Positions 1 through 64,000 of a stretch of DNA of 64,000 nucleotides are shown here, piece after piece (the first letter of the stretch is position 1; each line of letters starts with the position of its first letter). Origin of the DNA: Takakia lepidozioides (Eukaryota; Plantae; Bryophyta); contig CM060731.1 in assembly GCA_030704615.1 (NCBI GenBank), positions 16,678,001 through 16,742,000 of the forward strand, in the 5' to 3' direction. The translations under genes were made by a program, and so were the position numbers. The notes under the pieces were generated by a model. It saw nothing but the letters and a program-made list of their open reading frames with translations, was not told the origin of the DNA and made no database searches.

Positions 1-1273
1 TTTGAGAAGAAGGAGCGTCATCTCTTGTATCTCAAGTGTTGTGACAACCATTTGCCAAGGAAGTGACTTCTATGGTGAAAAGAATGCATTGAGGGTTTGT
101 AGAAGCATTATTGTGCACCAAGGGTTTGAGAGCTTGGAAAAGAGCTTTTGCATCACAAGAGAAGCGTCTTGTATGTGGAGAAGATAGGCACTAGGGTTTC
201 AAGAGCAAGCTCTAGTTATTCGTGGTGTGAAAGAGAAGCCAAAGAGCGGCACATGCTTGGGTTAGAAACACCATAGAATGAGTACAACAATGATAGCTTG
301 ACTCGGAGCATTGAGTAGCTCAAGAGAAGCTAAGAAGTGGTTGTTTTATCCATGGTGAAATGAAGCCAAGTGGGGTTTCATTTGGTTGACAAACAAGCAA
401 GCTAAGGCGCTAGAAGGGAGTGCTTTTGCTAGTCTATGAGTTCTTGGATTGCTCTTGGTGAAGCAAGTGGTTGACCAAACAAGTGGCGCATGTGTGGAGC
501 ATGCTTTCCAAGTGCGGCTTCCAACTTCAAACTTGAGGAGAGCTAGAAGGTGAAGGGAACAAGTCATTCTTTTGTATATGAGGTGATACTTATGTGGAGC
601 ATGTTTTCAGCCCATTGAGGCTTCTATTTTCAAGCCTTGGAGAGCAAGAAGAAAGGAAAAGGGCTGGTTTCCACTTAGGTGAAGGAAAAGCACTTGTAGA
701 GCACATCTTTGAGTTGGGGTTTCAACCTTAAGCTTGAGGAGAGCACGACTCTTGAGCTAGTAAGTGAAGGGACTTGAATCTTCCTCTTTGCATGAGATGG
801 AGATGTATTGATGCTTGGAGAAGCAACACATAGAAGCCAAGAATGGAGCATGTGTGTGGATGGCCAAAGGAGAGCACATGAATGAGTGCAAGACTTGGTT
901 GCTTGTCAAATGAGGTAAAAAACTTTATTCTTGAGTTCCAAAGAGAAGTGAGGTTTGTTGTGTGGCAAATGCATTGCTAGATGACATGGAATCAAGCTTG
1001 GTTGTGGTTTGAGGTGAAGAAGATCAAGGTAGTTTGCCTTGGTATCTCATAGAAGCCATGGATGCTTGAGGAGAGCAAGCATGAAGCTCAAGGAAGCCCA
1101 AATCCTAGCTTGGAATGCACAAACCCTAGCATGAGATGCACATGAAACCCTAGGTTCATGGGAACAGTCACCAAAATGTGGGAACGGTCATCGTAGTCTG
1201 GGAACCATCACCGTAGTCTGGGAACCGTCATCGTAGTCTGGAACCGTCACTATAGGCTGGGAACATAGTGACA
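1..1273 (-). mobile_element. Probable LTR of a separate retroelement (truncated by the window edge), inserted into the 5' region of the downstream Gypsy element
   Basis: The minus strand starts TGTCAC at 1273, followed by a 20-bp tandem array. No credible ORF. Sequence character changes abruptly at 1273. The other end is not visible. Confidence 0.4.
1159..1273. repeat. 20-bp tandem repeat, ~6 copies (TGGGAACCGTCATCGTAGTC consensus)
   Basis: Units begin at 1159, 1179, 1199, 1219, 1239 and 1258. Confidence 0.9.
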
Positions 1274-1449
1274 CACAAAGACAATATAGACCTTTTGGAG
1301 GATTTTCAAGGGCCTTTTGGAGGATTGTTTGGGGGATCTTTAGGGTCCTTTGGGGAGCTTTTGGAAGACACTCTGAGGAGCTTTTGTAAGGCACTTTGAA
1401 GAGCTCTTGAAGAGGTATTTGGATGACTATTTGGAGGCCTATTTACAGT

Positions 1450-1650
1450 CCTTGAAGGCCAAGTTTTGGAAAGTTTTTGGAGCCTTGAAAGGCTATGTGG
1501 AGGACCATTTTGGGGTCTTTGAAGGCCAAGTTTTGGCAAGTTTTTGGAGCTTTTGGAAGGCTATGTGGAGGACCATTTGGGGTCTTTGAAGGCCAATATT
1601 TGGCAAGTTTTTGGAGCCTTTGGAAGGCTGTTTGGAGGGCTGTTTGGGGT
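1450..1650. repeat. ~68-bp degenerate tandem repeat (~3 copies) in the Gypsy leader
   Basis: GGCTATGTGGAGGACCATTT at 1491 and 1559, with a variant at 1626. TTGAAGGCCAA recurs at the same period. Confidence 0.8.
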
Positions 1651-2441
1651 CCTTAGAGGCGAGCTTGAGGAGTCTTTGGCGACTTGTTGAAAAACTATTT
1701 GGGGTCCTTGAGGGTCGAGATTTGGTAGGCTCTTGGGGCATTGGTGTACTGTTTGGAGTACCATTGTCCAAGCTTTAGGAGTCTTAATGAGATTGTTTGA
1801 GAGACATCTTGAGGGATCTTAGAGAGTTATTTGAGAGATCCTTGAAAGGTCTTGTCTATTGCTTAAGCAAGAGAGTGTGGAGATAGGGTAGTGGGATGAG
1901 AGCATGTTGTGATAGGAATTGCTTTAGTCTCTCTTCCTTGTAGTCTTCCACCCTCTCTGTAGGCCAAAACCTTTCCGTAGGTGGAGGCAAGAGTCAGTCC
2001 TGGTTTGGGCTGGGGTGTTTTGCAGGAGCGACACCGTGGAGTGTTTTTGGTGTGGGGGAGTTACTGTTTTGATTTTCTTGTGCTTGGATCCCCTCCACAC
2101 CTGCATGCTTGACTGTGCGTCATGTTAGTTTGTGTGGGCGTTTGTTTTCATAGGAGGTTGGTCCGGATTTGATCACCGGTCAATCCTAGAGCGTGCTGTT
2201 GATGGTGAGGCTGGGGTGATGACCAGTCAGACCATCATTGTTATCTTATGGTGAGGCTGGGTTGATGACCAGCAGACCATAGGAGTGCTTGCGGTGGATG
2301 CAGGTGAAGGTACAGGTTTATATTATGAACCTAGTAGTCTAAGCCATAAGCTGCAACAGGTTCTCTACCACGGTTACCTTGTAGAAAGGGGGATTAGAGA
2401 CAGGTTTACAACAGGTGTGGTTGTAACTTTTCATCACGGAG

Positions 2442-3815
2442 GTGCCACCACTTGCTGAGGAGAGTGCCGGTATGAACACCAGCGATACTAGTGGGTATAC
2501 AAGACGAGGTGTGCGGTTTAGGCCACCTTCACCTTCAGTGTCTTCTGAGGAAGGTTCAGACTCGGAGTCAGGAGGATTCTCGCCGAGGGTGCAAGTCATT
2601 TCCGTGCCATTGTTGTGGGATACGATGGAAGAGATGTATGGAGCTACCAAGGGGCCACGTAGGTACTCTGGAGCTGTGGGCACCATCGAGCTTGATGACT
2701 TCATACAAGAGTTTGACAGTTGGTGTGATTTGCAGCAAATGTGCAATCCACAACTGTTTACGCCATTTATGGCGTGGAAGGGGCTATTCCAACACCTTGA
2801 GGGGCCGCCCATGGATGATTACCATGAATTTAGGCGGGGACACGTGGAGTGGTGAGAGTATTGGTCACCTAACTATGTCTCCATCACTAGAGGCACAAAG
2901 GCAGCGGCAACACCAATAGCTACACAAACATCTCCAACTGCAAGCACTAGTAGTGGGACAAGTGGTACAGGAGCTGGGAAATCCACTCAAGCTCCTACTG
3001 CAGCACCAGCACCCGTGCCTGCCTTTAATCCAGTTGTGGAGTTCTTCGAGGAGTTGAGGAGAGACTACCAAGGGATAAAGACAGAGAAGTTGCGGAGTTT
3101 GCAAGAGATCCAACGAAGGTCTACTGAGAGTTTGAGGGAGGCTTACACCTGCATGAGGCGATTGATAAACGTAATCCAAGGGGTTACAGAAGCTCAGGCA
3201 GTCCAGTTCTGGTATGGGATCCTGGACAAGGCGCTGAGGAGAAGGGTGCGGGATGCAACTCTCCTACAAGTGAACCAACCCACCTTAGCAAATGTGTTTT
3301 TGTTGGCAGAGCGGATAGAGCTCAATATGGTGGATGAGCGAGTGGTTATGGTAGGGTTTGGCAAGGAGACACAACGAAGTGGGGCTCCTAGCCAACAACA
3401 ACCACTACCCCAACGTGTTCAAGGCAACAATGGGGCTCAGGTGAAGCCCAGGGAAGGACAGAGAGGATCTCAGACGCAGAGGTCTCTTCCTTCATTCTCA
3501 GGCCAACAACAGTTGGATGTGACTTGTTGGGATTGTGGAGGACCCCATGTCAAGAAGGATTGCCCGGAGAGAGGCAAAGGGCCGGTATAGGCACAGCCTA
3601 CACAACTACAGTGTGGGCATTGTGGAAAGTATGGGCATGAGGAGGCCCATTGTTATGGCTTGCATCCTGAGCTACGGCCAGGCCAATTCCAAGAGAACAA
3701 TGGTGGCCGAGGACAAGGCAATGTAGTCCAGAAAGGTAGAGGAGGCAGAGGTTGGGGTGGAGGTCGTAACCAAAACCAAGGAGCATAGGGTCAGGGTCAA
3801 GGTCATGACCAAGGC
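2442..3815 (+). pseudogene. Gag (capsid-like region plus two zinc knuckles)
   Basis: One reading frame interrupted by stops at 2853, 3588 and 3786. Motifs Q..TESLREAY, CWDCGGPHVKKDC and CGHCGKYGHEEAHC (CX2CX4HX4C), followed by an RGG-rich tail. Confidence 0.85.
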
Positions 3816-4559
3816 ATGGTGGATAGACTTGCCCAGCTAGAGCAACGTCTTGCTGCCATGGCCACTACTCATGTTGCGCCAGCTCCAAGGCTTGAGGTTC
3901 AAGCCCTACCAGCACAACCTCCTATGCCTAGGGAAGATCAGATTGGTATGGGCTTCATGTGTGGAGCCGCACTTGCAGGGCCATTGCATGTATTGGACTC
4001 TGCTACTGCTGTCACTCGAGCAGCAATGCGTGCTCCTGAGCCAAGAGGAGCGGATGTGGATTTTGATCCACAAAGGAGAGAAATAAGTCGTCAGACAAGG
4101 CTTCCACAGTCCTTTACATTGGCTGAGACAGTGCCACCTACGCCATCATTGGCACCCGCTCGCCCAAGTGTGTCAGAGGTAGAGCCACGAGTGTCATTGG
4201 GGAGAGTTGGTGTGGCTCGGGAAATGCCAGTGGGTGGTGCTACAAAACAAGGTGCAGCCAGTACATTGTTGGGGGCGGCTACGGCGGTTTGCCAAGCTCC
4301 ATTATTTTCTGCCACGACAATTGCAATGTCGGGGATTCGGCCAGCTGCAGTGTTTAGACTGGCAGCTGCACTCTGTGAGAGTGGTGATGCATCGGCACTA
4401 TCTGCGGGGATAGCGGATAAGGTGCAATGCATGAATGCCCTGGATTCAAGGGTGAAGACAGCCACAGCTGCGCTATGGCAAGCGGCAGCTGCAAGGTTGC
4501 AGGAGTTGTCAGCTAGGCCAGCCATTGAGCGCAGTATGGTGACTCATGGGGTAGTCCTG

Positions 4560-4910
4560 GTGGACAATCAGGATGGTATGTTTCAGTTGGGTGGCCCAGC
4601 CGGGAGGAGGTATAGGCCACTGCGGGTCTTATTGGACTCGGGAGCACAGCCATTGATGTTGGGAAGAGCAGCAATTACACAGATTTGGAGCCTTGTCATT
4701 TCCAAATTCAAACAGCTTTGGGTGGTTCAGAGAAGGCACAAGGGATTACACGCCATGAGCTCTTCATTTGATTACAGCCGGATCATCCTATGGACGGCTC
4801 CGTCATGAGAGCTAAAACCATTGTTACGGACGCGATGTCCTATGATATGCTTGTTGGTGGGGCGGTATTATACCCCATGGGATTCACTCTGGACTTTTGG
4901 GAGGAAACGG
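4560..4910 (+). pseudogene. Retroviral-type aspartic protease
   Basis: VLLDSGAQ (LDSG at 4632-4643) in frame with Gag. After a frameshift near 4680 comes the C-terminal YDMLVGGAVL motif. Confidence 0.85.
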
Positions 4911-5327
4911 CAGCCTACAGGCCGGAATGTCAGTCAGGAGATGGCCGATGTGCACTGCTCTCAGTGCGGTTTATTGGGAATGTAGCGGTGGATCATAGGA
5001 ACATGATGCCCACATTGGCTCCATTCTCACGGGTGGTGGCTTGGGGTGGTGAGCTCTTGGAGGGAAATAACCATGCAGATGATAGGCCACCACCTGATGA
5101 GGACAAGCAATTGGCATACAAGGCTGAGTTGCTTCCTCATGTTCATGTACATAGCTCATTGTGGAATACAGTTGGGGATTTGTAGCGAGTGGCAAGCCAG
5201 TGTGTGCAGCAAGCATGGCAGGAGGCCTTTTCCATCGGTAGGTGAGGGGAGTTCAGTTACATCACCTGGACCTCCTCAATTAGCTTCATTGGACACAGTG
5301 CCTATTATCTGGCAACAACCTGACTCA

Positions 5328-6260
5328 GGCATTTGTTTACTAGACCTGTTTGGAGGCATGAGCACTGGACTTGCAGAAGTGTTGCAAGCAGGAATCAAAG
5401 TACGCAAGTACTTGTATGTGGAGAAGGATGAGATTGCTTGGTGTGTTTCCATGTGCCATGTTGCCTTGCTCACACATCAATATCCTGAGTTGTTGCCTCT
5501 CTCAGCAATTCAAGGGTACCAAAAGACATTGCCAGCAGACATTACCATGCTGGGGGCGGAGGATTTGGATCGGCATGATCCCATTGACTTGGTGATAGGA
5601 GGGTGGCCTTGCCAAGGACATTCACCCGCATGTCATGGTAATGGTTTGCAAGATGCACGATTGCATCTGTTTTGGGAGATACTGCGAGTGTTGCGTGACT
5701 TGCAGGTGAGGCAAGTGCAACCTCTAGCTTACATCCTGGAGAATGTTCCTCTCATGGGGGATTCTCGGGCCAGGGTTATGGTCAGTGTACATCAGATCCG
5801 GTCATGGATTGGCTTAGCTATATTGTTGGATGCAGCTGCAGTGGGTTCACGGGCACATAGGCCTAGGTTGTGGTGGACCAATCTTGCACCACCAGAGTTG
5901 CTCAAGAGAGCCTATGATTCTATTCAACAGCCACCCAACCTCACGGTTGAGGGCATTTTGGACCAAGGGAGGCAACCACAGAGAGTGCAACATGATGATC
6001 GTCTAACTTTGGCGGTGGTCAATCGAGTGGGGTAGCCACGTGCAGCCTCGCCTACGCTCATGAGCTTTCCCTCGTCTCATGTTTTTCGAGACAATGGTCC
6101 TGGGTTGATTTGGGACAGTGTGCTACAACAATTGGTGGAGCCCAATGCGGATGAGCGAGAGCGGGCACTACAGCTGTGCCAGCTCTGTCAGAAGCATCAC
6201 GACGCCAGGTGTTGGGTCAGGCAATGGATCTCAATTGCTTGATATGGGTCATTGGCTTGT
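5328..6260 (+). pseudogene. DNMT3-like C5 cytosine DNA methyltransferase domain embedded in pol
   Basis: Motif I LLDLFGG (5337-5357), II YVEKD, IV DLVIGGWPCQ (PC at 5607-5612), VI LENV (5736-5747), VIII DAAAVGSRAHRPRLWWTNL, IX-like ERERA, X RRQVLGQAMDL (~6200-6235). One stop (6033) and a small deletion/frameshift near 6170. Confidence 0.92.
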
Positions 6261-6699
6261 GTACGGCTGAGCAACGGAGATTGCAAGCATTGGTGGCTAC
6301 TTCCGCACTCCCATTGGATATTGCACCCTCTCTGCCAACCGGGACGGTGGAGGCAGTGAGTGGGGGCGAGCACAGGATCATGGGGTGCAAACACCCATGG
6401 CAGATATGGGATGAGATGCGCAAAGAAAAAGTTATTGGATCTCTCAAGCAACAGTATGAGGAGTGGGGAGAGCCATACACTGAGGATCAGTTGGAGGCCA
6501 AGGTGGCTAAGGTTTTTGAAGAGGTTGGCGATGTGTCTTCCCCAGAGGATGTTCTCAAAGTGGCTATGGCGGAGCAAGTGGAGGCTATGCCACAGTCAGG
6601 GTGGGCGGACAAGGCCCAAGAGGTTGCTATCTAGCAACCAAAGGATGCGTCTCCTACCTCCAAGCCTGGTGTACCAAAGGTTGTAGTCACTAAGGACAA

Positions 6700-8130
6700 C
6701 TGGGAACTAGATGTTGGACCTACAGTCACCGGAGGAGAGAGGCGGAGGATCCAGCGATTTCTAAGGGCTTATAGAAATTGCTTTGCCTTCGGTTTGAAGG
6801 ATTTGGGGAGTTTGAAGGGCCAGGAGATTCGTATTGATTTGGCAAGTGACACGCCAATTTTTTTCGAAGGCCCTACAGGTATAGTGATATAGAGAGGTCT
6901 TCGATCCAGTCACGGACTATGGAGTTGTTCGAAGCTGGATTGGTGGAGTTGTCAGGCGGGGAGTATGCTTCGGCAACGGTGATGCTAGCTAAGAAGGATG
7001 TCTATGGCAATTGGACAGAAAGAAGGATGTGTGGGGACTACCGTCCTGTGAACCGTCAGACTAAGTCCGATAGATATGCCATGCCAACTCCAGAGGCGAT
7101 CTTTGATGTCATTGGGTATGCAAAGGTGTTTAGCACATTGGACTTGCGATCCGGTTACCACCAGTTGCCAATCAAAGAGGCTGACAAGCAAAAGACGACA
7201 TTCTAGGGGATTGACCAACATGGGAAGGATTGCTTGTATCGATGGCGGTTCCTACTGTTTGGGCTGAAGAATGCTCCTGCAGAGTTTCAGAGGGTCATGG
7301 ATAGGATTCTTGCGGGGCTAGACTTTGCCCAGTGCTACATTGATGACATCATTATCTTTAGTGCTACGATTGAGGAGCACAAGAGACACCTTCAGATGGT
7401 GTTTGAGCGCTTGAGAGCGCATGGGTTGAAATTGCACCCTGGGAAGTGCAAGTTCTTCCACAACCAGATTGAGTATTTAGGCCACATGATATACCCTGGA
7501 GGATTGGGTGTTCAAAAGACGAAGGTGGAGGCCATTGCACGCATTCCACGCCCCATCGATGTTAGCAGAGTTCGTGTTTTTATGGGGTTGACAAAGTATT
7601 ATCGACGGTTTGTCAAGGGATTTAGCAGCATTGCAAAGGCTCTTACCAAGTTGACCAAGGTGGGTCAGGAGTGGCAGTGGGAGGAGGAGCAGGAGAAAGC
7701 CTTTGAGGAACTCAAGGCTCGATTGACTTCTGCGCCTATTCTGAGGCGGCCTATTCGGGGGCGGTCTTTCCAGCTACATACGGATTGGAGTATGCTGGGG
7801 ATTGGAGCAGTGCTCACACAGGTGGATGATGAGGGAAGAGATTTTGTAGTGGCATATGCTAGCCGCTTGAACAATGATGTCGAGGCGAAGTATAGTTCCT
7901 ATGACGGGGAGTATCTAGCTGCAGTATGGGCAGTGACACATTTTAGATGCTACCTCTATGGCAATCTCTTCACCTTTGTCACGGATCACCAACCATTGAA
8001 GTGGTTGATGGAGTCAGACAAGCTTACAGGGAAGCTTGCATGGTGGGTACTTATGCGTCAAGAGTACAACTTTCAGGTGGTGCATCGAGCCGGTATTGTC
8101 AATCGGGATGCAGATGGATTGAGTCGTAAT
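6700..8130 (+). pseudogene. Reverse transcriptase + RNase H (Ty3/Gypsy)
   Basis: RMCGDYRPVN, FSTLDLRSGYHQ, FGLKNAPAEFQR, YIDDII (7336-7353), KCKF, YLGH; RNase H motifs LHTDWS, TDHQPL, DADGLSR. Confidence 0.97.
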
Positions 8131-8482
8131 CCATGCACGAGCAAGCATGATGATACTGGAGCTCTGTGGCATGGTGAGACAGATGAGGAGATGGTGCCAG
8201 GATTGCATGCATCGACCTTTTTGTGCATTCTAGCAATGGGAGCTCAAGCTGGTCCATCCCATGCGATTGGTCATGTAGATAGCGTGCATGACGATCCAGA
8301 AACTAGTGAGGAGTTCGGTGGTGCTAAGGATTTATATAAAAATGCAGCAGTGTTGGCCTACCTTCGTACTGGAGAGACAACAAACCAGTGTGACTACTAC
8401 GGAGAGAGATCAGATCCTACAACGAGCCAAAAGGTTCAAGTGGGAGGGGACTCACCTACTCCGAGTATAGGAGGATGGACGA

Positions 8483-9600
8483 GTGAGGATTGTGCCTCAT
8501 CCAACACAGCGAGCGCGATTGGTATGCCATGCCCATAAGGAGTTGGGACATTTTGGGGTGCGCCACACTCATAGTTTGCTGCAAGGACAGTATTGGTGGC
8601 GGGGCATGCACACGGATGTACAACAGTTAGTGACAAGGTGCATGGTGTGTGATAGAGTGCGGGCTTCTTTCAACGCCCCTACTCCACAATTGCATCATTT
8701 ACCCATTATGGGTTTGGGCTATCGTTGGAGTCTTGACTTCGCAGGCCCATTGCCACTGACGATTCGCCATAACAAGTATGTGCTAGTGATGGTGGAACAT
8801 TTCTCCAAATGGATTGAATTGGTGGCATTGCTTGACAAGGCAAGTGAGGGGGCTGCGTATGCATTCTTAGACCAAGTGCTTAGCCAATTTGGTGCTCCAG
8901 CCGAAGTACTCACGGACCATGGAAGAGAGTTCTTGAGGGAGTTTCAAGCTTTGTGTGAGCAAGCCTTGATAGATCACCGCACTACTTCTCGGGATCATCC
9001 CGAGGCTGATGGCTTGGCCGAGAGGGTTGTGCAAACAGTCAAATGAGACTTGTGCAAGTATGGCTTGCAGAAAGGATACTTGGGAGATTGAGACCTTCAG
9101 CTACCTTGGTTGGCCATGGGCTACAGGTTTAGCAAACAAGCATCGCTTGCCTCGTTCTCGCCTTATTTCCTTCTCTTTGGCCGAGAGCCAGATTTGCCTG
9201 TATTTATTCGCATGAAGACTGCAATAGTCCTCAACCTTGATAATCCAGATGTGTGGACACAAGCATGTACCCAGCGGGCAGAGTAGTTCAAGAGAGTCAT
9301 GCCTATGGCTTTTGAGAACCTTGCTATTGCCCAACACCGAGACACATTGAGGTACGTCATTATACGTGGAGGAGGATATTGGCCAGGTGTTCAGGGTTTC
9401 CATCCTGGGGACTATGTGTATCTGCAGCAGATAGCGCCTACGACCTTGGATGTCACAGGAGGTCGTGTGATTCTAAGGGTCCGGGAGGTGTTGCCTTCAG
9501 GAATGTTGATTCTGGAGGGTCGAGATGGCATGGTATGGAAGGACCATGTGCGCAATTGTGCGCCATGTCACCTTCCACATGTGGATGGAATGATAGATCC
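8483..9600 (+). pseudogene. Integrase
   Basis: HHCC zinc motif (H..LGHFG...CMVC) and DDE core SLDFAGP / TDHGREF / DGLAER. Stops at 9044, 9088 and 9284. Confidence 0.95.
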
Positions 9601-9631
9601 CAACCTTGTAGTGGTACCTGCAGGGTTACGT

Positions 9632-9766
9632 TGCATGCTCTGTGGGCATGCTGGTGGTGCCGCGACCATGTTGGTGTGTGACAAATGCTCAAGGGGGTGG
9701 CACATGGGATGCTTGACACCGCCACTTGAGGAGGTTCCTAGTGGAGAATGGTTGTGTCCACGATGC
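9632..9766 (+). other. PHD finger (C4HC3) at the integrase C-terminus
   Basis: CMLC...MLVCDKCSRGWHMGCLTPPLEEVPSGEWLCPRC has all eight ligands plus the conserved W. The polyprotein stops at 9773-9775. Confidence 0.93.
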
Positions 9767-10027
9767 CTTGGATAGAGGTAGTGGGGCATGACAGTGGTGA
9801 GGTTGACAAGTGATCCAAGGTCTAGCTAACGGGAGTTCAATGCCATGGACACCCAATTGAAGCCATGGATTGCAGGAAGGCGAGTAACGATGGGGCTACT
9901 TTTGCACCCGGCCTCTTGATCTATTGCCTTCAGATACTGGGACTTGGGCGATTGATGCCCAAGCGATGATCTTATTGGGATGGATACTTGTCAGCTATCC
10001 GGTGTTAGAGGGACCTAATCACCAGCT

Positions 10028-10037
10028 AGGGGGGAAA
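10028..10037 (+). promoter_or_regulatory. Polypurine tract
   Basis: AGGGGGGAAA lies just upstream of the TG start of the LTR at 10039. Confidence 0.8.
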
Positions 10038-10038
10038 T

Positions 10039-10576
10039 TGTGGAATAGTTTTCTAGGATTATGTGCTTAGATTGTGTGGTGGACAGCGATGTATGTTGTG
10101 GCACGATGCTTAGGTGCACGACAGCTGTCATGGTTTTAGTCATGGTTATCTAGAATTACCTACTTCTAGTTAACTAGGACATTTTAGATATTTACATTTA
10201 TATTTTGTGTGTTGGGACTTCATTTGGTCTCACATGTCAAGTGAGGTGTCGAGCCTCACTTGGGACATGGGGATAGGTTTTCCCCTTGTGAGGATGGAGG
10301 AGGCTCATCTTCTTGTAGTTCAGCCTCCATGAGCCTCTCTCACCTCCATAGCTCTAGGTATTGAGAGGGAATGTGGTGAGGGCTTTGTAGGGTGGATTCC
10401 CTTAGCAAGGATGCCCTTGGCTTGACTTAGTTTATGTGATTGAATGGATTCATGAGTGGAGGGTTTCCATTATGTTCACTTCCATTATCATTGTGGTATA
10501 GCTTTCTAGGATTGTGTGCTTAGATTGTGTGGTGGACAGCAATGTATGTTGTGGCACGATGCTTAGGTGCACAACA
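10039..10576 (+). repeat. 3' LTR of the Gypsy element, containing 85-bp direct repeats at both ends
   Basis: Starts TGT after the PPT and ends ACA before AT-rich flank. 10039-10123 and 10492-10576 are near-identical. Confidence 0.7.
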
Positions 10577-11820
10577 GAAACATCAACAAATTAATCATAA
10601 TATGATTGAAAATGAAGATAAAAAATCCAAACAAATGCGTTTCAAGTGGCTGCCAGCTCATGACCAACCTGTTCTTATGTTTACGTGTCCCCAGTTCCCA
10701 TGGTTAACTACCTCCATCATATTCATATGTTTACGTGTTCCTAGTTCATTGGTCATATCAACCCATATAAATATCCACCCCCATATATAAACATAGTTAA
10801 ATTTCGGTGAACATATTTTAACAAATACCGAGATTTATATTGTAAACGATATCATGTACGCCATCTGAGTACTATTGTGCACTTCATCTAACGTACAGAA
10901 ACACAATCATTTTTGTCTCTTTGCCACATGGGAAGCTACTGTTGCATTGTTCTTAAAACATCATTTAGAATATAAATCCGACTATAAATCCAAAGATATG
11001 TCCGAAATTAATTATTTTGGCTTTCCATTATTTTGTTAATATTCCATTATATAGATAAGCACAGATTAGTCATATTTGCTTGTTCTCGACAAATGCAGCA
11101 ATGTATCTAATGAAGAACACGATCATGAAGAAAATCAAAACAATTTTGAAGATGTAAAAAAATATATAAATAATTTTCATATGAAGCTTTAATTAACTAA
11201 TGTCTCAAAATATTGCCACATCTCACCTATTTTAAATGCTAGATAATATTTTATATCAATGTGAGGAGGAGCCATTACGCTACTAGCCGCTTGTTTAGCA
11301 CTTATAATTGTTTGTTTAGTGTGATTGGGATAGTCAATATTTAATTCAGATTTACGAATATTATCACATCCCAAAAAAAAAAAACAAAAAAAAACATGAG
11401 GTATAAGATGGCATCCAAATTTTCCTTGACAACATCGTGATGATATGATGTTGTCAAGGTGGCATAATCCACACTTGTGAGAATGATTTACTTATAGGTG
11501 TTATTTCTTTATTATTATTTTAAAATAAAATTTAGAATGTTAAGTTATTGAACATAGCTATCGATGCTCATCGCATTGATTAAGCCGTATTTACGTCTTC
11601 AATGTATTGTTCATAATGACAACTAGTAGATTTCAGCTTCACTGTCACCACGATGGATCTTTTAGCAATTTCCAATGGCGTGGGGCCACACAAGTTTACC
11701 GTATTGATAACAACAGGATCTCTTGCTTTTTCTACCACACATCCGGGTTTCTATCTGGATATAAAGGACGCTATAACCTCCAGTTATCAATATGAGCCAG
11801 ATATTAAAACTCATATAACC

Positions 11821-11950
11821 AGAAGGAAGAAGAAGAAGAAGACTCCGGAGGCCAGCGTAACTAAGAGCCACTTCGTCTTGCGGCTACTGCGCCCTTTCAG
11901 GGGTGGGCCCTATGTAAGAACTTGTGTCCAGGGGACACCAATGGGATAGA
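11821..11950 (-). mobile_element. Very short 3' remnant of a LINE with a (TTC)n tail
   Basis: Shares the 70-nt 3' motif with the elements ending at 23031 and 31673, and ends in a trinucleotide tail (GAA repeats on +). Confidence 0.7.
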
Positions 11951-14140
11951 AAGGAAGAGGTACCCGTGGCGCTACGGGTACCACGTGGTACCCATGGGGC
12001 TCATGGGTACCAACGGGTACCTAGGCTAGAATGAGAGTTTTTAAACATTTTCATTCATTAAATTGAGTTTTATATACTTTATCTAGTTACTAATAACACT
12101 CTTTTTCATAAAGTCCTTTACAATATGGAAGCCAAAGTACTCCATGAATTGTCTACATTAAATACAATTATTTATTATAGATGAACGGTGGGCCAAGGTT
12201 AAATTTGTAAAAAGATGTATTTTTATTATTATAGTCAATTTGGGATCACGTTATGGATGACACAGGGCAGCACATATCATCCATAACATCTTTCCCTCTC
12301 CCATTTGAAATGACAGTATCTCACCAAGAAACGTTCAACATGATATAGTGCAAGTGAATCCACTTTTTGGTTATGTTTTATGATTTTTATTTTTATTTTA
12401 AATCTTATGTACTTTTATGTAGGCCACATCTTCAACTATTTGGTCCACTCTTCATTGCACCTACCCTAGAAAAGTTGATATTTGTGCCAGCTGCATGTCT
12501 TCTTGAAGTAGGATACGAATCACCATTTTTTGTTTTTTGTTTTGTTTTTTCTGGAAAATAGCAGGAAATAGCCGTATATTCTATTCATTCATTGAAATTT
12601 GGATGGGGTCATCCTCATACATACTTTCATCCATTGATATCATCCACATTGCACAAATTCATCCATTTCTTGTTTTTTATTTGGAGAAGTTTGGCGATTA
12701 ATCCTTGAAATAACAGCATTTGCGACAAAATAGTTTATTTACGTATTCTTTGTTTTGTTGTGGATCTTCAAACGCACGAATTTTGGTGAAGCTGAGCAGA
12801 CATTTGCCATAAAAACTCGGCCTCCTAAGACTAAGTTGACCCTCCGAAGAATCTCATAAACACCAAGAAAAATATCAAAATACATGATCAAGAGCCCACT
12901 TTTGCAAGATGGACAAGTTGTCTTCTATTCCAAAGCGTTGTCCCTTCAGCTCGCCGTATTCTCATCAAGCCGCAACCAAACATAGTCGCTGCACCACTAT
13001 CCACCAACTCTCAAAATCTACAAAACCCTAGTTATGTTGCGGTGAGTGACAACAGACTCTTCTATGCATGAGAAGAAAACGAGGAGGAGTTCATGCCAAT
13101 TAGGTTGAAATTCTTCATTGGGGCGGAGCTCCGCCCTCCCGCCACCAGTTTCTGCTTAATATTTAGCCATGACTAATTCTATAGGGTTTCACCAACTTTC
13201 CTCTTTTACCACTATTATTACCTCTCTCTTTAGCGGTTCCTCTAAGTTACCCTCAGCTACGAATCTAGCTCCATCTCCCGCCATAGCTCGTTCTGTGGCT
13301 TCTCGCACTGCCAAGCAGTCCCCCATGGCCGGCCAACAACTCTACTTCCCCCCTCCCCGCCTGTAAGATTCGCCTCTTCTCCACGCTTCTTTCAAGCTAT
13401 CTTTCGCTCGCTTTCTTATCGTTTCATGGGCAAACATGTTCTACGACTGCCCTCTGCCTCCCTTCTCGTCGCTCCAAACGCATCAGGTCTCAAGTATGCT
13501 ACCCCGCCTGCCTGCTCAGAGATCACATCACCGACAGCTCCGCGTGCTACCTTATGGTTTATACGCTTCTTCGAACTGTGGGTACTATCTCGCTCCTCAC
13601 TTTGGCATACTCAAGCTCCCCCGTGTGGCGGTGGAAGCTCTACCACCCACCCCTTCTCTATCAAAAATGGAGCTACGACTTGACCCGTATGCCTATAGCG
13701 ACGCACCACCCATTACGGGTTGCTCTGCCTACTTCGATATATGCAGTCAACACTGTAATGCGCTTCCCCAAACAGCGCACCCTGCTCCCAACCGGTGCTT
13801 CATTCGGAGCACAGCCTCTCAGTTATATGTCTACGATGGTGGCAAGCTGGGCGGGTGGCTGCCATCCCCCCCCCCCCCCCCCCCCTCTCTTAATCAAGCT
13901 GAGCAGTCTTGTATCATAATGATGCACAGTACTCAAACAATGGAGCATCTGGTCTGGTGGATCCCATCTCTAATAGAAGGCCCTGCGGGGCGGTGGCTTT
14001 CTATCTCTTGGCATGGCTACAAGTAGTACCATCTAGATTCCAGGGTACAGGTTGTGATGGTGGGCCCAACGCCAACCTCCATCAACTCAACGCCTACACA
14101 TTTCCAGGGAGCATACTCACCCTCCACTCAAAATCTATAT

Positions 14141-14990
14141 CATTTCTCCTCCCTCCATACTCGACCCCATATTCCACTCTTTATTCTTTCTTTGATTTTT
14201 GCTCAACAGTCATCCCCATCATGTTACTACCAAGTCTTCTACAGTACTGTATTGCTCAATCCACCCTGCCTGACTCACCCTCAATGTACTCTCCCCCCCC
14301 AGATCATGTATTCACAACCTTCAGATATGCGTCAGCCACCACCTTCGGTCCCTCTTTGTTCCATACCCCACTGCATCCCAAACACAAAATCCCCCACTAC
14401 TCATTCTACACCCCAAAGTTTCACAGTGAACCATCTCTGCCAGCCTATTTTTTCACTAACTATAGACACTACTCATGTACTGGCTCCCTGCTTCATATCC
14501 AACCTCTTGGCCCCCCAACTCAGCTTCATGCCCACTGTTTGCCAACCCTATCAATAACAACCAATATAATTTCTCCTCCCTCCATACTCGACCCCATATT
14601 CTATTCTTTCTTCTTTCTCCAATTTTTGCTCAACAGCCATCCCACATCATGTTGTTGCCATGTCTTACACAATGCTGTATTGCTCAATCCAACCTGCCTG
14701 GCTCACCCTCAATGTACTCTCCCCCCCAAATCATGTATTCACAACCTCCAGATATGCGTCAGCCACCACCTTCGGCCCCTCTCTATTCCACAACCCACTA
14801 CATTTCAGGCACAAAATCCCTCGCTACTCATTCTACACCCCAAAGTTTCACAGTGAACCACCCCTACCAGCCTATTTCTTCACTAACTACACTACTTATG
14901 TATTAGCTTCCTTCTTCATATCCAGCCTCTTGGCCCCCAAACTCAGCGTCATGCCCACTGTTTGCCAGCCCTACCAATTACAACCAGGCC
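14141..14990. repeat. Tandem duplication, two ~425-bp units
   Basis: TTCTCCTCCCTCCATACTCGACCCCATATTC at ~14143 and ~14571. Downstream blocks (CAGATATGCGTCAGCCACCACC, ATGCCCACTGTTTGCCA) repeat in the same order. Confidence 0.9.
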
Positions 14991-15410
14991 CCCAATAAAT
15001 TTACTCCCATGGAATTCTCAACCACTGCGTGAAGTTCACTCCTCCCTCACTGTCATGTTGCATTATCCTGCTCAATTGTACAACCTGTGTTACATTGCCA
15101 TCATTTTCTGCCGTATGTACTAATTTCCATCTCTCTTTTACAGGCTCTATGACAAATCTCCAATCAATGCTACACATATGTTCCACATATACGTACCCTA
15201 TGTTTACAGCCAATACTCCACATTGCTACCCAGTTGGCATTGGGCTCAAGGGAAGTCTTCCCTGCCCATCTGACCCAACCGTACACATTACCACTTCTAT
15301 TGTTCAAGTCCAATGTAACTTCTTGCTGAACTCTGCTATACCCAACGCTCTTATCCAGGCGGCCCCAGGTGTTCAAGCTAGTCTCCGCTGCCCAGTTGCC
15401 CCAACCGTAT

Positions 15411-16861
15411 AAGACGCCAAACTCACTAAACAAGACATTTACCTCTTGTACATCGACTTTAAAAATGCCTTTGGATCTCTAGACCATGCTCGTCTCCTCG
15501 CTATTATGACGGACGTAGGATACCCAACTGATGCCATTCAACTCATTGGCAACATTTATACTGGCAGCTCCACATTAAGCCCATATCTTTTTATCATCTT
15601 TTTAGAACCCTTTTAAAGATGGATTGAGCGTGGCAAACTAGGCTACCGCTACAAAACTTCTGATAACGAAATCTCTGTTGCAGCATATGCCGATGATCTT
15701 GCCAGATCCTTCCCCACAAACCTCAGCATCTCAATCTACAAGTGGACAAATTATCTCGATTCAATCAATGTTCTGGCATGGAGCTAAGCCTGCACAAATG
15801 CGTTGTTACCGCAGCCACCAATTATAGCCAATTCACTAAGTCTACGACTGCCTCACACTGCAAGTTGCAAATCCACTATCAAAATAAAAACTCCCCCTTC
15901 CTAGGCCCTGACGAACTCTACACCTACCTAGGTATACAACTTGTTCCCTCACTTACATGGCACCTACAAAAAACCATTACGATTTCTAAACTGACCGTCA
16001 GAAGCATAGCCCTCGTCAAATCTCTAATCCCCTCCGCCCCAAACTTTCCCTTATTCAATCGGTACTCAAACCACAAGTCCAATACTCTTTTCACGTGACA
16101 CCCTTCTCCCTCCGAGATATTAAATTAATCGATAAACATTTTATCCAACTCACTAAACTTATCTGCGGTCCACCCATCAGCACCCCTAACGCTCTTACCC
16201 AACTCCCAACAGATAACTACGGCATTGGTACCATCCCACTAATTATCTCCTACGCCCGCACCCTCGGCACACAACTTCAAGAAGCACTCAATGACCCCGG
16301 ACGACTGGGACTTATCTATAGGGGTCTCCTTCAATTCCTAGCTATTAAGTACAATGGCCTTTACTCCCTACTAACCCTTCATTCCCAATCTTGCCGCCAC
16401 TCGCCCACTGCTAGAACTTTATGCCAAATGAACATCAACATACAAACCGATCTCCCGGGCTACCTTAACACCACCTCACCCCTTGAACAAGCATGGCTTA
16501 ATAGTCCATCTCTCTCCAATTTTGAGGAACTCCACCCCCGCCAAAAAACGCCCATACTTGCCTACTTTAAAATCAGGCACATTGCAACAGTCGCCCAACT
16601 CACCACAGCCTCTGGCTATAGGCTACTCTCTCCCCGTGAGTTCACTCTCAAATACTCCAGAGCCACCGTCAAAACGTGTCATTACATGTCCCTGCTTCGA
16701 ACCCTCTTCTGCCACAAGATTTCCTCGTGTACTCTTGAGTGCGACCTACCATGCGAACTTTTTCCCCATAACAAACAAGACCTTCTTAGAACAAACCCAG
16801 CCCCCTCTATTCTCATTATGATGGCAGCACATAAAGCTCACCCTGACCCTCTAGTAAATGC

Positions 16862-16893
<32 letters not shown>

Positions 16894-17980
16894 GCCGCGG
16901 GTACCGGACACCTTGCCACATGCTATCCCCTCCCAAATGACCGGCTCTAACTCGACCATACCTACCTCACATGGCTCAACCACCCCCCACACTCCTATCT
17001 ATCCCCCCACTACCCTGCTGTCCCCAGCCAGCCCGCCCTCACCCCCGAACCCACAATATATTAACCCAGACAACCCGGAAGCCTTCATTATCGAAGCTAT
17101 TTTAGGAACCAGAACTCAAATCACCATCGATGAATTTGGCGCCACATGCCTAAAATTTCTACCTATGCAAATGGGCTGGGTATGCAGTGGAAGACAACAT
17201 CTGGCAAGCAAAGGACGACCTATTTGGGTCCCATGATGACACTGGGTCAACCCAGCCCACAACCTTGACCTCCTTACCGCATTTCATAAGTCCACTAACA
17301 CCAACTACCTAGCCCATATCCACCAACAATACACTTCTCAAACCCAATCAATAGACGCCCGATACGTCCATAACCCCCTCGCTGCCCCTGAGGTACATGT
17401 CTGCATCACATAATGTAATCCTAACAAAGACATTATACACACCTCCCCCTAATACGCCCCGGAAAATGTATGTCCAAGCCTCTCATGGTCGCTACATTGG
17501 ACTCATTCCAAATGACAGACTCACCTGGTTATGGCACAGATTCTCAACCTCAAACCCACCACCTAGCCAGCTCACACCCGCTAGGCAAGACTTCGCTACA
17601 GAAGTCTGTTGGCTCGTGGACCGCTACTTGGTTGATACCCACCCCAGAAAACCTCGCTCCCTCCTCAAGCTAACACAAGCCCAGTCTCATACTACCCTCC
17701 CACCGGACATCCTAGCATTTCTTATAGACTCTTTTCGAATCACGCACTCTTATTACTCAAACCCACTTACATGCCCTATGATGCTCTTGTCATACTCAAG
17801 CCCACACCCCCGAGACTGCATATTTGGAGCCTTAGGCTCCGCCTCTCAACATACCTAGACTGACCGCGGCTTTGCACACCCACCCCAAGGGTCTCCCACG
17901 CAAGTCGCGTTACAACGGGCTCGCCACGCGGCCCATTCCTCCCCCTCTGCCGCCACCATCCTTCTTCTAACACACCAACA
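15411..17980 (+). mobile_element. Degenerate non-LTR retrotransposon (Dualen/RandI-like): RT, chromodomain and adenine-MTase-like domain
   Basis: RT motifs YIDFKNAFGS, LSPYLFIIFLEP, AYADDL, LSLHKC, YTYLG. Downstream domains are described under findings. The C/T-rich region ~13100-15410 may be its 5' part, but this is unconfirmed. Confidence 0.8.
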
Positions 17981-18769
17981 AATGCATGTTTGTTCCTACT
18001 GCACAGTCGTAACGGATAAATTCGCATTTCTAATGGCGGATAGAAGTTGCATCAATGACTCCGCAGTCGGCGCAATATTCGCGGCGATTTAATTCAATTA
18101 CGTAAATTGTTTAAAAAAAAAAAAAAAAAAAAAACAACAATTACAAGTGGTTTTAAGCACTAGAGAACGACTCTTAACAACTAGGCATTCATTGCACACT
18201 ATTCAAAAATGGAATTTGTATAAGTGCTCCACATGGCTCATGACGTAGAATATTTTAACGTATTTTAGGGCTTGTGTGGCTCGTAGAGATTGTTCTAATC
18301 GTCGGATGTAAAATGATCTAAGCGTGGAAGAGTAAGTTTGTCCTTTGCCTGAATTTGTCTAAGTGTTGGGAGAGGGATGGAGGCTTGAGAGAGAGACGAG
18401 CAAGTGATGCGAGAAGGACGAAGACCAAATCGAGGCCCATGTCCTGTTGTTGCAAGCGTTTATGGCGTCAAGGGCGCATTCTGTGCAAATGTGGGCTCTT
18501 GGCTCCCCTTTGTACCATGATTTGGTATTCTTCTTGATGATCACAAGGTTCTTGGGGGAATCAGCTTGGTCTTAGCAGCCCATATTTTAATCTCTGCCCG
18601 CTCAGCTGCATCGTGGTGGTTCTTACGAACCAATCCTACATTACCTGACTACAGATACAAGCAACACGCACAAGAGGTCTTCTTGGGTTCATGGTCAGTC
18701 TAATCCGCAATTGGTCATGACACAAGGTAGAGGACAATGTGGTGAGGGCACCTTCTTCTTTGAGCTATT

Positions 18770-21700
18770 TCAGCCTATTTTGCCGAGATGTAGTGTCGTG
18801 GAGTGCGATGCTTGCAGGGACGTGGGATGGAGGCTTTGGAGACCTATGAAGTTGCGAAGGGAGAGTTTAATAACATGGCTGAACGAGATGTTGTCTCAAG
18901 GAACACGCTGAATCTCGCAAGATATGGCCAGCATGTGTGCGGGATAAGGGCATTGGAGAGATATGAGCAAATGTTGCGAGAAGGGGTACAGCCTGACCGG
19001 GACACGTTCATTTGTGTTTGCAATGCATGTGCAAACCTGGCAGCCCTGGAGACTTGGTAAAGGGCAAAGAGGTCCATCGTGACATCGTCAAAGCTGGAAC
19101 TGTACTAGATGTAACAATACCTCGTCGACATGTATGCCAAACGTGGGAGCATTCCCTTGTGGACAAGGAGTGTTCAACAATATGGCTGAGCGAAATGTGG
19201 TGTGGTGGAACGTGATGATCGCAGGACATGCACAACATGGGCGGGGATTGCGGGTTTTGGAGACCTATGAGCAAATGATGTGGGTCTAGGGGGTGAAGCC
19301 CGAGCACATTACGTTTGTTTGTGTTTGTAGTGCATGTGCGAGCCTGTTGGAGAAGGGCAAAGAGGTCCATGGTTGCATCGTCAAAGCTGGAATTGTGGTA
19401 GATGCCATTCTGAACATGAATACCCTTCTGGATAGGGAGTGTTCAACAATATGGCTGAGCGAAATGTGGTGTCGTGGAAAGTGATGATCGCAGGACATGC
19501 ACAACAGGGGCGGGGATTGCAGGTTTTGGAGACCTATGAGCAATTGATGTGGGAGGGGGTGAAGTCCGACCACATTACGTTCAGAGAGTTCAAATGCCTC
19601 TCCACCAGGACCTTGCTTAGCTAACCATGCCTTGCTGATGTTGTTGTCTTGCACTTGAGCTGTTTTTGGACACTGGCTCGAACATCCACAAGGCGGCTCT
19701 ACTCGAAAGAGAAATCAGCTTGAATGCAGGGGCAGATTTTGAGATCACAATCACCACTCAGAACGCTGTTCTTTGCACCGGCATGGCATGTCAGCATGCA
19801 TATCAGCCCAAAATCATTACTCCGTGAGCCTTCCACTGCCGGAATGTGCCCATTCAAGCCAGATCTTCGAAACGCATGGATGGAACGGGGTTTTGAAACC
19901 AGCATTGCCCAACTGGATACCCAATTCAGCTCCGCATCTTGGTCCATTAATCTGCTACACATTGTGAAGTTTTCTGCCCGTTCACCGCAAGTTGAAGAAG
20001 GAGTATTCTTAAAACACGGGTACTCATAATCTGAAAATGGCTCCAGCTTATGTTGCTTGAGTGCGAATATGAGTGTGGTTGGCTTGGCAGCTTTACATCT
20101 GGTCCATCCCACTCGATATGATGAGCAGGTTTAGCTTGACTTCTCTCACACAAAAGACGCTACCAAGATGGGGTTTGCTGCCCTAGATGACTTCCCGTCG
20201 TTGTTCTGGGCTGCAACATACAATTAATCTGGCCCATGGCGAGGGGCCTTGCCTTCCACCAATCATCTGTAAGTCCTGTGAAACTGTTTTTGTGGCAGTT
20301 TGTAAGCAGTGGGCAGCGATGGTGGGCTGTTGTAGGATTTGATGAACTCAATGTCGTGTACTGACAGCAACCCCTCATCTCTTATGCAAGCATTCAACAA
20401 GCCAAGTTGACTGCATATTCAGCCGGCCCCCATGTTTCTAGTTTCCTAATGTTCTTCATCTCCTGGGCAGAGCATTTTCCAGGGTCTCCATCTATGATGA
20501 CACACTATCTTCTCATGTGGTTCAGCTTCTGGTCTTGCTCTTGTTTGCACCACCCCAATGAAGGGCAGTTCCCACCTGCTTGATTCTCTCCATATGGTTG
20601 TCTTGGCAGGGTTTCCACAACCGCCTTTCCTTTTCAACTCAGTCATCAGCCTCGTTCTCCAATGCTTCACTTTCTTCCCAAGTGAAGTGCTCTCCTCTTT
20701 TATGCTTCAACGTCCCTGCAGGTGTCTTTTCCTTCATCTCCCGTGGTGCTTTCGAATGAATGAGCACTGATTTGCATCTGTTGGCAACACTTACGGTGTC
20801 CCTTTCCTTGCATGCCACTACAGGCCCGTCATTGACTTTCTTGGCAGGGAAGTCTCCTCCTTCTCCCTTATTTTCTAGCTCTGTTGGTGCCCCACTCACC
20901 ATGCTATCAGGGCTGCATTTATTTCGTGGTGTTGCGCCAGCCAAGGGCGATCTTTCACTGGTCCGATTGTTGGCAGCAATTGATTGAAGTCTTCTTGGCA
21001 GAGTCTCCCACGAGCTCCCATCAGTTTCAGGCATCAGGTTTTCTACTCTGTCCTTCCACTTTTCATAAGCGAGGTGCCTGTCTTCCTCCCTCTCACTCTT
21101 CAGCCTCTCAGGCAGATTTTTCTTCATGTGATTGCTGCTCCCATACTTCCAGTCCTTATTTAATTTTCTCCAGCCATCACCCTCAGATTTGACAAGGTAT
21201 TGCTGCTCTTCCTTGTGTCTTTCCTCACTCCCAGCTGCTGCTTTTATCCCAGATTCACCTCTCATCCTTGCCTAGGGTTTTGCTTGTCAAACAGCCCTTG
21301 TATGGGGAACTTCAATGAAAGGCAACATCTCATTCTCAGCTCCTGTCTTTGTACCTCTTTGCCGCAGTCCAGCCTCGGGTGCCTCACTTTCTGATTGCTG
21401 GGTTGCATTCTTCGACCGCCAACCTTTGATAGGAAAGTGTGCTCCATCTTCCTCATCTTCTACTGGTTCCCTTGATGCTTCACCTCGTATGTCTTCCTCC
21501 TCATGTTTTAGCAGCAGCTCCCATGCCTGAATTGTTTTTTTTCCTCGTAGTTGATCTTGTGCTTTCCTTTTTCTCCGTAGCTTAATCAATTGTTTTGTCT
21601 TGGCAGCTCCCTTGCCATGAGTGCCTTGTCTCACTGCATCTCCCTTGGCTGCCCACCATCCGTGGAGTCTTTCTTGCACTATTATGACCCTCGTTGGCAT

Positions 21701-22425
21701 GCACTTTGCTGCGATGCCCCACATGTATTTGCTGCTCCATTTAATCATCAACATAGTGCTCCAGAGCCAGTTCCCCATTGTTGACTAGTTGACCTTCTCA
21801 GCCCTTGGACCCCATTTTCCCTTCTCCCATGTTGCCTCGTCTTTCTGCTTCATCATTTGCTTTACTTGCACGATGTTGCTTCTTCCCTACAACTCATCAT
21901 GTGTTGTGGCTCTTTCCCATGTTGCACTCACTCCCATCACACGTTGTGCAGTTGATAAGACTGAGATGAGTTGATGCAGGATAGGGGGAGGGCTTGCCGG
22001 TATATGTTGTCCGATAGGCCCCACGCACATAGTCAAAGCTGGAAGTCAGCCTTGCAAAGACCAAGTGAGAGAAGTCTGGTGGGGGTAGCATCTTGGGGGA
22101 TGGCAGTTAGGGCAATGTGTGTCTAGGGCAATATATGTCATAGCAGCAGGTGATGTGCTGCCAATTTTGAGAATAGAGACAGCCTGCAAGCTGTAGATTT
22201 GTTTCAGTGGTTTCTTCTGACACATATTGCTCCCGGTTTGCCACAACCAGTTTTGTTTGCTTTTGTAGTGCATGTGCGAGCCTGTTGGGGAAGGGCAAAG
22301 AGGTCCATGGCGCACAATTACGCACATGGTCCTTCCAAGTTATGCCATCCCAATTGTGGCAGATGTCATTATGAACAATACCCTTGTGGACAAGGAGTGT
22401 TCAACAATATGGCTGAGCGAAGGAT
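18770..22425 (+). pseudogene. PLS-class pentatricopeptide repeat (PPR) gene remnant, split by an insertion
   Basis: Repeated P-L-S type units: ERNVVSW.VMIAGHAQQGRGLQVLETYEQ, GVQPDRDTFICVCNACA, GKEVHGCIVKAG, LVDMYAK. Stops and frameshifts throughout. The motif breaks at 19581 and resumes at ~22252. Confidence 0.88.
19582..22251 (-). mobile_element. ~2.7-kb unclassified insertion within the PPR pseudogene
   Basis: It interrupts the CACATTACGTT|TGTTTG junction that is intact in the sister repeat at ~19305. It holds decayed K/E-rich minus-strand ORFs with no diagnostic motif. Confidence 0.55.
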
Positions 22426-22619
22426 AGAGTGTAATGACTGCTAATGAAGGCACCTTCTTCAATTTCACCTTGTTTTCCCCTCTTATCAGAATCGCCCCTA
22501 TTTATTCATGTCTGAATTCTACAAGTTAGCTGGTTGAGTGAAGCTTTGATAGTTTGGAGTGACTTTGACATGATTCTGCCAATGTGACAATAGGAAAGTA
22601 TCAGAAACAGGTAACACAG

Positions 22620-22970
22620 ACGAGGAGAAGTTGTGGAATGAATACTTTTCTGACCCCAGTCAATGGTGGGACAATCGAGGCAAGAAGGTGAATGTTTGTT
22701 GGATTATAGAGAGTAGCAGATGCAATTGAGCGTAGGAACTAGTGTGATAAGTTGAGTTGGGTGCTTCCTAGAACAAGTCTAGGCTGTCATCGTCAACTGC
22801 TAGCAACAAGGCAAGGTTGTATGCATGATTCGTGCGAGGCATGGAGAGCTGAAGGAGCAAGGATAGAGTGTGGGTGCAGATTCACCCAAGAGGGTCGGAC
22901 TTCAAGCTCCAGATTAACTATGAAGCTACAAGAAACCTGCATGGGTAGATGGTCAACTGGCAGCAACGGC
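22620..22970 (+). pseudogene. OSB-family (organellar ssDNA-binding) PDF-motif remnant with one intron
   Basis: EKLWNEYFSDPSQWWDNRGKK | GT 22688...AG 22879 | IHPRGSDFK...KPAWVDGQL matches the W...P..WWDNR..K.NP..PDFK...P.WV pattern. Confidence 0.7.
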
Positions 22971-23030
22971 ACAATTGATAAAATCAGACATTGTTAATGA
23001 AGGCATCTCTTTTCTCATGCACAAAGAGAT

Positions 23031-24315
23031 GACTCCGGCCGAGGCCGGCATAACTAAGAGCCACATCGCCTTGCGGCTACTGCCCCCTTTCGGGGGTGGG
23101 CCACCCCGTAACCCAGGGGATAGGTGTTCGGGGAGGTACCCCAGGGGGGACCCCTAAGGAATACGAAGTATCAAGAGGCCTACGAGATATGGGATTCAAG
23201 CTTCCTTTTGTTGGTGAAAATAGCAGTGAGAGAGCGCAGTGCAGTCATGTGGATAGCTTTGAAGCATTTGTGTATAGGGGAGAGATAGGAATTTTGAAAT
23301 TATTGTGAAGAGCGGAAATACTAGCATTGTGGATGCCGCCTCTGGTACCGGCAGTAATGACTGCTATGGGACCTGTGGACCAGCTATAGCAGCGAATGGC
23401 TAGAATGAGTGAACTGTATTTTTGACATTTTTCCAAGGTGGAGGAGCCGGGGTAGCGAATTACAATATGTGAATTCAATAAAGTGTATGGTAAGGTTTGG
23501 GGATGGGGAGCTGGGCGGTGGTGCGTTTATGGGCAACCCGTGGATTAGGAGTATCTCTAGACAAAGTCTGGCATGACAAGTGCAGGGTGAATGTGGCCGG
23601 CATGAACATGGCAGAAGCCATGAGGGTACTGTGTGGTCAGAGGGCCTACCCTGGTAGGTCCCCGCATTGATGAGTGAAAACCAGCGTGTTTCAAAGCGGC
23701 ATAGGAGTAGCTTATGGATGTTCCAGACAACATGGTTATGTCGAGTGATACGAAGGCCATGGATGATGTGATGTGTGCATTGGTTGAGTAGGTGGGACCA
23801 AGTATCGTAAGCCGAGTGGGTGCTAGCACAAAGTGGACAGTTTGGGGAGGGAAAGAGTCGGGGCCAGAAGATGTGTTTACGCTAGTGACCCATGTATTGT
23901 GCGTATATGAATTTGAGGGTCTGTCTTATTTGTCATCCGTGGCGAGATTAGTGTGCCAGAAGTGATTAGACAATCGACGTGTAATTTAGTGTGACTAGCG
24001 GAGGTCGAGGCTTGCTTGCTAGCTTCTCGAGTAAGGGTGGTTGTGAGGTTGTGGATAGGGCGGGGCTCCGTGGGGCCTGGAACGGGGTGGATGAACCAAA
24101 TTGGGTGGGTATGGGCAACATGGATGCATAGGGTCTACCTCGGGTCGAGTGGCCCCTTGTTGGGCGAAGAAGTCAGCCATTTTGTTGCCAGTGATGCCAG
24201 TGTGGGAGCGAACTATAATAAAGTGGATGGGCTGGTTTATGGAGTTAGCAAGATGAACGATGGCATCGATGAGGTTCCGATCGAGTGCACTAGAAGCATT
24301 CGTGTCATTTACCAC
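23031..24315 (-). mobile_element. 5'-truncated non-LTR element with RNase H, CCHC and restriction-like endonuclease tail
   Basis: RNase H C-terminus IHFIIVRSHTGITGNKMADFFA; CPLC...DTWSHLLNQC; K..KY...VITAGTRGGIH; shared 3' motif at 23031-23102. Confidence 0.85.
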
Positions 24316-27254
24316 TGGGGTAACGACTCATTTTGAGTCGTAAAAGTCAAAAAATTGGGATCGACTGGAAGTTACAAACGACTAGTTACAACAGACGTGG
24401 TAGTTGGGTTGGACATCCAATGATTGGAGTGGTAAAGGACGCAGACGCGCGAACAACTGCTCAGCGATTAATGCGATTAATGTTGAAAAACCACGTGACG
24501 TAACCAGGCGGGCCGCCCGTGTGTCTGACATTTTGGGCTGACTTTGACTTTTCCCTCCGAATGAGTGGACCGACTCACCAAAGCGCGGTGACACATGGAC
24601 ACGGACGTGGACGACGATGTGAACGCCGACGTGGCGGCGCCACGACGAGCAGCACTACTGCCACGTGGCCGCGGGCCCGGGGCGTCACGTGGTAGTAGTC
24701 CACATAACTTGCAGTGCTACATGCCCAGTGGCAATTGCGATTGCGGAAGTTGGCGCAACCACTGCTTTACTACTTTACATGAAGTGCTCGAAATTACTTG
24801 AACAATCATTCATAGTGATTCATGCTTTGGAGTTTTGGTGTTTGTAGTGAGTCGACTAATAATGCCATACAAGAGAACTAATTATGCATTAGAAATGCAC
24901 AAACGATGAAAGACATGCCATGAAACAAAATGAAATGAAAATGAATGAAATGAAACAAAATGGTACTTTATTACATCAGCGGAAAGCTCAAAGAGCTTAT
25001 GGGACAAAATGAAAAACACAAAGTAAAAAAGCAGCCCAAAAGCTACTGCTGCTCTGGGGATTGCCTAAGGGTCAAGGCCTCGTGCAAATAAGCTGCCAAG
25101 CAGTTCTGATCCTCATAATGCAAGACTTCAGTGAGTTCCACGGAATAGACCATCTACCCATGGAGGTTTCTTGTAGTTATTGATCCACAGGGAATCATAG
25201 GTAATCTTGTGCTTGAAATTTGGCCCTCTAGGATGAATCTGGACCACACTCTATCCCTGCTCCTTCAGCTATCCATGCCCCTGCACAAATCATGCATTCA
25301 TCCTTGCCTTGCTGCTAGTAGCTGACAATGACAACCTACATTTGTTCTAGGAAAAACCCAACTCAGCTTATCACACTAGTTCATATGCTCAATTGCGTCT
25401 GCTACTCTCTGAAATGTAGCAGGCATTTACCTTTTTGCCTCGGTTGTCCCATCATTGACTGGGGGCAGAAAAGTATTCATTCCACAGCTTCTCCTCATGT
25501 CTGTTACTTGTTTTTTGATACTTTCCTGTTGTCACATTGCAGTATCATGTCAAAGTCACTCCAAACTAGATTCACTCAACCAGCTAACTCGCTAGCTCAA
25601 CCATCTTCAAAGATCACACACAATACAAACCACACATTTTAGGACTTAGCTCCTACACATAATCATGCAAGCTCGTACATGTATAACTTCGCTAAACTAA
25701 AGACGAAGAGATTGAGTCAAAACGTGTCCATGACTATATATCCCACATAATTGGTACCACGCATTTTTCAGCCACTCATATTGTCCCACGTGTATAGGTG
25801 AGTCATGTTCCCTAGCTATAGTGAAAGATTATACTTATCAATCAATTATATGCTTCTAAGCCAAAATTTCAAATTATAATGCGGAATTAACATTTATTGT
25901 TTAAATTTATAAGGTCAGATTTAGATTATATATTGTAGGTTTGGCCATATCTTGGTCATATGAAACCTCTTTGACGTAATTTTTTTGGGAATAGCCAGAA
26001 GGCTCACAATTCTACCCATCCGTGCACATGGTTTTCATTTTTGGCCTTCTACCCAAAATCTATGGATTTTTCCAAAGTGAATTGGTTTCTTCCTTGATAT
26101 ATTGTCACTTTGAATGTGTGAACTGTTAATTAAATATTATTTAAGCCATAAATGGTCTTCAGTTAAAAATATCTAAATGTTCATAAACATTTGAATTATT
26201 GTACACATTGCTTGAAACATTTGCCACTACAATTAGCTACTGAAATATCATAAATATCACTTCCAGCGTAACTATTACGTAGTGAGTAACACCATTTTAA
26301 CTAAATCCGGACTTGCAAGGAGTCCATACTTAATGGAATACGGAGCTCATACGAAGCTAGTACAGAGATAAAAAAATTAAAATTAATGTAACTAAGCCTA
26401 TTTATATCATATAATATATATTAATTATTTAAAAATCCATTTTTATATTCAATATCCAAAAGATGTTTATATTTTATTTAAGAAATGAAGTCATGTTTAG
26501 TACTAACACATTAATATGTCTTGTACCACGTAGTGATACGTTTGAATATCATCTTATTAAAATAGAATAGTCTATTTCGACATAAGGCTGACTTGAACCA
26601 TACTGTACTAGATTTTTTTTGTTAATACTACAAGACAATGTAATTCGGATGTGACCAAGATTCGTAAGATGCTGAGTCAGATTCTCCTTGCAATGACGAT
26701 TCATTTGCAAGACGACTACCATGCAAAAGAGGCATAACTCTCTGTCGTCATTTACTGATAGTACCCTGTTTCGATGTACACTTGCCAGTGTGAAGACGGT
26801 TAAGAAGAATCTCGATATGACTTCCGACGCCAGTAGAGATAGTTCTATTCTCGTTAGAACATTGTACCATCCGAATTAACACTAGCAACCACACTGCGTG
26901 AAATTGAAGATGCAGATGTACGCGCTTCCGATTGTCAACAATTGAATTCAGACCTTCTTCTATCGAACGATGCTTCGCAATTCCTCCTCATGATCCACTG
27001 AACACAAAAAAAAACAAATGAGACATTTCCAAATCAAATTTGAATACTATGAAGCCATGAATGAAAAATACTTTAGGAATTAAAGAAAAGTAAAATTTGA
27101 AAGAATTAGCATGATCACCAAGGAAAATTTGTGTACCAAGATAGTCAGGTTGAAGAAGACGAAGGTGACGAACAGAAGGATGAACATATCTCCCAAACCA
27201 AGACCAGTGCGGATGGTTCCAACCGATGGAAGGTCGCGCTCTCTTGATACAGTT

Positions 27255-27826
27255 TCACTTACATAGTCTACCACATTCGAAGCTATATGGCATGTTGTGC
27301 ATGAACGGCCAAACTGTCTTGATCATACTTAAATTGTTGTGAATTTGATCCTTGGAGGCACTCTCTCCTGTAGATAACACTTTGATATGAAGAGGGAAAA
27401 TTCGTGTATTCTTTGGGTTCCTCCGTGCTTTGGAAGGCTTATCGTCAACTAAGAGAATTTGACCCTGTTTCGCAAAAGGCTTGTTTGCAAACTTTACTAA
27501 AACTTTGTCAAGATCTTTGACTAGGTACTTCATCCCATACATGATGTAGCCGGACGTAATTGAACAGTACTCAGCTGACCAAATGAAATTAAACGGCTCC
27601 ATGATCTCTGTTGGAACAAAAGCCTCTAACATTTTGAAAAGAACATCCTTTTGGGCGCATGATCAAATAGCGATGTAAAAATTCGCATCAACAACTTCAG
27701 AAAATCGATTACACATGGACGAGGAATTACAAATGGTGTTTCCGGCACTTGAAGTTTTATGCGTTGTCTGGGATATTTAGCTCTCAACAACAAAATAACA
27801 TTAGTACCGGTAGAAGAACAAAACAA
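27255..27826 (-). pseudogene. FCP1/NIF-like (HAD superfamily) phosphatase domain remnant
   Basis: IPRPCVIDFLK, FIWSAEYC, VKDLDKV, ILLVDDKPSKARRNP. Frameshifted; the DxDxT motif is not seen. Confidence 0.7.
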
Positions 27827-29525
27827 AAAGTGAAAACAAGAAAGCTTCTTTCAGACGACGGACCCTATGTCGAAGTGTGCATCTGAACATGACACGTGCA
27901 ATGACAAAGAGAATAAAACTTACATTCTTCAACAAAATATAGAAAGATAATTAGAAAGAAAAATAATGTGGATTGAGTTAATACCCTTTCAGGCCGAGGG
28001 CTTAAAGACAACTTAGTCTTTTTGGATCTTGTGAGTAAGGAGGATGACAAATCAGCTTCCCGACCTCCATCACTTGTGGAGCGCATCAACTCCACCCTCC
28101 TTGAAATGTTAGGTCTCTCATCTCGAGAAGTACACATTTCAGCACTTGAAGTCAATGACTTTGATCTCGTTGACCTGCAAACCGAACTACCCGAAAATCA
28201 TCGAGAAACTCCACTAGAGAATTCTGTTGTAGACCAAGTCACTATGCATGGTGCAACTTTCTCAGAAATTTGAGAGGATGTTGTAATAAAAGAGCTGTCC
28301 CAATGTGGATGTGATCTGATCCCTCTTGAGACCATGACATAGTCAAACAAATGCTTGGACATACTTGGCTCAACAGAAACTTGCACAACGTCTTGTGTCC
28401 AAAATCCATTTTCAGAACATTACTTTAACCAGAAACACAAAGAACAATTATATAAAATCACCTTGATATGTTACAATAATTACATTTGTTTCCCCGTACT
28501 CTCGACATGGATGAATCCATAAACTGGCTTTGCCTCACAATGAAGTGTAGATTCATCCATTCCAAAAGGCTACATTTTGGACTATTTGTAATTTGTAAAT
28601 CAAGTAATGCATCTCCCCCAGAGGAACAAGATTTGGGTGGAATACTCTCCATTACAAGTCGTCCTTGTGCGAGTTGATCCATTTTTTTCTTCCCTAGTAT
28701 CTGGAAAAAGAAAAAAGAAAAAAGAATTCTTCAGCATCACATGCAACCAATCCAATATGAGGAGCTCAATGGGCATGAATCAAAACAATTTCACATATAG
28801 TACCTCCCCTTGCGAGATCTGTTGTCGATTGTAAGAAGCAGAGATAACATTGTTGTCTAAAATTGAGGCAACCATTGACGATCTCGGAAGACCGGTAACA
28901 AAGGGTACCGCTTGTACAACCTCCACAAATGATTCCAACAACGGAGCAATCATTGTCGATTGCGGAAGAACAATGTCAACTGACACTGCTTCTTTAACCC
29001 CCAAAGATTGTTCCGAGAGCGGAACAACCTGTGAAATGCATGAGATGTACAAGTTAGAGACAAGACATGTGGATACTTTGGACCCGGGTCCGAAATGAAG
29101 GAAACATAAGATGATGATCGTGGACTAGTAGGAGATGCGACACATACTCTCTGAAAGAGATTGAGCAGATGATTCGACCTATAACGTCTAATTAAAGACT
29201 GATTAGATTCATTTACCTTGACTTCAGCATGACTGGGAGAGTGTCACTTTAAGTCCAAATCAAGAATAGAATAAAAAATATGTGGCAATCCATCACTACG
29301 AAAGCTCTCCACATCCATATCGATAACATGACCAGAAGTCTTCCTCTCAGCGGAGCAAGGGAGACTCAACAGGTCTTCAAAATCCTTCATGGTCAACATA
29401 TTGTGAGGCATCATTATATGCATATCAATTTGAACCACAATTGTCTGTTTGATAGTTCGATGGGAATATAAACTTTGGGAATTGAACTTCATACACTCCA
29501 ATAGTGAAATTGAATAGACCAACTT

Positions 29526-30687
29526 ATGAACTCAAGATGTTTATAGCACAAGATAATGGCCTATCTTTTTTAAATAAAGAACAGACCTCCCACTATCTCA
29601 TGTAAAGTATACTTAAGTTCACTCAAACAAAAGTACCTTGCTATCCAAGGGAAGCTTTCGAATGAACTTGGGTATCTTTTACATTACAAAGTGAGGTGGC
29701 TGTTCTCTTAGGGAGGATGTGGTCACTGTCCTAGGTAAACCTCTTGCTATGCCAAGTCCTACTACACTTCACTCTCATGTCAATGACAGTGATATTATCT
29801 AACAATGGTCCAGACATGCATATAACTTATCAGAAAACAATACGTGGAAACCTCACGTACAAGACCTACATGAGAATTCAATACAGACCAGTTGGACTTG
29901 AATACCTCTATGCCCACTTCAGAAGCCACCTCATGTGGAAATATATGACCATGACAACTTTGGTGTTCCATGTCCTGTGTGAAAGTTGGGACCAGATTCT
30001 CTTTTAATTCCTCCATGCCAGCCTGCAGTCTGCAGACAGTCATGTATGCACACCTAAAACTGAAACAATAAAAAGGAATACAATGCGTACATTGTTCTAA
30101 GTGTATCAACGATGAACTCAAGATGTTTATGGCATAACTAAATAATGGTCATATCTTCTCTAAATAAAGAATGGACCTCCCACTATCTCATATGACAGAT
30201 ACCTAAGTTCACTCAAATAAGAGTACCTTGCTATCCAAGGGAGTTTTCGAATGAACTCGGGTATCCGTTATAGTTCAAAGTGAGGTGGTTGTTCTCTTTA
30301 GGGAGGATGTTGTCACCGTCCTATGTAAACCTCTTGCTATGCCAAGTCCTACTACACTTCACTCTCATGACAGTATTAGTGATATTATCTAACAATGGTC
30401 CAAACTTGCATACTAGTACTTATCAGAAAGTAATACGTGGAAACCTTACGTACAAGACCTGCATGAGAATTCATTACAGACCGGTTGGACTTGAATACCT
30501 CTATGCCCACTTCAGAAGCCACGTCATGTGGTTCAATATATGACCATGACAACTTTGGAGTTCCATGTCTAGGATGTAAAAGTTGGGGCCACATTCTCCT
30601 TTAATTCCTCCATGGCTTGCAGACAGTCATGTATGCACACCTAAAATCTGACATAATAAAAGGGAAGACAATTCGTACATTGTTCTG
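29526..30687. repeat. Tandem duplication, two ~585-bp units, followed by (CA)n
   Basis: ATGAACTCAAGATGTTTAT at 29526 and 30112, with long shared blocks such as GTTGGACTTGAATACCTCTATGCCCACTTCAGAAGCCAC. Confidence 0.93.
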
Positions 30688-31611
30688 ACACACACACACA
30701 CACACACCACCGTTTTTTTCTTTCATTTAAGAACTTGAGCCACGTTGGCTCTTGGCTGGCTTATGAGGAAGATCAATTGGCGACTCTGTGGCATGTGATC
30801 TCGAACCGGTGGCTACTATCAAGAATGTTTGATGAGTTTTATGCGAACTCAACTCATGTAGTGTTCGGTTTGTGGGAGCGACAAGGGAGGTAATTTTTTC
30901 TAAGTAACAACGACACTGCATATTGCAAAGCATGTGGTTGAGCAAAAATACCCTCCTGGGGAATTGACCCTCAGCCACAAAGACTCTCCCCACTGCAGCA
31001 CAGGGCGGGACCTACACAAGCAAACCACGTAAGTGTACAAGAACAAACATAAATGAAAAAAACACCCGGAACACCTTAAAAGTTTCGTGCAGATTAGAAC
31101 AAGGCAAAGAAGCCATGGAAACAAAGGCAACCAGCCTAGCACAACTCTCTCACATGGATACAATCCATTGACAAATATGATTAGTCTTGTCCAACATCAG
31201 CAACTCTCCTCAAAGCCTCGTGCCAATGCAAGAGGCGGTGCAAGTATGGAGGTGCATGACAGGGATACTAGGCGGATAAGCAAAACCTAAGAGTTCCCTA
31301 CATAGCTCGACCCCTTGGCGAAAGCGGGAAGAGTTTGAACCTAAGGCTTTGCTCCTTGCGCTGGCAGGATGGTAGGGTTTCTAGAAATCGATAGGCAAGA
31401 TCATCTGGATCTAACGAACCCGAATGGCATGTTGCTCTTTTTCCTGTGCGACAGCTGTACAGGTGGCGTCCTCATTGCAGCGACATGATGGCATTAGGGA
31501 GGGCAGTGATGCGAAACAGTGCCCTATTTTAACCCATTATTCCTTTGTAGATTTCGTGAGGCCAGTTTCTTCCTCGAAAAATGACGAATTTTCGTGCATA
31601 AAAAAAACGCT

Positions 31612-31612
<1 letters not shown>

Positions 31613-31669
<57 letters not shown>

Positions 31670-31670
31670 C
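31613..31670. repeat. (AC)n(AT)n microsatellite forming the tail of the adjacent LINE
   Basis: Directly visible; it abuts the LINE 3' motif. Confidence 0.95.
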
Positions 31671-31672
31671 AC

Positions 31673-33075
31673 GACGCCAACCCAAGTCAGCGTAAATAAG
31701 AGCCTCTTCCCCTTGCGGGTACTGCCCCCTTTCAGGGGTGGGCTCTATCCGCACCGTAACTTGTCATACAGTGGCTAGTTGACCACTTTCAATCTTACGT
31801 TTATTGATGATTAGGGATGTGAGTGATGTAATAGCTGTGAAGTGTAAAGCTCGTAGTAGAGGTGTACTATATTTGGGTGGTAGGTTGAGATTATTTTTCA
31901 AACCTTGGATATTATGGGTATGAGCACCGCCCCAAACACCTGCAGTGATGACGGTCAGAGGTGCCATGTTCGAGCCTCGCTGACGGAGGGCATGTATGAT
32001 TGGGTCATATTTTTCATGTTTGTACATAATTGATTGATCTGGATTTCGATCATGGCAGAATGTAAATTCCAAAAAATGTATTTTGAGAGATGGAAGGGGT
32101 TCCATCGGCGGCAATGCAAGTACAGGAAGTCCTTGGACTAGCAAAATATTTGGGCATAGCCTTGCCAGGCAAAGGCACGGGTGCCCTTGGGAGCATACAC
32201 AAGGTAGTAGCCATGGGGGTATAGTGTGGTCCGGTGGGCGACCTTGGAACGTGCCTGCATTGATGAGGTTAAACCATCTGGACTTCGGATGTGAAGTGAG
32301 AATTTTGTGGAGTTGTCTAACCCCTTGGTTATGTCTAGTTACCCATGAATTATGGGGTGGTTGCAATGGAGAAGTAAGTGTGGCCATGTGTCTATTTGGG
32401 GATTTTGGGATGAACATAACATGCAGTGTTTATTAGGGTATAATAATGGCCAGAACAAGTTTCGTCGTTGATTGCCCATATATTGACCATACCGAAATTT
32501 CAGAGTTTGTTTGATTTGTGCATCAGTAACCCCGGGGGATGCCCAAAAATGATTGGACATACTATGTAGAAGGTGCGGGGATGAGACCCACTTAGATATG
32601 TAGGAATTCATGTAGGTACGAGATTCTTGTATGAGTAGTTTGGTCTCGCCTTTAATGTGTGTGTGCAGGTTTCGTATAGGTGCTATGGTCGGGAATGTAG
32701 CCCTTGTTGATATGAGCCAAAACGGGTATATGTGCGACCGGTGGATAGAGCTGGTCGAGGGGTTGGTGATTGGATGAATGGCACCAAGAGCAAGATGGTC
32801 TGCTATGTCATTACCTATTATATCTGTGTGAGATCAAACTTTATGTATATGGATTTGTAGTGGTAAAGATGATACAATATCGACGATTCCTTTATAAGTG
32901 TAATATCAGGATGGTGGATCTATGATGATGGCTTGCAGATTTGGTTGATGAGAAGATGTAGGGAGACCAAGCTGTCTGTAAATAAATAGTATGTTGAAGT
33001 AGGTTGGTATGGGAGAGACTTGAGAGCATCATGTATAGCCATAAGCTCCGCTCTCAAGATATTTTGGCATGGAAT
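31673..33075 (-). mobile_element. 5'-truncated non-LTR element: RNase H - CCHC - restriction-like endonuclease (Dualen/RandI-like)
   Basis: ILRAELMAI, FTDSL, HKV*SHTDIIGNDIADHLA (RNase H); CMLC...DTWPHLLLHC; TRHN; P(N)ILLV...LEFTFC...KHEKY...VITAGVWG (PD-(D/E)xK-type RLE pattern). Confidence 0.88.
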
Positions 33076-33663
33076 ACACATGGATTGCATAAATCTACCG
33101 AATATTTGTAAGACAATGTGGATGATGTTACCACTCTATTATTGATGAGACTGTGGGGACACATTCGATGAAGCCCTTCCCCCGCTAAGATGGAATTTGT
33201 CATCTCCAGATGGATAAGGAGATAGTATGATTGATGATCTCTTCATTACCACATTGGAGTTGATTTGAATGGATTTAGCCTCATTTGCAGTGTCACACAA
33301 GTTTGGGGACACTATGCAAGGGGGTTAAAATCAACTGACTTCCTCCTTTGGCGACGACAGGATATATCCCAACGTAACGAAGTACCACTACGAGATGCCC
33401 CGGACATTGGATGAATGTCGACTCGCTTGCAACTTAAGGAATATCAATTGCAGGCTGATAAAATCCAATGCAAAAAAACGATGATAGGATCAATGTCAAT
33501 TGTGAAATATGAACTTGAAACCACTACTCATCTGGTTAAGAGCATATGCAAACAAAAGACATAAAATCATGCTACTTCGACCTCAGGTCCGAACGTATCA
33601 AATCGATCGATTGATCTTTATATTTATCAATAGTCTGGTCTCGGAACACCATAATTAATAGTA

Positions 33664-34426
33664 TCATTTTTTCATTTGTGTTTGAAGATACGCCAGAAGT
33701 CTCCGAAACTTTGGATCGTCCAAATTTTCATGTGGATCCCCGAACTTGTTCCACCCAACATATTTCGCCACAGATGGAGCTTCCAACAATCCAAGGAGGT
33801 ATTTCTCAAGCTTTCTAAGCAAACATTTATCCTTTGCAAATGTTTCAATTGGTGGAGGGTAAATGCATGACCCCACGGGATTGATGGCACACTTGTATGG
33901 GTTATCATCAACAAGGAGAGTGTTTTCCTCATCATATTGAACTTTGTACTTGTCCCACACTGTCCTAAGAGGCTTCAGAAAAAAGGGGCAAGAAGATTCT
34001 GTAGAACTTTTTGCTGCGTTGAAGTTTCTAGGAGCAATATCGGCTGGACAAACAATGCAATCGTCTTGGGACATAACAAAAACAGGCTTTGGCAAACCTT
34101 CAAAAAGCCTCTTAACAATTGGCATGAGGTTCTCGGGCATCATATAACTCCAGATAGCTAGATCGAAGGAATCACTCAGTGAACACCATAACTTATCATA
34201 GCGCTCGCGCCGGTATACCATCATATTGCTAATAACTAGGGGATATCTGAAATCCTTTTTGCCTTGGAATTTTCCTTCGTGTGGTGACCACTATCCTGAA
34301 AACTCTCAGTGTGCAAAACACACCATTCAGGTCAAATACAATCAGTATTCTTTTCGGGACACTTTGCACTTCGTCAAGTGGTCGCTGAGGCTCATTCTGG
34401 TGAAAGGTGAAACCCCAAATAAACAA
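33664..34426 (-). pseudogene. FCP1/NIF-like (HAD superfamily) phosphatase domain gene or pseudogene
   Basis: LIVFDLNGV (motif I variant), LAIWS, FVMSQDDC, FLKPLRTVW, NTLLVDDNPYKCAINP. Frame break near 34225. Confidence 0.8.
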
Positions 34427-35049
34427 GTTAGTGAGAAGCTTAGGTTAATATAGAATATACAACAACAATTCATCGCATCAGAAGAAAATGAACAAAAAGA
34501 ATGAAATCACATAGGGACATTGTACATATAATTTCAAATTTGGAGACGTCTATTCGTGAAATAGCCTTCGCAGCTTCCGCCCTTGCCTCTAGATTCTTTA
34601 CCCATTCATCAAACTCGTTTGGCTTCGACCACTTGAAATCCCACAATTTCAAGAACTTAACTTGAGGATTGCTCAGTTTAGTGTCTTGTCAACAATTCTT
34701 AACTATATAGTGAAAATGATAGTGAAATGTGTCAATAGTGAAAATGACAGTGAAACCTCGCTGGTTGGAAATCCCATGGGATGTTGTAGTGTTTGCTTGC
34801 CACTCACTCGATTGAAAGACCTTGATTAAACAACTTATAGATCACGGTTGTAAGGTCTGTGGGAGTATTCCACTTTTCTATCTACAAGACAACAATGTTG
34901 CCGACGGGATGCTGAGTTGACGGTCAGCATACCCTTGGCAATATTGTTGTCCTCTGCATAAAAAAATGGAATACTCCCATAGGCCTCGCAACTTGCAAGT
35001 TGTTGAATCAAGGTCTTGATCGAGTAGCCGGGAGCGCCAACGGAATTTT

Positions 35050-35860
35050 GGCAGAAGACACAACAGTTTTGTTATTCAAAAAAGCCGCAAACCATCTATT
35101 CTTCATTGTTGTAAAAGCGATTGGGGTCGATATGATCGTTCATGACGGTCACCAACGTTTGTAGTACTGGTCCATAGTGCCACCTTTTCCAGCAGTGCTG
35201 CAGTGCCGAGTGCCGCCTTGAATGTCTAGTGATCTAATTGTAACCTTCGAGCGGAGACATATATATACTTGAGATCATGTTGTAGTATTTGGTAGTAAAG
35301 TTGCCGGTGGAGGACTTTGATGTCTGCATAAGTCAACAACCTTCTAAAAATCTAAATTTGTTGATCTAAAAATATTATATTCGAATCCACAACAAAACAA
35401 AGAATACATAAATAAACTGTTTTGTCCCAAATGTCGTTATTTCAAGAATAAAATTGCGCCGGACCTTTGCAGAAGACACAAATGAATTGTCCCTTGAAAG
35501 CGCCGCATGTAATTTGTTTTTTTATTGTTGTAAAAGCGATTGGGGTTGATATCGTTGATGACGGTCACCAACTATTGCAGTGCTCTATGGTTCCCCGCAT
35601 TATTGTAATCGGAGCTGCCGGGGCAATTGATGTATTACGAGGAGGTCGCATGTGGTTGTTTGGTTGCGAGTCTGAAGGATTCTGTTGCAACCTTCGAGCG
35701 GAGACATATATATACTTGAGATTAGGTTGTAGTAGTTGGTAGTACAGTTGTCGCTGGAGGACTTGGATGTCTGCATAGATCAACAACCTTCTAAAATCTT
35801 ATTTTTGTTGATCTAAAAATATGAAAAATATTTGAAACCACACCAAAACAAAGAATACTA
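35050..35860. repeat. Diverged tandem duplication, two ~400-bp units
   Basis: GCAGAAGACACAA, TTGTTGTAAAAGCGATTGGGGT, ACCTTCGAGCGGAGACATATATATACTTGAGAT and CAAAACAAAGAATAC each occur twice in the same order. Confidence 0.85.
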
Positions 35861-37538
35861 GACAGATATCTGTATTTCTCAAGACTATCGTCTGGTTTGT
35901 TTGTTTTGTTTGTTTTTTCTGCTACGTAGAGATTTCCCAAACCATGGGGCCTCCCCTTGCACTCTTGGGACTATTGGAAAGCCCTTGATGAGGATGGATT
36001 CACCGCATGGATGCGCCGGGGCGTCACAGCGTTGCAGCCCCAGCGCATGGGGTCGCAGCTGCGGCAGCCCCAATGTTGGGCATCCCTAGCGACCCCCGGG
36101 CGTCGCAAGATCGCCCCGGCGTTGCAAACCTCAACAGTTGCGACGCGCGTCGCAAAAGACGGTGCAACGCCGCCGTCGCTGGCACACGCTCCCACCAACG
36201 GCGGGGCATCGCAACACCCCCCCTTTTTTGCAGTAGTGTCTCCCCGGAACAACTCCACATGATCCTGGAGAACATCAAAACCAAACACCAGCAAGAGCTT
36301 GCAGCAGCACAAACTACATGCAACCACAAGGTTACAATTGCTGACTTGGAGGACGAGAAAAATGCTATTCTTTGTCAGTACAACAATTGAGGTCCGTAGC
36401 TGACTGGGAACACAAATGGGACAGGTAGAGGGAAGCAACCCAGGCAGTCCAGGCAGATTTGGATGCAGAGAGAGACAAACATCGGATAATGGAGGACAAA
36501 ATTCAAATTCTTCAGCAGCAGCTCCACACAACCACAAACAAGCTCAACGACACTCATGCTCAGTTGATAGCAGCAACAAGAAGCTAATACAATAGAGGGC
36601 AGACTCTGACACTAAATTATTCACACCAAATACCGAGAGAGACATTGCCGTGGGCAATGAACAAGAATAGAAGCAGCACCTGGAGAAGCTGACTCTTCAA
36701 ACAAGACTGGATGCAGCAGACGCAGCCCTGGCCCGAACATGGTTGAGCAAGGGTCATCCCTTCAAGGTAAAGAAGTGTAATCGCCAGGGGTTGCAGCAGA
36801 TCAAAATCATTGGTGACAAAATTTGTGACAGACATTCATGAGGAATATCTGCCACCAATTCCAATGCAAGAAGAGCTCATAGATGAGGATGAGCAGGAAG
36901 AACAAGACCATGCACAAGAATAGGAAGCACCAATCAAATCAACAACAACAACACCAGTATGAACACCACCACTACAGCTTTGGAGAACACCATTATAGGC
37001 CACAGCAGGACCTTATGTGCAAGAGGTAATTATTGCACCCGTGCCAAGCATTCATGTAGCATCAGCCTCAGTTTCACTAAATGATTTTCAGATCATGCCA
37101 TGAAAGCAGAATGAGGAATGGCTCAAGTATTCAGAGAAATACTTCAGATTGATGAGCATTCTAGCCCAACAAATTCTAGAATATGCTGGAAAGGTATTCA
37201 AACACCTTACCCCCTGCAAGTCATTGGGCCAGCTGCATGCACTCAACCAGACACTCATACCCCTGAGATACAGAATGCGACCACTCACTAAGGAGGACAT
37301 ACTTCTGGGGCACAACTGGTGGAATCCTAGTTATCATTCCTGACGTGACGTGGCGCTAACACGACGGCCGTCACGTCCGACGTGCGTCACATCACGTCGA
37401 ATCCGGACGTTTATCCATGTAATGTTTTTTTACATTTGACTTTTACGATTTACTTCTACTATTTGTAATGACATGGCAGCCACGGTGTAAAACAGACGTG
37501 GCCAATTATTAATATTTATTAATACTTAAAAAAAATAT

Positions 37539-38170
37539 GTCCGCCTATATTGGCGGTTGCATATAATTTATTATTTTTAAAATAAAAGCGACCGCCCATA
37601 GTGGCGGTCGCTTGTAATTTAATATTTTGTTAAATTAAGCGACCGCCTATATTGGCGGTCGTCGGTAATTCATTATAAATGAAGCGACCGCCCATATTGG
37701 CGGTCGCTTGTATTTTATTATATTTTAAAAGAAGCGATCGCCTACATTGGCGGTCGGTTGAAGTTTATTATGTTTTAAATGAAACGACCGCCCAGATTGG
37801 CGTCGCTCACACTTTATTATATTATATTATTATATCTTTGATATATTCTGTAAAAATACAGCGACCGCCATGTGGCGGTCGCTATATATATATATTTAAA
37901 TTTAGCGACCGCCATTTAGCAGCGGTCGCTTATTTTTATTTTTAATCTTAAATAAAGCGACCGCCGTTTGGTGGTCGCTTACTTAATATATATTTTTAAA
38001 TAGCAACCGCCATTTAGCGGCGGTCGCTTATTTATATTTTGAATCGCCAAATTAAGCGACCGCCAGTAGGCGGTCGTTTATTTAATATATTTATAAAAAA
38101 AACAGCGACCGCCATGTGGTGGTCGCTCTTCTTGTTTTATAAATATAGCGACCGCCATGCGGCGGTTGCG
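37539..38170. repeat. Array of ~13 palindromic units GCGACCGCC-N(4-8)-GGCGGTCGC with AT-rich spacers (~45-50-bp period)
   Basis: Counted directly. Resembles subterminal repeats of DNA transposons. Confidence 0.92.
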
Positions 38171-38249
38171 TGTTTTTTTTTTCCTTAGAAATCCAGGGAC
38201 TCGCCGTGTTGCGTTTTGTTTTTAATTTTTTAATCATGAAGCGGCGTCT

Positions 38250-38472
38250 GGCCAGCCACGTGGCGAGGTGCCACGGGTCAAGAAAAACGAAACAAATGGG
38301 ATGGGGGGAGGTGGTTTTGAACCCTTGACCTCTCCCATGTGGGTACGCGTGGCGAGGTGTGACTGGTCAGTCGCGCCGCGCTGACACGTGGCGAGACGCC
38401 ACTGGCCTGTCGCGCCTTTTCAAGCATAATGCCATTTTTTTTCGGGGGGGGCTTGTAGGCGCTTATATAAAC
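38250..38472 (+). promoter_or_regulatory. Putative promoter (G-boxes + TATA) upstream of the kinase-like remnant
   Basis: CACGTG at ~38257 and ~38385, TATATAAA at 38464, ATG at 38763. Confidence 0.3.
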
Positions 38473-38762
38473 CATTCCCCCCTCCTTTTCTGATCACTTT
38501 TGTCTCTCTCGTGGTGTGGTTCCTTGGCATCTGGTAGTCCTTTCGGACTTCGTTGCTGGGCATTGCCAACGGGAGGTGCAAAAGTGATTATTGGGGGGGG
38601 GGGGGGGGAGTTTTTGTCAGTTTTGTATTGGTCAGTCCCACACTCTTGTTCATGGTTCAATCATCGTATCACCATTTTGTCGTTTTCGGATCTCCGACGG
38701 CCTGTTTTGTTCATTGCCGTTTTCTGAGGTTTTGGACCCTGCAATGGGCAAAGGTTTATACA

Positions 38763-39660
38763 ATGTCGGGGGTTGTGAATTCAGGTTCTGGGGCGGGGTC
38801 ATCTTGGGGTCGGAGGAAGAGAAACCGTGCCCACGAGCGGGATAGCCAGGTCAACAAGCCAGATTACCCGGGACTGGATGCCTTAGATAGGGTGAAAGAA
38901 GTGGTAGTGGATTATTTCAAGGGTAGGGACATGATGAGGCTGGAGAGTGCTTATGTCAGGCATGGATGGGACGAGTTTCAAATTTTCCAGCAAAATATGG
39001 AGAAGAAAATGACACATGATGAACCTTGACAGAAAATGGGGCAACGATTCGGACAACAGGGTGATTTTGGAACAAAGGGGAACGGAAGCAGAGTTCCATG
39101 AATGCGATCGCTTGCTTCGTTTCCGGAAAGTGCGCAATAAACTTGCATGGGCACTGGTGTGCATCATGGATGCTGTCCACAAGAATGATGTCCAACACAA
39201 CGACTTGTCCCCCGACAACATCTTGTTGCATTTTCCAGATGGCACCAAGGAGATCAAGATTGGGGTGTGTGATTGGGGCTTAGCCACCCCACTGGGCATA
39301 CGCAAAGCTTCGCCGTACCAGTTTGAAAACCAAGACAAGCTGGACCGGGAACTCGCGAAAAGATGGTGGATGGAAAAAGATATTGCATCGGTTTTCAATG
39401 CGAATGCCCCCCCCATGACATGACGTCGGAGGCCTTTGCCGTTGGAAAGATAGCGGTACGAATAAATGGCGGCGTTCATTATGATTGAAGTATGTTCGAG
39501 GACCAATTGACGGGAGGTTGTTGGCATTCAATGCTACAAAGGTTGTACGACAACAACAAGAATGAGAGAGTCACATTAGCCCATGTAGTACTTCAGTTCA
39601 TGGGCAAGCCATTCAATTGACCTGAGCCGAAAGACGTATATAGGACGGACTAGACCATAG
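38763..39660 (+). pseudogene. Protein kinase-like remnant (C-lobe only)
   Basis: Catalytic loop HNDLSPDNILL, DWG (DFG equivalent) and downstream SEAFAVG (subdomain IX-like). No Gly loop or VAIK motif seen; frameshifted. Confidence 0.75.
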
Positions 39661-39730
39661 TCTCGTAGATATGAGATTTGCGGTACAAGGGTTGTTTTAT
39701 GAAGACATAACTCAATTTTGATCGTGCATG

Positions 39731-40277
39731 TAATAAATAAAGTCTCATTGTAAATACTACATTGCATATGCTCGACCCTGGCACCTGTCATCGCAACATA
39801 AATGGTTTGAGTACTGGCTCACTGTTTATATTTGTAATGTTCCAAGGTTTCGGATAGGGTTATGAGAAAACGATGTATTAGTTCAGTAGGAGTTAGACAA
39901 CAAACGTCTCACATCTCATTCAACTGTGCGACACTACCATGAGAGGCATAGATCGGAAAGTAATAAGTGCACATGCGACCTCGGAACGTTTGATACTAGG
40001 TCCAACGAAGGTCTACTTGAACGTGCGGAGGTCGCATGTACACCTATTATTTTTTATCCATGCCACTCATGGTACTGTCGCACAGTTGAATGAGATATGG
40101 AACGTTTGTTGTCTAACTCCTATGGAGCCAATATACCATTTTCTCAGTACCCTGTCAGAAACATTAAAACATTCGAAGTTACAAACAGTGCCACAATACA
40201 TGGCCGGTTTTGTTGAAATGACATCTGTGAGGTTCGAGCGTATGCAATTTATTATTTACAACGGAACTTTATTTACT
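39731..40277. repeat. ~550-bp imperfect inverted repeat (foldback)
   Basis: The reverse complement of 39888-39953 closely matches 40056-40121, and complementarity extends inward to ~40000 and outward to ~39731/40277. Confidence 0.88.
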
Positions 40278-41361
40278 CGGGGGGACCGGTACTGCTGCTG
40301 GAGCGCAACTGATGGTGCGAGTTCTTTATTGATTAGAGTTGTCACAACCAATGTCAACAATCATATTTACGGTAAAGGTGTTTCATGCTATTGTTGTTCT
40401 TCTAGCTGAATTCTGTAGTACTCTTTTTGCTATTCCCATGTCAACGTCCTCTAAGACTGTCATGTTCAAACGGACGTATCAACCACCCCGGCTAGCTTGT
40501 AGTCTGCAGCCATGGCCCATTGAATGAATTGGAGATTTTGTGCGAAGTTCCTGGTTTCATGTCCGTGGTGGCTGATACGGAATTCGGAATATGGCAGTCG
40601 CAGTGGACGTGATGTTGTTGGCATGAGAGTAGCAAAACAATTCCTAAAGAATTCAGCTACATGAACATCGGTAGTATGAAACACCTTGCAGTCCAAATGA
40701 TTCTTGAGATTGTTTGCATAGATTATTTGTGTTTGTGCTTTCAAGTGACGAACATTTCCGCCATGGTGCGGAAGAGGTGCATTGGCCACATTAAACGGTT
40801 GATGTGATACCATTTCACAAATGTATCACATCGCATTTGTGAAAATATATCACATGAACCGTTCCATGTGGCTTACGGAAGTCTTCGATGGGTACGAGAT
40901 CAATGTGGCCTACAAGATCTGCTTCCACCAACAAACATGTGATCATTTCAGAAGCGCTAGAACTTTGAAGCGACGATGGGCAAGGTTCTTCATCCAAATG
41001 TTCAACATGCTGAGGTCTTCTGTAATGTTTCTTGCTTCGTAATGAGGTGTTTCTCCAACTCTTATTTTTCAAATGTTCATATCTTCCATCTGGAACATAT
41101 CCACACATGCGTATATAAAGACTTAAAAAACCAAATGATCATCAAACTGGAAGCTAGGGATGAGGCTTACAAAAGTGGAGATGGTCATTTGTTTTTTTAA
41201 GGATTTCTGCACACATGTGTGGATCTGTTCCAGGTGGAGAATATCAACATATTGGATAAAGTGGACATGGAGCAGTACCGCATTACGAGGCAAAAGATAC
41301 TACAAAAAGAGCTTCAAAGGGCATACCATGTAACAGGTCCCAGTATAATCGAAGCGATTGA

Positions 41362-41720
41362 ATGGTTGCCCATCCAAATGATTTTCGTTTGCTTTCAATC
41401 TTTGCCACTATGTTCAACATACCATGTATCAGGTCCTGGACTACTATGAGATCAATCGAAATTCATTCGATGGCTCAACGGATGGTTGGCCATCGAAATG
41501 ATTTTGGTTCGCTTTGAAACTTGGCCACTATGTTCAATGTGTCATGTAAGAGGCCCCAGAGTAATATGAGATCAATCAAAATTCATTCAATGGGCCAACG
41601 GATGGTTGCCCATCCAAATGATTTTTGTTCGCTTTCAAACTTGGCCAGTGTGTTCAATGTACCCTATGATACGTCCCAGTGTAATACGAGATCAATCGAA
41701 ATTCGTTCGATGCTCCAATG
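41362..41720. repeat. ~120-bp tandem repeat, 3 copies
   Basis: ATGGTTG(C/G)CCATC.AAATGATTTT at ~41363, 41482 and 41602; GAGATCAATC(G/A)AAATTC at the same period. Confidence 0.9.
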
Positions 41721-42195
41721 AGGCGTTCACTTGCATCTGGTTTTTGTTCAATGCGAAAAAGAAATCCTGCAATGCGTGCACGGCTATTGCACCCATTGAA
41801 CACATGTGGTTGAAGCCCCTCTTTTGCCCGCATGTGTGCAACACATGTGTGAGACACAACAGACGAATAAATCATTTGCCTCCCCATCGACGCACTCCCC
41901 CTCAACCCATTCCACAATTTAATTGAATTTAAATTTATTTTAAGCCAATAAATAGGTTTGCACTGCCTTCATTGGGGGTTTCTAGCACGTATCGATTTTG
42001 TTTTTGGCTCAATTTTGTTCTGCGGCTTCCAGCATCCCACCGCTACTCCCCCGCCAAAATTTGGACCAATAAAAAATGCCCGAAAAAAAAAGTGTTCTCT
42101 TCGCTCACTATTGCAGAACTCTCTATGAAGAGTGCGTGAAATAGAACACAAATCAAGTTTGGAGTGCAAAACATATTTTAATTATTTTGAAAATG

Positions 42196-42532
42196 AAGCG
42201 ACCGCCGTTACTAGCGGTCGTTTTTTTGCTTTTTGGAGGAAAATGGAGCGACCGTCATTAGAGGCGGTCGCCGCTATTGTTGTTTTTTGTAATTGCAGCG
42301 ACCACCATTAGTGGCGGTCGCTTTTATTTAAATTTGGTTGGAAATGGAGCGACCGCCATTTGTGGCGGTCGCTTCTACGAAGTGTGCCCTGCGCATGGAG
42401 CGAGGAGTGAGGCGGGGGGAGGGGGGCATATAAGCTCCGACTCATTCTCTCCTCACTTCCAATACAGGCGGTTGCTTGAAGTTTTTTTTTTGTTTTTATA
42501 AATGCAGCGACCGCCATTATTGGGGGTCGTTG
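42196..42532. repeat. Second array (~5 units) of the GCGACCGCC/GGCGGTCGC palindrome
   Basis: Units at ~42196, 42247, 42297, 42348 and 42506. Confidence 0.9.
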
Positions 42533-42569
42533 TAATTGTTCTTTTTTAAAATGCCCAACGCTCGTTTCA

Positions 42570-43110
42570 CCGTGAGGAGCTGGTTACAAAACTCCTTGCC
42601 CTGATCTGTTAGTATCTCCCGAGGACACCCATGCCACATAAGGATCTCATTAAAGAAGAACTGAGCTACAACATCACTAGCCTTGGAACGCAAAGGCCGG
42701 ACTTCTACCCACTTAGTCAAGTAGTCGGTAGCAACACAAAGGTAGCTTCGACCCTTTGATGTGAGTGCGAGGGGTCCTACCAAGTCAATGCCAACACGAG
42801 CAAAAGCATGGGTGACAGACAAAGGTTGCAGCTCATACAAGATCCGGGCCCTAGGGAGAGCAATGTTAGCACGACAACCTTCACACTTAGAGATGAACGC
42901 GGTGACGTCTCGGTGAATTCCCAGCCAATAGTATACCTCTTGGATGCGGGCCACAGTTTTCTTGATACCAAGGTGACCTGCATACAAGGAACAATGGAAA
43001 CGCTCCAATAAAGCATTCAGCTGGCTCCGTGGTGGCACCTCCAAGTAGCATGACACTCCCCCACGCACTCGGGCGAACCACTCGCTGTGAGGCAAAGGTA
43101 GTACCCACAC
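42570..43110 (-). pseudogene. Gypsy-type integrase fragment (HHCC + first two catalytic Asp), 3'-truncated
   Basis: FH...AGHLGIKKT...YYW...CEGC, VGIDLVGPL, ATDYLTKWVE, ILTDQGKEF. Confidence 0.9.
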
Positions 43111-43428
43111 CCCAGACTACTAGATTAGACGACTGCACTATCAAGGCCCCACCCTTCAGACCATCAACCAACTGTGAATAAGTAGGCGCCAAGGTGCAGG
43201 GCCGGAGCTGAAACCGTAGTGCCCTCGAGATCAAAGCCCCCGTGCCTTGTAATATTAACGACAACCAACTTCGCCCTACCACACCAGGGCCATGATGAAG
43301 CTCCGCACTTCGAACACCAGAGAGAGGTAAATACAAACCAACTTCTAACCAGGTCAATTCGCGATGGTGCTGAAAACGCAACTTGATCGTTCTGGACGGT
43401 AGACGTTCTTCGTTGCGTAACTCAAATT

Positions 43429-43857
43429 CTCACCTAGCAAGCTGTCTGGCTCTGGACACTACCGCACCAGGCTCAAGCAAAGGTCTCGTGAACAGGGCCT
43501 CGTGATGACTGGTTAATGCAGCAAGGTCACCCACGACAGCTCTTTCTATATACTCAAACCAAAGTTGATCCTCACCTAGCAAGCTGTCTGGCTCTGGACA
43601 CTACCGCACCAGGCTCAAGCAAAGGTCTCGTGAACAGGGCCTCGTGATGACTGGTTAATGCAGCAAGGTCACCCACGACAGCTCTTTCTATATACTCAAA
43701 CCAAAGTTGATCCTCACCTAGCAAGCTGTCTGGCTCTGGACACTACCGCACCAGGCTCAAGCAAAGGTCTCGTGAACAGGGCCTCGTGATGACTGGTTAA
43801 TGCAGCAAGGTCACCCACGACAGCTCTTTCTATACACTCAAACCAAAGCTGATCCTC
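43429..43857. repeat. Near-perfect 142-bp triplication
   Basis: CTCACCTAGCAAGCTGTCTGG at 43429, 43571 and 43713. Confidence 0.97.
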
Positions 43858-45534
43858 GTGACATATCTCACACAACAAATCATCTACTTCCTGCGACAAC
43901 TCAATATCCTTCTCTAACTCTGCTGCCTGCTGCCTACTCTTGAAATATTCAGGTCCAGGATCAACAAAGTTGTTAAAATCATATTATTCCGGGTCACAAC
44001 TATCTAGAGAGTTGTCAGATTTCTCAAACCTTGGCGACCACGTCTCTGCCTCATCTAAATTGTCATAATCACTACCATCATGAGAACCCAATGAAACAAC
44101 AAGGGGTGGAACACAAGTGGTTGTTTCAAGGAGAGGCGACGCTCGCAAGGCAACACTACCAGGCCGCGCGCTGTCGGCCGTGTTAGCAACAACAAGAACG
44201 TTGCCAGAGTTAGAAACGACAGGGTTGGTTTCAACAACAGGAGGAGCCGGCTTTATACGCCAAAAAAATATACTACGGATGTGTATCGCTGTTTCAGATG
44301 AAACGGGCCATTTCTAGGCTAAGCAAAAATGGGGCTTTACAAGCCTTCAAGAAAGGTTCGCTCCCACCTATATCACGCTTGTACACTAACTACCCCAAAT
44401 TGGCTCTTGAACCATCCTCCATTTAATATCTGTCACCTTTCGATCTCCTTTTTGGACTTTGGACCCCTTACACAATGGTTATTTCTGCAAATCCCTGTGT
44501 GGCTTACTCTATACCGCCCTTTTTAATTCCTGGACCATCCTTTAATCGACAAGGCCCGCACAACTCTGGGGGCCTCATTTCATTGTAGGGGTGATGTATA
44601 CCGTTATTTTTGAAAGTGAAAGGGGGAGTTGCCAAGTGTTTAAGAATGGGTGGCAGGCTGTATCTGTTGGACAGAGAATGTACAGTGGCACTCCTGACAC
44701 ACCACCCTGACAGCATCATCACAGCGTTGTACAAGAAAATTACAAACACATGCACTCAATACCACTCAACCTGAAGGGTAGTCTATGCATGAGGACTGTG
44801 CCAAGAAACCATGGAAAGATGCACCTCCACGTTTGAGTGGTCAATAAGGAAGACTCCTGTAATACCACCACATACTTCTCCCTGTGCATGATGAGTCGAA
44901 AACACTATGTACCATTCACTTTAATAGGTTCCCTAGCATTGCTTCAAGGCTGGAACATCCCACATTGACCACAAGATCACATACACATTAATCCTTTCTA
45001 TTCTATATCCATCATTTGTTGATTTGTGGTGCCATCTGGAAGCACATAAGTGGAGTTCATACAACCCACAGAAGTAACTCCCATTGATCAGAAGTGTTTT
45101 CGCTGTCCTAAGCATCCGTAAGCAGCTTGACACTCGGACATTCCATCATGTACACAACTTCATCAAGTAGATTTCTTGATTGCAAAACAATTCTGTACAC
45201 AGATGAAGTTGGTGCATGCACTATGACACCAACTCTCCTTAAGATAACAATTTTGCTTACAGTGGACTATTTGAAAGAATCAAAATGGTGAACACTCGCT
45301 GGACATCATAGCAACTCTGAGATTATAGCTTTAGCCAGCATCAAGTCGTTAAACTGCACCTGTACTTGAGACCTACAGGTTGAATGACTTCACCAGTAGA
45401 ATGTAAACTGGGATAGGCGCTGCGGTGAAATTACTAAGGTGGGACAAGCCAGTTCAATCAACATCCTTAGGCAGCTATTTCAATGCAGCCACTATCCAGT
45501 GGCATCAATTTTTACTAAGATACCTGAAACCCAG

Positions 45535-48500
45535 CTAGTTATCAGTGTGTGGTTGTAAGAAATGGAAGGCTGCATTATTCCGTAGCAAAGGTGGAGGGTC
45601 AACTTCTGTCATGTCCACCTCAGGCATGGACTTTGAAATATCATCTACAGAGAAAGGAATGCTGCAACAACATCCAACAGACATGATCAGAGCCGCCTTC
45701 CTAAATACACTTGAGTTCATAGAGTGCTAGGGTCCACCAGTCAATAATGTGTTCGCCAGAAGTTGCTTTCTACGGTTTGTCTTTTCTGCCAGAAACTTGC
45801 ACACACTATATTTCCAAAAAAAAAAAACAACTGTGCATTTTACAGTCCTGTTTGTTCAGTCGTCGTCCGCTATCATCTCTACACTATTCTACAGAAAGCA
45901 TACCTGGAGTCATCATCCAACAAGAAGGAGTTGCTGACAGCACTGTTGGAGTCCTCTGTCATTAAAACCCTCATGTTTGCTATAACCTGTAGCACACCCC
46001 CCCCCCCCCACGACAGCCGCTTACTTTAGTCCAGGTGAATGGAATTACCACACAATTGCCAATGAGACAACCAAAGATCCAGTTGTCTTACAAGCAGCGA
46101 GAAGGAAGGGAAAGATGCAGCAGCAAACATTTTCTATTCATCTAAGTAGAATCAAGGGAACGATGTGGAGAGTTGTCCACAACTTGTATGCTCACACCAA
46201 AAGCTGTGTCACTGTTAACGGACAGAAGTCCAACTTCTTTGACATAGACCATGGTGTAGCTCAAGGATGTACTCTCTCCCGTCTGCTCTTCAATGTTTTC
46301 ATCAATCAACTCCTCGAGGATGTGGAAAGTGAGGGATTTGGGTTAAGGGTGGGTGATACCACCATACCAGCCCTTATGTTTGCGGATGACTTCGCAGGCA
46401 TAGGGGAGACTCCAACCAATCTCCAGGAGTTGATTGATTGCGCGAAGAGATACTTTGATCTTTGGGGGCTAGAGGCTAATGTCAGCAAATGTGCAGTGGT
46501 AGCATTCAACGACAGAGGGGAGGGAGGAAGCGATCTTAAGTGGCAGTGGGGTAGCCAAGAGATCCCGGTCCTCCCTTCCTACACTTACCTGGGCGTTGAG
46601 TTTTCCTCCAATTGTAATTAGGATGCACATATCCGGAAAGTTGTTCAAACTGGCAAGGGCAAAGCTCTGGGGCTCACTAAATTTTTCCACTGCAGAGGGG
46701 TCAACTCTGAGGTTAAGAAAACCATGCTTTGTCGCGTTATTAGACCTGCCTTGGAGTATGGATCTGCTATATGGGTTGATAACTCCAACCAGGCTAAGTC
46801 TCTAGAATCCATTCAAGTGGGGGTGCTTAAGGAGTGTATGTCAGCATGCTCCAAAACAGCCAATGTGGCTGTTCGGGGTGAGTTTGGCATTCTGTCCTTA
46901 AGCTCCCGTCGAGATGAATTCAAGGTCAGGTGGGGTCAGCTGCAACATATGCCCAACACCAGATATCCTAAGTTAATCGACTCTATATCTTGGAAACAGG
47001 ACCGCCCTGTCAAACAGGCTAAGTCCTGGCAGAAGAGAGTAGAAGAGATTCTCAAGGACCTGGACCTGGATCCGCAAGTCTTGACCCTGCTGGATAAATC
47101 TGACTCAGAGGCTGTAGTGTCCTCAGCCATGTCTGTTGCCATGAGATTGTCTGATGAAAATGAAGTTAGGCAGAAAACTTCCCTGAACTTGTTTCCAGTC
47201 AGTGACATGGGGGAGGACATCTTGGATGACCTCAAGGGTCTACCCACTCTCGGCACTAGACTGAAATTTAAACTCAGGGCAGGAAGCCTACCTTTGAACA
47301 GCAAACAGAAGCAGAGAGGAAAGGGAGGGTGCAATTGCCCGCTGTGTGGGAAATCTGAAGACAGTATTCACTTTCTGATACACTGTCCAGGGTTCTCTCA
47401 CCAAAGAGACGCTCTCTTCAATTCTATCAAGGGAATTGTGCCTGTACCCCTGTTTAACAACTTTGAAAGTCTCGAGGCTGAGCCAAAAGCCCAGGCCCTC
47501 CTGAGGCCTAGTTTTTGGGCAAATCACACACAGCAGATTGATGCTTGTGTGAAGGGATTTCTAGAGGATATCTGGAAAACCCCGGATTAATTCTATATAT
47601 GATGGTAAGTCACACTACCAACGTCAGCCCCTGACAGAGGTAGGTTCTGTCCCTTTTGTTCCCGCTCAAACTGGGCGCGGGGTCAATGGCCACAAGGCTA
47701 CGGCAAACAACGTCTTATGAGTACAATCTATTCATCTAAATAGCCTTTAGAAGAACCATACCTCGGGTGACACACTGTGAGTGCCATACTTGTCGTCCCA
47801 GTACATAGTACTGATACGATAAAGCTGCTGCACACTCAACACCTGCACCCACAAACCCTGTGAATAGGCACATCTACCTATCTTCATACCAGATCTTGTC
47901 AGCCATCATGGCCCACCTAAATCTTTATATGATCTGTGGATAGACAACCAGGCATATCACATTTCCACAGAACGCAGTTTGCTGGAGATGTTCTTGAGCC
48001 AGGTAGCCTTCACAAACGTAGGGTCTGAAAAGGAGGAAAGTAAATCCTTTCATGTTACTCAAAAATAGATCTACATACCGGGCACAGGTCATGTGTGATC
48101 TCATCGAGTGACTTCTTAGGTTTTTGATGGATGACCTGCCAAATCATTCCAACAAGGAAGATATCAGTAAAAATGTACAAGTTCAAACTTTACATGCTCA
48201 TAGCCATGGGTAAGGAACAAATTAACCACTTTGTTGAATATCATGCATAGGATGAACTTCAGCCACCGTTAGCTTTAAAATTCATGTTGGGAGAGAAACA
48301 TTTATACCAGAAACCCAACTGCCTGTCGAATGTACTTGAGCTCATCCCATGAGGACCCTCCATACTGGTACATACCACTGGTAAGTTAGTCTGCTGCTCA
48401 AACTAATGGTAGCTTGTGGGGGTAGAAATTTGACATCTACATGACACATACAGGATATTACCACATGAAGTCAGCTCCATGAAATACAAAGTATCCCAAC

Positions 48501-51500
48501 ACCCTACAGTTTACTATAGTATCTGATGCAAGATTGTTATTCGACACACAAGTGTTGCTAGCAGTCCACAAAGTGAAGCGGCCTGCATAAAATGTCTTTC
48601 TTGTGAGTTAGTAGGTACATCCTTCCTGCATAGTACTAATCAGAAAACCCATCACAGTGGTTACGGACATGATCTAGATCAAACTGTAGTACAAACAGTC
48701 AATTAAGGCTAAATGACTGCATTTCTGGGGCTTCCAAGGTTGTTATTCAGGTTTTTGGTTTGTAAAGTTTCATCTGGGTGTGTTCCCTATCCATTCTCCG
48801 ACAGAAAAGACAAAGTAAAAGGGAGAGGGATGGACCTCCTCCCCAGCTTCATAGATCCAGTGCTCAAGCTCTGCAAGACCAGCTTTTACATACTCCCCAT
48901 TGCTAAATGAGCAGCACTCTCTTCGCAGAAGCAGACTGCCAGCCAATATACATACATCCGGTGAAGACACTAAAGATGTAAGTACCCACTGTTAAACAAA
49001 TCAACAACCATGAGAGCACTATGCCAAACTGCAAGGCAACTAGAAAGTAAGACGAGGAAGTGAATTTAGAAGTTAAAGCTCACCACCAGCACCCTGAAGG
49101 CACACTAGCATCACCTGACCTTTACAAAGGGCTGCACCGGGTTCCTTACAGAAGGCCAACAGTGCAATGAGGATAGAACACATTCAGTGCGTGGGTGGCT
49201 AGCTACATCATAGCAACATCAGTAGACGGGACTCCTGGAAAGCTGTGTTTAGTACACTTCAAATGTGGGAAGGACAAAAAAATGGTGTTAGAATCCACCA
49301 TATTGTAAAAAATCCACAGCTTAGTTTATTCAAATGTGCACACACAATGGCTATCAGAGGGAAATTGCACCAAACAGCCAAAAACATTCATAAGACCCAC
49401 CTGTTGAAAAGCTGTACGTTGATGAATGAGAATATTTGTGTGAAGAGCTTGCGCGCCAGAAATGGAGGCACCTGCATTTTCCATGACCATCCCACCCCAT
49501 TATATTTTATTTCCTGCAAGTGCTCGGTACAGATTCAAGGAGAAGAGGGTCTCCAGGTAGGGAAGAGGAGTTATCACCTCCACAAGTGTCAAATGTAGCT
49601 ATGGGAGGACAAGAAAGTTACAAATCAGATGTCTGTCACCCTTGATGAACTTGACAGATAACCAAGCTCCCGGACTTCTGTTTGGTACTGGGCCAGTAGC
49701 CAATAATTCGGCAACTTGACAACATGTTGGGTCATTAGGTCTCCCAGCATTGAACTATTTCTGGTTGGTAGGAGTCTAGTGCTCTGCAAGCTGAAGCACG
49801 CATAATTCCTGAAAAGAACACCCACAGGAAGAAGAAGAACAAGGGAGAAAAACTCACGTGATTGGCACGCATGGTGTTGAGTAAAGTGCTGAGGCTTGTG
49901 ATGATGCTGTGCCAATGGCTGCTTAGTGTTTGCTGTGCACTTACATTTGCACTCGGAGAGCGAGAAGAAGTCTTGCCTAAACTTGCCCTGGAGGTTCTTG
50001 GTGCCTGTAAAATACCCGAGCAAGAATTAAATAGTCAGAGATTGACTGGTTGTTCCTCAGAAGAAAACAAAATGAAATAGCTTGGCTGATCGAGTCACTC
50101 CCAATTCTCAGTCTCTCTCCTTGCACCAGCCTGCTGTGACACACTTCATACAACCACAGCTATGGAGGTGTTAAACTTCAAGCATAGGACAAACCAGTTA
50201 CACCTAATCCTCAATGTACCCGAAGTTGGAAATATGGCATTGTAAATCATCAACAATAAACAAGACACTCCCCACAAACTACTTCAGGGAAAGCGTACAA
50301 AATCAGACCTGGATGCAAAGGCCAAGCAATGGCGAGATCTCCTTTTTCAGGTTGTCACGAATCATGCCATATATCTTTTCAACATAAGCAGTTAGCTGTT
50401 GCTTGAATAGCAAAGCAGGATATTTTGCTTCTACTTGCCGCAACATATCTAATCCACCCATTATGCCTCCATTTGCAAAGGAAACACCTCCTGGAGTGGG
50501 TGATGACCGAAAACCCTGATAGCCACATCTTGGTGTCAGAGACAAATTATCAAATTGGAAGAGGACCTAAGACAAGACTAAGATAATAAATAAGCCTCCA
50601 ACTGATTGCCGCTTCTAGAAATTGAACAATACAGGACATGAATACCGCTATCAGACTCTTGATCGAAGTCCAAACACTAATGACTGTTTGCTTGATATCA
50701 AGGGACACCCTGACAATGGTGGCAAATGCAATACTGAGTAAAGCCCACTGTAGCAAAAGACCACCCCACTCACTTGTGTCATCCTGCCAAACAGTGTAAC
50801 GGAACTGGGACGGCGCCGTTGGGGCGCTCCCCCAGCAGCCCCACTTGCTTTCAGGGTACGTTGCAAAAGGAATAGCAAAGTCGAGGTATTAGACAGCCAA
50901 TACGCCAGCACATCATTGTTCTCCTGGCTCTGTAAACAGACAAGCAACAATACATTATGCATTTTCATACAAACATACCTAGGAAAATCATGACTACAAA
51001 CTTGCAATTACAAAAAGTTTGAGCAAGATAGAAAGGTTTGAAGAATACAATGCAACATACCTCAATGGCAGTACCAATAGTCTGAATAATTCGATCAAAC
51101 ACGTTCGTCCTCTCGGCCTCAAATGAGCGCCATTGAAGTAATGACTTGTAAAGTATGCACGCTGCCACAGGCCTATCATGGCTGAACCCAACATCCTGCA
51201 TTACACACTGCAGCAGCGAATCTTGATTCTCCTGCAGGAGCCACAAAACAAGCACAAAGTAATGAACCAGGTTGATAAGTCTTTAGAACTCTGTACCAAA
51301 ACAATTCAATGTAGCCATCCATCCTCAGCCACATGAGCACGTTTACAAGAAGGGACCATGAGTCAACTATTGTATAAGCACAATGTAAGCAGCGAAAATT
51401 TACTGCAGAAAACTGGCACGCAGTAAGAGTTCAAGCAGGGCCAAAACCCATGAAAACTGTAGAAGTACCTGTTGGCGGTCAACGAGCAACTTCTGTCGCC

Positions 51501-54500
51501 GTTGCTCTGCCTCTGTGTGCTCTCTTTCCATTTGAGCTGAGTTTGGTGATTCCTGCATAAAAGTACAAAGCAAGCAAACTTTACCTCTGACACAAGCCGC
51601 AACTGAGAACAAGAAAACATAGACAGCAAGACAAACAATTTCAATCTTGCTCAATGTACACAGACTGGATCTCAATTATTCCATACCTCTACTACCCCTA
51701 TAGTTACTTTTTCAAGAGTTGACTGTTGCAATGGTGATAGTAATGTAAAAATGACGGTAATAGGCATATTCCAGTAGAAATGAGTATGTTAGTATAACAT
51801 AGGATTCAGGTAAAGAGGGTGGACTAAACCCAAACCCTCATTTTAGACCTGGCAGGTCCCAAACGCTCCTCACAATCAACTCTGACAGAATATGGAAACC
51901 TGTACACGAAACTAAACGATGACAGATAATTTGGTCTTCAGTTTACAGGGGCAAGCCAGAAAGAGCTGCTCCCTGTTTCCTGTTTCAGGTTCTCCTTTTT
52001 CCTTCCTCCTTGGACACCTAAATGAAATCAAGCAGAACATAGGAATATAGTTGTAAATCCACTTACAGGAACACTTCGTGCATCCCTGTGGTCACCATTT
52101 GCAAGGTAGCCATTTTCTGGAGGTCGCTGAGATCCAAAAACCAAGCCTCCCAGATCTAAACTTGTCAGCACTGACCGTGAGGGTTTCTAATACTTTGGCA
52201 AAAATAGCCGCATTTCTTGTTCTGACAACCAATTCTAACAGTGAGAATAGGTTCTACACGTTAGCTGCACATATGTATGCTGTCAAGCACCATGCATTCA
52301 GCAAGCCAAATGTCTGTCCACAGGACTTCCACTCAAAAAAGCTACGAGAGTATAACCTGGAAAACAGTGCTTTTGAATCGGTTGGAAAGTCCTTTGGTGG
52401 GGGAGAGGACAAGGGTCTGTTGACGCAGCACTTGATTTTCTGATTCCATGTTCGAGAGCTTTTCTTCCAATCTGTGCATTTAACCAACCACAAGGACATG
52501 CAAATATAATACCAGTGATAACATTGTAGCACATTACGGATGCATATGGATCCTGCATAGTGGAAAATGCAGAAGAGAGAAAATTTCATCCAAATGTAGC
52601 TGAATCTTTGTCATGAAAGACCTGAATTGCACAAACTATGAGAATGGCCATTGATCACATTATATAAGGTATCGATGAGGAAACAGACTGAAGATAGCAT
52701 AAGAAAGTGACTGCTGACAGCAACACTGCAAACCTTTGGAGAGCCTCCTGTGTTTGATCAACCTTAGCTTCTGCTTCCTCTGCCCTCCGCAATCTCTCTT
52801 CTCTCTTTTTGGCTTGCACAAATTTATCCTCAACTTCAGCTGCCCTTTTCTCAAGAGAATCCACCAGAGTCTGTCACACAACCCAAGCAACCAGTCCACG
52901 TTTTCAGTTGATAAATGAACTATCTATGACCAGGAAGGGGAGAAAAGAGTACATTCAGCAATGCATTTCTACCATGTTTCACAGAGGTCTGGACAAATAT
53001 GCTACTGAAAATCAGGTCTATCAATTGAACCTGCTGAGTTAAACCCTGGGTGGGGTCACTAGAAGCTAATTGCAAGGAAATTCCTACAACTTCAGTGTCT
53101 GTGCCCCACTCTCTTCTTTTATCTGCTCTGACCAAACTGGACACAAGGGTGACATCTAATGAGTACCATCACTTGCTGTCTCGACCACTTCCAATCTCTT
53201 TGTAATCCCCAAGGACAGACAGAAAGAGTACCTTGAGCCTTTCATTTTCACTTTTAACCTTCTCCAGCTTAGCATCCACAACTTCCACAGCAGAAACTTC
53301 CTTGGCAGCCATAGCAGCTTGCCCAAGAGCAACCTTGTTGGTCGCACGCTCTTTGGTAAGCTGCGTGTTTGCAGCCTCAGCCTGCATCTGCATCTCCTGC
53401 AAAGCTGCCTGCAGCTTTGCAACTTCTTGTGCCTTGGATTCTTCCAAGTCTGTCTGCAAAGGTCATCCATTTTAGTATGAGAGCCATGAGAACCAACATG
53501 TGAAAACATATCATTGCATAAAAAGATGAAAGAGGTCTTAAACAACCACAGTACAAGCTGAAACGTTCTCGAAAATTGACAGGACCACGGTCAGCACAAC
53601 ATAGAGAAAACATAATGCCTGTGCAGCAGACAGAGAAGGAGAGTTAGACTTGAGATTGCCGCCGATCCAGCAGCACCATAACCATCTCACTGCCCGTTGC
53701 GAAGACTCACCCGCATGCGCTTCTCAAGCTGCAGGCGCCATGTGAGCTCCTCACATCGCTTTTCCAACTTTGTCTTTGCTTCTTGCAATGCTCCTGTTTC
53801 CTTTGCAGCCTATTACAAGTAAAAATCAATCAGGGAATCAATCAACAGCAAGATTTACGAATATGCAACAAAGACCAACAACTCTGACTTGCCAAACATT
53901 AGCATGACCGTGATACTCAAGCGAAAAATGTGCAACCCATAGCCTTGCCACCAAACACCACATGCCCGCTTTGGACAGACAATAGGTGGGAGGGAGCAAA
54001 AGGGCAGAAGAAGACCATTAAGGAGTGAATACTATGTGGATTCCAAGCACTAGTACTAGCAGGTATGTTAAATGAGCTTGATTAGGAACTGCATGATTTT
54101 GTCAAACAGCCCTTTTCCATTGCATGAAGTGGATGCCAGCAAAGCACCAAAGACGAGAAGCATTCTTATCAAGGAGCTGAGGAATGAAATGTCCTGTATC
54201 TCACCATTTTAAGCTTTTTAAGCTCTCTCCTTGCAATCCGACCTCGCCAAGCACACTGGATAGTGATGGCGGCCCTCCGCAACTTGGTATAATGCAATTG
54301 GTCCTTGTGCCCACGCCAACGCGTCTACATGAACATGGATGTGAGGATTAAGAAATTTGGTATGGTTCTTTGCAATAGAGAAGCCCTGCTAATAAGCCAT
54401 TTACTCTGCCAGTTTCAGAAACATACAAGAGTTGCAGGACAACCAATTTCTAACAGATTGTCATATAGAGTGATTGCAGTGCAGCAACTGATAGTTTTAC

Positions 54501-57500
54501 AGCTGCAGTCAAGCTGGCAAAACCCCCACATAAAAAAATAATCACAACATGCATCTCCAATTCTAAGAATGCTTGTAAGAATAAATAGACAGAATAGAGA
54601 GTGAAGAGCCTGTTAAAGCTGAACTGACTGTACATGGTCCAGCATGTACCCACACACTCTCACAGACCTGGATGATGGTTGCAGCTTTGGTCTGCCTCAT
54701 AAAACGGAAATCCTTGCGGGCAGCCATCCCCCTAACTCCAGCCTGTATGGCAATGGTAGCTCGCCGCGTCCGTGTGAACTTCGACCGAGAGCTCCACCTT
54801 CGCAAATATTTTTGAATGCGAATTGCTGCTGCCTCCTGTCGCATCCTCTCATACAACTTGCGGGAAAGCCTTCCTGTGTGCACGGAAAGACTTGGATTTC
54901 AAATCCATCTATTTATAGGGAGCTACCCCAGAACCAACTTTTAAAGCCAAAACCTATCTCACAATCTTCGGAAGCAACCAGAAGAAGTGCGAGAAGCCAG
55001 GGGAGAGCAGTTCAGCAAACAAAACCCCTGCATAAGAGTGAGAATAACAGGAACCAGATGCGAAAAGCCCTTTATCACAGCCTTGGCATGCCAAGAAGCT
55101 CCCAGGCCGCTGGAGTAGCAATAAAGAAATAACTAAGGACACAGGAAGCACAGCACACCCAGCTACCATAGAATCTTGGGGAACTTGCACCGCAATCCTG
55201 AAACAGTGCCTGTGGGGCATCAGGCCAAAATTGAAAGTAGGCTGCCTTTAGCCAACAAGCAAGGACAAGGGAACCTATGTTACAACTAAAACCCAACTCA
55301 CATTATTTGTCCCTTCCTCCAAATCAAGGGGGAAGGAAAAAAACAGTTTCCCCTGAATAACAATACTACAAGGAAACGAAAACAAAATTAACACGAAATC
55401 AAGAAACATACCTCGCCAATGAGCCTGTATAGTGATAGCAGCCTTGCGCATGGCAGCAAAATGCCGGCGTGCTAGGAAAGTGCGGACTTGGCGTTGGATC
55501 TTCTTGGCTGCATTGCTCAACACCTCAGCCCTTTGACTATCAAGCTCTGCCATTTGGCCTGCTCTTAGAAACACCTTTGTCTTGCCCACCTGTCCAAGAA
55601 ATAGGTCCTGGCTTAGCAATTGATGCATATTCTCCTGTGCACCAAATGTTAAATTATACGTCCAAATCAGTAAACACGGCACTTTTACACTACTCCATAA
55701 TACATGTTTACAGAATGAGCACAACCCTTCAAATTTACCATTTCTCCACATAATATACCTGATAATTTGAAAGATTCATTTTCTTCAAAAGCTTTTCCGT
55801 AGCAGCCTTCTCCTCATTACTGGCCAGACACCAAATCAAAATGCCAATAAATCTTAGAAGAAAGCTTGCTCCATGAATGAAGGACAACTGTGAGACAATG
55901 AGGAACACACATAGGGGACTACCAAATTGGAATGATTTCATCCTCAATCCAGTACTAAATGCCCTAGAAAAACTAGATGATATCGTAACTTTCTTAGAAA
56001 GCGCTTAGAATTTATTAACTCACTTGCCCTCAAGAACCTCTGGAGCCAAAAGGCCAAAACGATCCAGAAACTCATAAAACGTACGCCTTGTTGGGTACCC
56101 TGCACAGCTAATTCTCACCGCCTCCAACACCCCCTGCATCCATTTGTCACCCGGATGTAGCAACTCAGACGCATTCACGAGTCAATTCAGGTTTTTCACT
56201 AAAATGCAAAAGTGCACTGAACGCGTGGCATGGGGAAATTCTTACCCTCTCACAGATATACAATGCAGGGAGGAACTACCACTTCCATTCCACCGCAAGA
56301 CATGCAAAAATGTATTGAAAGCACTAAACCGTAAAACCAAACTATTAATTGGGCACATATGGATGGCATACGTACTCCACAGCGAAGCTGCTGCAAAACA
56401 TTCAAATTTTCGAAACGACCCGGTTTGTTCAACATATTGGGCTTCACACATCGTATGTAGTGAGGCTCTGTTGTGCTCAGGGTCTCCATCAGTGCTTGTA
56501 GTTGTTGCTGCACAACATCCCATAACAGAACATACAGACAGGTATCAGAAATATCTGGTCAATCAGAGGCAATGATGATATGAAGCTTTCACCTCAATTT
56601 GAAGCCGTGAAGCTAAAACACAACATTGAAGTACTTCATAAAACAGAAAAAGAAAAACAGAACTCAACTTGTCATATGATTAAACCAAAGGGACCATACT
56701 TGCCATCATCAACAAATTCAGCATCGTCTTCAAGAGGAAAGATTACATTCTCCATTCGGTCTCATTATGTACAAGCAGAGACATAGGAAAGCTTTGCCTT
56801 GGTTTGGTTTCACAAACCTTAAAACGGGTACCGATGGAGGAAAACTTGTATGAAGACTTGGAATTATCATCAACAGATGGAGGAAAAAGCTTAGCAACAA
56901 AAGGACACTTTGATGATCCCAACAGCGCCTGATGCTCAGCAACTACGTAGTCCTTGTTCTTTTCCAGGAACAAGTCAGTCTGGTATGTGACCTGCAAAAC
57001 CCAAATAAAGTAAGGTAATTAGTTAGGGAGAGAAGAGACCATTAAGATCATGGACCAACAATGAGTTTCCTCCACTTTCCTGGTGGGTGTGGTAGCAATT
57101 GTCCATGACGTTAACACCATCCCTCCGTATGGACCCACATGATATGGATTCACATCTAATGAGTAATCATTGGAAATAAAAACCCCCCATCTATATTTCT
57201 GGGCACCTTTACTTATGCAGGCACTTTTATTCCAGACCTACTGTCTGAAGGGTGGCCTGGTTAAAGTTATTTGGATAACAAAAATAAAGAAGAATGTCAG
57301 AAACACGCAAAAACCTCAACATACGTTGCAGCAAGTTGAAACACAAGGAGCAAGACCATGATATTCTACATTACTGGATTACAAAATGTTAGAAAGGCCC
57401 CAAGCAACATCTCGTACATGACTTTGAGGACAAGATAACATGAAGGTACTAGTGGATGCTACGTACATCACCAGCATAATGACTGATGGTGAAGTCAGTG

Positions 57501-60500
57501 CGAGCAAGCTTTGGTGTGCTGAAGCGCTTGTTGTTTCTGTAGCTTTGAAACAATTTGGTTGCAAATGTCTCATGGGTTGACTTCGGGAACATACTGTAAA
57601 CAAAAACCATCAGTATCTGTGTGTTGATTGGCTGCTGCTCAATTGGCCTATTTCCCTTCATTTCTTCAACATCTTGCATATAAGATTTCCCCGCAATCAG
57701 AAATAAGGGAGCTTTCGTATTTTCTGATAAATAAGAGAAGGATTCTACCTCAAACTGGAAAAGCACAAGTAGGCCCCACAAGTTTCCCACACGCTACCAG
57801 CAGCACATTGGGTACTTGAGCACTTCCAAATTTTAGACCTGACAAGCTAACCTAATCGGCCATACAAGTTCAGCCATGTTATGGTGGTACATACTGACAT
57901 ATCAAGCTTCCAATAAGGTGAATCATGCACTCAATGTTGTAAAATCTGATCAGTTTCCCATGTATGTTGTCTAGCAAAAAGCAATGGGCGTTATGGAAAG
58001 TGCCTACCAGGCTTCGTCGAGGAGAGCAATGATCCCTGATGGTTTCTGCATACCAAGGAGCATAGTACACAGCTAAGCAGAATGCCACAGATGTTCACAA
58101 GCATCTAGACATGCATTCCACTGAAATATTCTTACCAATAGTTGTTACGCAGGTGAGTACGCTCAATGCAACAGTTTGAATCAATGTGTGTCCAAAAGAA
58201 CTTTCTGCCCCAATGGAAGGTCCTGCTTAAACATGGTGTCTAAGATGCTGTGCAGCACAGATCAAAACTGAACCAACCAGCAAGGTGGCTATAAAACACT
58301 GTCACATAAAGATCAGTAAGGAGGATTTCATGCACCACTGGGTAGTGCAAAGAGATCATAAAAAGCGTGGTAACTCACCTTCTCAATAAGGTCTAACACA
58401 TCTTGATTATCAACAAAATCAATGTAGCTCCAATTAATTGCTTCCTTGGTATATTCATCTTGCTCCATCTTGAAGACATGCTGTGTGCGCACATCCAGTC
58501 TAAATAAGAACCACATTTGTCTTTTCCTCGAGCACAGCAATCGTAGCCTGTCACTTAGTCATTTAGAGAATCATGCATGAAGGAGGTAAGGTGCAACAGA
58601 AGGAAAGTCCACAATTCAAAAACCAACCTTCATTAGAAAGAGCAGAAACCCATACCCTTAAAACCATATGAGAAGCTTTTCTCTCTAACTTCTTGATAGA
58701 GATTGTGGGTGCACAACTAGCTCACCAACCTGATTGAAATGCTGCTGAAGCTTCTCATTTGCAAGATTGATACAGAATTGCTCAAAACTGTAACAACGAA
58801 CAGCATAGCCATTAGACAACACTGCAGTGACGCTCAACAATTTTAGTCTCCTGGAAACGCAATGGAAACTCAAAGGAAGTCCTGAGCTCTCAAGGCTCCA
58901 ATCAAGACTGGTAATAGGGCCCTCACAACAAACAGATTTATCATCATTTCTCTAATGTAATTGCCAAGATGGTTGAGTCGTACCTGTTGCCCTTGAAACT
59001 CTCAAACCCATAGATATCCAGCACTCCAACCAGATATGGGGAATCAGGATCTTGACCAATGGATTTGTTGACCTTATCCACCAACCTGCAAGCCCATGAT
59101 GAACCATGTTAAGGGTTTTGGGTACAATAAGAACAAATACTGCAGTGAAAACAAGGCAATATAGGTTGCAGAAGTACATTTCAGTTTGGATATTAACTAT
59201 GCAAATCCGATATATCCATAGAGGTCCATAAGAAAAGGCTATAGATTAAATCACAGAACTCCTTAATGATCACTCAGTCTCTTTACCAATCAAACAAACG
59301 TGAGTAGACTGTCTTTGCCAGAGCATCACGGTTGATCGTCGCAGCATCTGTGTCCAAAGTCTTTGTGATGTTGCCATCACGTGTAACAATAACACGCGTG
59401 CAGAGCGAGTCCAAAAGGCCCTTTGGATCACACCTAGGCAAAAATCAAAAGTGATCACACTCGTCAAAGAAGTACAGCTAAGAAATGAGAACAAACCATA
59501 ACATTTGCCGTAGCTCTCAGCACCTGACGAGGGATACAGGGAGTTGTTTCCTGATATGTGGAGAAGTGGAAGTGGATTTGCAAGTACAGGTTTTCTGTAA
59601 GCAGGCAAAAATAAACAAACACACACTCTGATAATGTGGAAGCCAAGTTGACAACACCATAATAAACTGAAATTGATGACACCCCAACATGCATATAATA
59701 ATTGCCTGTATTTATCTTTCTGCATACAGAAGGCACCTTCTAAGCGATTATGATTTGGTGAGTGAACCTGAACTCACTTGAGCAGCTCTGAGGCAGCTTG
59801 AAGGTGATATTTCGATGTCTCATCCTTGAGCTTTGATGAGTCTGACTCCACCCCTGGACTGAACTCAATGTTTCCCAAATGCAAGATGGAAGCAACCACC
59901 CGGAAGATGGCTTCCTGATCATCGAATAGGAAAATGGCTTGATGCAGTTAGCTTCAACAGATGTCCAAGAACACAATATACTGGATAGAAAAACTAAGAA
60001 TCTAGCTTCTGGAACCTACTAAAGCATTGAGTACTTCAAATCTACCATAAATTCCCCATTAGAATGTACTCATAAGACGTTGTTTGCCTTAGCCTTGTGG
60101 TCATTGACCCCGCGCCCAGTTTGAGCGGAAACCAAAGGGACAGACCTACCTCTGTCAGGGGATGACATTGGTAGTAAGACTTACCTTTATACATAGAATT
60201 GATTCGGGTTTTCCAGATATCCTCTAGAAAACTCCCCATTAGAGATGAAGTCCCAGCTTAGGATTATGCCCCTCAAGGAAGTGAGTAGATAGAGGATACC
60301 TGCTCTTCCGGGTTGATACCAACAATGTCCATGGCTCTTCGCGTTTTTGCATACTCTCGGCTATTGTTCACGCCATTCAACTCAAAACAACTGCTTTGGT
60401 TCAAATAATGAAAACTCTTTGCCTCCCCCAATTTGTACTTCTCACAGTCCTGATGGAAATAAAGCACATGCAGAAAAACCATGAACATTCATAAACTAGT

Positions 60501-63500
60501 CAACCACTTTCAAATACAGTAAAATCACACATAATAGAAACCAGGGCATCAACACTTGCTACACGCCTAGATGACCTACACCGTAAGATGGTCGCTGCAC
60601 AACTTTTCCTCTGTTTGAGACGACTCAGACAGTCAGTTATCAAGTAAGCCCCACAACTCGACCAACACTGCAGTAGCAACCAAAATCTACTTCCCTCCAT
60701 CCCTCTGCCCCAAACCGGATGCAGGGGGTCTATGGCCACAAGTATGGCTGCAGCTGTATAATCAGACGATCATCTCTCTCTTCATGTGAAGGCTAAGTGT
60801 CGGGCACACTGCTCACTGAGCTTTGCCTTCAAGAGAATGTCAACAGGGCTGCGGCCAGAAAGGCTTGAGCAAAACCTTGCCTACATTTTGTTGGTCGAGC
60901 TCCCTATGCAGTTATAGGAAGCCATGGCTCATTTGCTGACACGAACAGGAAGTTACACTCAGCCCTTACATGTGCTTTGCAATTACTTGTTGCATGAACG
61001 GATATGCGCAACGTCGCAGACTGGTATGAAACTTTCAAGGTTCTGTGCAATGTCACACCTTTACTATTACTCTCTTGCAATCTTTCATAGATCTACATGT
61101 TGGACAGCGATAGCAAACGTGAAGACCTGCTACTCACCTCGTGCATCCTCACTAACACGCATTCTGTTGGATGTGGTGGTTTTTGGGACTGGCGCAGCTG
61201 AGGGTCCTTCACCTTTAATGGGTCTCTGAGCTATATGTGTAAGTTTTGCTACAGAGTACATCGGATATATGGTGGAAATCGCCTATCGCATGAGGCAACC
61301 ACTGCCTAGGACGAATGGTACAACGCTTGACGACAGCCTCATGTTTCTGTGAGGGAAATATTTTACAGGAGTAATCTACCCTTGGGATCTGATACCCGAG
61401 GGTTATGGAGACCCGTCTTGACTTGGATCACTCTCAGTTTACAGCCCAGCTTTCATTTTGAATACTGTGTTTATTTTGTATTAAGACATGGCAGTACACC
61501 CCATTCAGGCTATGGTGGAAGACTTGGATTTGTCTCAGTTTTGAGACATGATTTTCAGTGGAGTATTTGTGTTGATGCTACTTTGATGAAACCGAATTAT
61601 CCTCATAGAGAAGTACTATGCTCAGACATTTACTGTGGGAGAAATCTCTATGGTTTCAAGCAAGCACTGGTTTCCGTAAGTAAAGGCTGAAGCTGACTTT
61701 GGAGGTCGCTGACCAACAGTCCACATGCTAAAAAGCACGAATTTCAGTTTTCTGGAAATCCCAGTATGACAGTACAGTGAACATGGTCTGTCACTATGAA
61801 GAAAGGGTGGTTTTTGAAGGGTTTCTACCAATCCCCACCACCAATCACCCAGAAGTGTGAAACAAATCAGGAGCAAGACTGGTATAGGAGAAGGGTGATG
61901 GTGCCTTGCAATGCAAGGTGGTTTTGTCCTGGTTTTCTTTTTTAAAACAACCTTTCTGATCTGGTCAAGTCCTGACAGATCCTTCCTTGTCGTGACAAGG
62001 CAAGCCCATCTCTCTTAGGGTGGGGATCCTACCTTTGAACAATAAACAGATGCAGAGAGGAAAAGGAGATTGTAATTGCCCAATGTGCAGGCAACACTTT
62101 CTGATACATTGTCCGGAGCATTCACCAGAGAGTGACCCTCTTCAGGGTTCCTGCACCTCTGTTCACCAACTTTCAAAATCTCGAGACTCAGCCTAAAGCC
62201 CTGGCCCTGTTGGGGTCTACCTTTTGGGCTGGTACACACAGCAGATTGATGCTTGTGTGAAGGGTTCTTAGAGGACCTGTTCTTTGAGCACATGCAGCTT
62301 GGGTGGCACATTTTAATCTTCACAGCATAGGAAAATGCTAGGCACAACTATAGATACGTCCAACCTTGCGGAAAAGGCCAGTATCACCCCATGATTCCAA
62401 ACAAAAACAGTACATAATCTAGACATTGTTGAACAATAACATACCTCTGGTGATGCACACAACTGATAAAAGCAATGATAATTCCTTTCAGGATCGGCAA
62501 TCTGGACGACACGGGACCTCTCCAAAAGATACGTTCGAACGGCAGCCCCTGATATCCGGCCGCTTCGATCAAACTGAATCTCCACAAACTTACCGAAACG
62601 ACTGAATACAGCATCCACCATTGGCAACCAACAGACACACGTGTAAAAAAGTACGCTGTGCCTCTTTCATCTTTGCTTCAACATAATAACTTTACAGAAA
62701 TTTCAAAGTGGCTGAAAGGAGTGGGTCTATCGACAGAACTAAACATCTGTCACCACAAAAGAAAAACTGGACTTAATACAAGCCATACCTTGAGTTATCA
62801 TTGCGGACCGTTTTCGCATTTCCAAAAGCTTCAAGAAGTGGGTTGGACTGCAAGACACGCAATATAGCACATCCATTTTATGGTTAAAAGATCTACAGTA
62901 TCAGATTACTTCGCTAACACGGAGTGGTTGCATGTTGATGCACAGTCTCCCCCCCAAAGCCAAAGCCACTTTGCTTCCAGTGTCCATATTTGATCACAAC
63001 TCAAAGTTCGTTCCAAATACAACTCGCCTCCCAAACACATCCACAATGTAAGGTGAAAAAGCGAAACCTCGAGAACTTGTTGCTCTACTGTTCGGCCATC
63101 AGTAGCTGCCCGACCACCCATATAGGCCAAATACTGCATGATCAACTTTGTTGTCTCTGTCTTGCCTGCCCCACTCTCTCCACTCACCAGAATGGACTGG
63201 CTTTTCTTCTCATAAACCATTGCCCTGAGTGAATCATTCCATGTAACCCACGTAAGCACAGATTAGCACAGTGATGAACACTCTAGAGACTAGTCAAACC
63301 GCTCAATCTAAGCCAAAAGACTTACAAGTAGCTCCCACACACAATGAGAAATAAAGTTTTAGAGCAAATGGAGGCCTTAAAGGGACAGCTTTATTAACAG
63401 CTAAAATCAGTTCTAGTTGACTGACAAGGTTCATATTGTGATAAAGGGTCTCCTCACAAATCCAAACACAGTAATGTTAACCTCAGGCGCAGGAGAGGGA

Positions 63501-64000
63501 GAAGGAAACACTAAAAATCAGTACTTTTCAATACCTGTATGAGGAGTCAGCAACAGCAAACACATGAGGACTCAGTTCCCCCAAGGGTGCGCCTCTATAT
63601 TGCTCCATCATGTGATTGTCGTACAGATGTGGAAGCTTGGCAAATGGATTCACAGCAATCAAGATGTTGCCTGTGTAGGTCTGTCATTGCAAAGAAAAGA
63701 TTGAGATTGGCACTCCCATAAGAAAAAAGTAACATATTGCTACGCTTGCAAAACAAAGGCTGGCTATATAAGGTTAATGTTGCACCCCTGCACTCAGCCA
63801 AGTGTGGCACACCAAGAAAACAAAAGCAGAGATAGAGCGACTCACATAAATCTCATCCAGTTCATATCTACTGGCAAGATTGTACAAGACACCTGGCTCG
63901 TGGAGGTATGCCAGCTTTGTCATGTCATCCACTCCCACAGGCTGTGCATCGGGATCCTTTGATTGCACATTGACCACGGATGCAACCACCTGCAAGTCAC
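45535..64000 (-). CDS. myoXI: Class XI myosin, multi-exon; 5' end lies beyond the window
   Basis: Exons in order on the minus strand: [17 protein letters not shown] (~63850-63990), P-loop GESGAGKT (63158-63181), [70 protein letters not shown] repeats (~54200-55500), coiled coil, DIL/cargo domain ([40 protein letters not shown]), last exon 45535-45661. GT-AG introns. The paralogue cannot be assigned. Confidence 0.97.
46140..47730 (+). mobile_element. 5'-truncated LINE (RTEX-like RT + C-terminal CCHC) in a myosin intron, antisense to the gene
   Basis: [45 protein letters not shown]...CPLC...[10 protein letters not shown]. It lies between myosin exons at 45904-45986 and 47761-47842. The clade label is tentative. 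Confidence 0.9.
60060..60232 (-). mobile_element. 3'-end fragment of the same LINE family
   Basis: The reverse complement matches ~47570-47730 (CTAGAGGATATCTGGAAAACCCG...CAAACAACGTCTTATGAGTACA). Confidence 0.9.
62070..62280 (+). mobile_element. Older fragment of the same LINE family
   Basis: Matches ~47330-47580 (CACTTTCTGATACA, CACACAGCAGATTGATGCTTGTGTGAAGGG). Confidence 0.85.

Follow-up and report, generated by a model that had tools for sequence, protein, structure and literature searches.

The window, the whole 64,000-nt stretch of Takakia lepidozioides DNA that was analysed, carries on its plus strand a decayed Ty3/Gypsy element (~2430-10576) with gag, protease (PR), a C5 methyltransferase (DNMT), reverse transcriptase (RT), RNase H (RH), integrase (IN) and a PHD finger. 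Its parts and ends are as follows.

2427-3790 (+): Gag region containing CCHC-like knuckles, interrupted by stops at 2853, 3588 and 3786; 43-47% identical to the uninterrupted relatives P0174/P0166 by tblastn
4520-4990 (+): aspartic protease (DSG, Asp at 4635); frameshift near 4676, stop at 4769
5328-6260 (+): DNMT3-like C5 cytosine methyltransferase domain, with motifs I-X in unpermuted order; interrupted by a stop at 6033 and a frameshift near 6167-6170
6632-6640 (+): in-frame stop TAG followed by CAA CCA (CARYYA context); terminates the Gag-PR-DNMT frame and is conserved in relatives
6695-8130 (+): reverse transcriptase (YIDD at 7336) and RNase H; PF00078, PF17917, PF17919; frameshift near 6860, stop at 7204
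8387-9600 (+): DDE integrase with H2C2 zinc finger; PF17921, PF00665; frameshift near 8380, stops at 8468, 9044, 9089 and 9284
9620-9772 (+): PHD finger at the integrase C-terminus; PF00628, E 1.2e-11; also in relatives
10028-10037 (+): polypurine tract (PPT), abutting repeat B1; in the same place in 16 of the 18 relatives listed, absent in the other two
10038-10123 (+): repeat B1, ending GACA; 82/87 identical to B2
10120-10129 (no strand): palindrome GACA-GC-TGTC at the B1/A2 junction, holding the CA and TG signals where genomic copies end
10126-10490 (+): repeat A2, beginning TGTC and ending CA; its 5´ twin A1 is absent from the window copy
10307-10318 (+): candidate self-primer, a 12-nt stretch complementary to the sequence following repeat A in sister copies
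10491-10576 (+): repeat B2, the right end of the element (CA); contig depth drops to flank level behind it

The PR-RT-RH-IN order with a DDE integrase, as expected of Ty3/Gypsy, was found with Pfam and PDB matches, a relative's best PDB match being Ty3 Gag-Pol (E 4e-98). The protease of relatives matches PF13650/PF13975, weakly or clearly, and the Gag region of the window copy gave no match in the Pfam scan. PDB neighbours of the PHD finger are CHD4, PHF12 and PHF21A; PHD fingers of this type may read unmethylated H3K4. The original prediction had the copy disabled by one stop and one frameshift. Both are real within the DNMT, but comparison with uninterrupted relatives reveals at least 11 disabling stops over the full copy (those given above within the coding parts and another at 5183) and five frameshifts (the four above and one near 5245). 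The PHD finger, the split repeats with their internal palindrome and the self-complementary primer site had no place in that prediction. In host run X1, 42,449 contigs map to window positions 1-11200, with the DNMT part covered, and their summed depth, which does not equal copy number, is 68,000-132,000 on the element versus 276 in the flank. The window element is a dead copy of an abundant, old green-plant Gypsy lineage that carries its own DNMT3-like gene.

Other features lie further along the window. Positions 13900-17900 (+) hold a decayed LINE-like stretch with a weak match at 17355-17858 (E 3.5e-4, below the cut-off) to PCIF1_WW, a domain tied to adenine methylation, and fragments similar to this stretch are found at 23384-23881 and 31764-32833 (-). 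There is a LINE RT at 45986-47590 (+), another Gypsy integrase fragment at 42517-43116 (-), and a 44-nt inverted match (22306-22349, 89%) to the integrase C-terminal region at 9524-9567. Arrays of ~50-nt units with a palindromic core (37500-38200 and 42200-42550) flank a kinase-like ORF (39013-39423), possibly as a DNA transposon. A NIF phosphatase-like ORF lies at 33664-34290 (-) (PF03031, E 5e-7); the ORF at 27255-27662 (-) resembles it by eye and gave no Pfam match. An IQ-motif exon, myosin-like in appearance, occupies 55275-55775 (-).

The methyltransferase domain and its relatives

As predicted, the C5 methyltransferase motifs are intronless, on the plus strand and in canonical order: motif I (LDLFGG) from 5328, the Glu of motif II at 5421, the PCQ Cys at 5610, the ENV Glu at 5739, the two Arg of RxR at 5859 and 5865, and motif X at 6215. 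The profile check that had been proposed gave a match of 5304-6032 to PF00145 at E 2.4e-12 (47.4 bits, the cut-off being 22). For the same region the best PDB sequence matches are DNMT3A (E 3e-12) and then DNMT3C/B, with DRM2 at merely E 0.09, and the likenesses to DNMT3A quoted earlier (DLVIGGWPCQ to DLVIGGSPCN; RRQVLGQAM to RQRLLGRSW) are visible in alignments. The motif order and the DRM2 value bear out the claim that DRM-type permutation is lacking; identity with plant DRM is ruled out, as the motifs are not circularly permuted. A structure model of the uninterrupted DNMT domain of the relative L059, built from a 60-row alignment, reached pLDDT 94.8, and Foldseek matched it to DNA-bound DNMT3A (TM 0.83, E 3.5e-20), all 31 matches listed being DNMT3A/B/C. 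According to the model, the fold is of DNMT3 type.

The catalytic residues that the prediction had named (PC/ENV/RxR) are retained across the lineage. Among ungapped rows of 197 aligned domains, the Cys is present in 191/193, the ENV Glu in 192/196 and the two Arg in 190/196 and 189/194. Selection on the domain was assessed as dN/dS over 36 DNMT pairs, 13 of which were saturated and gave no value. The 17 between-lineage pairs, among them L058-L059 at 0.12 (dS 0.25), fall at 0.11-0.28, in keeping with the predicted selection as opposed to neutral drift, though the six close pairs, from the largest, decayed family among the 80 loci, range from 0.47 to 1.08. Since RT values for these same pairs are lower (0.23-0.39), the DNMT may have been relaxed in that family, which counts against uniform constraint. 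We consider it probable that the domain is catalytically active in the lineage. The alternative, in which it serves to bind DNA or RNA or to methylate RNA, with no DNA methylation, appears improbable. It would fit the replacement of Pro by Glu before the catalytic Cys in 73/194 rows and the result for the Klebsormidium nitens domain of KnitGypsy-Dnmt3, which gave no methylation in yeast, an outcome deemed inconclusive by its authors (PMC5890265). The near-invariance of Cys, Glu and both Arg throughout the lineage and the resemblance of the predicted fold to DNA-bound DNMT3A, however, speak for a DNA methyltransferase.

A sequence search with the DNMT domain returned 192 proteins of near-equal length and 41 longer ones, at identities of up to 67%; the named matches include Marchantia, Calypogeia and Sphagnum plus a Spirogloea fragment. 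A profile search gave 385 clusters at E 1e-30 or better; 20 were looked up among the best 150 of these, and Closterium (3), Mesostigma (1) and K. nitens (1, GAQ93235.1) were named, bringing the named streptophyte genera besides Spirogloea to six. GAQ93235.1 has a zinc knuckle-protease-DNMT arrangement collinear with ORF1 of L059 (27% over 587 aa, E 4e-51). These matches, together with the many host-run contigs, bear out that sister copies carry the domain, and the possibility of an assembly artefact or a one-off capture of a host DNMT3, to which the decay of the window copy and its missing 5´ repeat might point, is negligible in view of the 385 clusters, the six genera and the host-run contigs over the DNMT part. 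With the relatives, the retained residues and the dN/dS values taken together, the prediction that a multi-copy Gypsy family bears an ancestral DNMT3-like domain under selection is supported.

In 57 of the 80 loci, which derive from few metagenomes and represent about six independent lineages, the DNMT C-terminus is followed by the RT start at most 1.5 kb away. Among 400 proteins, the DNMT follows the protease or precedes the RT in 71, lies between RNase H and integrase in 133 (e.g. P0158, P0187, P0377; the sole named one is from Monoraphidium neglectum) and stands alone in 183, while six have no DNMT and seven gave no match. Many of the RNase H-DNMT-integrase proteins have Glu-Cys at the catalytic motif, and some have extra Tudor or G-patch domains. 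The two DNMT layouts are separated by one change in an RT-RH tree (107 rows, FastTree, support 100), and DNMT trees agree on this split (87/86 for 200 rows, FastTree; SH-aLRT 96 for 35 chosen rows). In the 200-row DNMT tree the window DNMT clusters with proteins from Marchantia, Calypogeia and Sphagnum, a position that by itself makes a bryophyte host likely. A viral-contig scan supplied four distant methylases (E 3e-11 or weaker) as a rough outgroup for this tree, with a long-branch warning. As the trees lack a reliable root, one capture followed by a move is indistinguishable from two captures.

A conserved stop between methyltransferase and reverse transcriptase

The DNMT had been placed inside pol, between an LDSG protease and a YIDD RT. 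The neighbours are as described, with the protease Asp upstream and YIDD downstream, but the conserved stop at 6632 lies between DNMT and RT, so that the DNMT closes the Gag-protease frame and is not within the RT-bearing frame. In the relative L059, a single TAG divides an open Gag-PR-DNMT frame of 1369 aa from an open RT-RH-IN-PHD frame of 1047 aa. Across 58 sequences (57 loci and the window), TAG or TAA followed by CAR-YY was found in 50, a second stop in the place of CAR in three, loss of the stop in one and rearrangement in four. Strict CARYYA is present in eight of the 58 (the window, L001, L027, L058, L059, L067, L077 and L078), compared with a background of 63 of 19,736 TAG/TAA (0.3%); 42 of the 50 conserved stops belong to one large family with CAA-CCC/CTC and then ATG, which is not strict CARYYA. 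The stop context is retained while flanking residues diverge (five lineages with CAR-YY-A), and each of the spacer lengths (268, 310, 391 and 397 nt) preserves the frame, with several decayed copies shifted. Mere damage at 6632 is ruled out by this conservation in relatives. The expectation of one open PR-DNMT-RT frame does not hold for the window's clade, where the stop and its readthrough context intervene; a single frame without the stop is found in deeper relatives only, such as P0199, P0348 and P0349, and the stop therefore looks derived. Among Marchantia gene models, P0124, P0131, P0132 and P0138 fuse DNMT to RT and P0125 and P0127 stop soon after the DNMT; P0124 has no spacer, so the DNMT-RT joins in Marchantia models may be gene-model artefacts.

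CARYYA is the readthrough signal of tobacco mosaic virus (TMV) (PMC7026636), and its presence here leads us to regard occasional readthrough of the conserved stop as likely. RT and integrase would then likely be minority products, with the DNMT made at Gag levels. This Gag-side placement yields a concrete dosage prediction, but the absence of the stop in deeper relatives and the RNase H-DNMT-integrase layout described above indicate that Gag-level dosage is not required across the wider lineage. It is unlikely, in our judgement, that the stop is a true stop and that RT-RH-IN-PHD comes from re-initiation, an internal promoter or splicing. Such an origin is suggested by the CAA CCC ATG behind the stop in the largest family and by Tca2, which shows that conservation of a gag-pol stop does not always mean readthrough through local context, a junction promoter being described and no local readthrough (PMC2194720). 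Against it, neither the window nor L059 or L067 has a Met close to the stop, and CAR-YY-A is kept in five lineages despite unrelated flanking residues, with spacers in frame.

Split repeats and a proposed route of integration

Two full, identical terminal LTRs, usual for Ty3/Gypsy, were not found; instead, repeat A stands on the left and B-A-B on the right. The complete arrangement A1-internal-B1-A2-B2, with A1 upstream of gag, was seen in five loci (L037, L049, L051, L054 and L072), and the window has PPT-B1-A2-B2. Neither blastn nor a search for the primer complement with up to two mismatches detected A1 in window positions 1-12000. Positions 1-1870 hold a different repeat of 60-67 nt tandem units in place of the element's 5´ repeat, with a summed depth far below the element's.

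TG...CA ends, a PPT and short target duplications, as in Ty3/Gypsy, are present in relatives, and the ends likewise in the host family. In the relatives' loci, elements start at the TG half of the palindrome and finish at its CA half, and the 4-bp target duplication is perfect in six of seven loci with both ends (3/4 in the seventh). The palindrome, which also occurs in the distant relatives L059 and L067, is part of the repeat's own sequence and lies at a distance of ~90-115 nt from the PPT. Host-run contigs show the same boundary, 35-36 departing behind 10123 and 20-22 entering before 10126 with unrelated flanks (agreement 0.39). At the A2/B2 join, A's last base meets the base after the PPT, flush in seven of nine distinct insertions. 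Two imprecise joins (L022:13320-13360 and L037:10825-10865) were noted, one retaining 9 nt of primer-site copy and one a 19-nt filler ending PPT-like. The mirror product, A-B-A-internal-B, was not seen: B precedes the A1 start in none of 19 distinct A1 starts. This product is predicted by a symmetric two-LTR circle and should result from cutting the other palindrome, and its absence does not fit the route proposed below. B-only right ends as products of one-LTR circles were set aside, as L025/L062 show B-only and B-A-B at one site. No tyrosine recombinase was matched by Pfam in the long plus-strand frames of L059, L067 and the window, and identity as a DIRS element was rejected because the scanned frames gave no recombinase match.

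Inspection of the A1 junctions by eye revealed no primer site of tRNA type behind A1, and the window holds no tRNA gene. The 20 nt after A1 match the reverse complement of A over at least 9 nt in 12 of 26 copies, three of which reach 16 nt, whereas none of 468 control windows exceeds 8; many A1 copies have a TATA-like box ~28 nt upstream. For the host family, the loose end behind 10490 in host runs X3 and X5 is the reverse complement of the candidate self-primer at 12/12 nt; this pair differs in sequence from the relatives' pairs, with a similar offset. For the primer complement, a hairpin partner close by and a second site exist as well, and L059 and L067, both contigs without the A end, gave no clear pair. 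Tf1-type self-priming has such a layout, with the complement of the post-repeat sequence within the 5´ repeat (PMC4600332, PMC6317226), and these pairings make it likely that reverse transcription is self-primed in a Tf1-like manner.

We propose the following course of events. Gag-PR-DNMT would be the main product, with RT, RNase H, integrase and PHD finger arising from occasional UAG-CAR-YYA readthrough. The methyltransferase, probably freed by the protease, would enter the particle in amounts like those of the capsid protein and there methylate new cDNA. The RNA would start inside A1 and prime itself, and with the plus strand primed at the PPT the product would be a linear B-A-internal-B-A cDNA. 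Joining of its ends would give the A/B junction seen in genomic copies, and the DDE integrase would cut one internal GACA-GC-TGTC and insert the TG and CA ends, giving A-internal-B-A-B and a 4-bp duplication, with the PHD finger steering integration. The layout of the ends suggests that a DDE integrase may use an internal site in end-joined cDNA, a form usually treated as a dead end. Integration from such an intermediate seems to us reasonably probable, and towards the explanation as a whole we incline slightly.

The same A...B-A-B ends could arise without a free circle, by head-to-tail cDNA dimers, by integration at palindrome halves with host repair, or by a DIRS-like route. Each would yield the same genomic product, the absence of the mirror product suits no simple circle, and the two forms of right end at one site in L025 and L062 imply that ends can change later or collapse in assembly. 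We nevertheless hold these routes to be the less probable course, though a serious one: uninterrupted frames gave no tyrosine recombinase in Pfam scans, the 4-bp duplications and TG/CA ends indicate a DDE integrase, and all versions require internal cleavage and an A-to-B end join.

Whether the cDNA is the substrate of the DNMT is evenly balanced. That the DNMT instead targets host chromatin or the site of insertion, or dampens its own element's activity, is a doubtful reading for the window's clade, where the domain lies on the Gag side of the stop, far from the integrase, as fits packaging. In its favour are the PHD finger of the integrase, which points to chromatin reading, the DNMT adjoining the integrase in the sister clade, and the fact that these options were named by de Mendoza et al. 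(PMC5890265).

Within the end-joined cDNA route, a further and quite speculative idea is that the integrase uses strand-specific hemimethylation to choose the palindrome, which would make the methyltransferase and the permuted ends one device. The core CAGCTG palindrome would occur twice in the end-joined cDNA; if the DNMT methylated the first-made repeat duplex, strand displacement would leave the two repeats hemimethylated on opposite strands and the integrase could pick the palindrome accordingly. Were this so, the missing mirror product would be explained, and the family would be a restriction-modification-like retrotransposon integrating from a circle and spread over green plants.

Plants silence transposons by cytosine methylation, and despite such silencing the lineage, in algae as in mosses and liverworts, has held on to a DNMT3-like domain of its own. 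Because Marchantia has annotated copies, the reason for a transposon-borne methyltransferase can be tested in a model plant for which methylome data and mutants exist. LTR finders that require paired LTRs would likely overlook the family, whose proteins inflate the DNMT counts of bryophyte proteomes.

Relation to known systems

The stated precedent for DNMT-bearing retrotransposons in dinoflagellates and a charophyte proved correct (PMC5890265). A 'Gypsy-DNMT3' of streptophytes is mentioned in 10.64898/2026.05.21.726589, and DNMT3 in streptophyte retrotransposons in PMC12344493. In the literature covered, which lay outside subscription journals, theses and Repbase, we found no account of a land-plant family, a readthrough stop, self-priming or palindrome integration for DNMT Gypsy elements.

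DIRS elements use a tyrosine recombinase, whereas the window family has a DDE integrase, a PPT, TG/CA ends and 4-bp target duplications. The A1...B1-A2-B2 layout is nevertheless common to the family, SymbioDIRS-Dnmt3 and PAT/Ngaro DIRS, as is a DNMT3 domain to the family and SymbioDIRS-Dnmt3, whose domain is reported to methylate CG de novo in yeast (PMC5890265). Tf1/Sushi and the plant Tcn1 chromoviruses likewise are described as lacking a tRNA primer site and having the post-repeat complement inside the 5´ repeat (PMC6317226, PMC4600332); the window family differs by a PHD finger instead of a chromodomain, for which the window, L059 and L067 frames gave no Pfam match, and by the DNMT and split repeats. 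An in-frame stop with CARYYA is shared with TMV (PMC7026636), and retroelement frames split by an in-frame stop with MuLV gag-pol and SIRE1 pol-env (PMC2194720), but in the window family the stop follows protease and DNMT, not Gag. In foamy virus, a DDE integrase is described to cut a palindromic CA/TG two-LTR circle junction (PMC1180852), cleavage being a proposal in the window family; the foamy virus palindrome is formed by joining cDNA ends, whereas the window family encodes it within the repeat and its genomic copies are permuted. Gypsy-7a_cRei of Chlamydomonas also has a PHD finger in a Gypsy polyprotein, but no DNMT among its listed domains, and near-ordinary paired LTRs (PMC9940879). 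The host plant DNMT3 PpDNMT3b has the same unpermuted DNMT3-type catalytic domain; host enzymes differ in carrying DUF3444 (PMC6453930), which was not matched in the window or relative frames.

The closest comparison is with KnitGypsy-Dnmt3 of K. nitens (de Mendoza et al. 2018), described with DIRS-like repeats and Ka/Ks <0.2 (PMC5890265). Common to both are the Gypsy domain set, an intronless, unpermuted DNMT3-related domain, purifying selection and DIRS-like split repeats. According to its authors, KnitGypsy-Dnmt3 has DNMT, RT and RNase H in one ORF, whereas a conserved stop intervenes in the window's clade, and we therefore do not file the window element as a member; the text covered from that paper makes no mention of land-plant hosts, a PHD finger, a primer complement, the palindrome or target duplications. 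The K. nitens protein GAQ93235.1, a partial protein that may or may not belong to the KnitGypsy-Dnmt3 family, falls on the same side of the DNMT split as the window (SH-aLRT 96; FastTree 87), in trees that are unrooted and at some distance. The window element works like KnitGypsy-Dnmt3 and is probably related to it.
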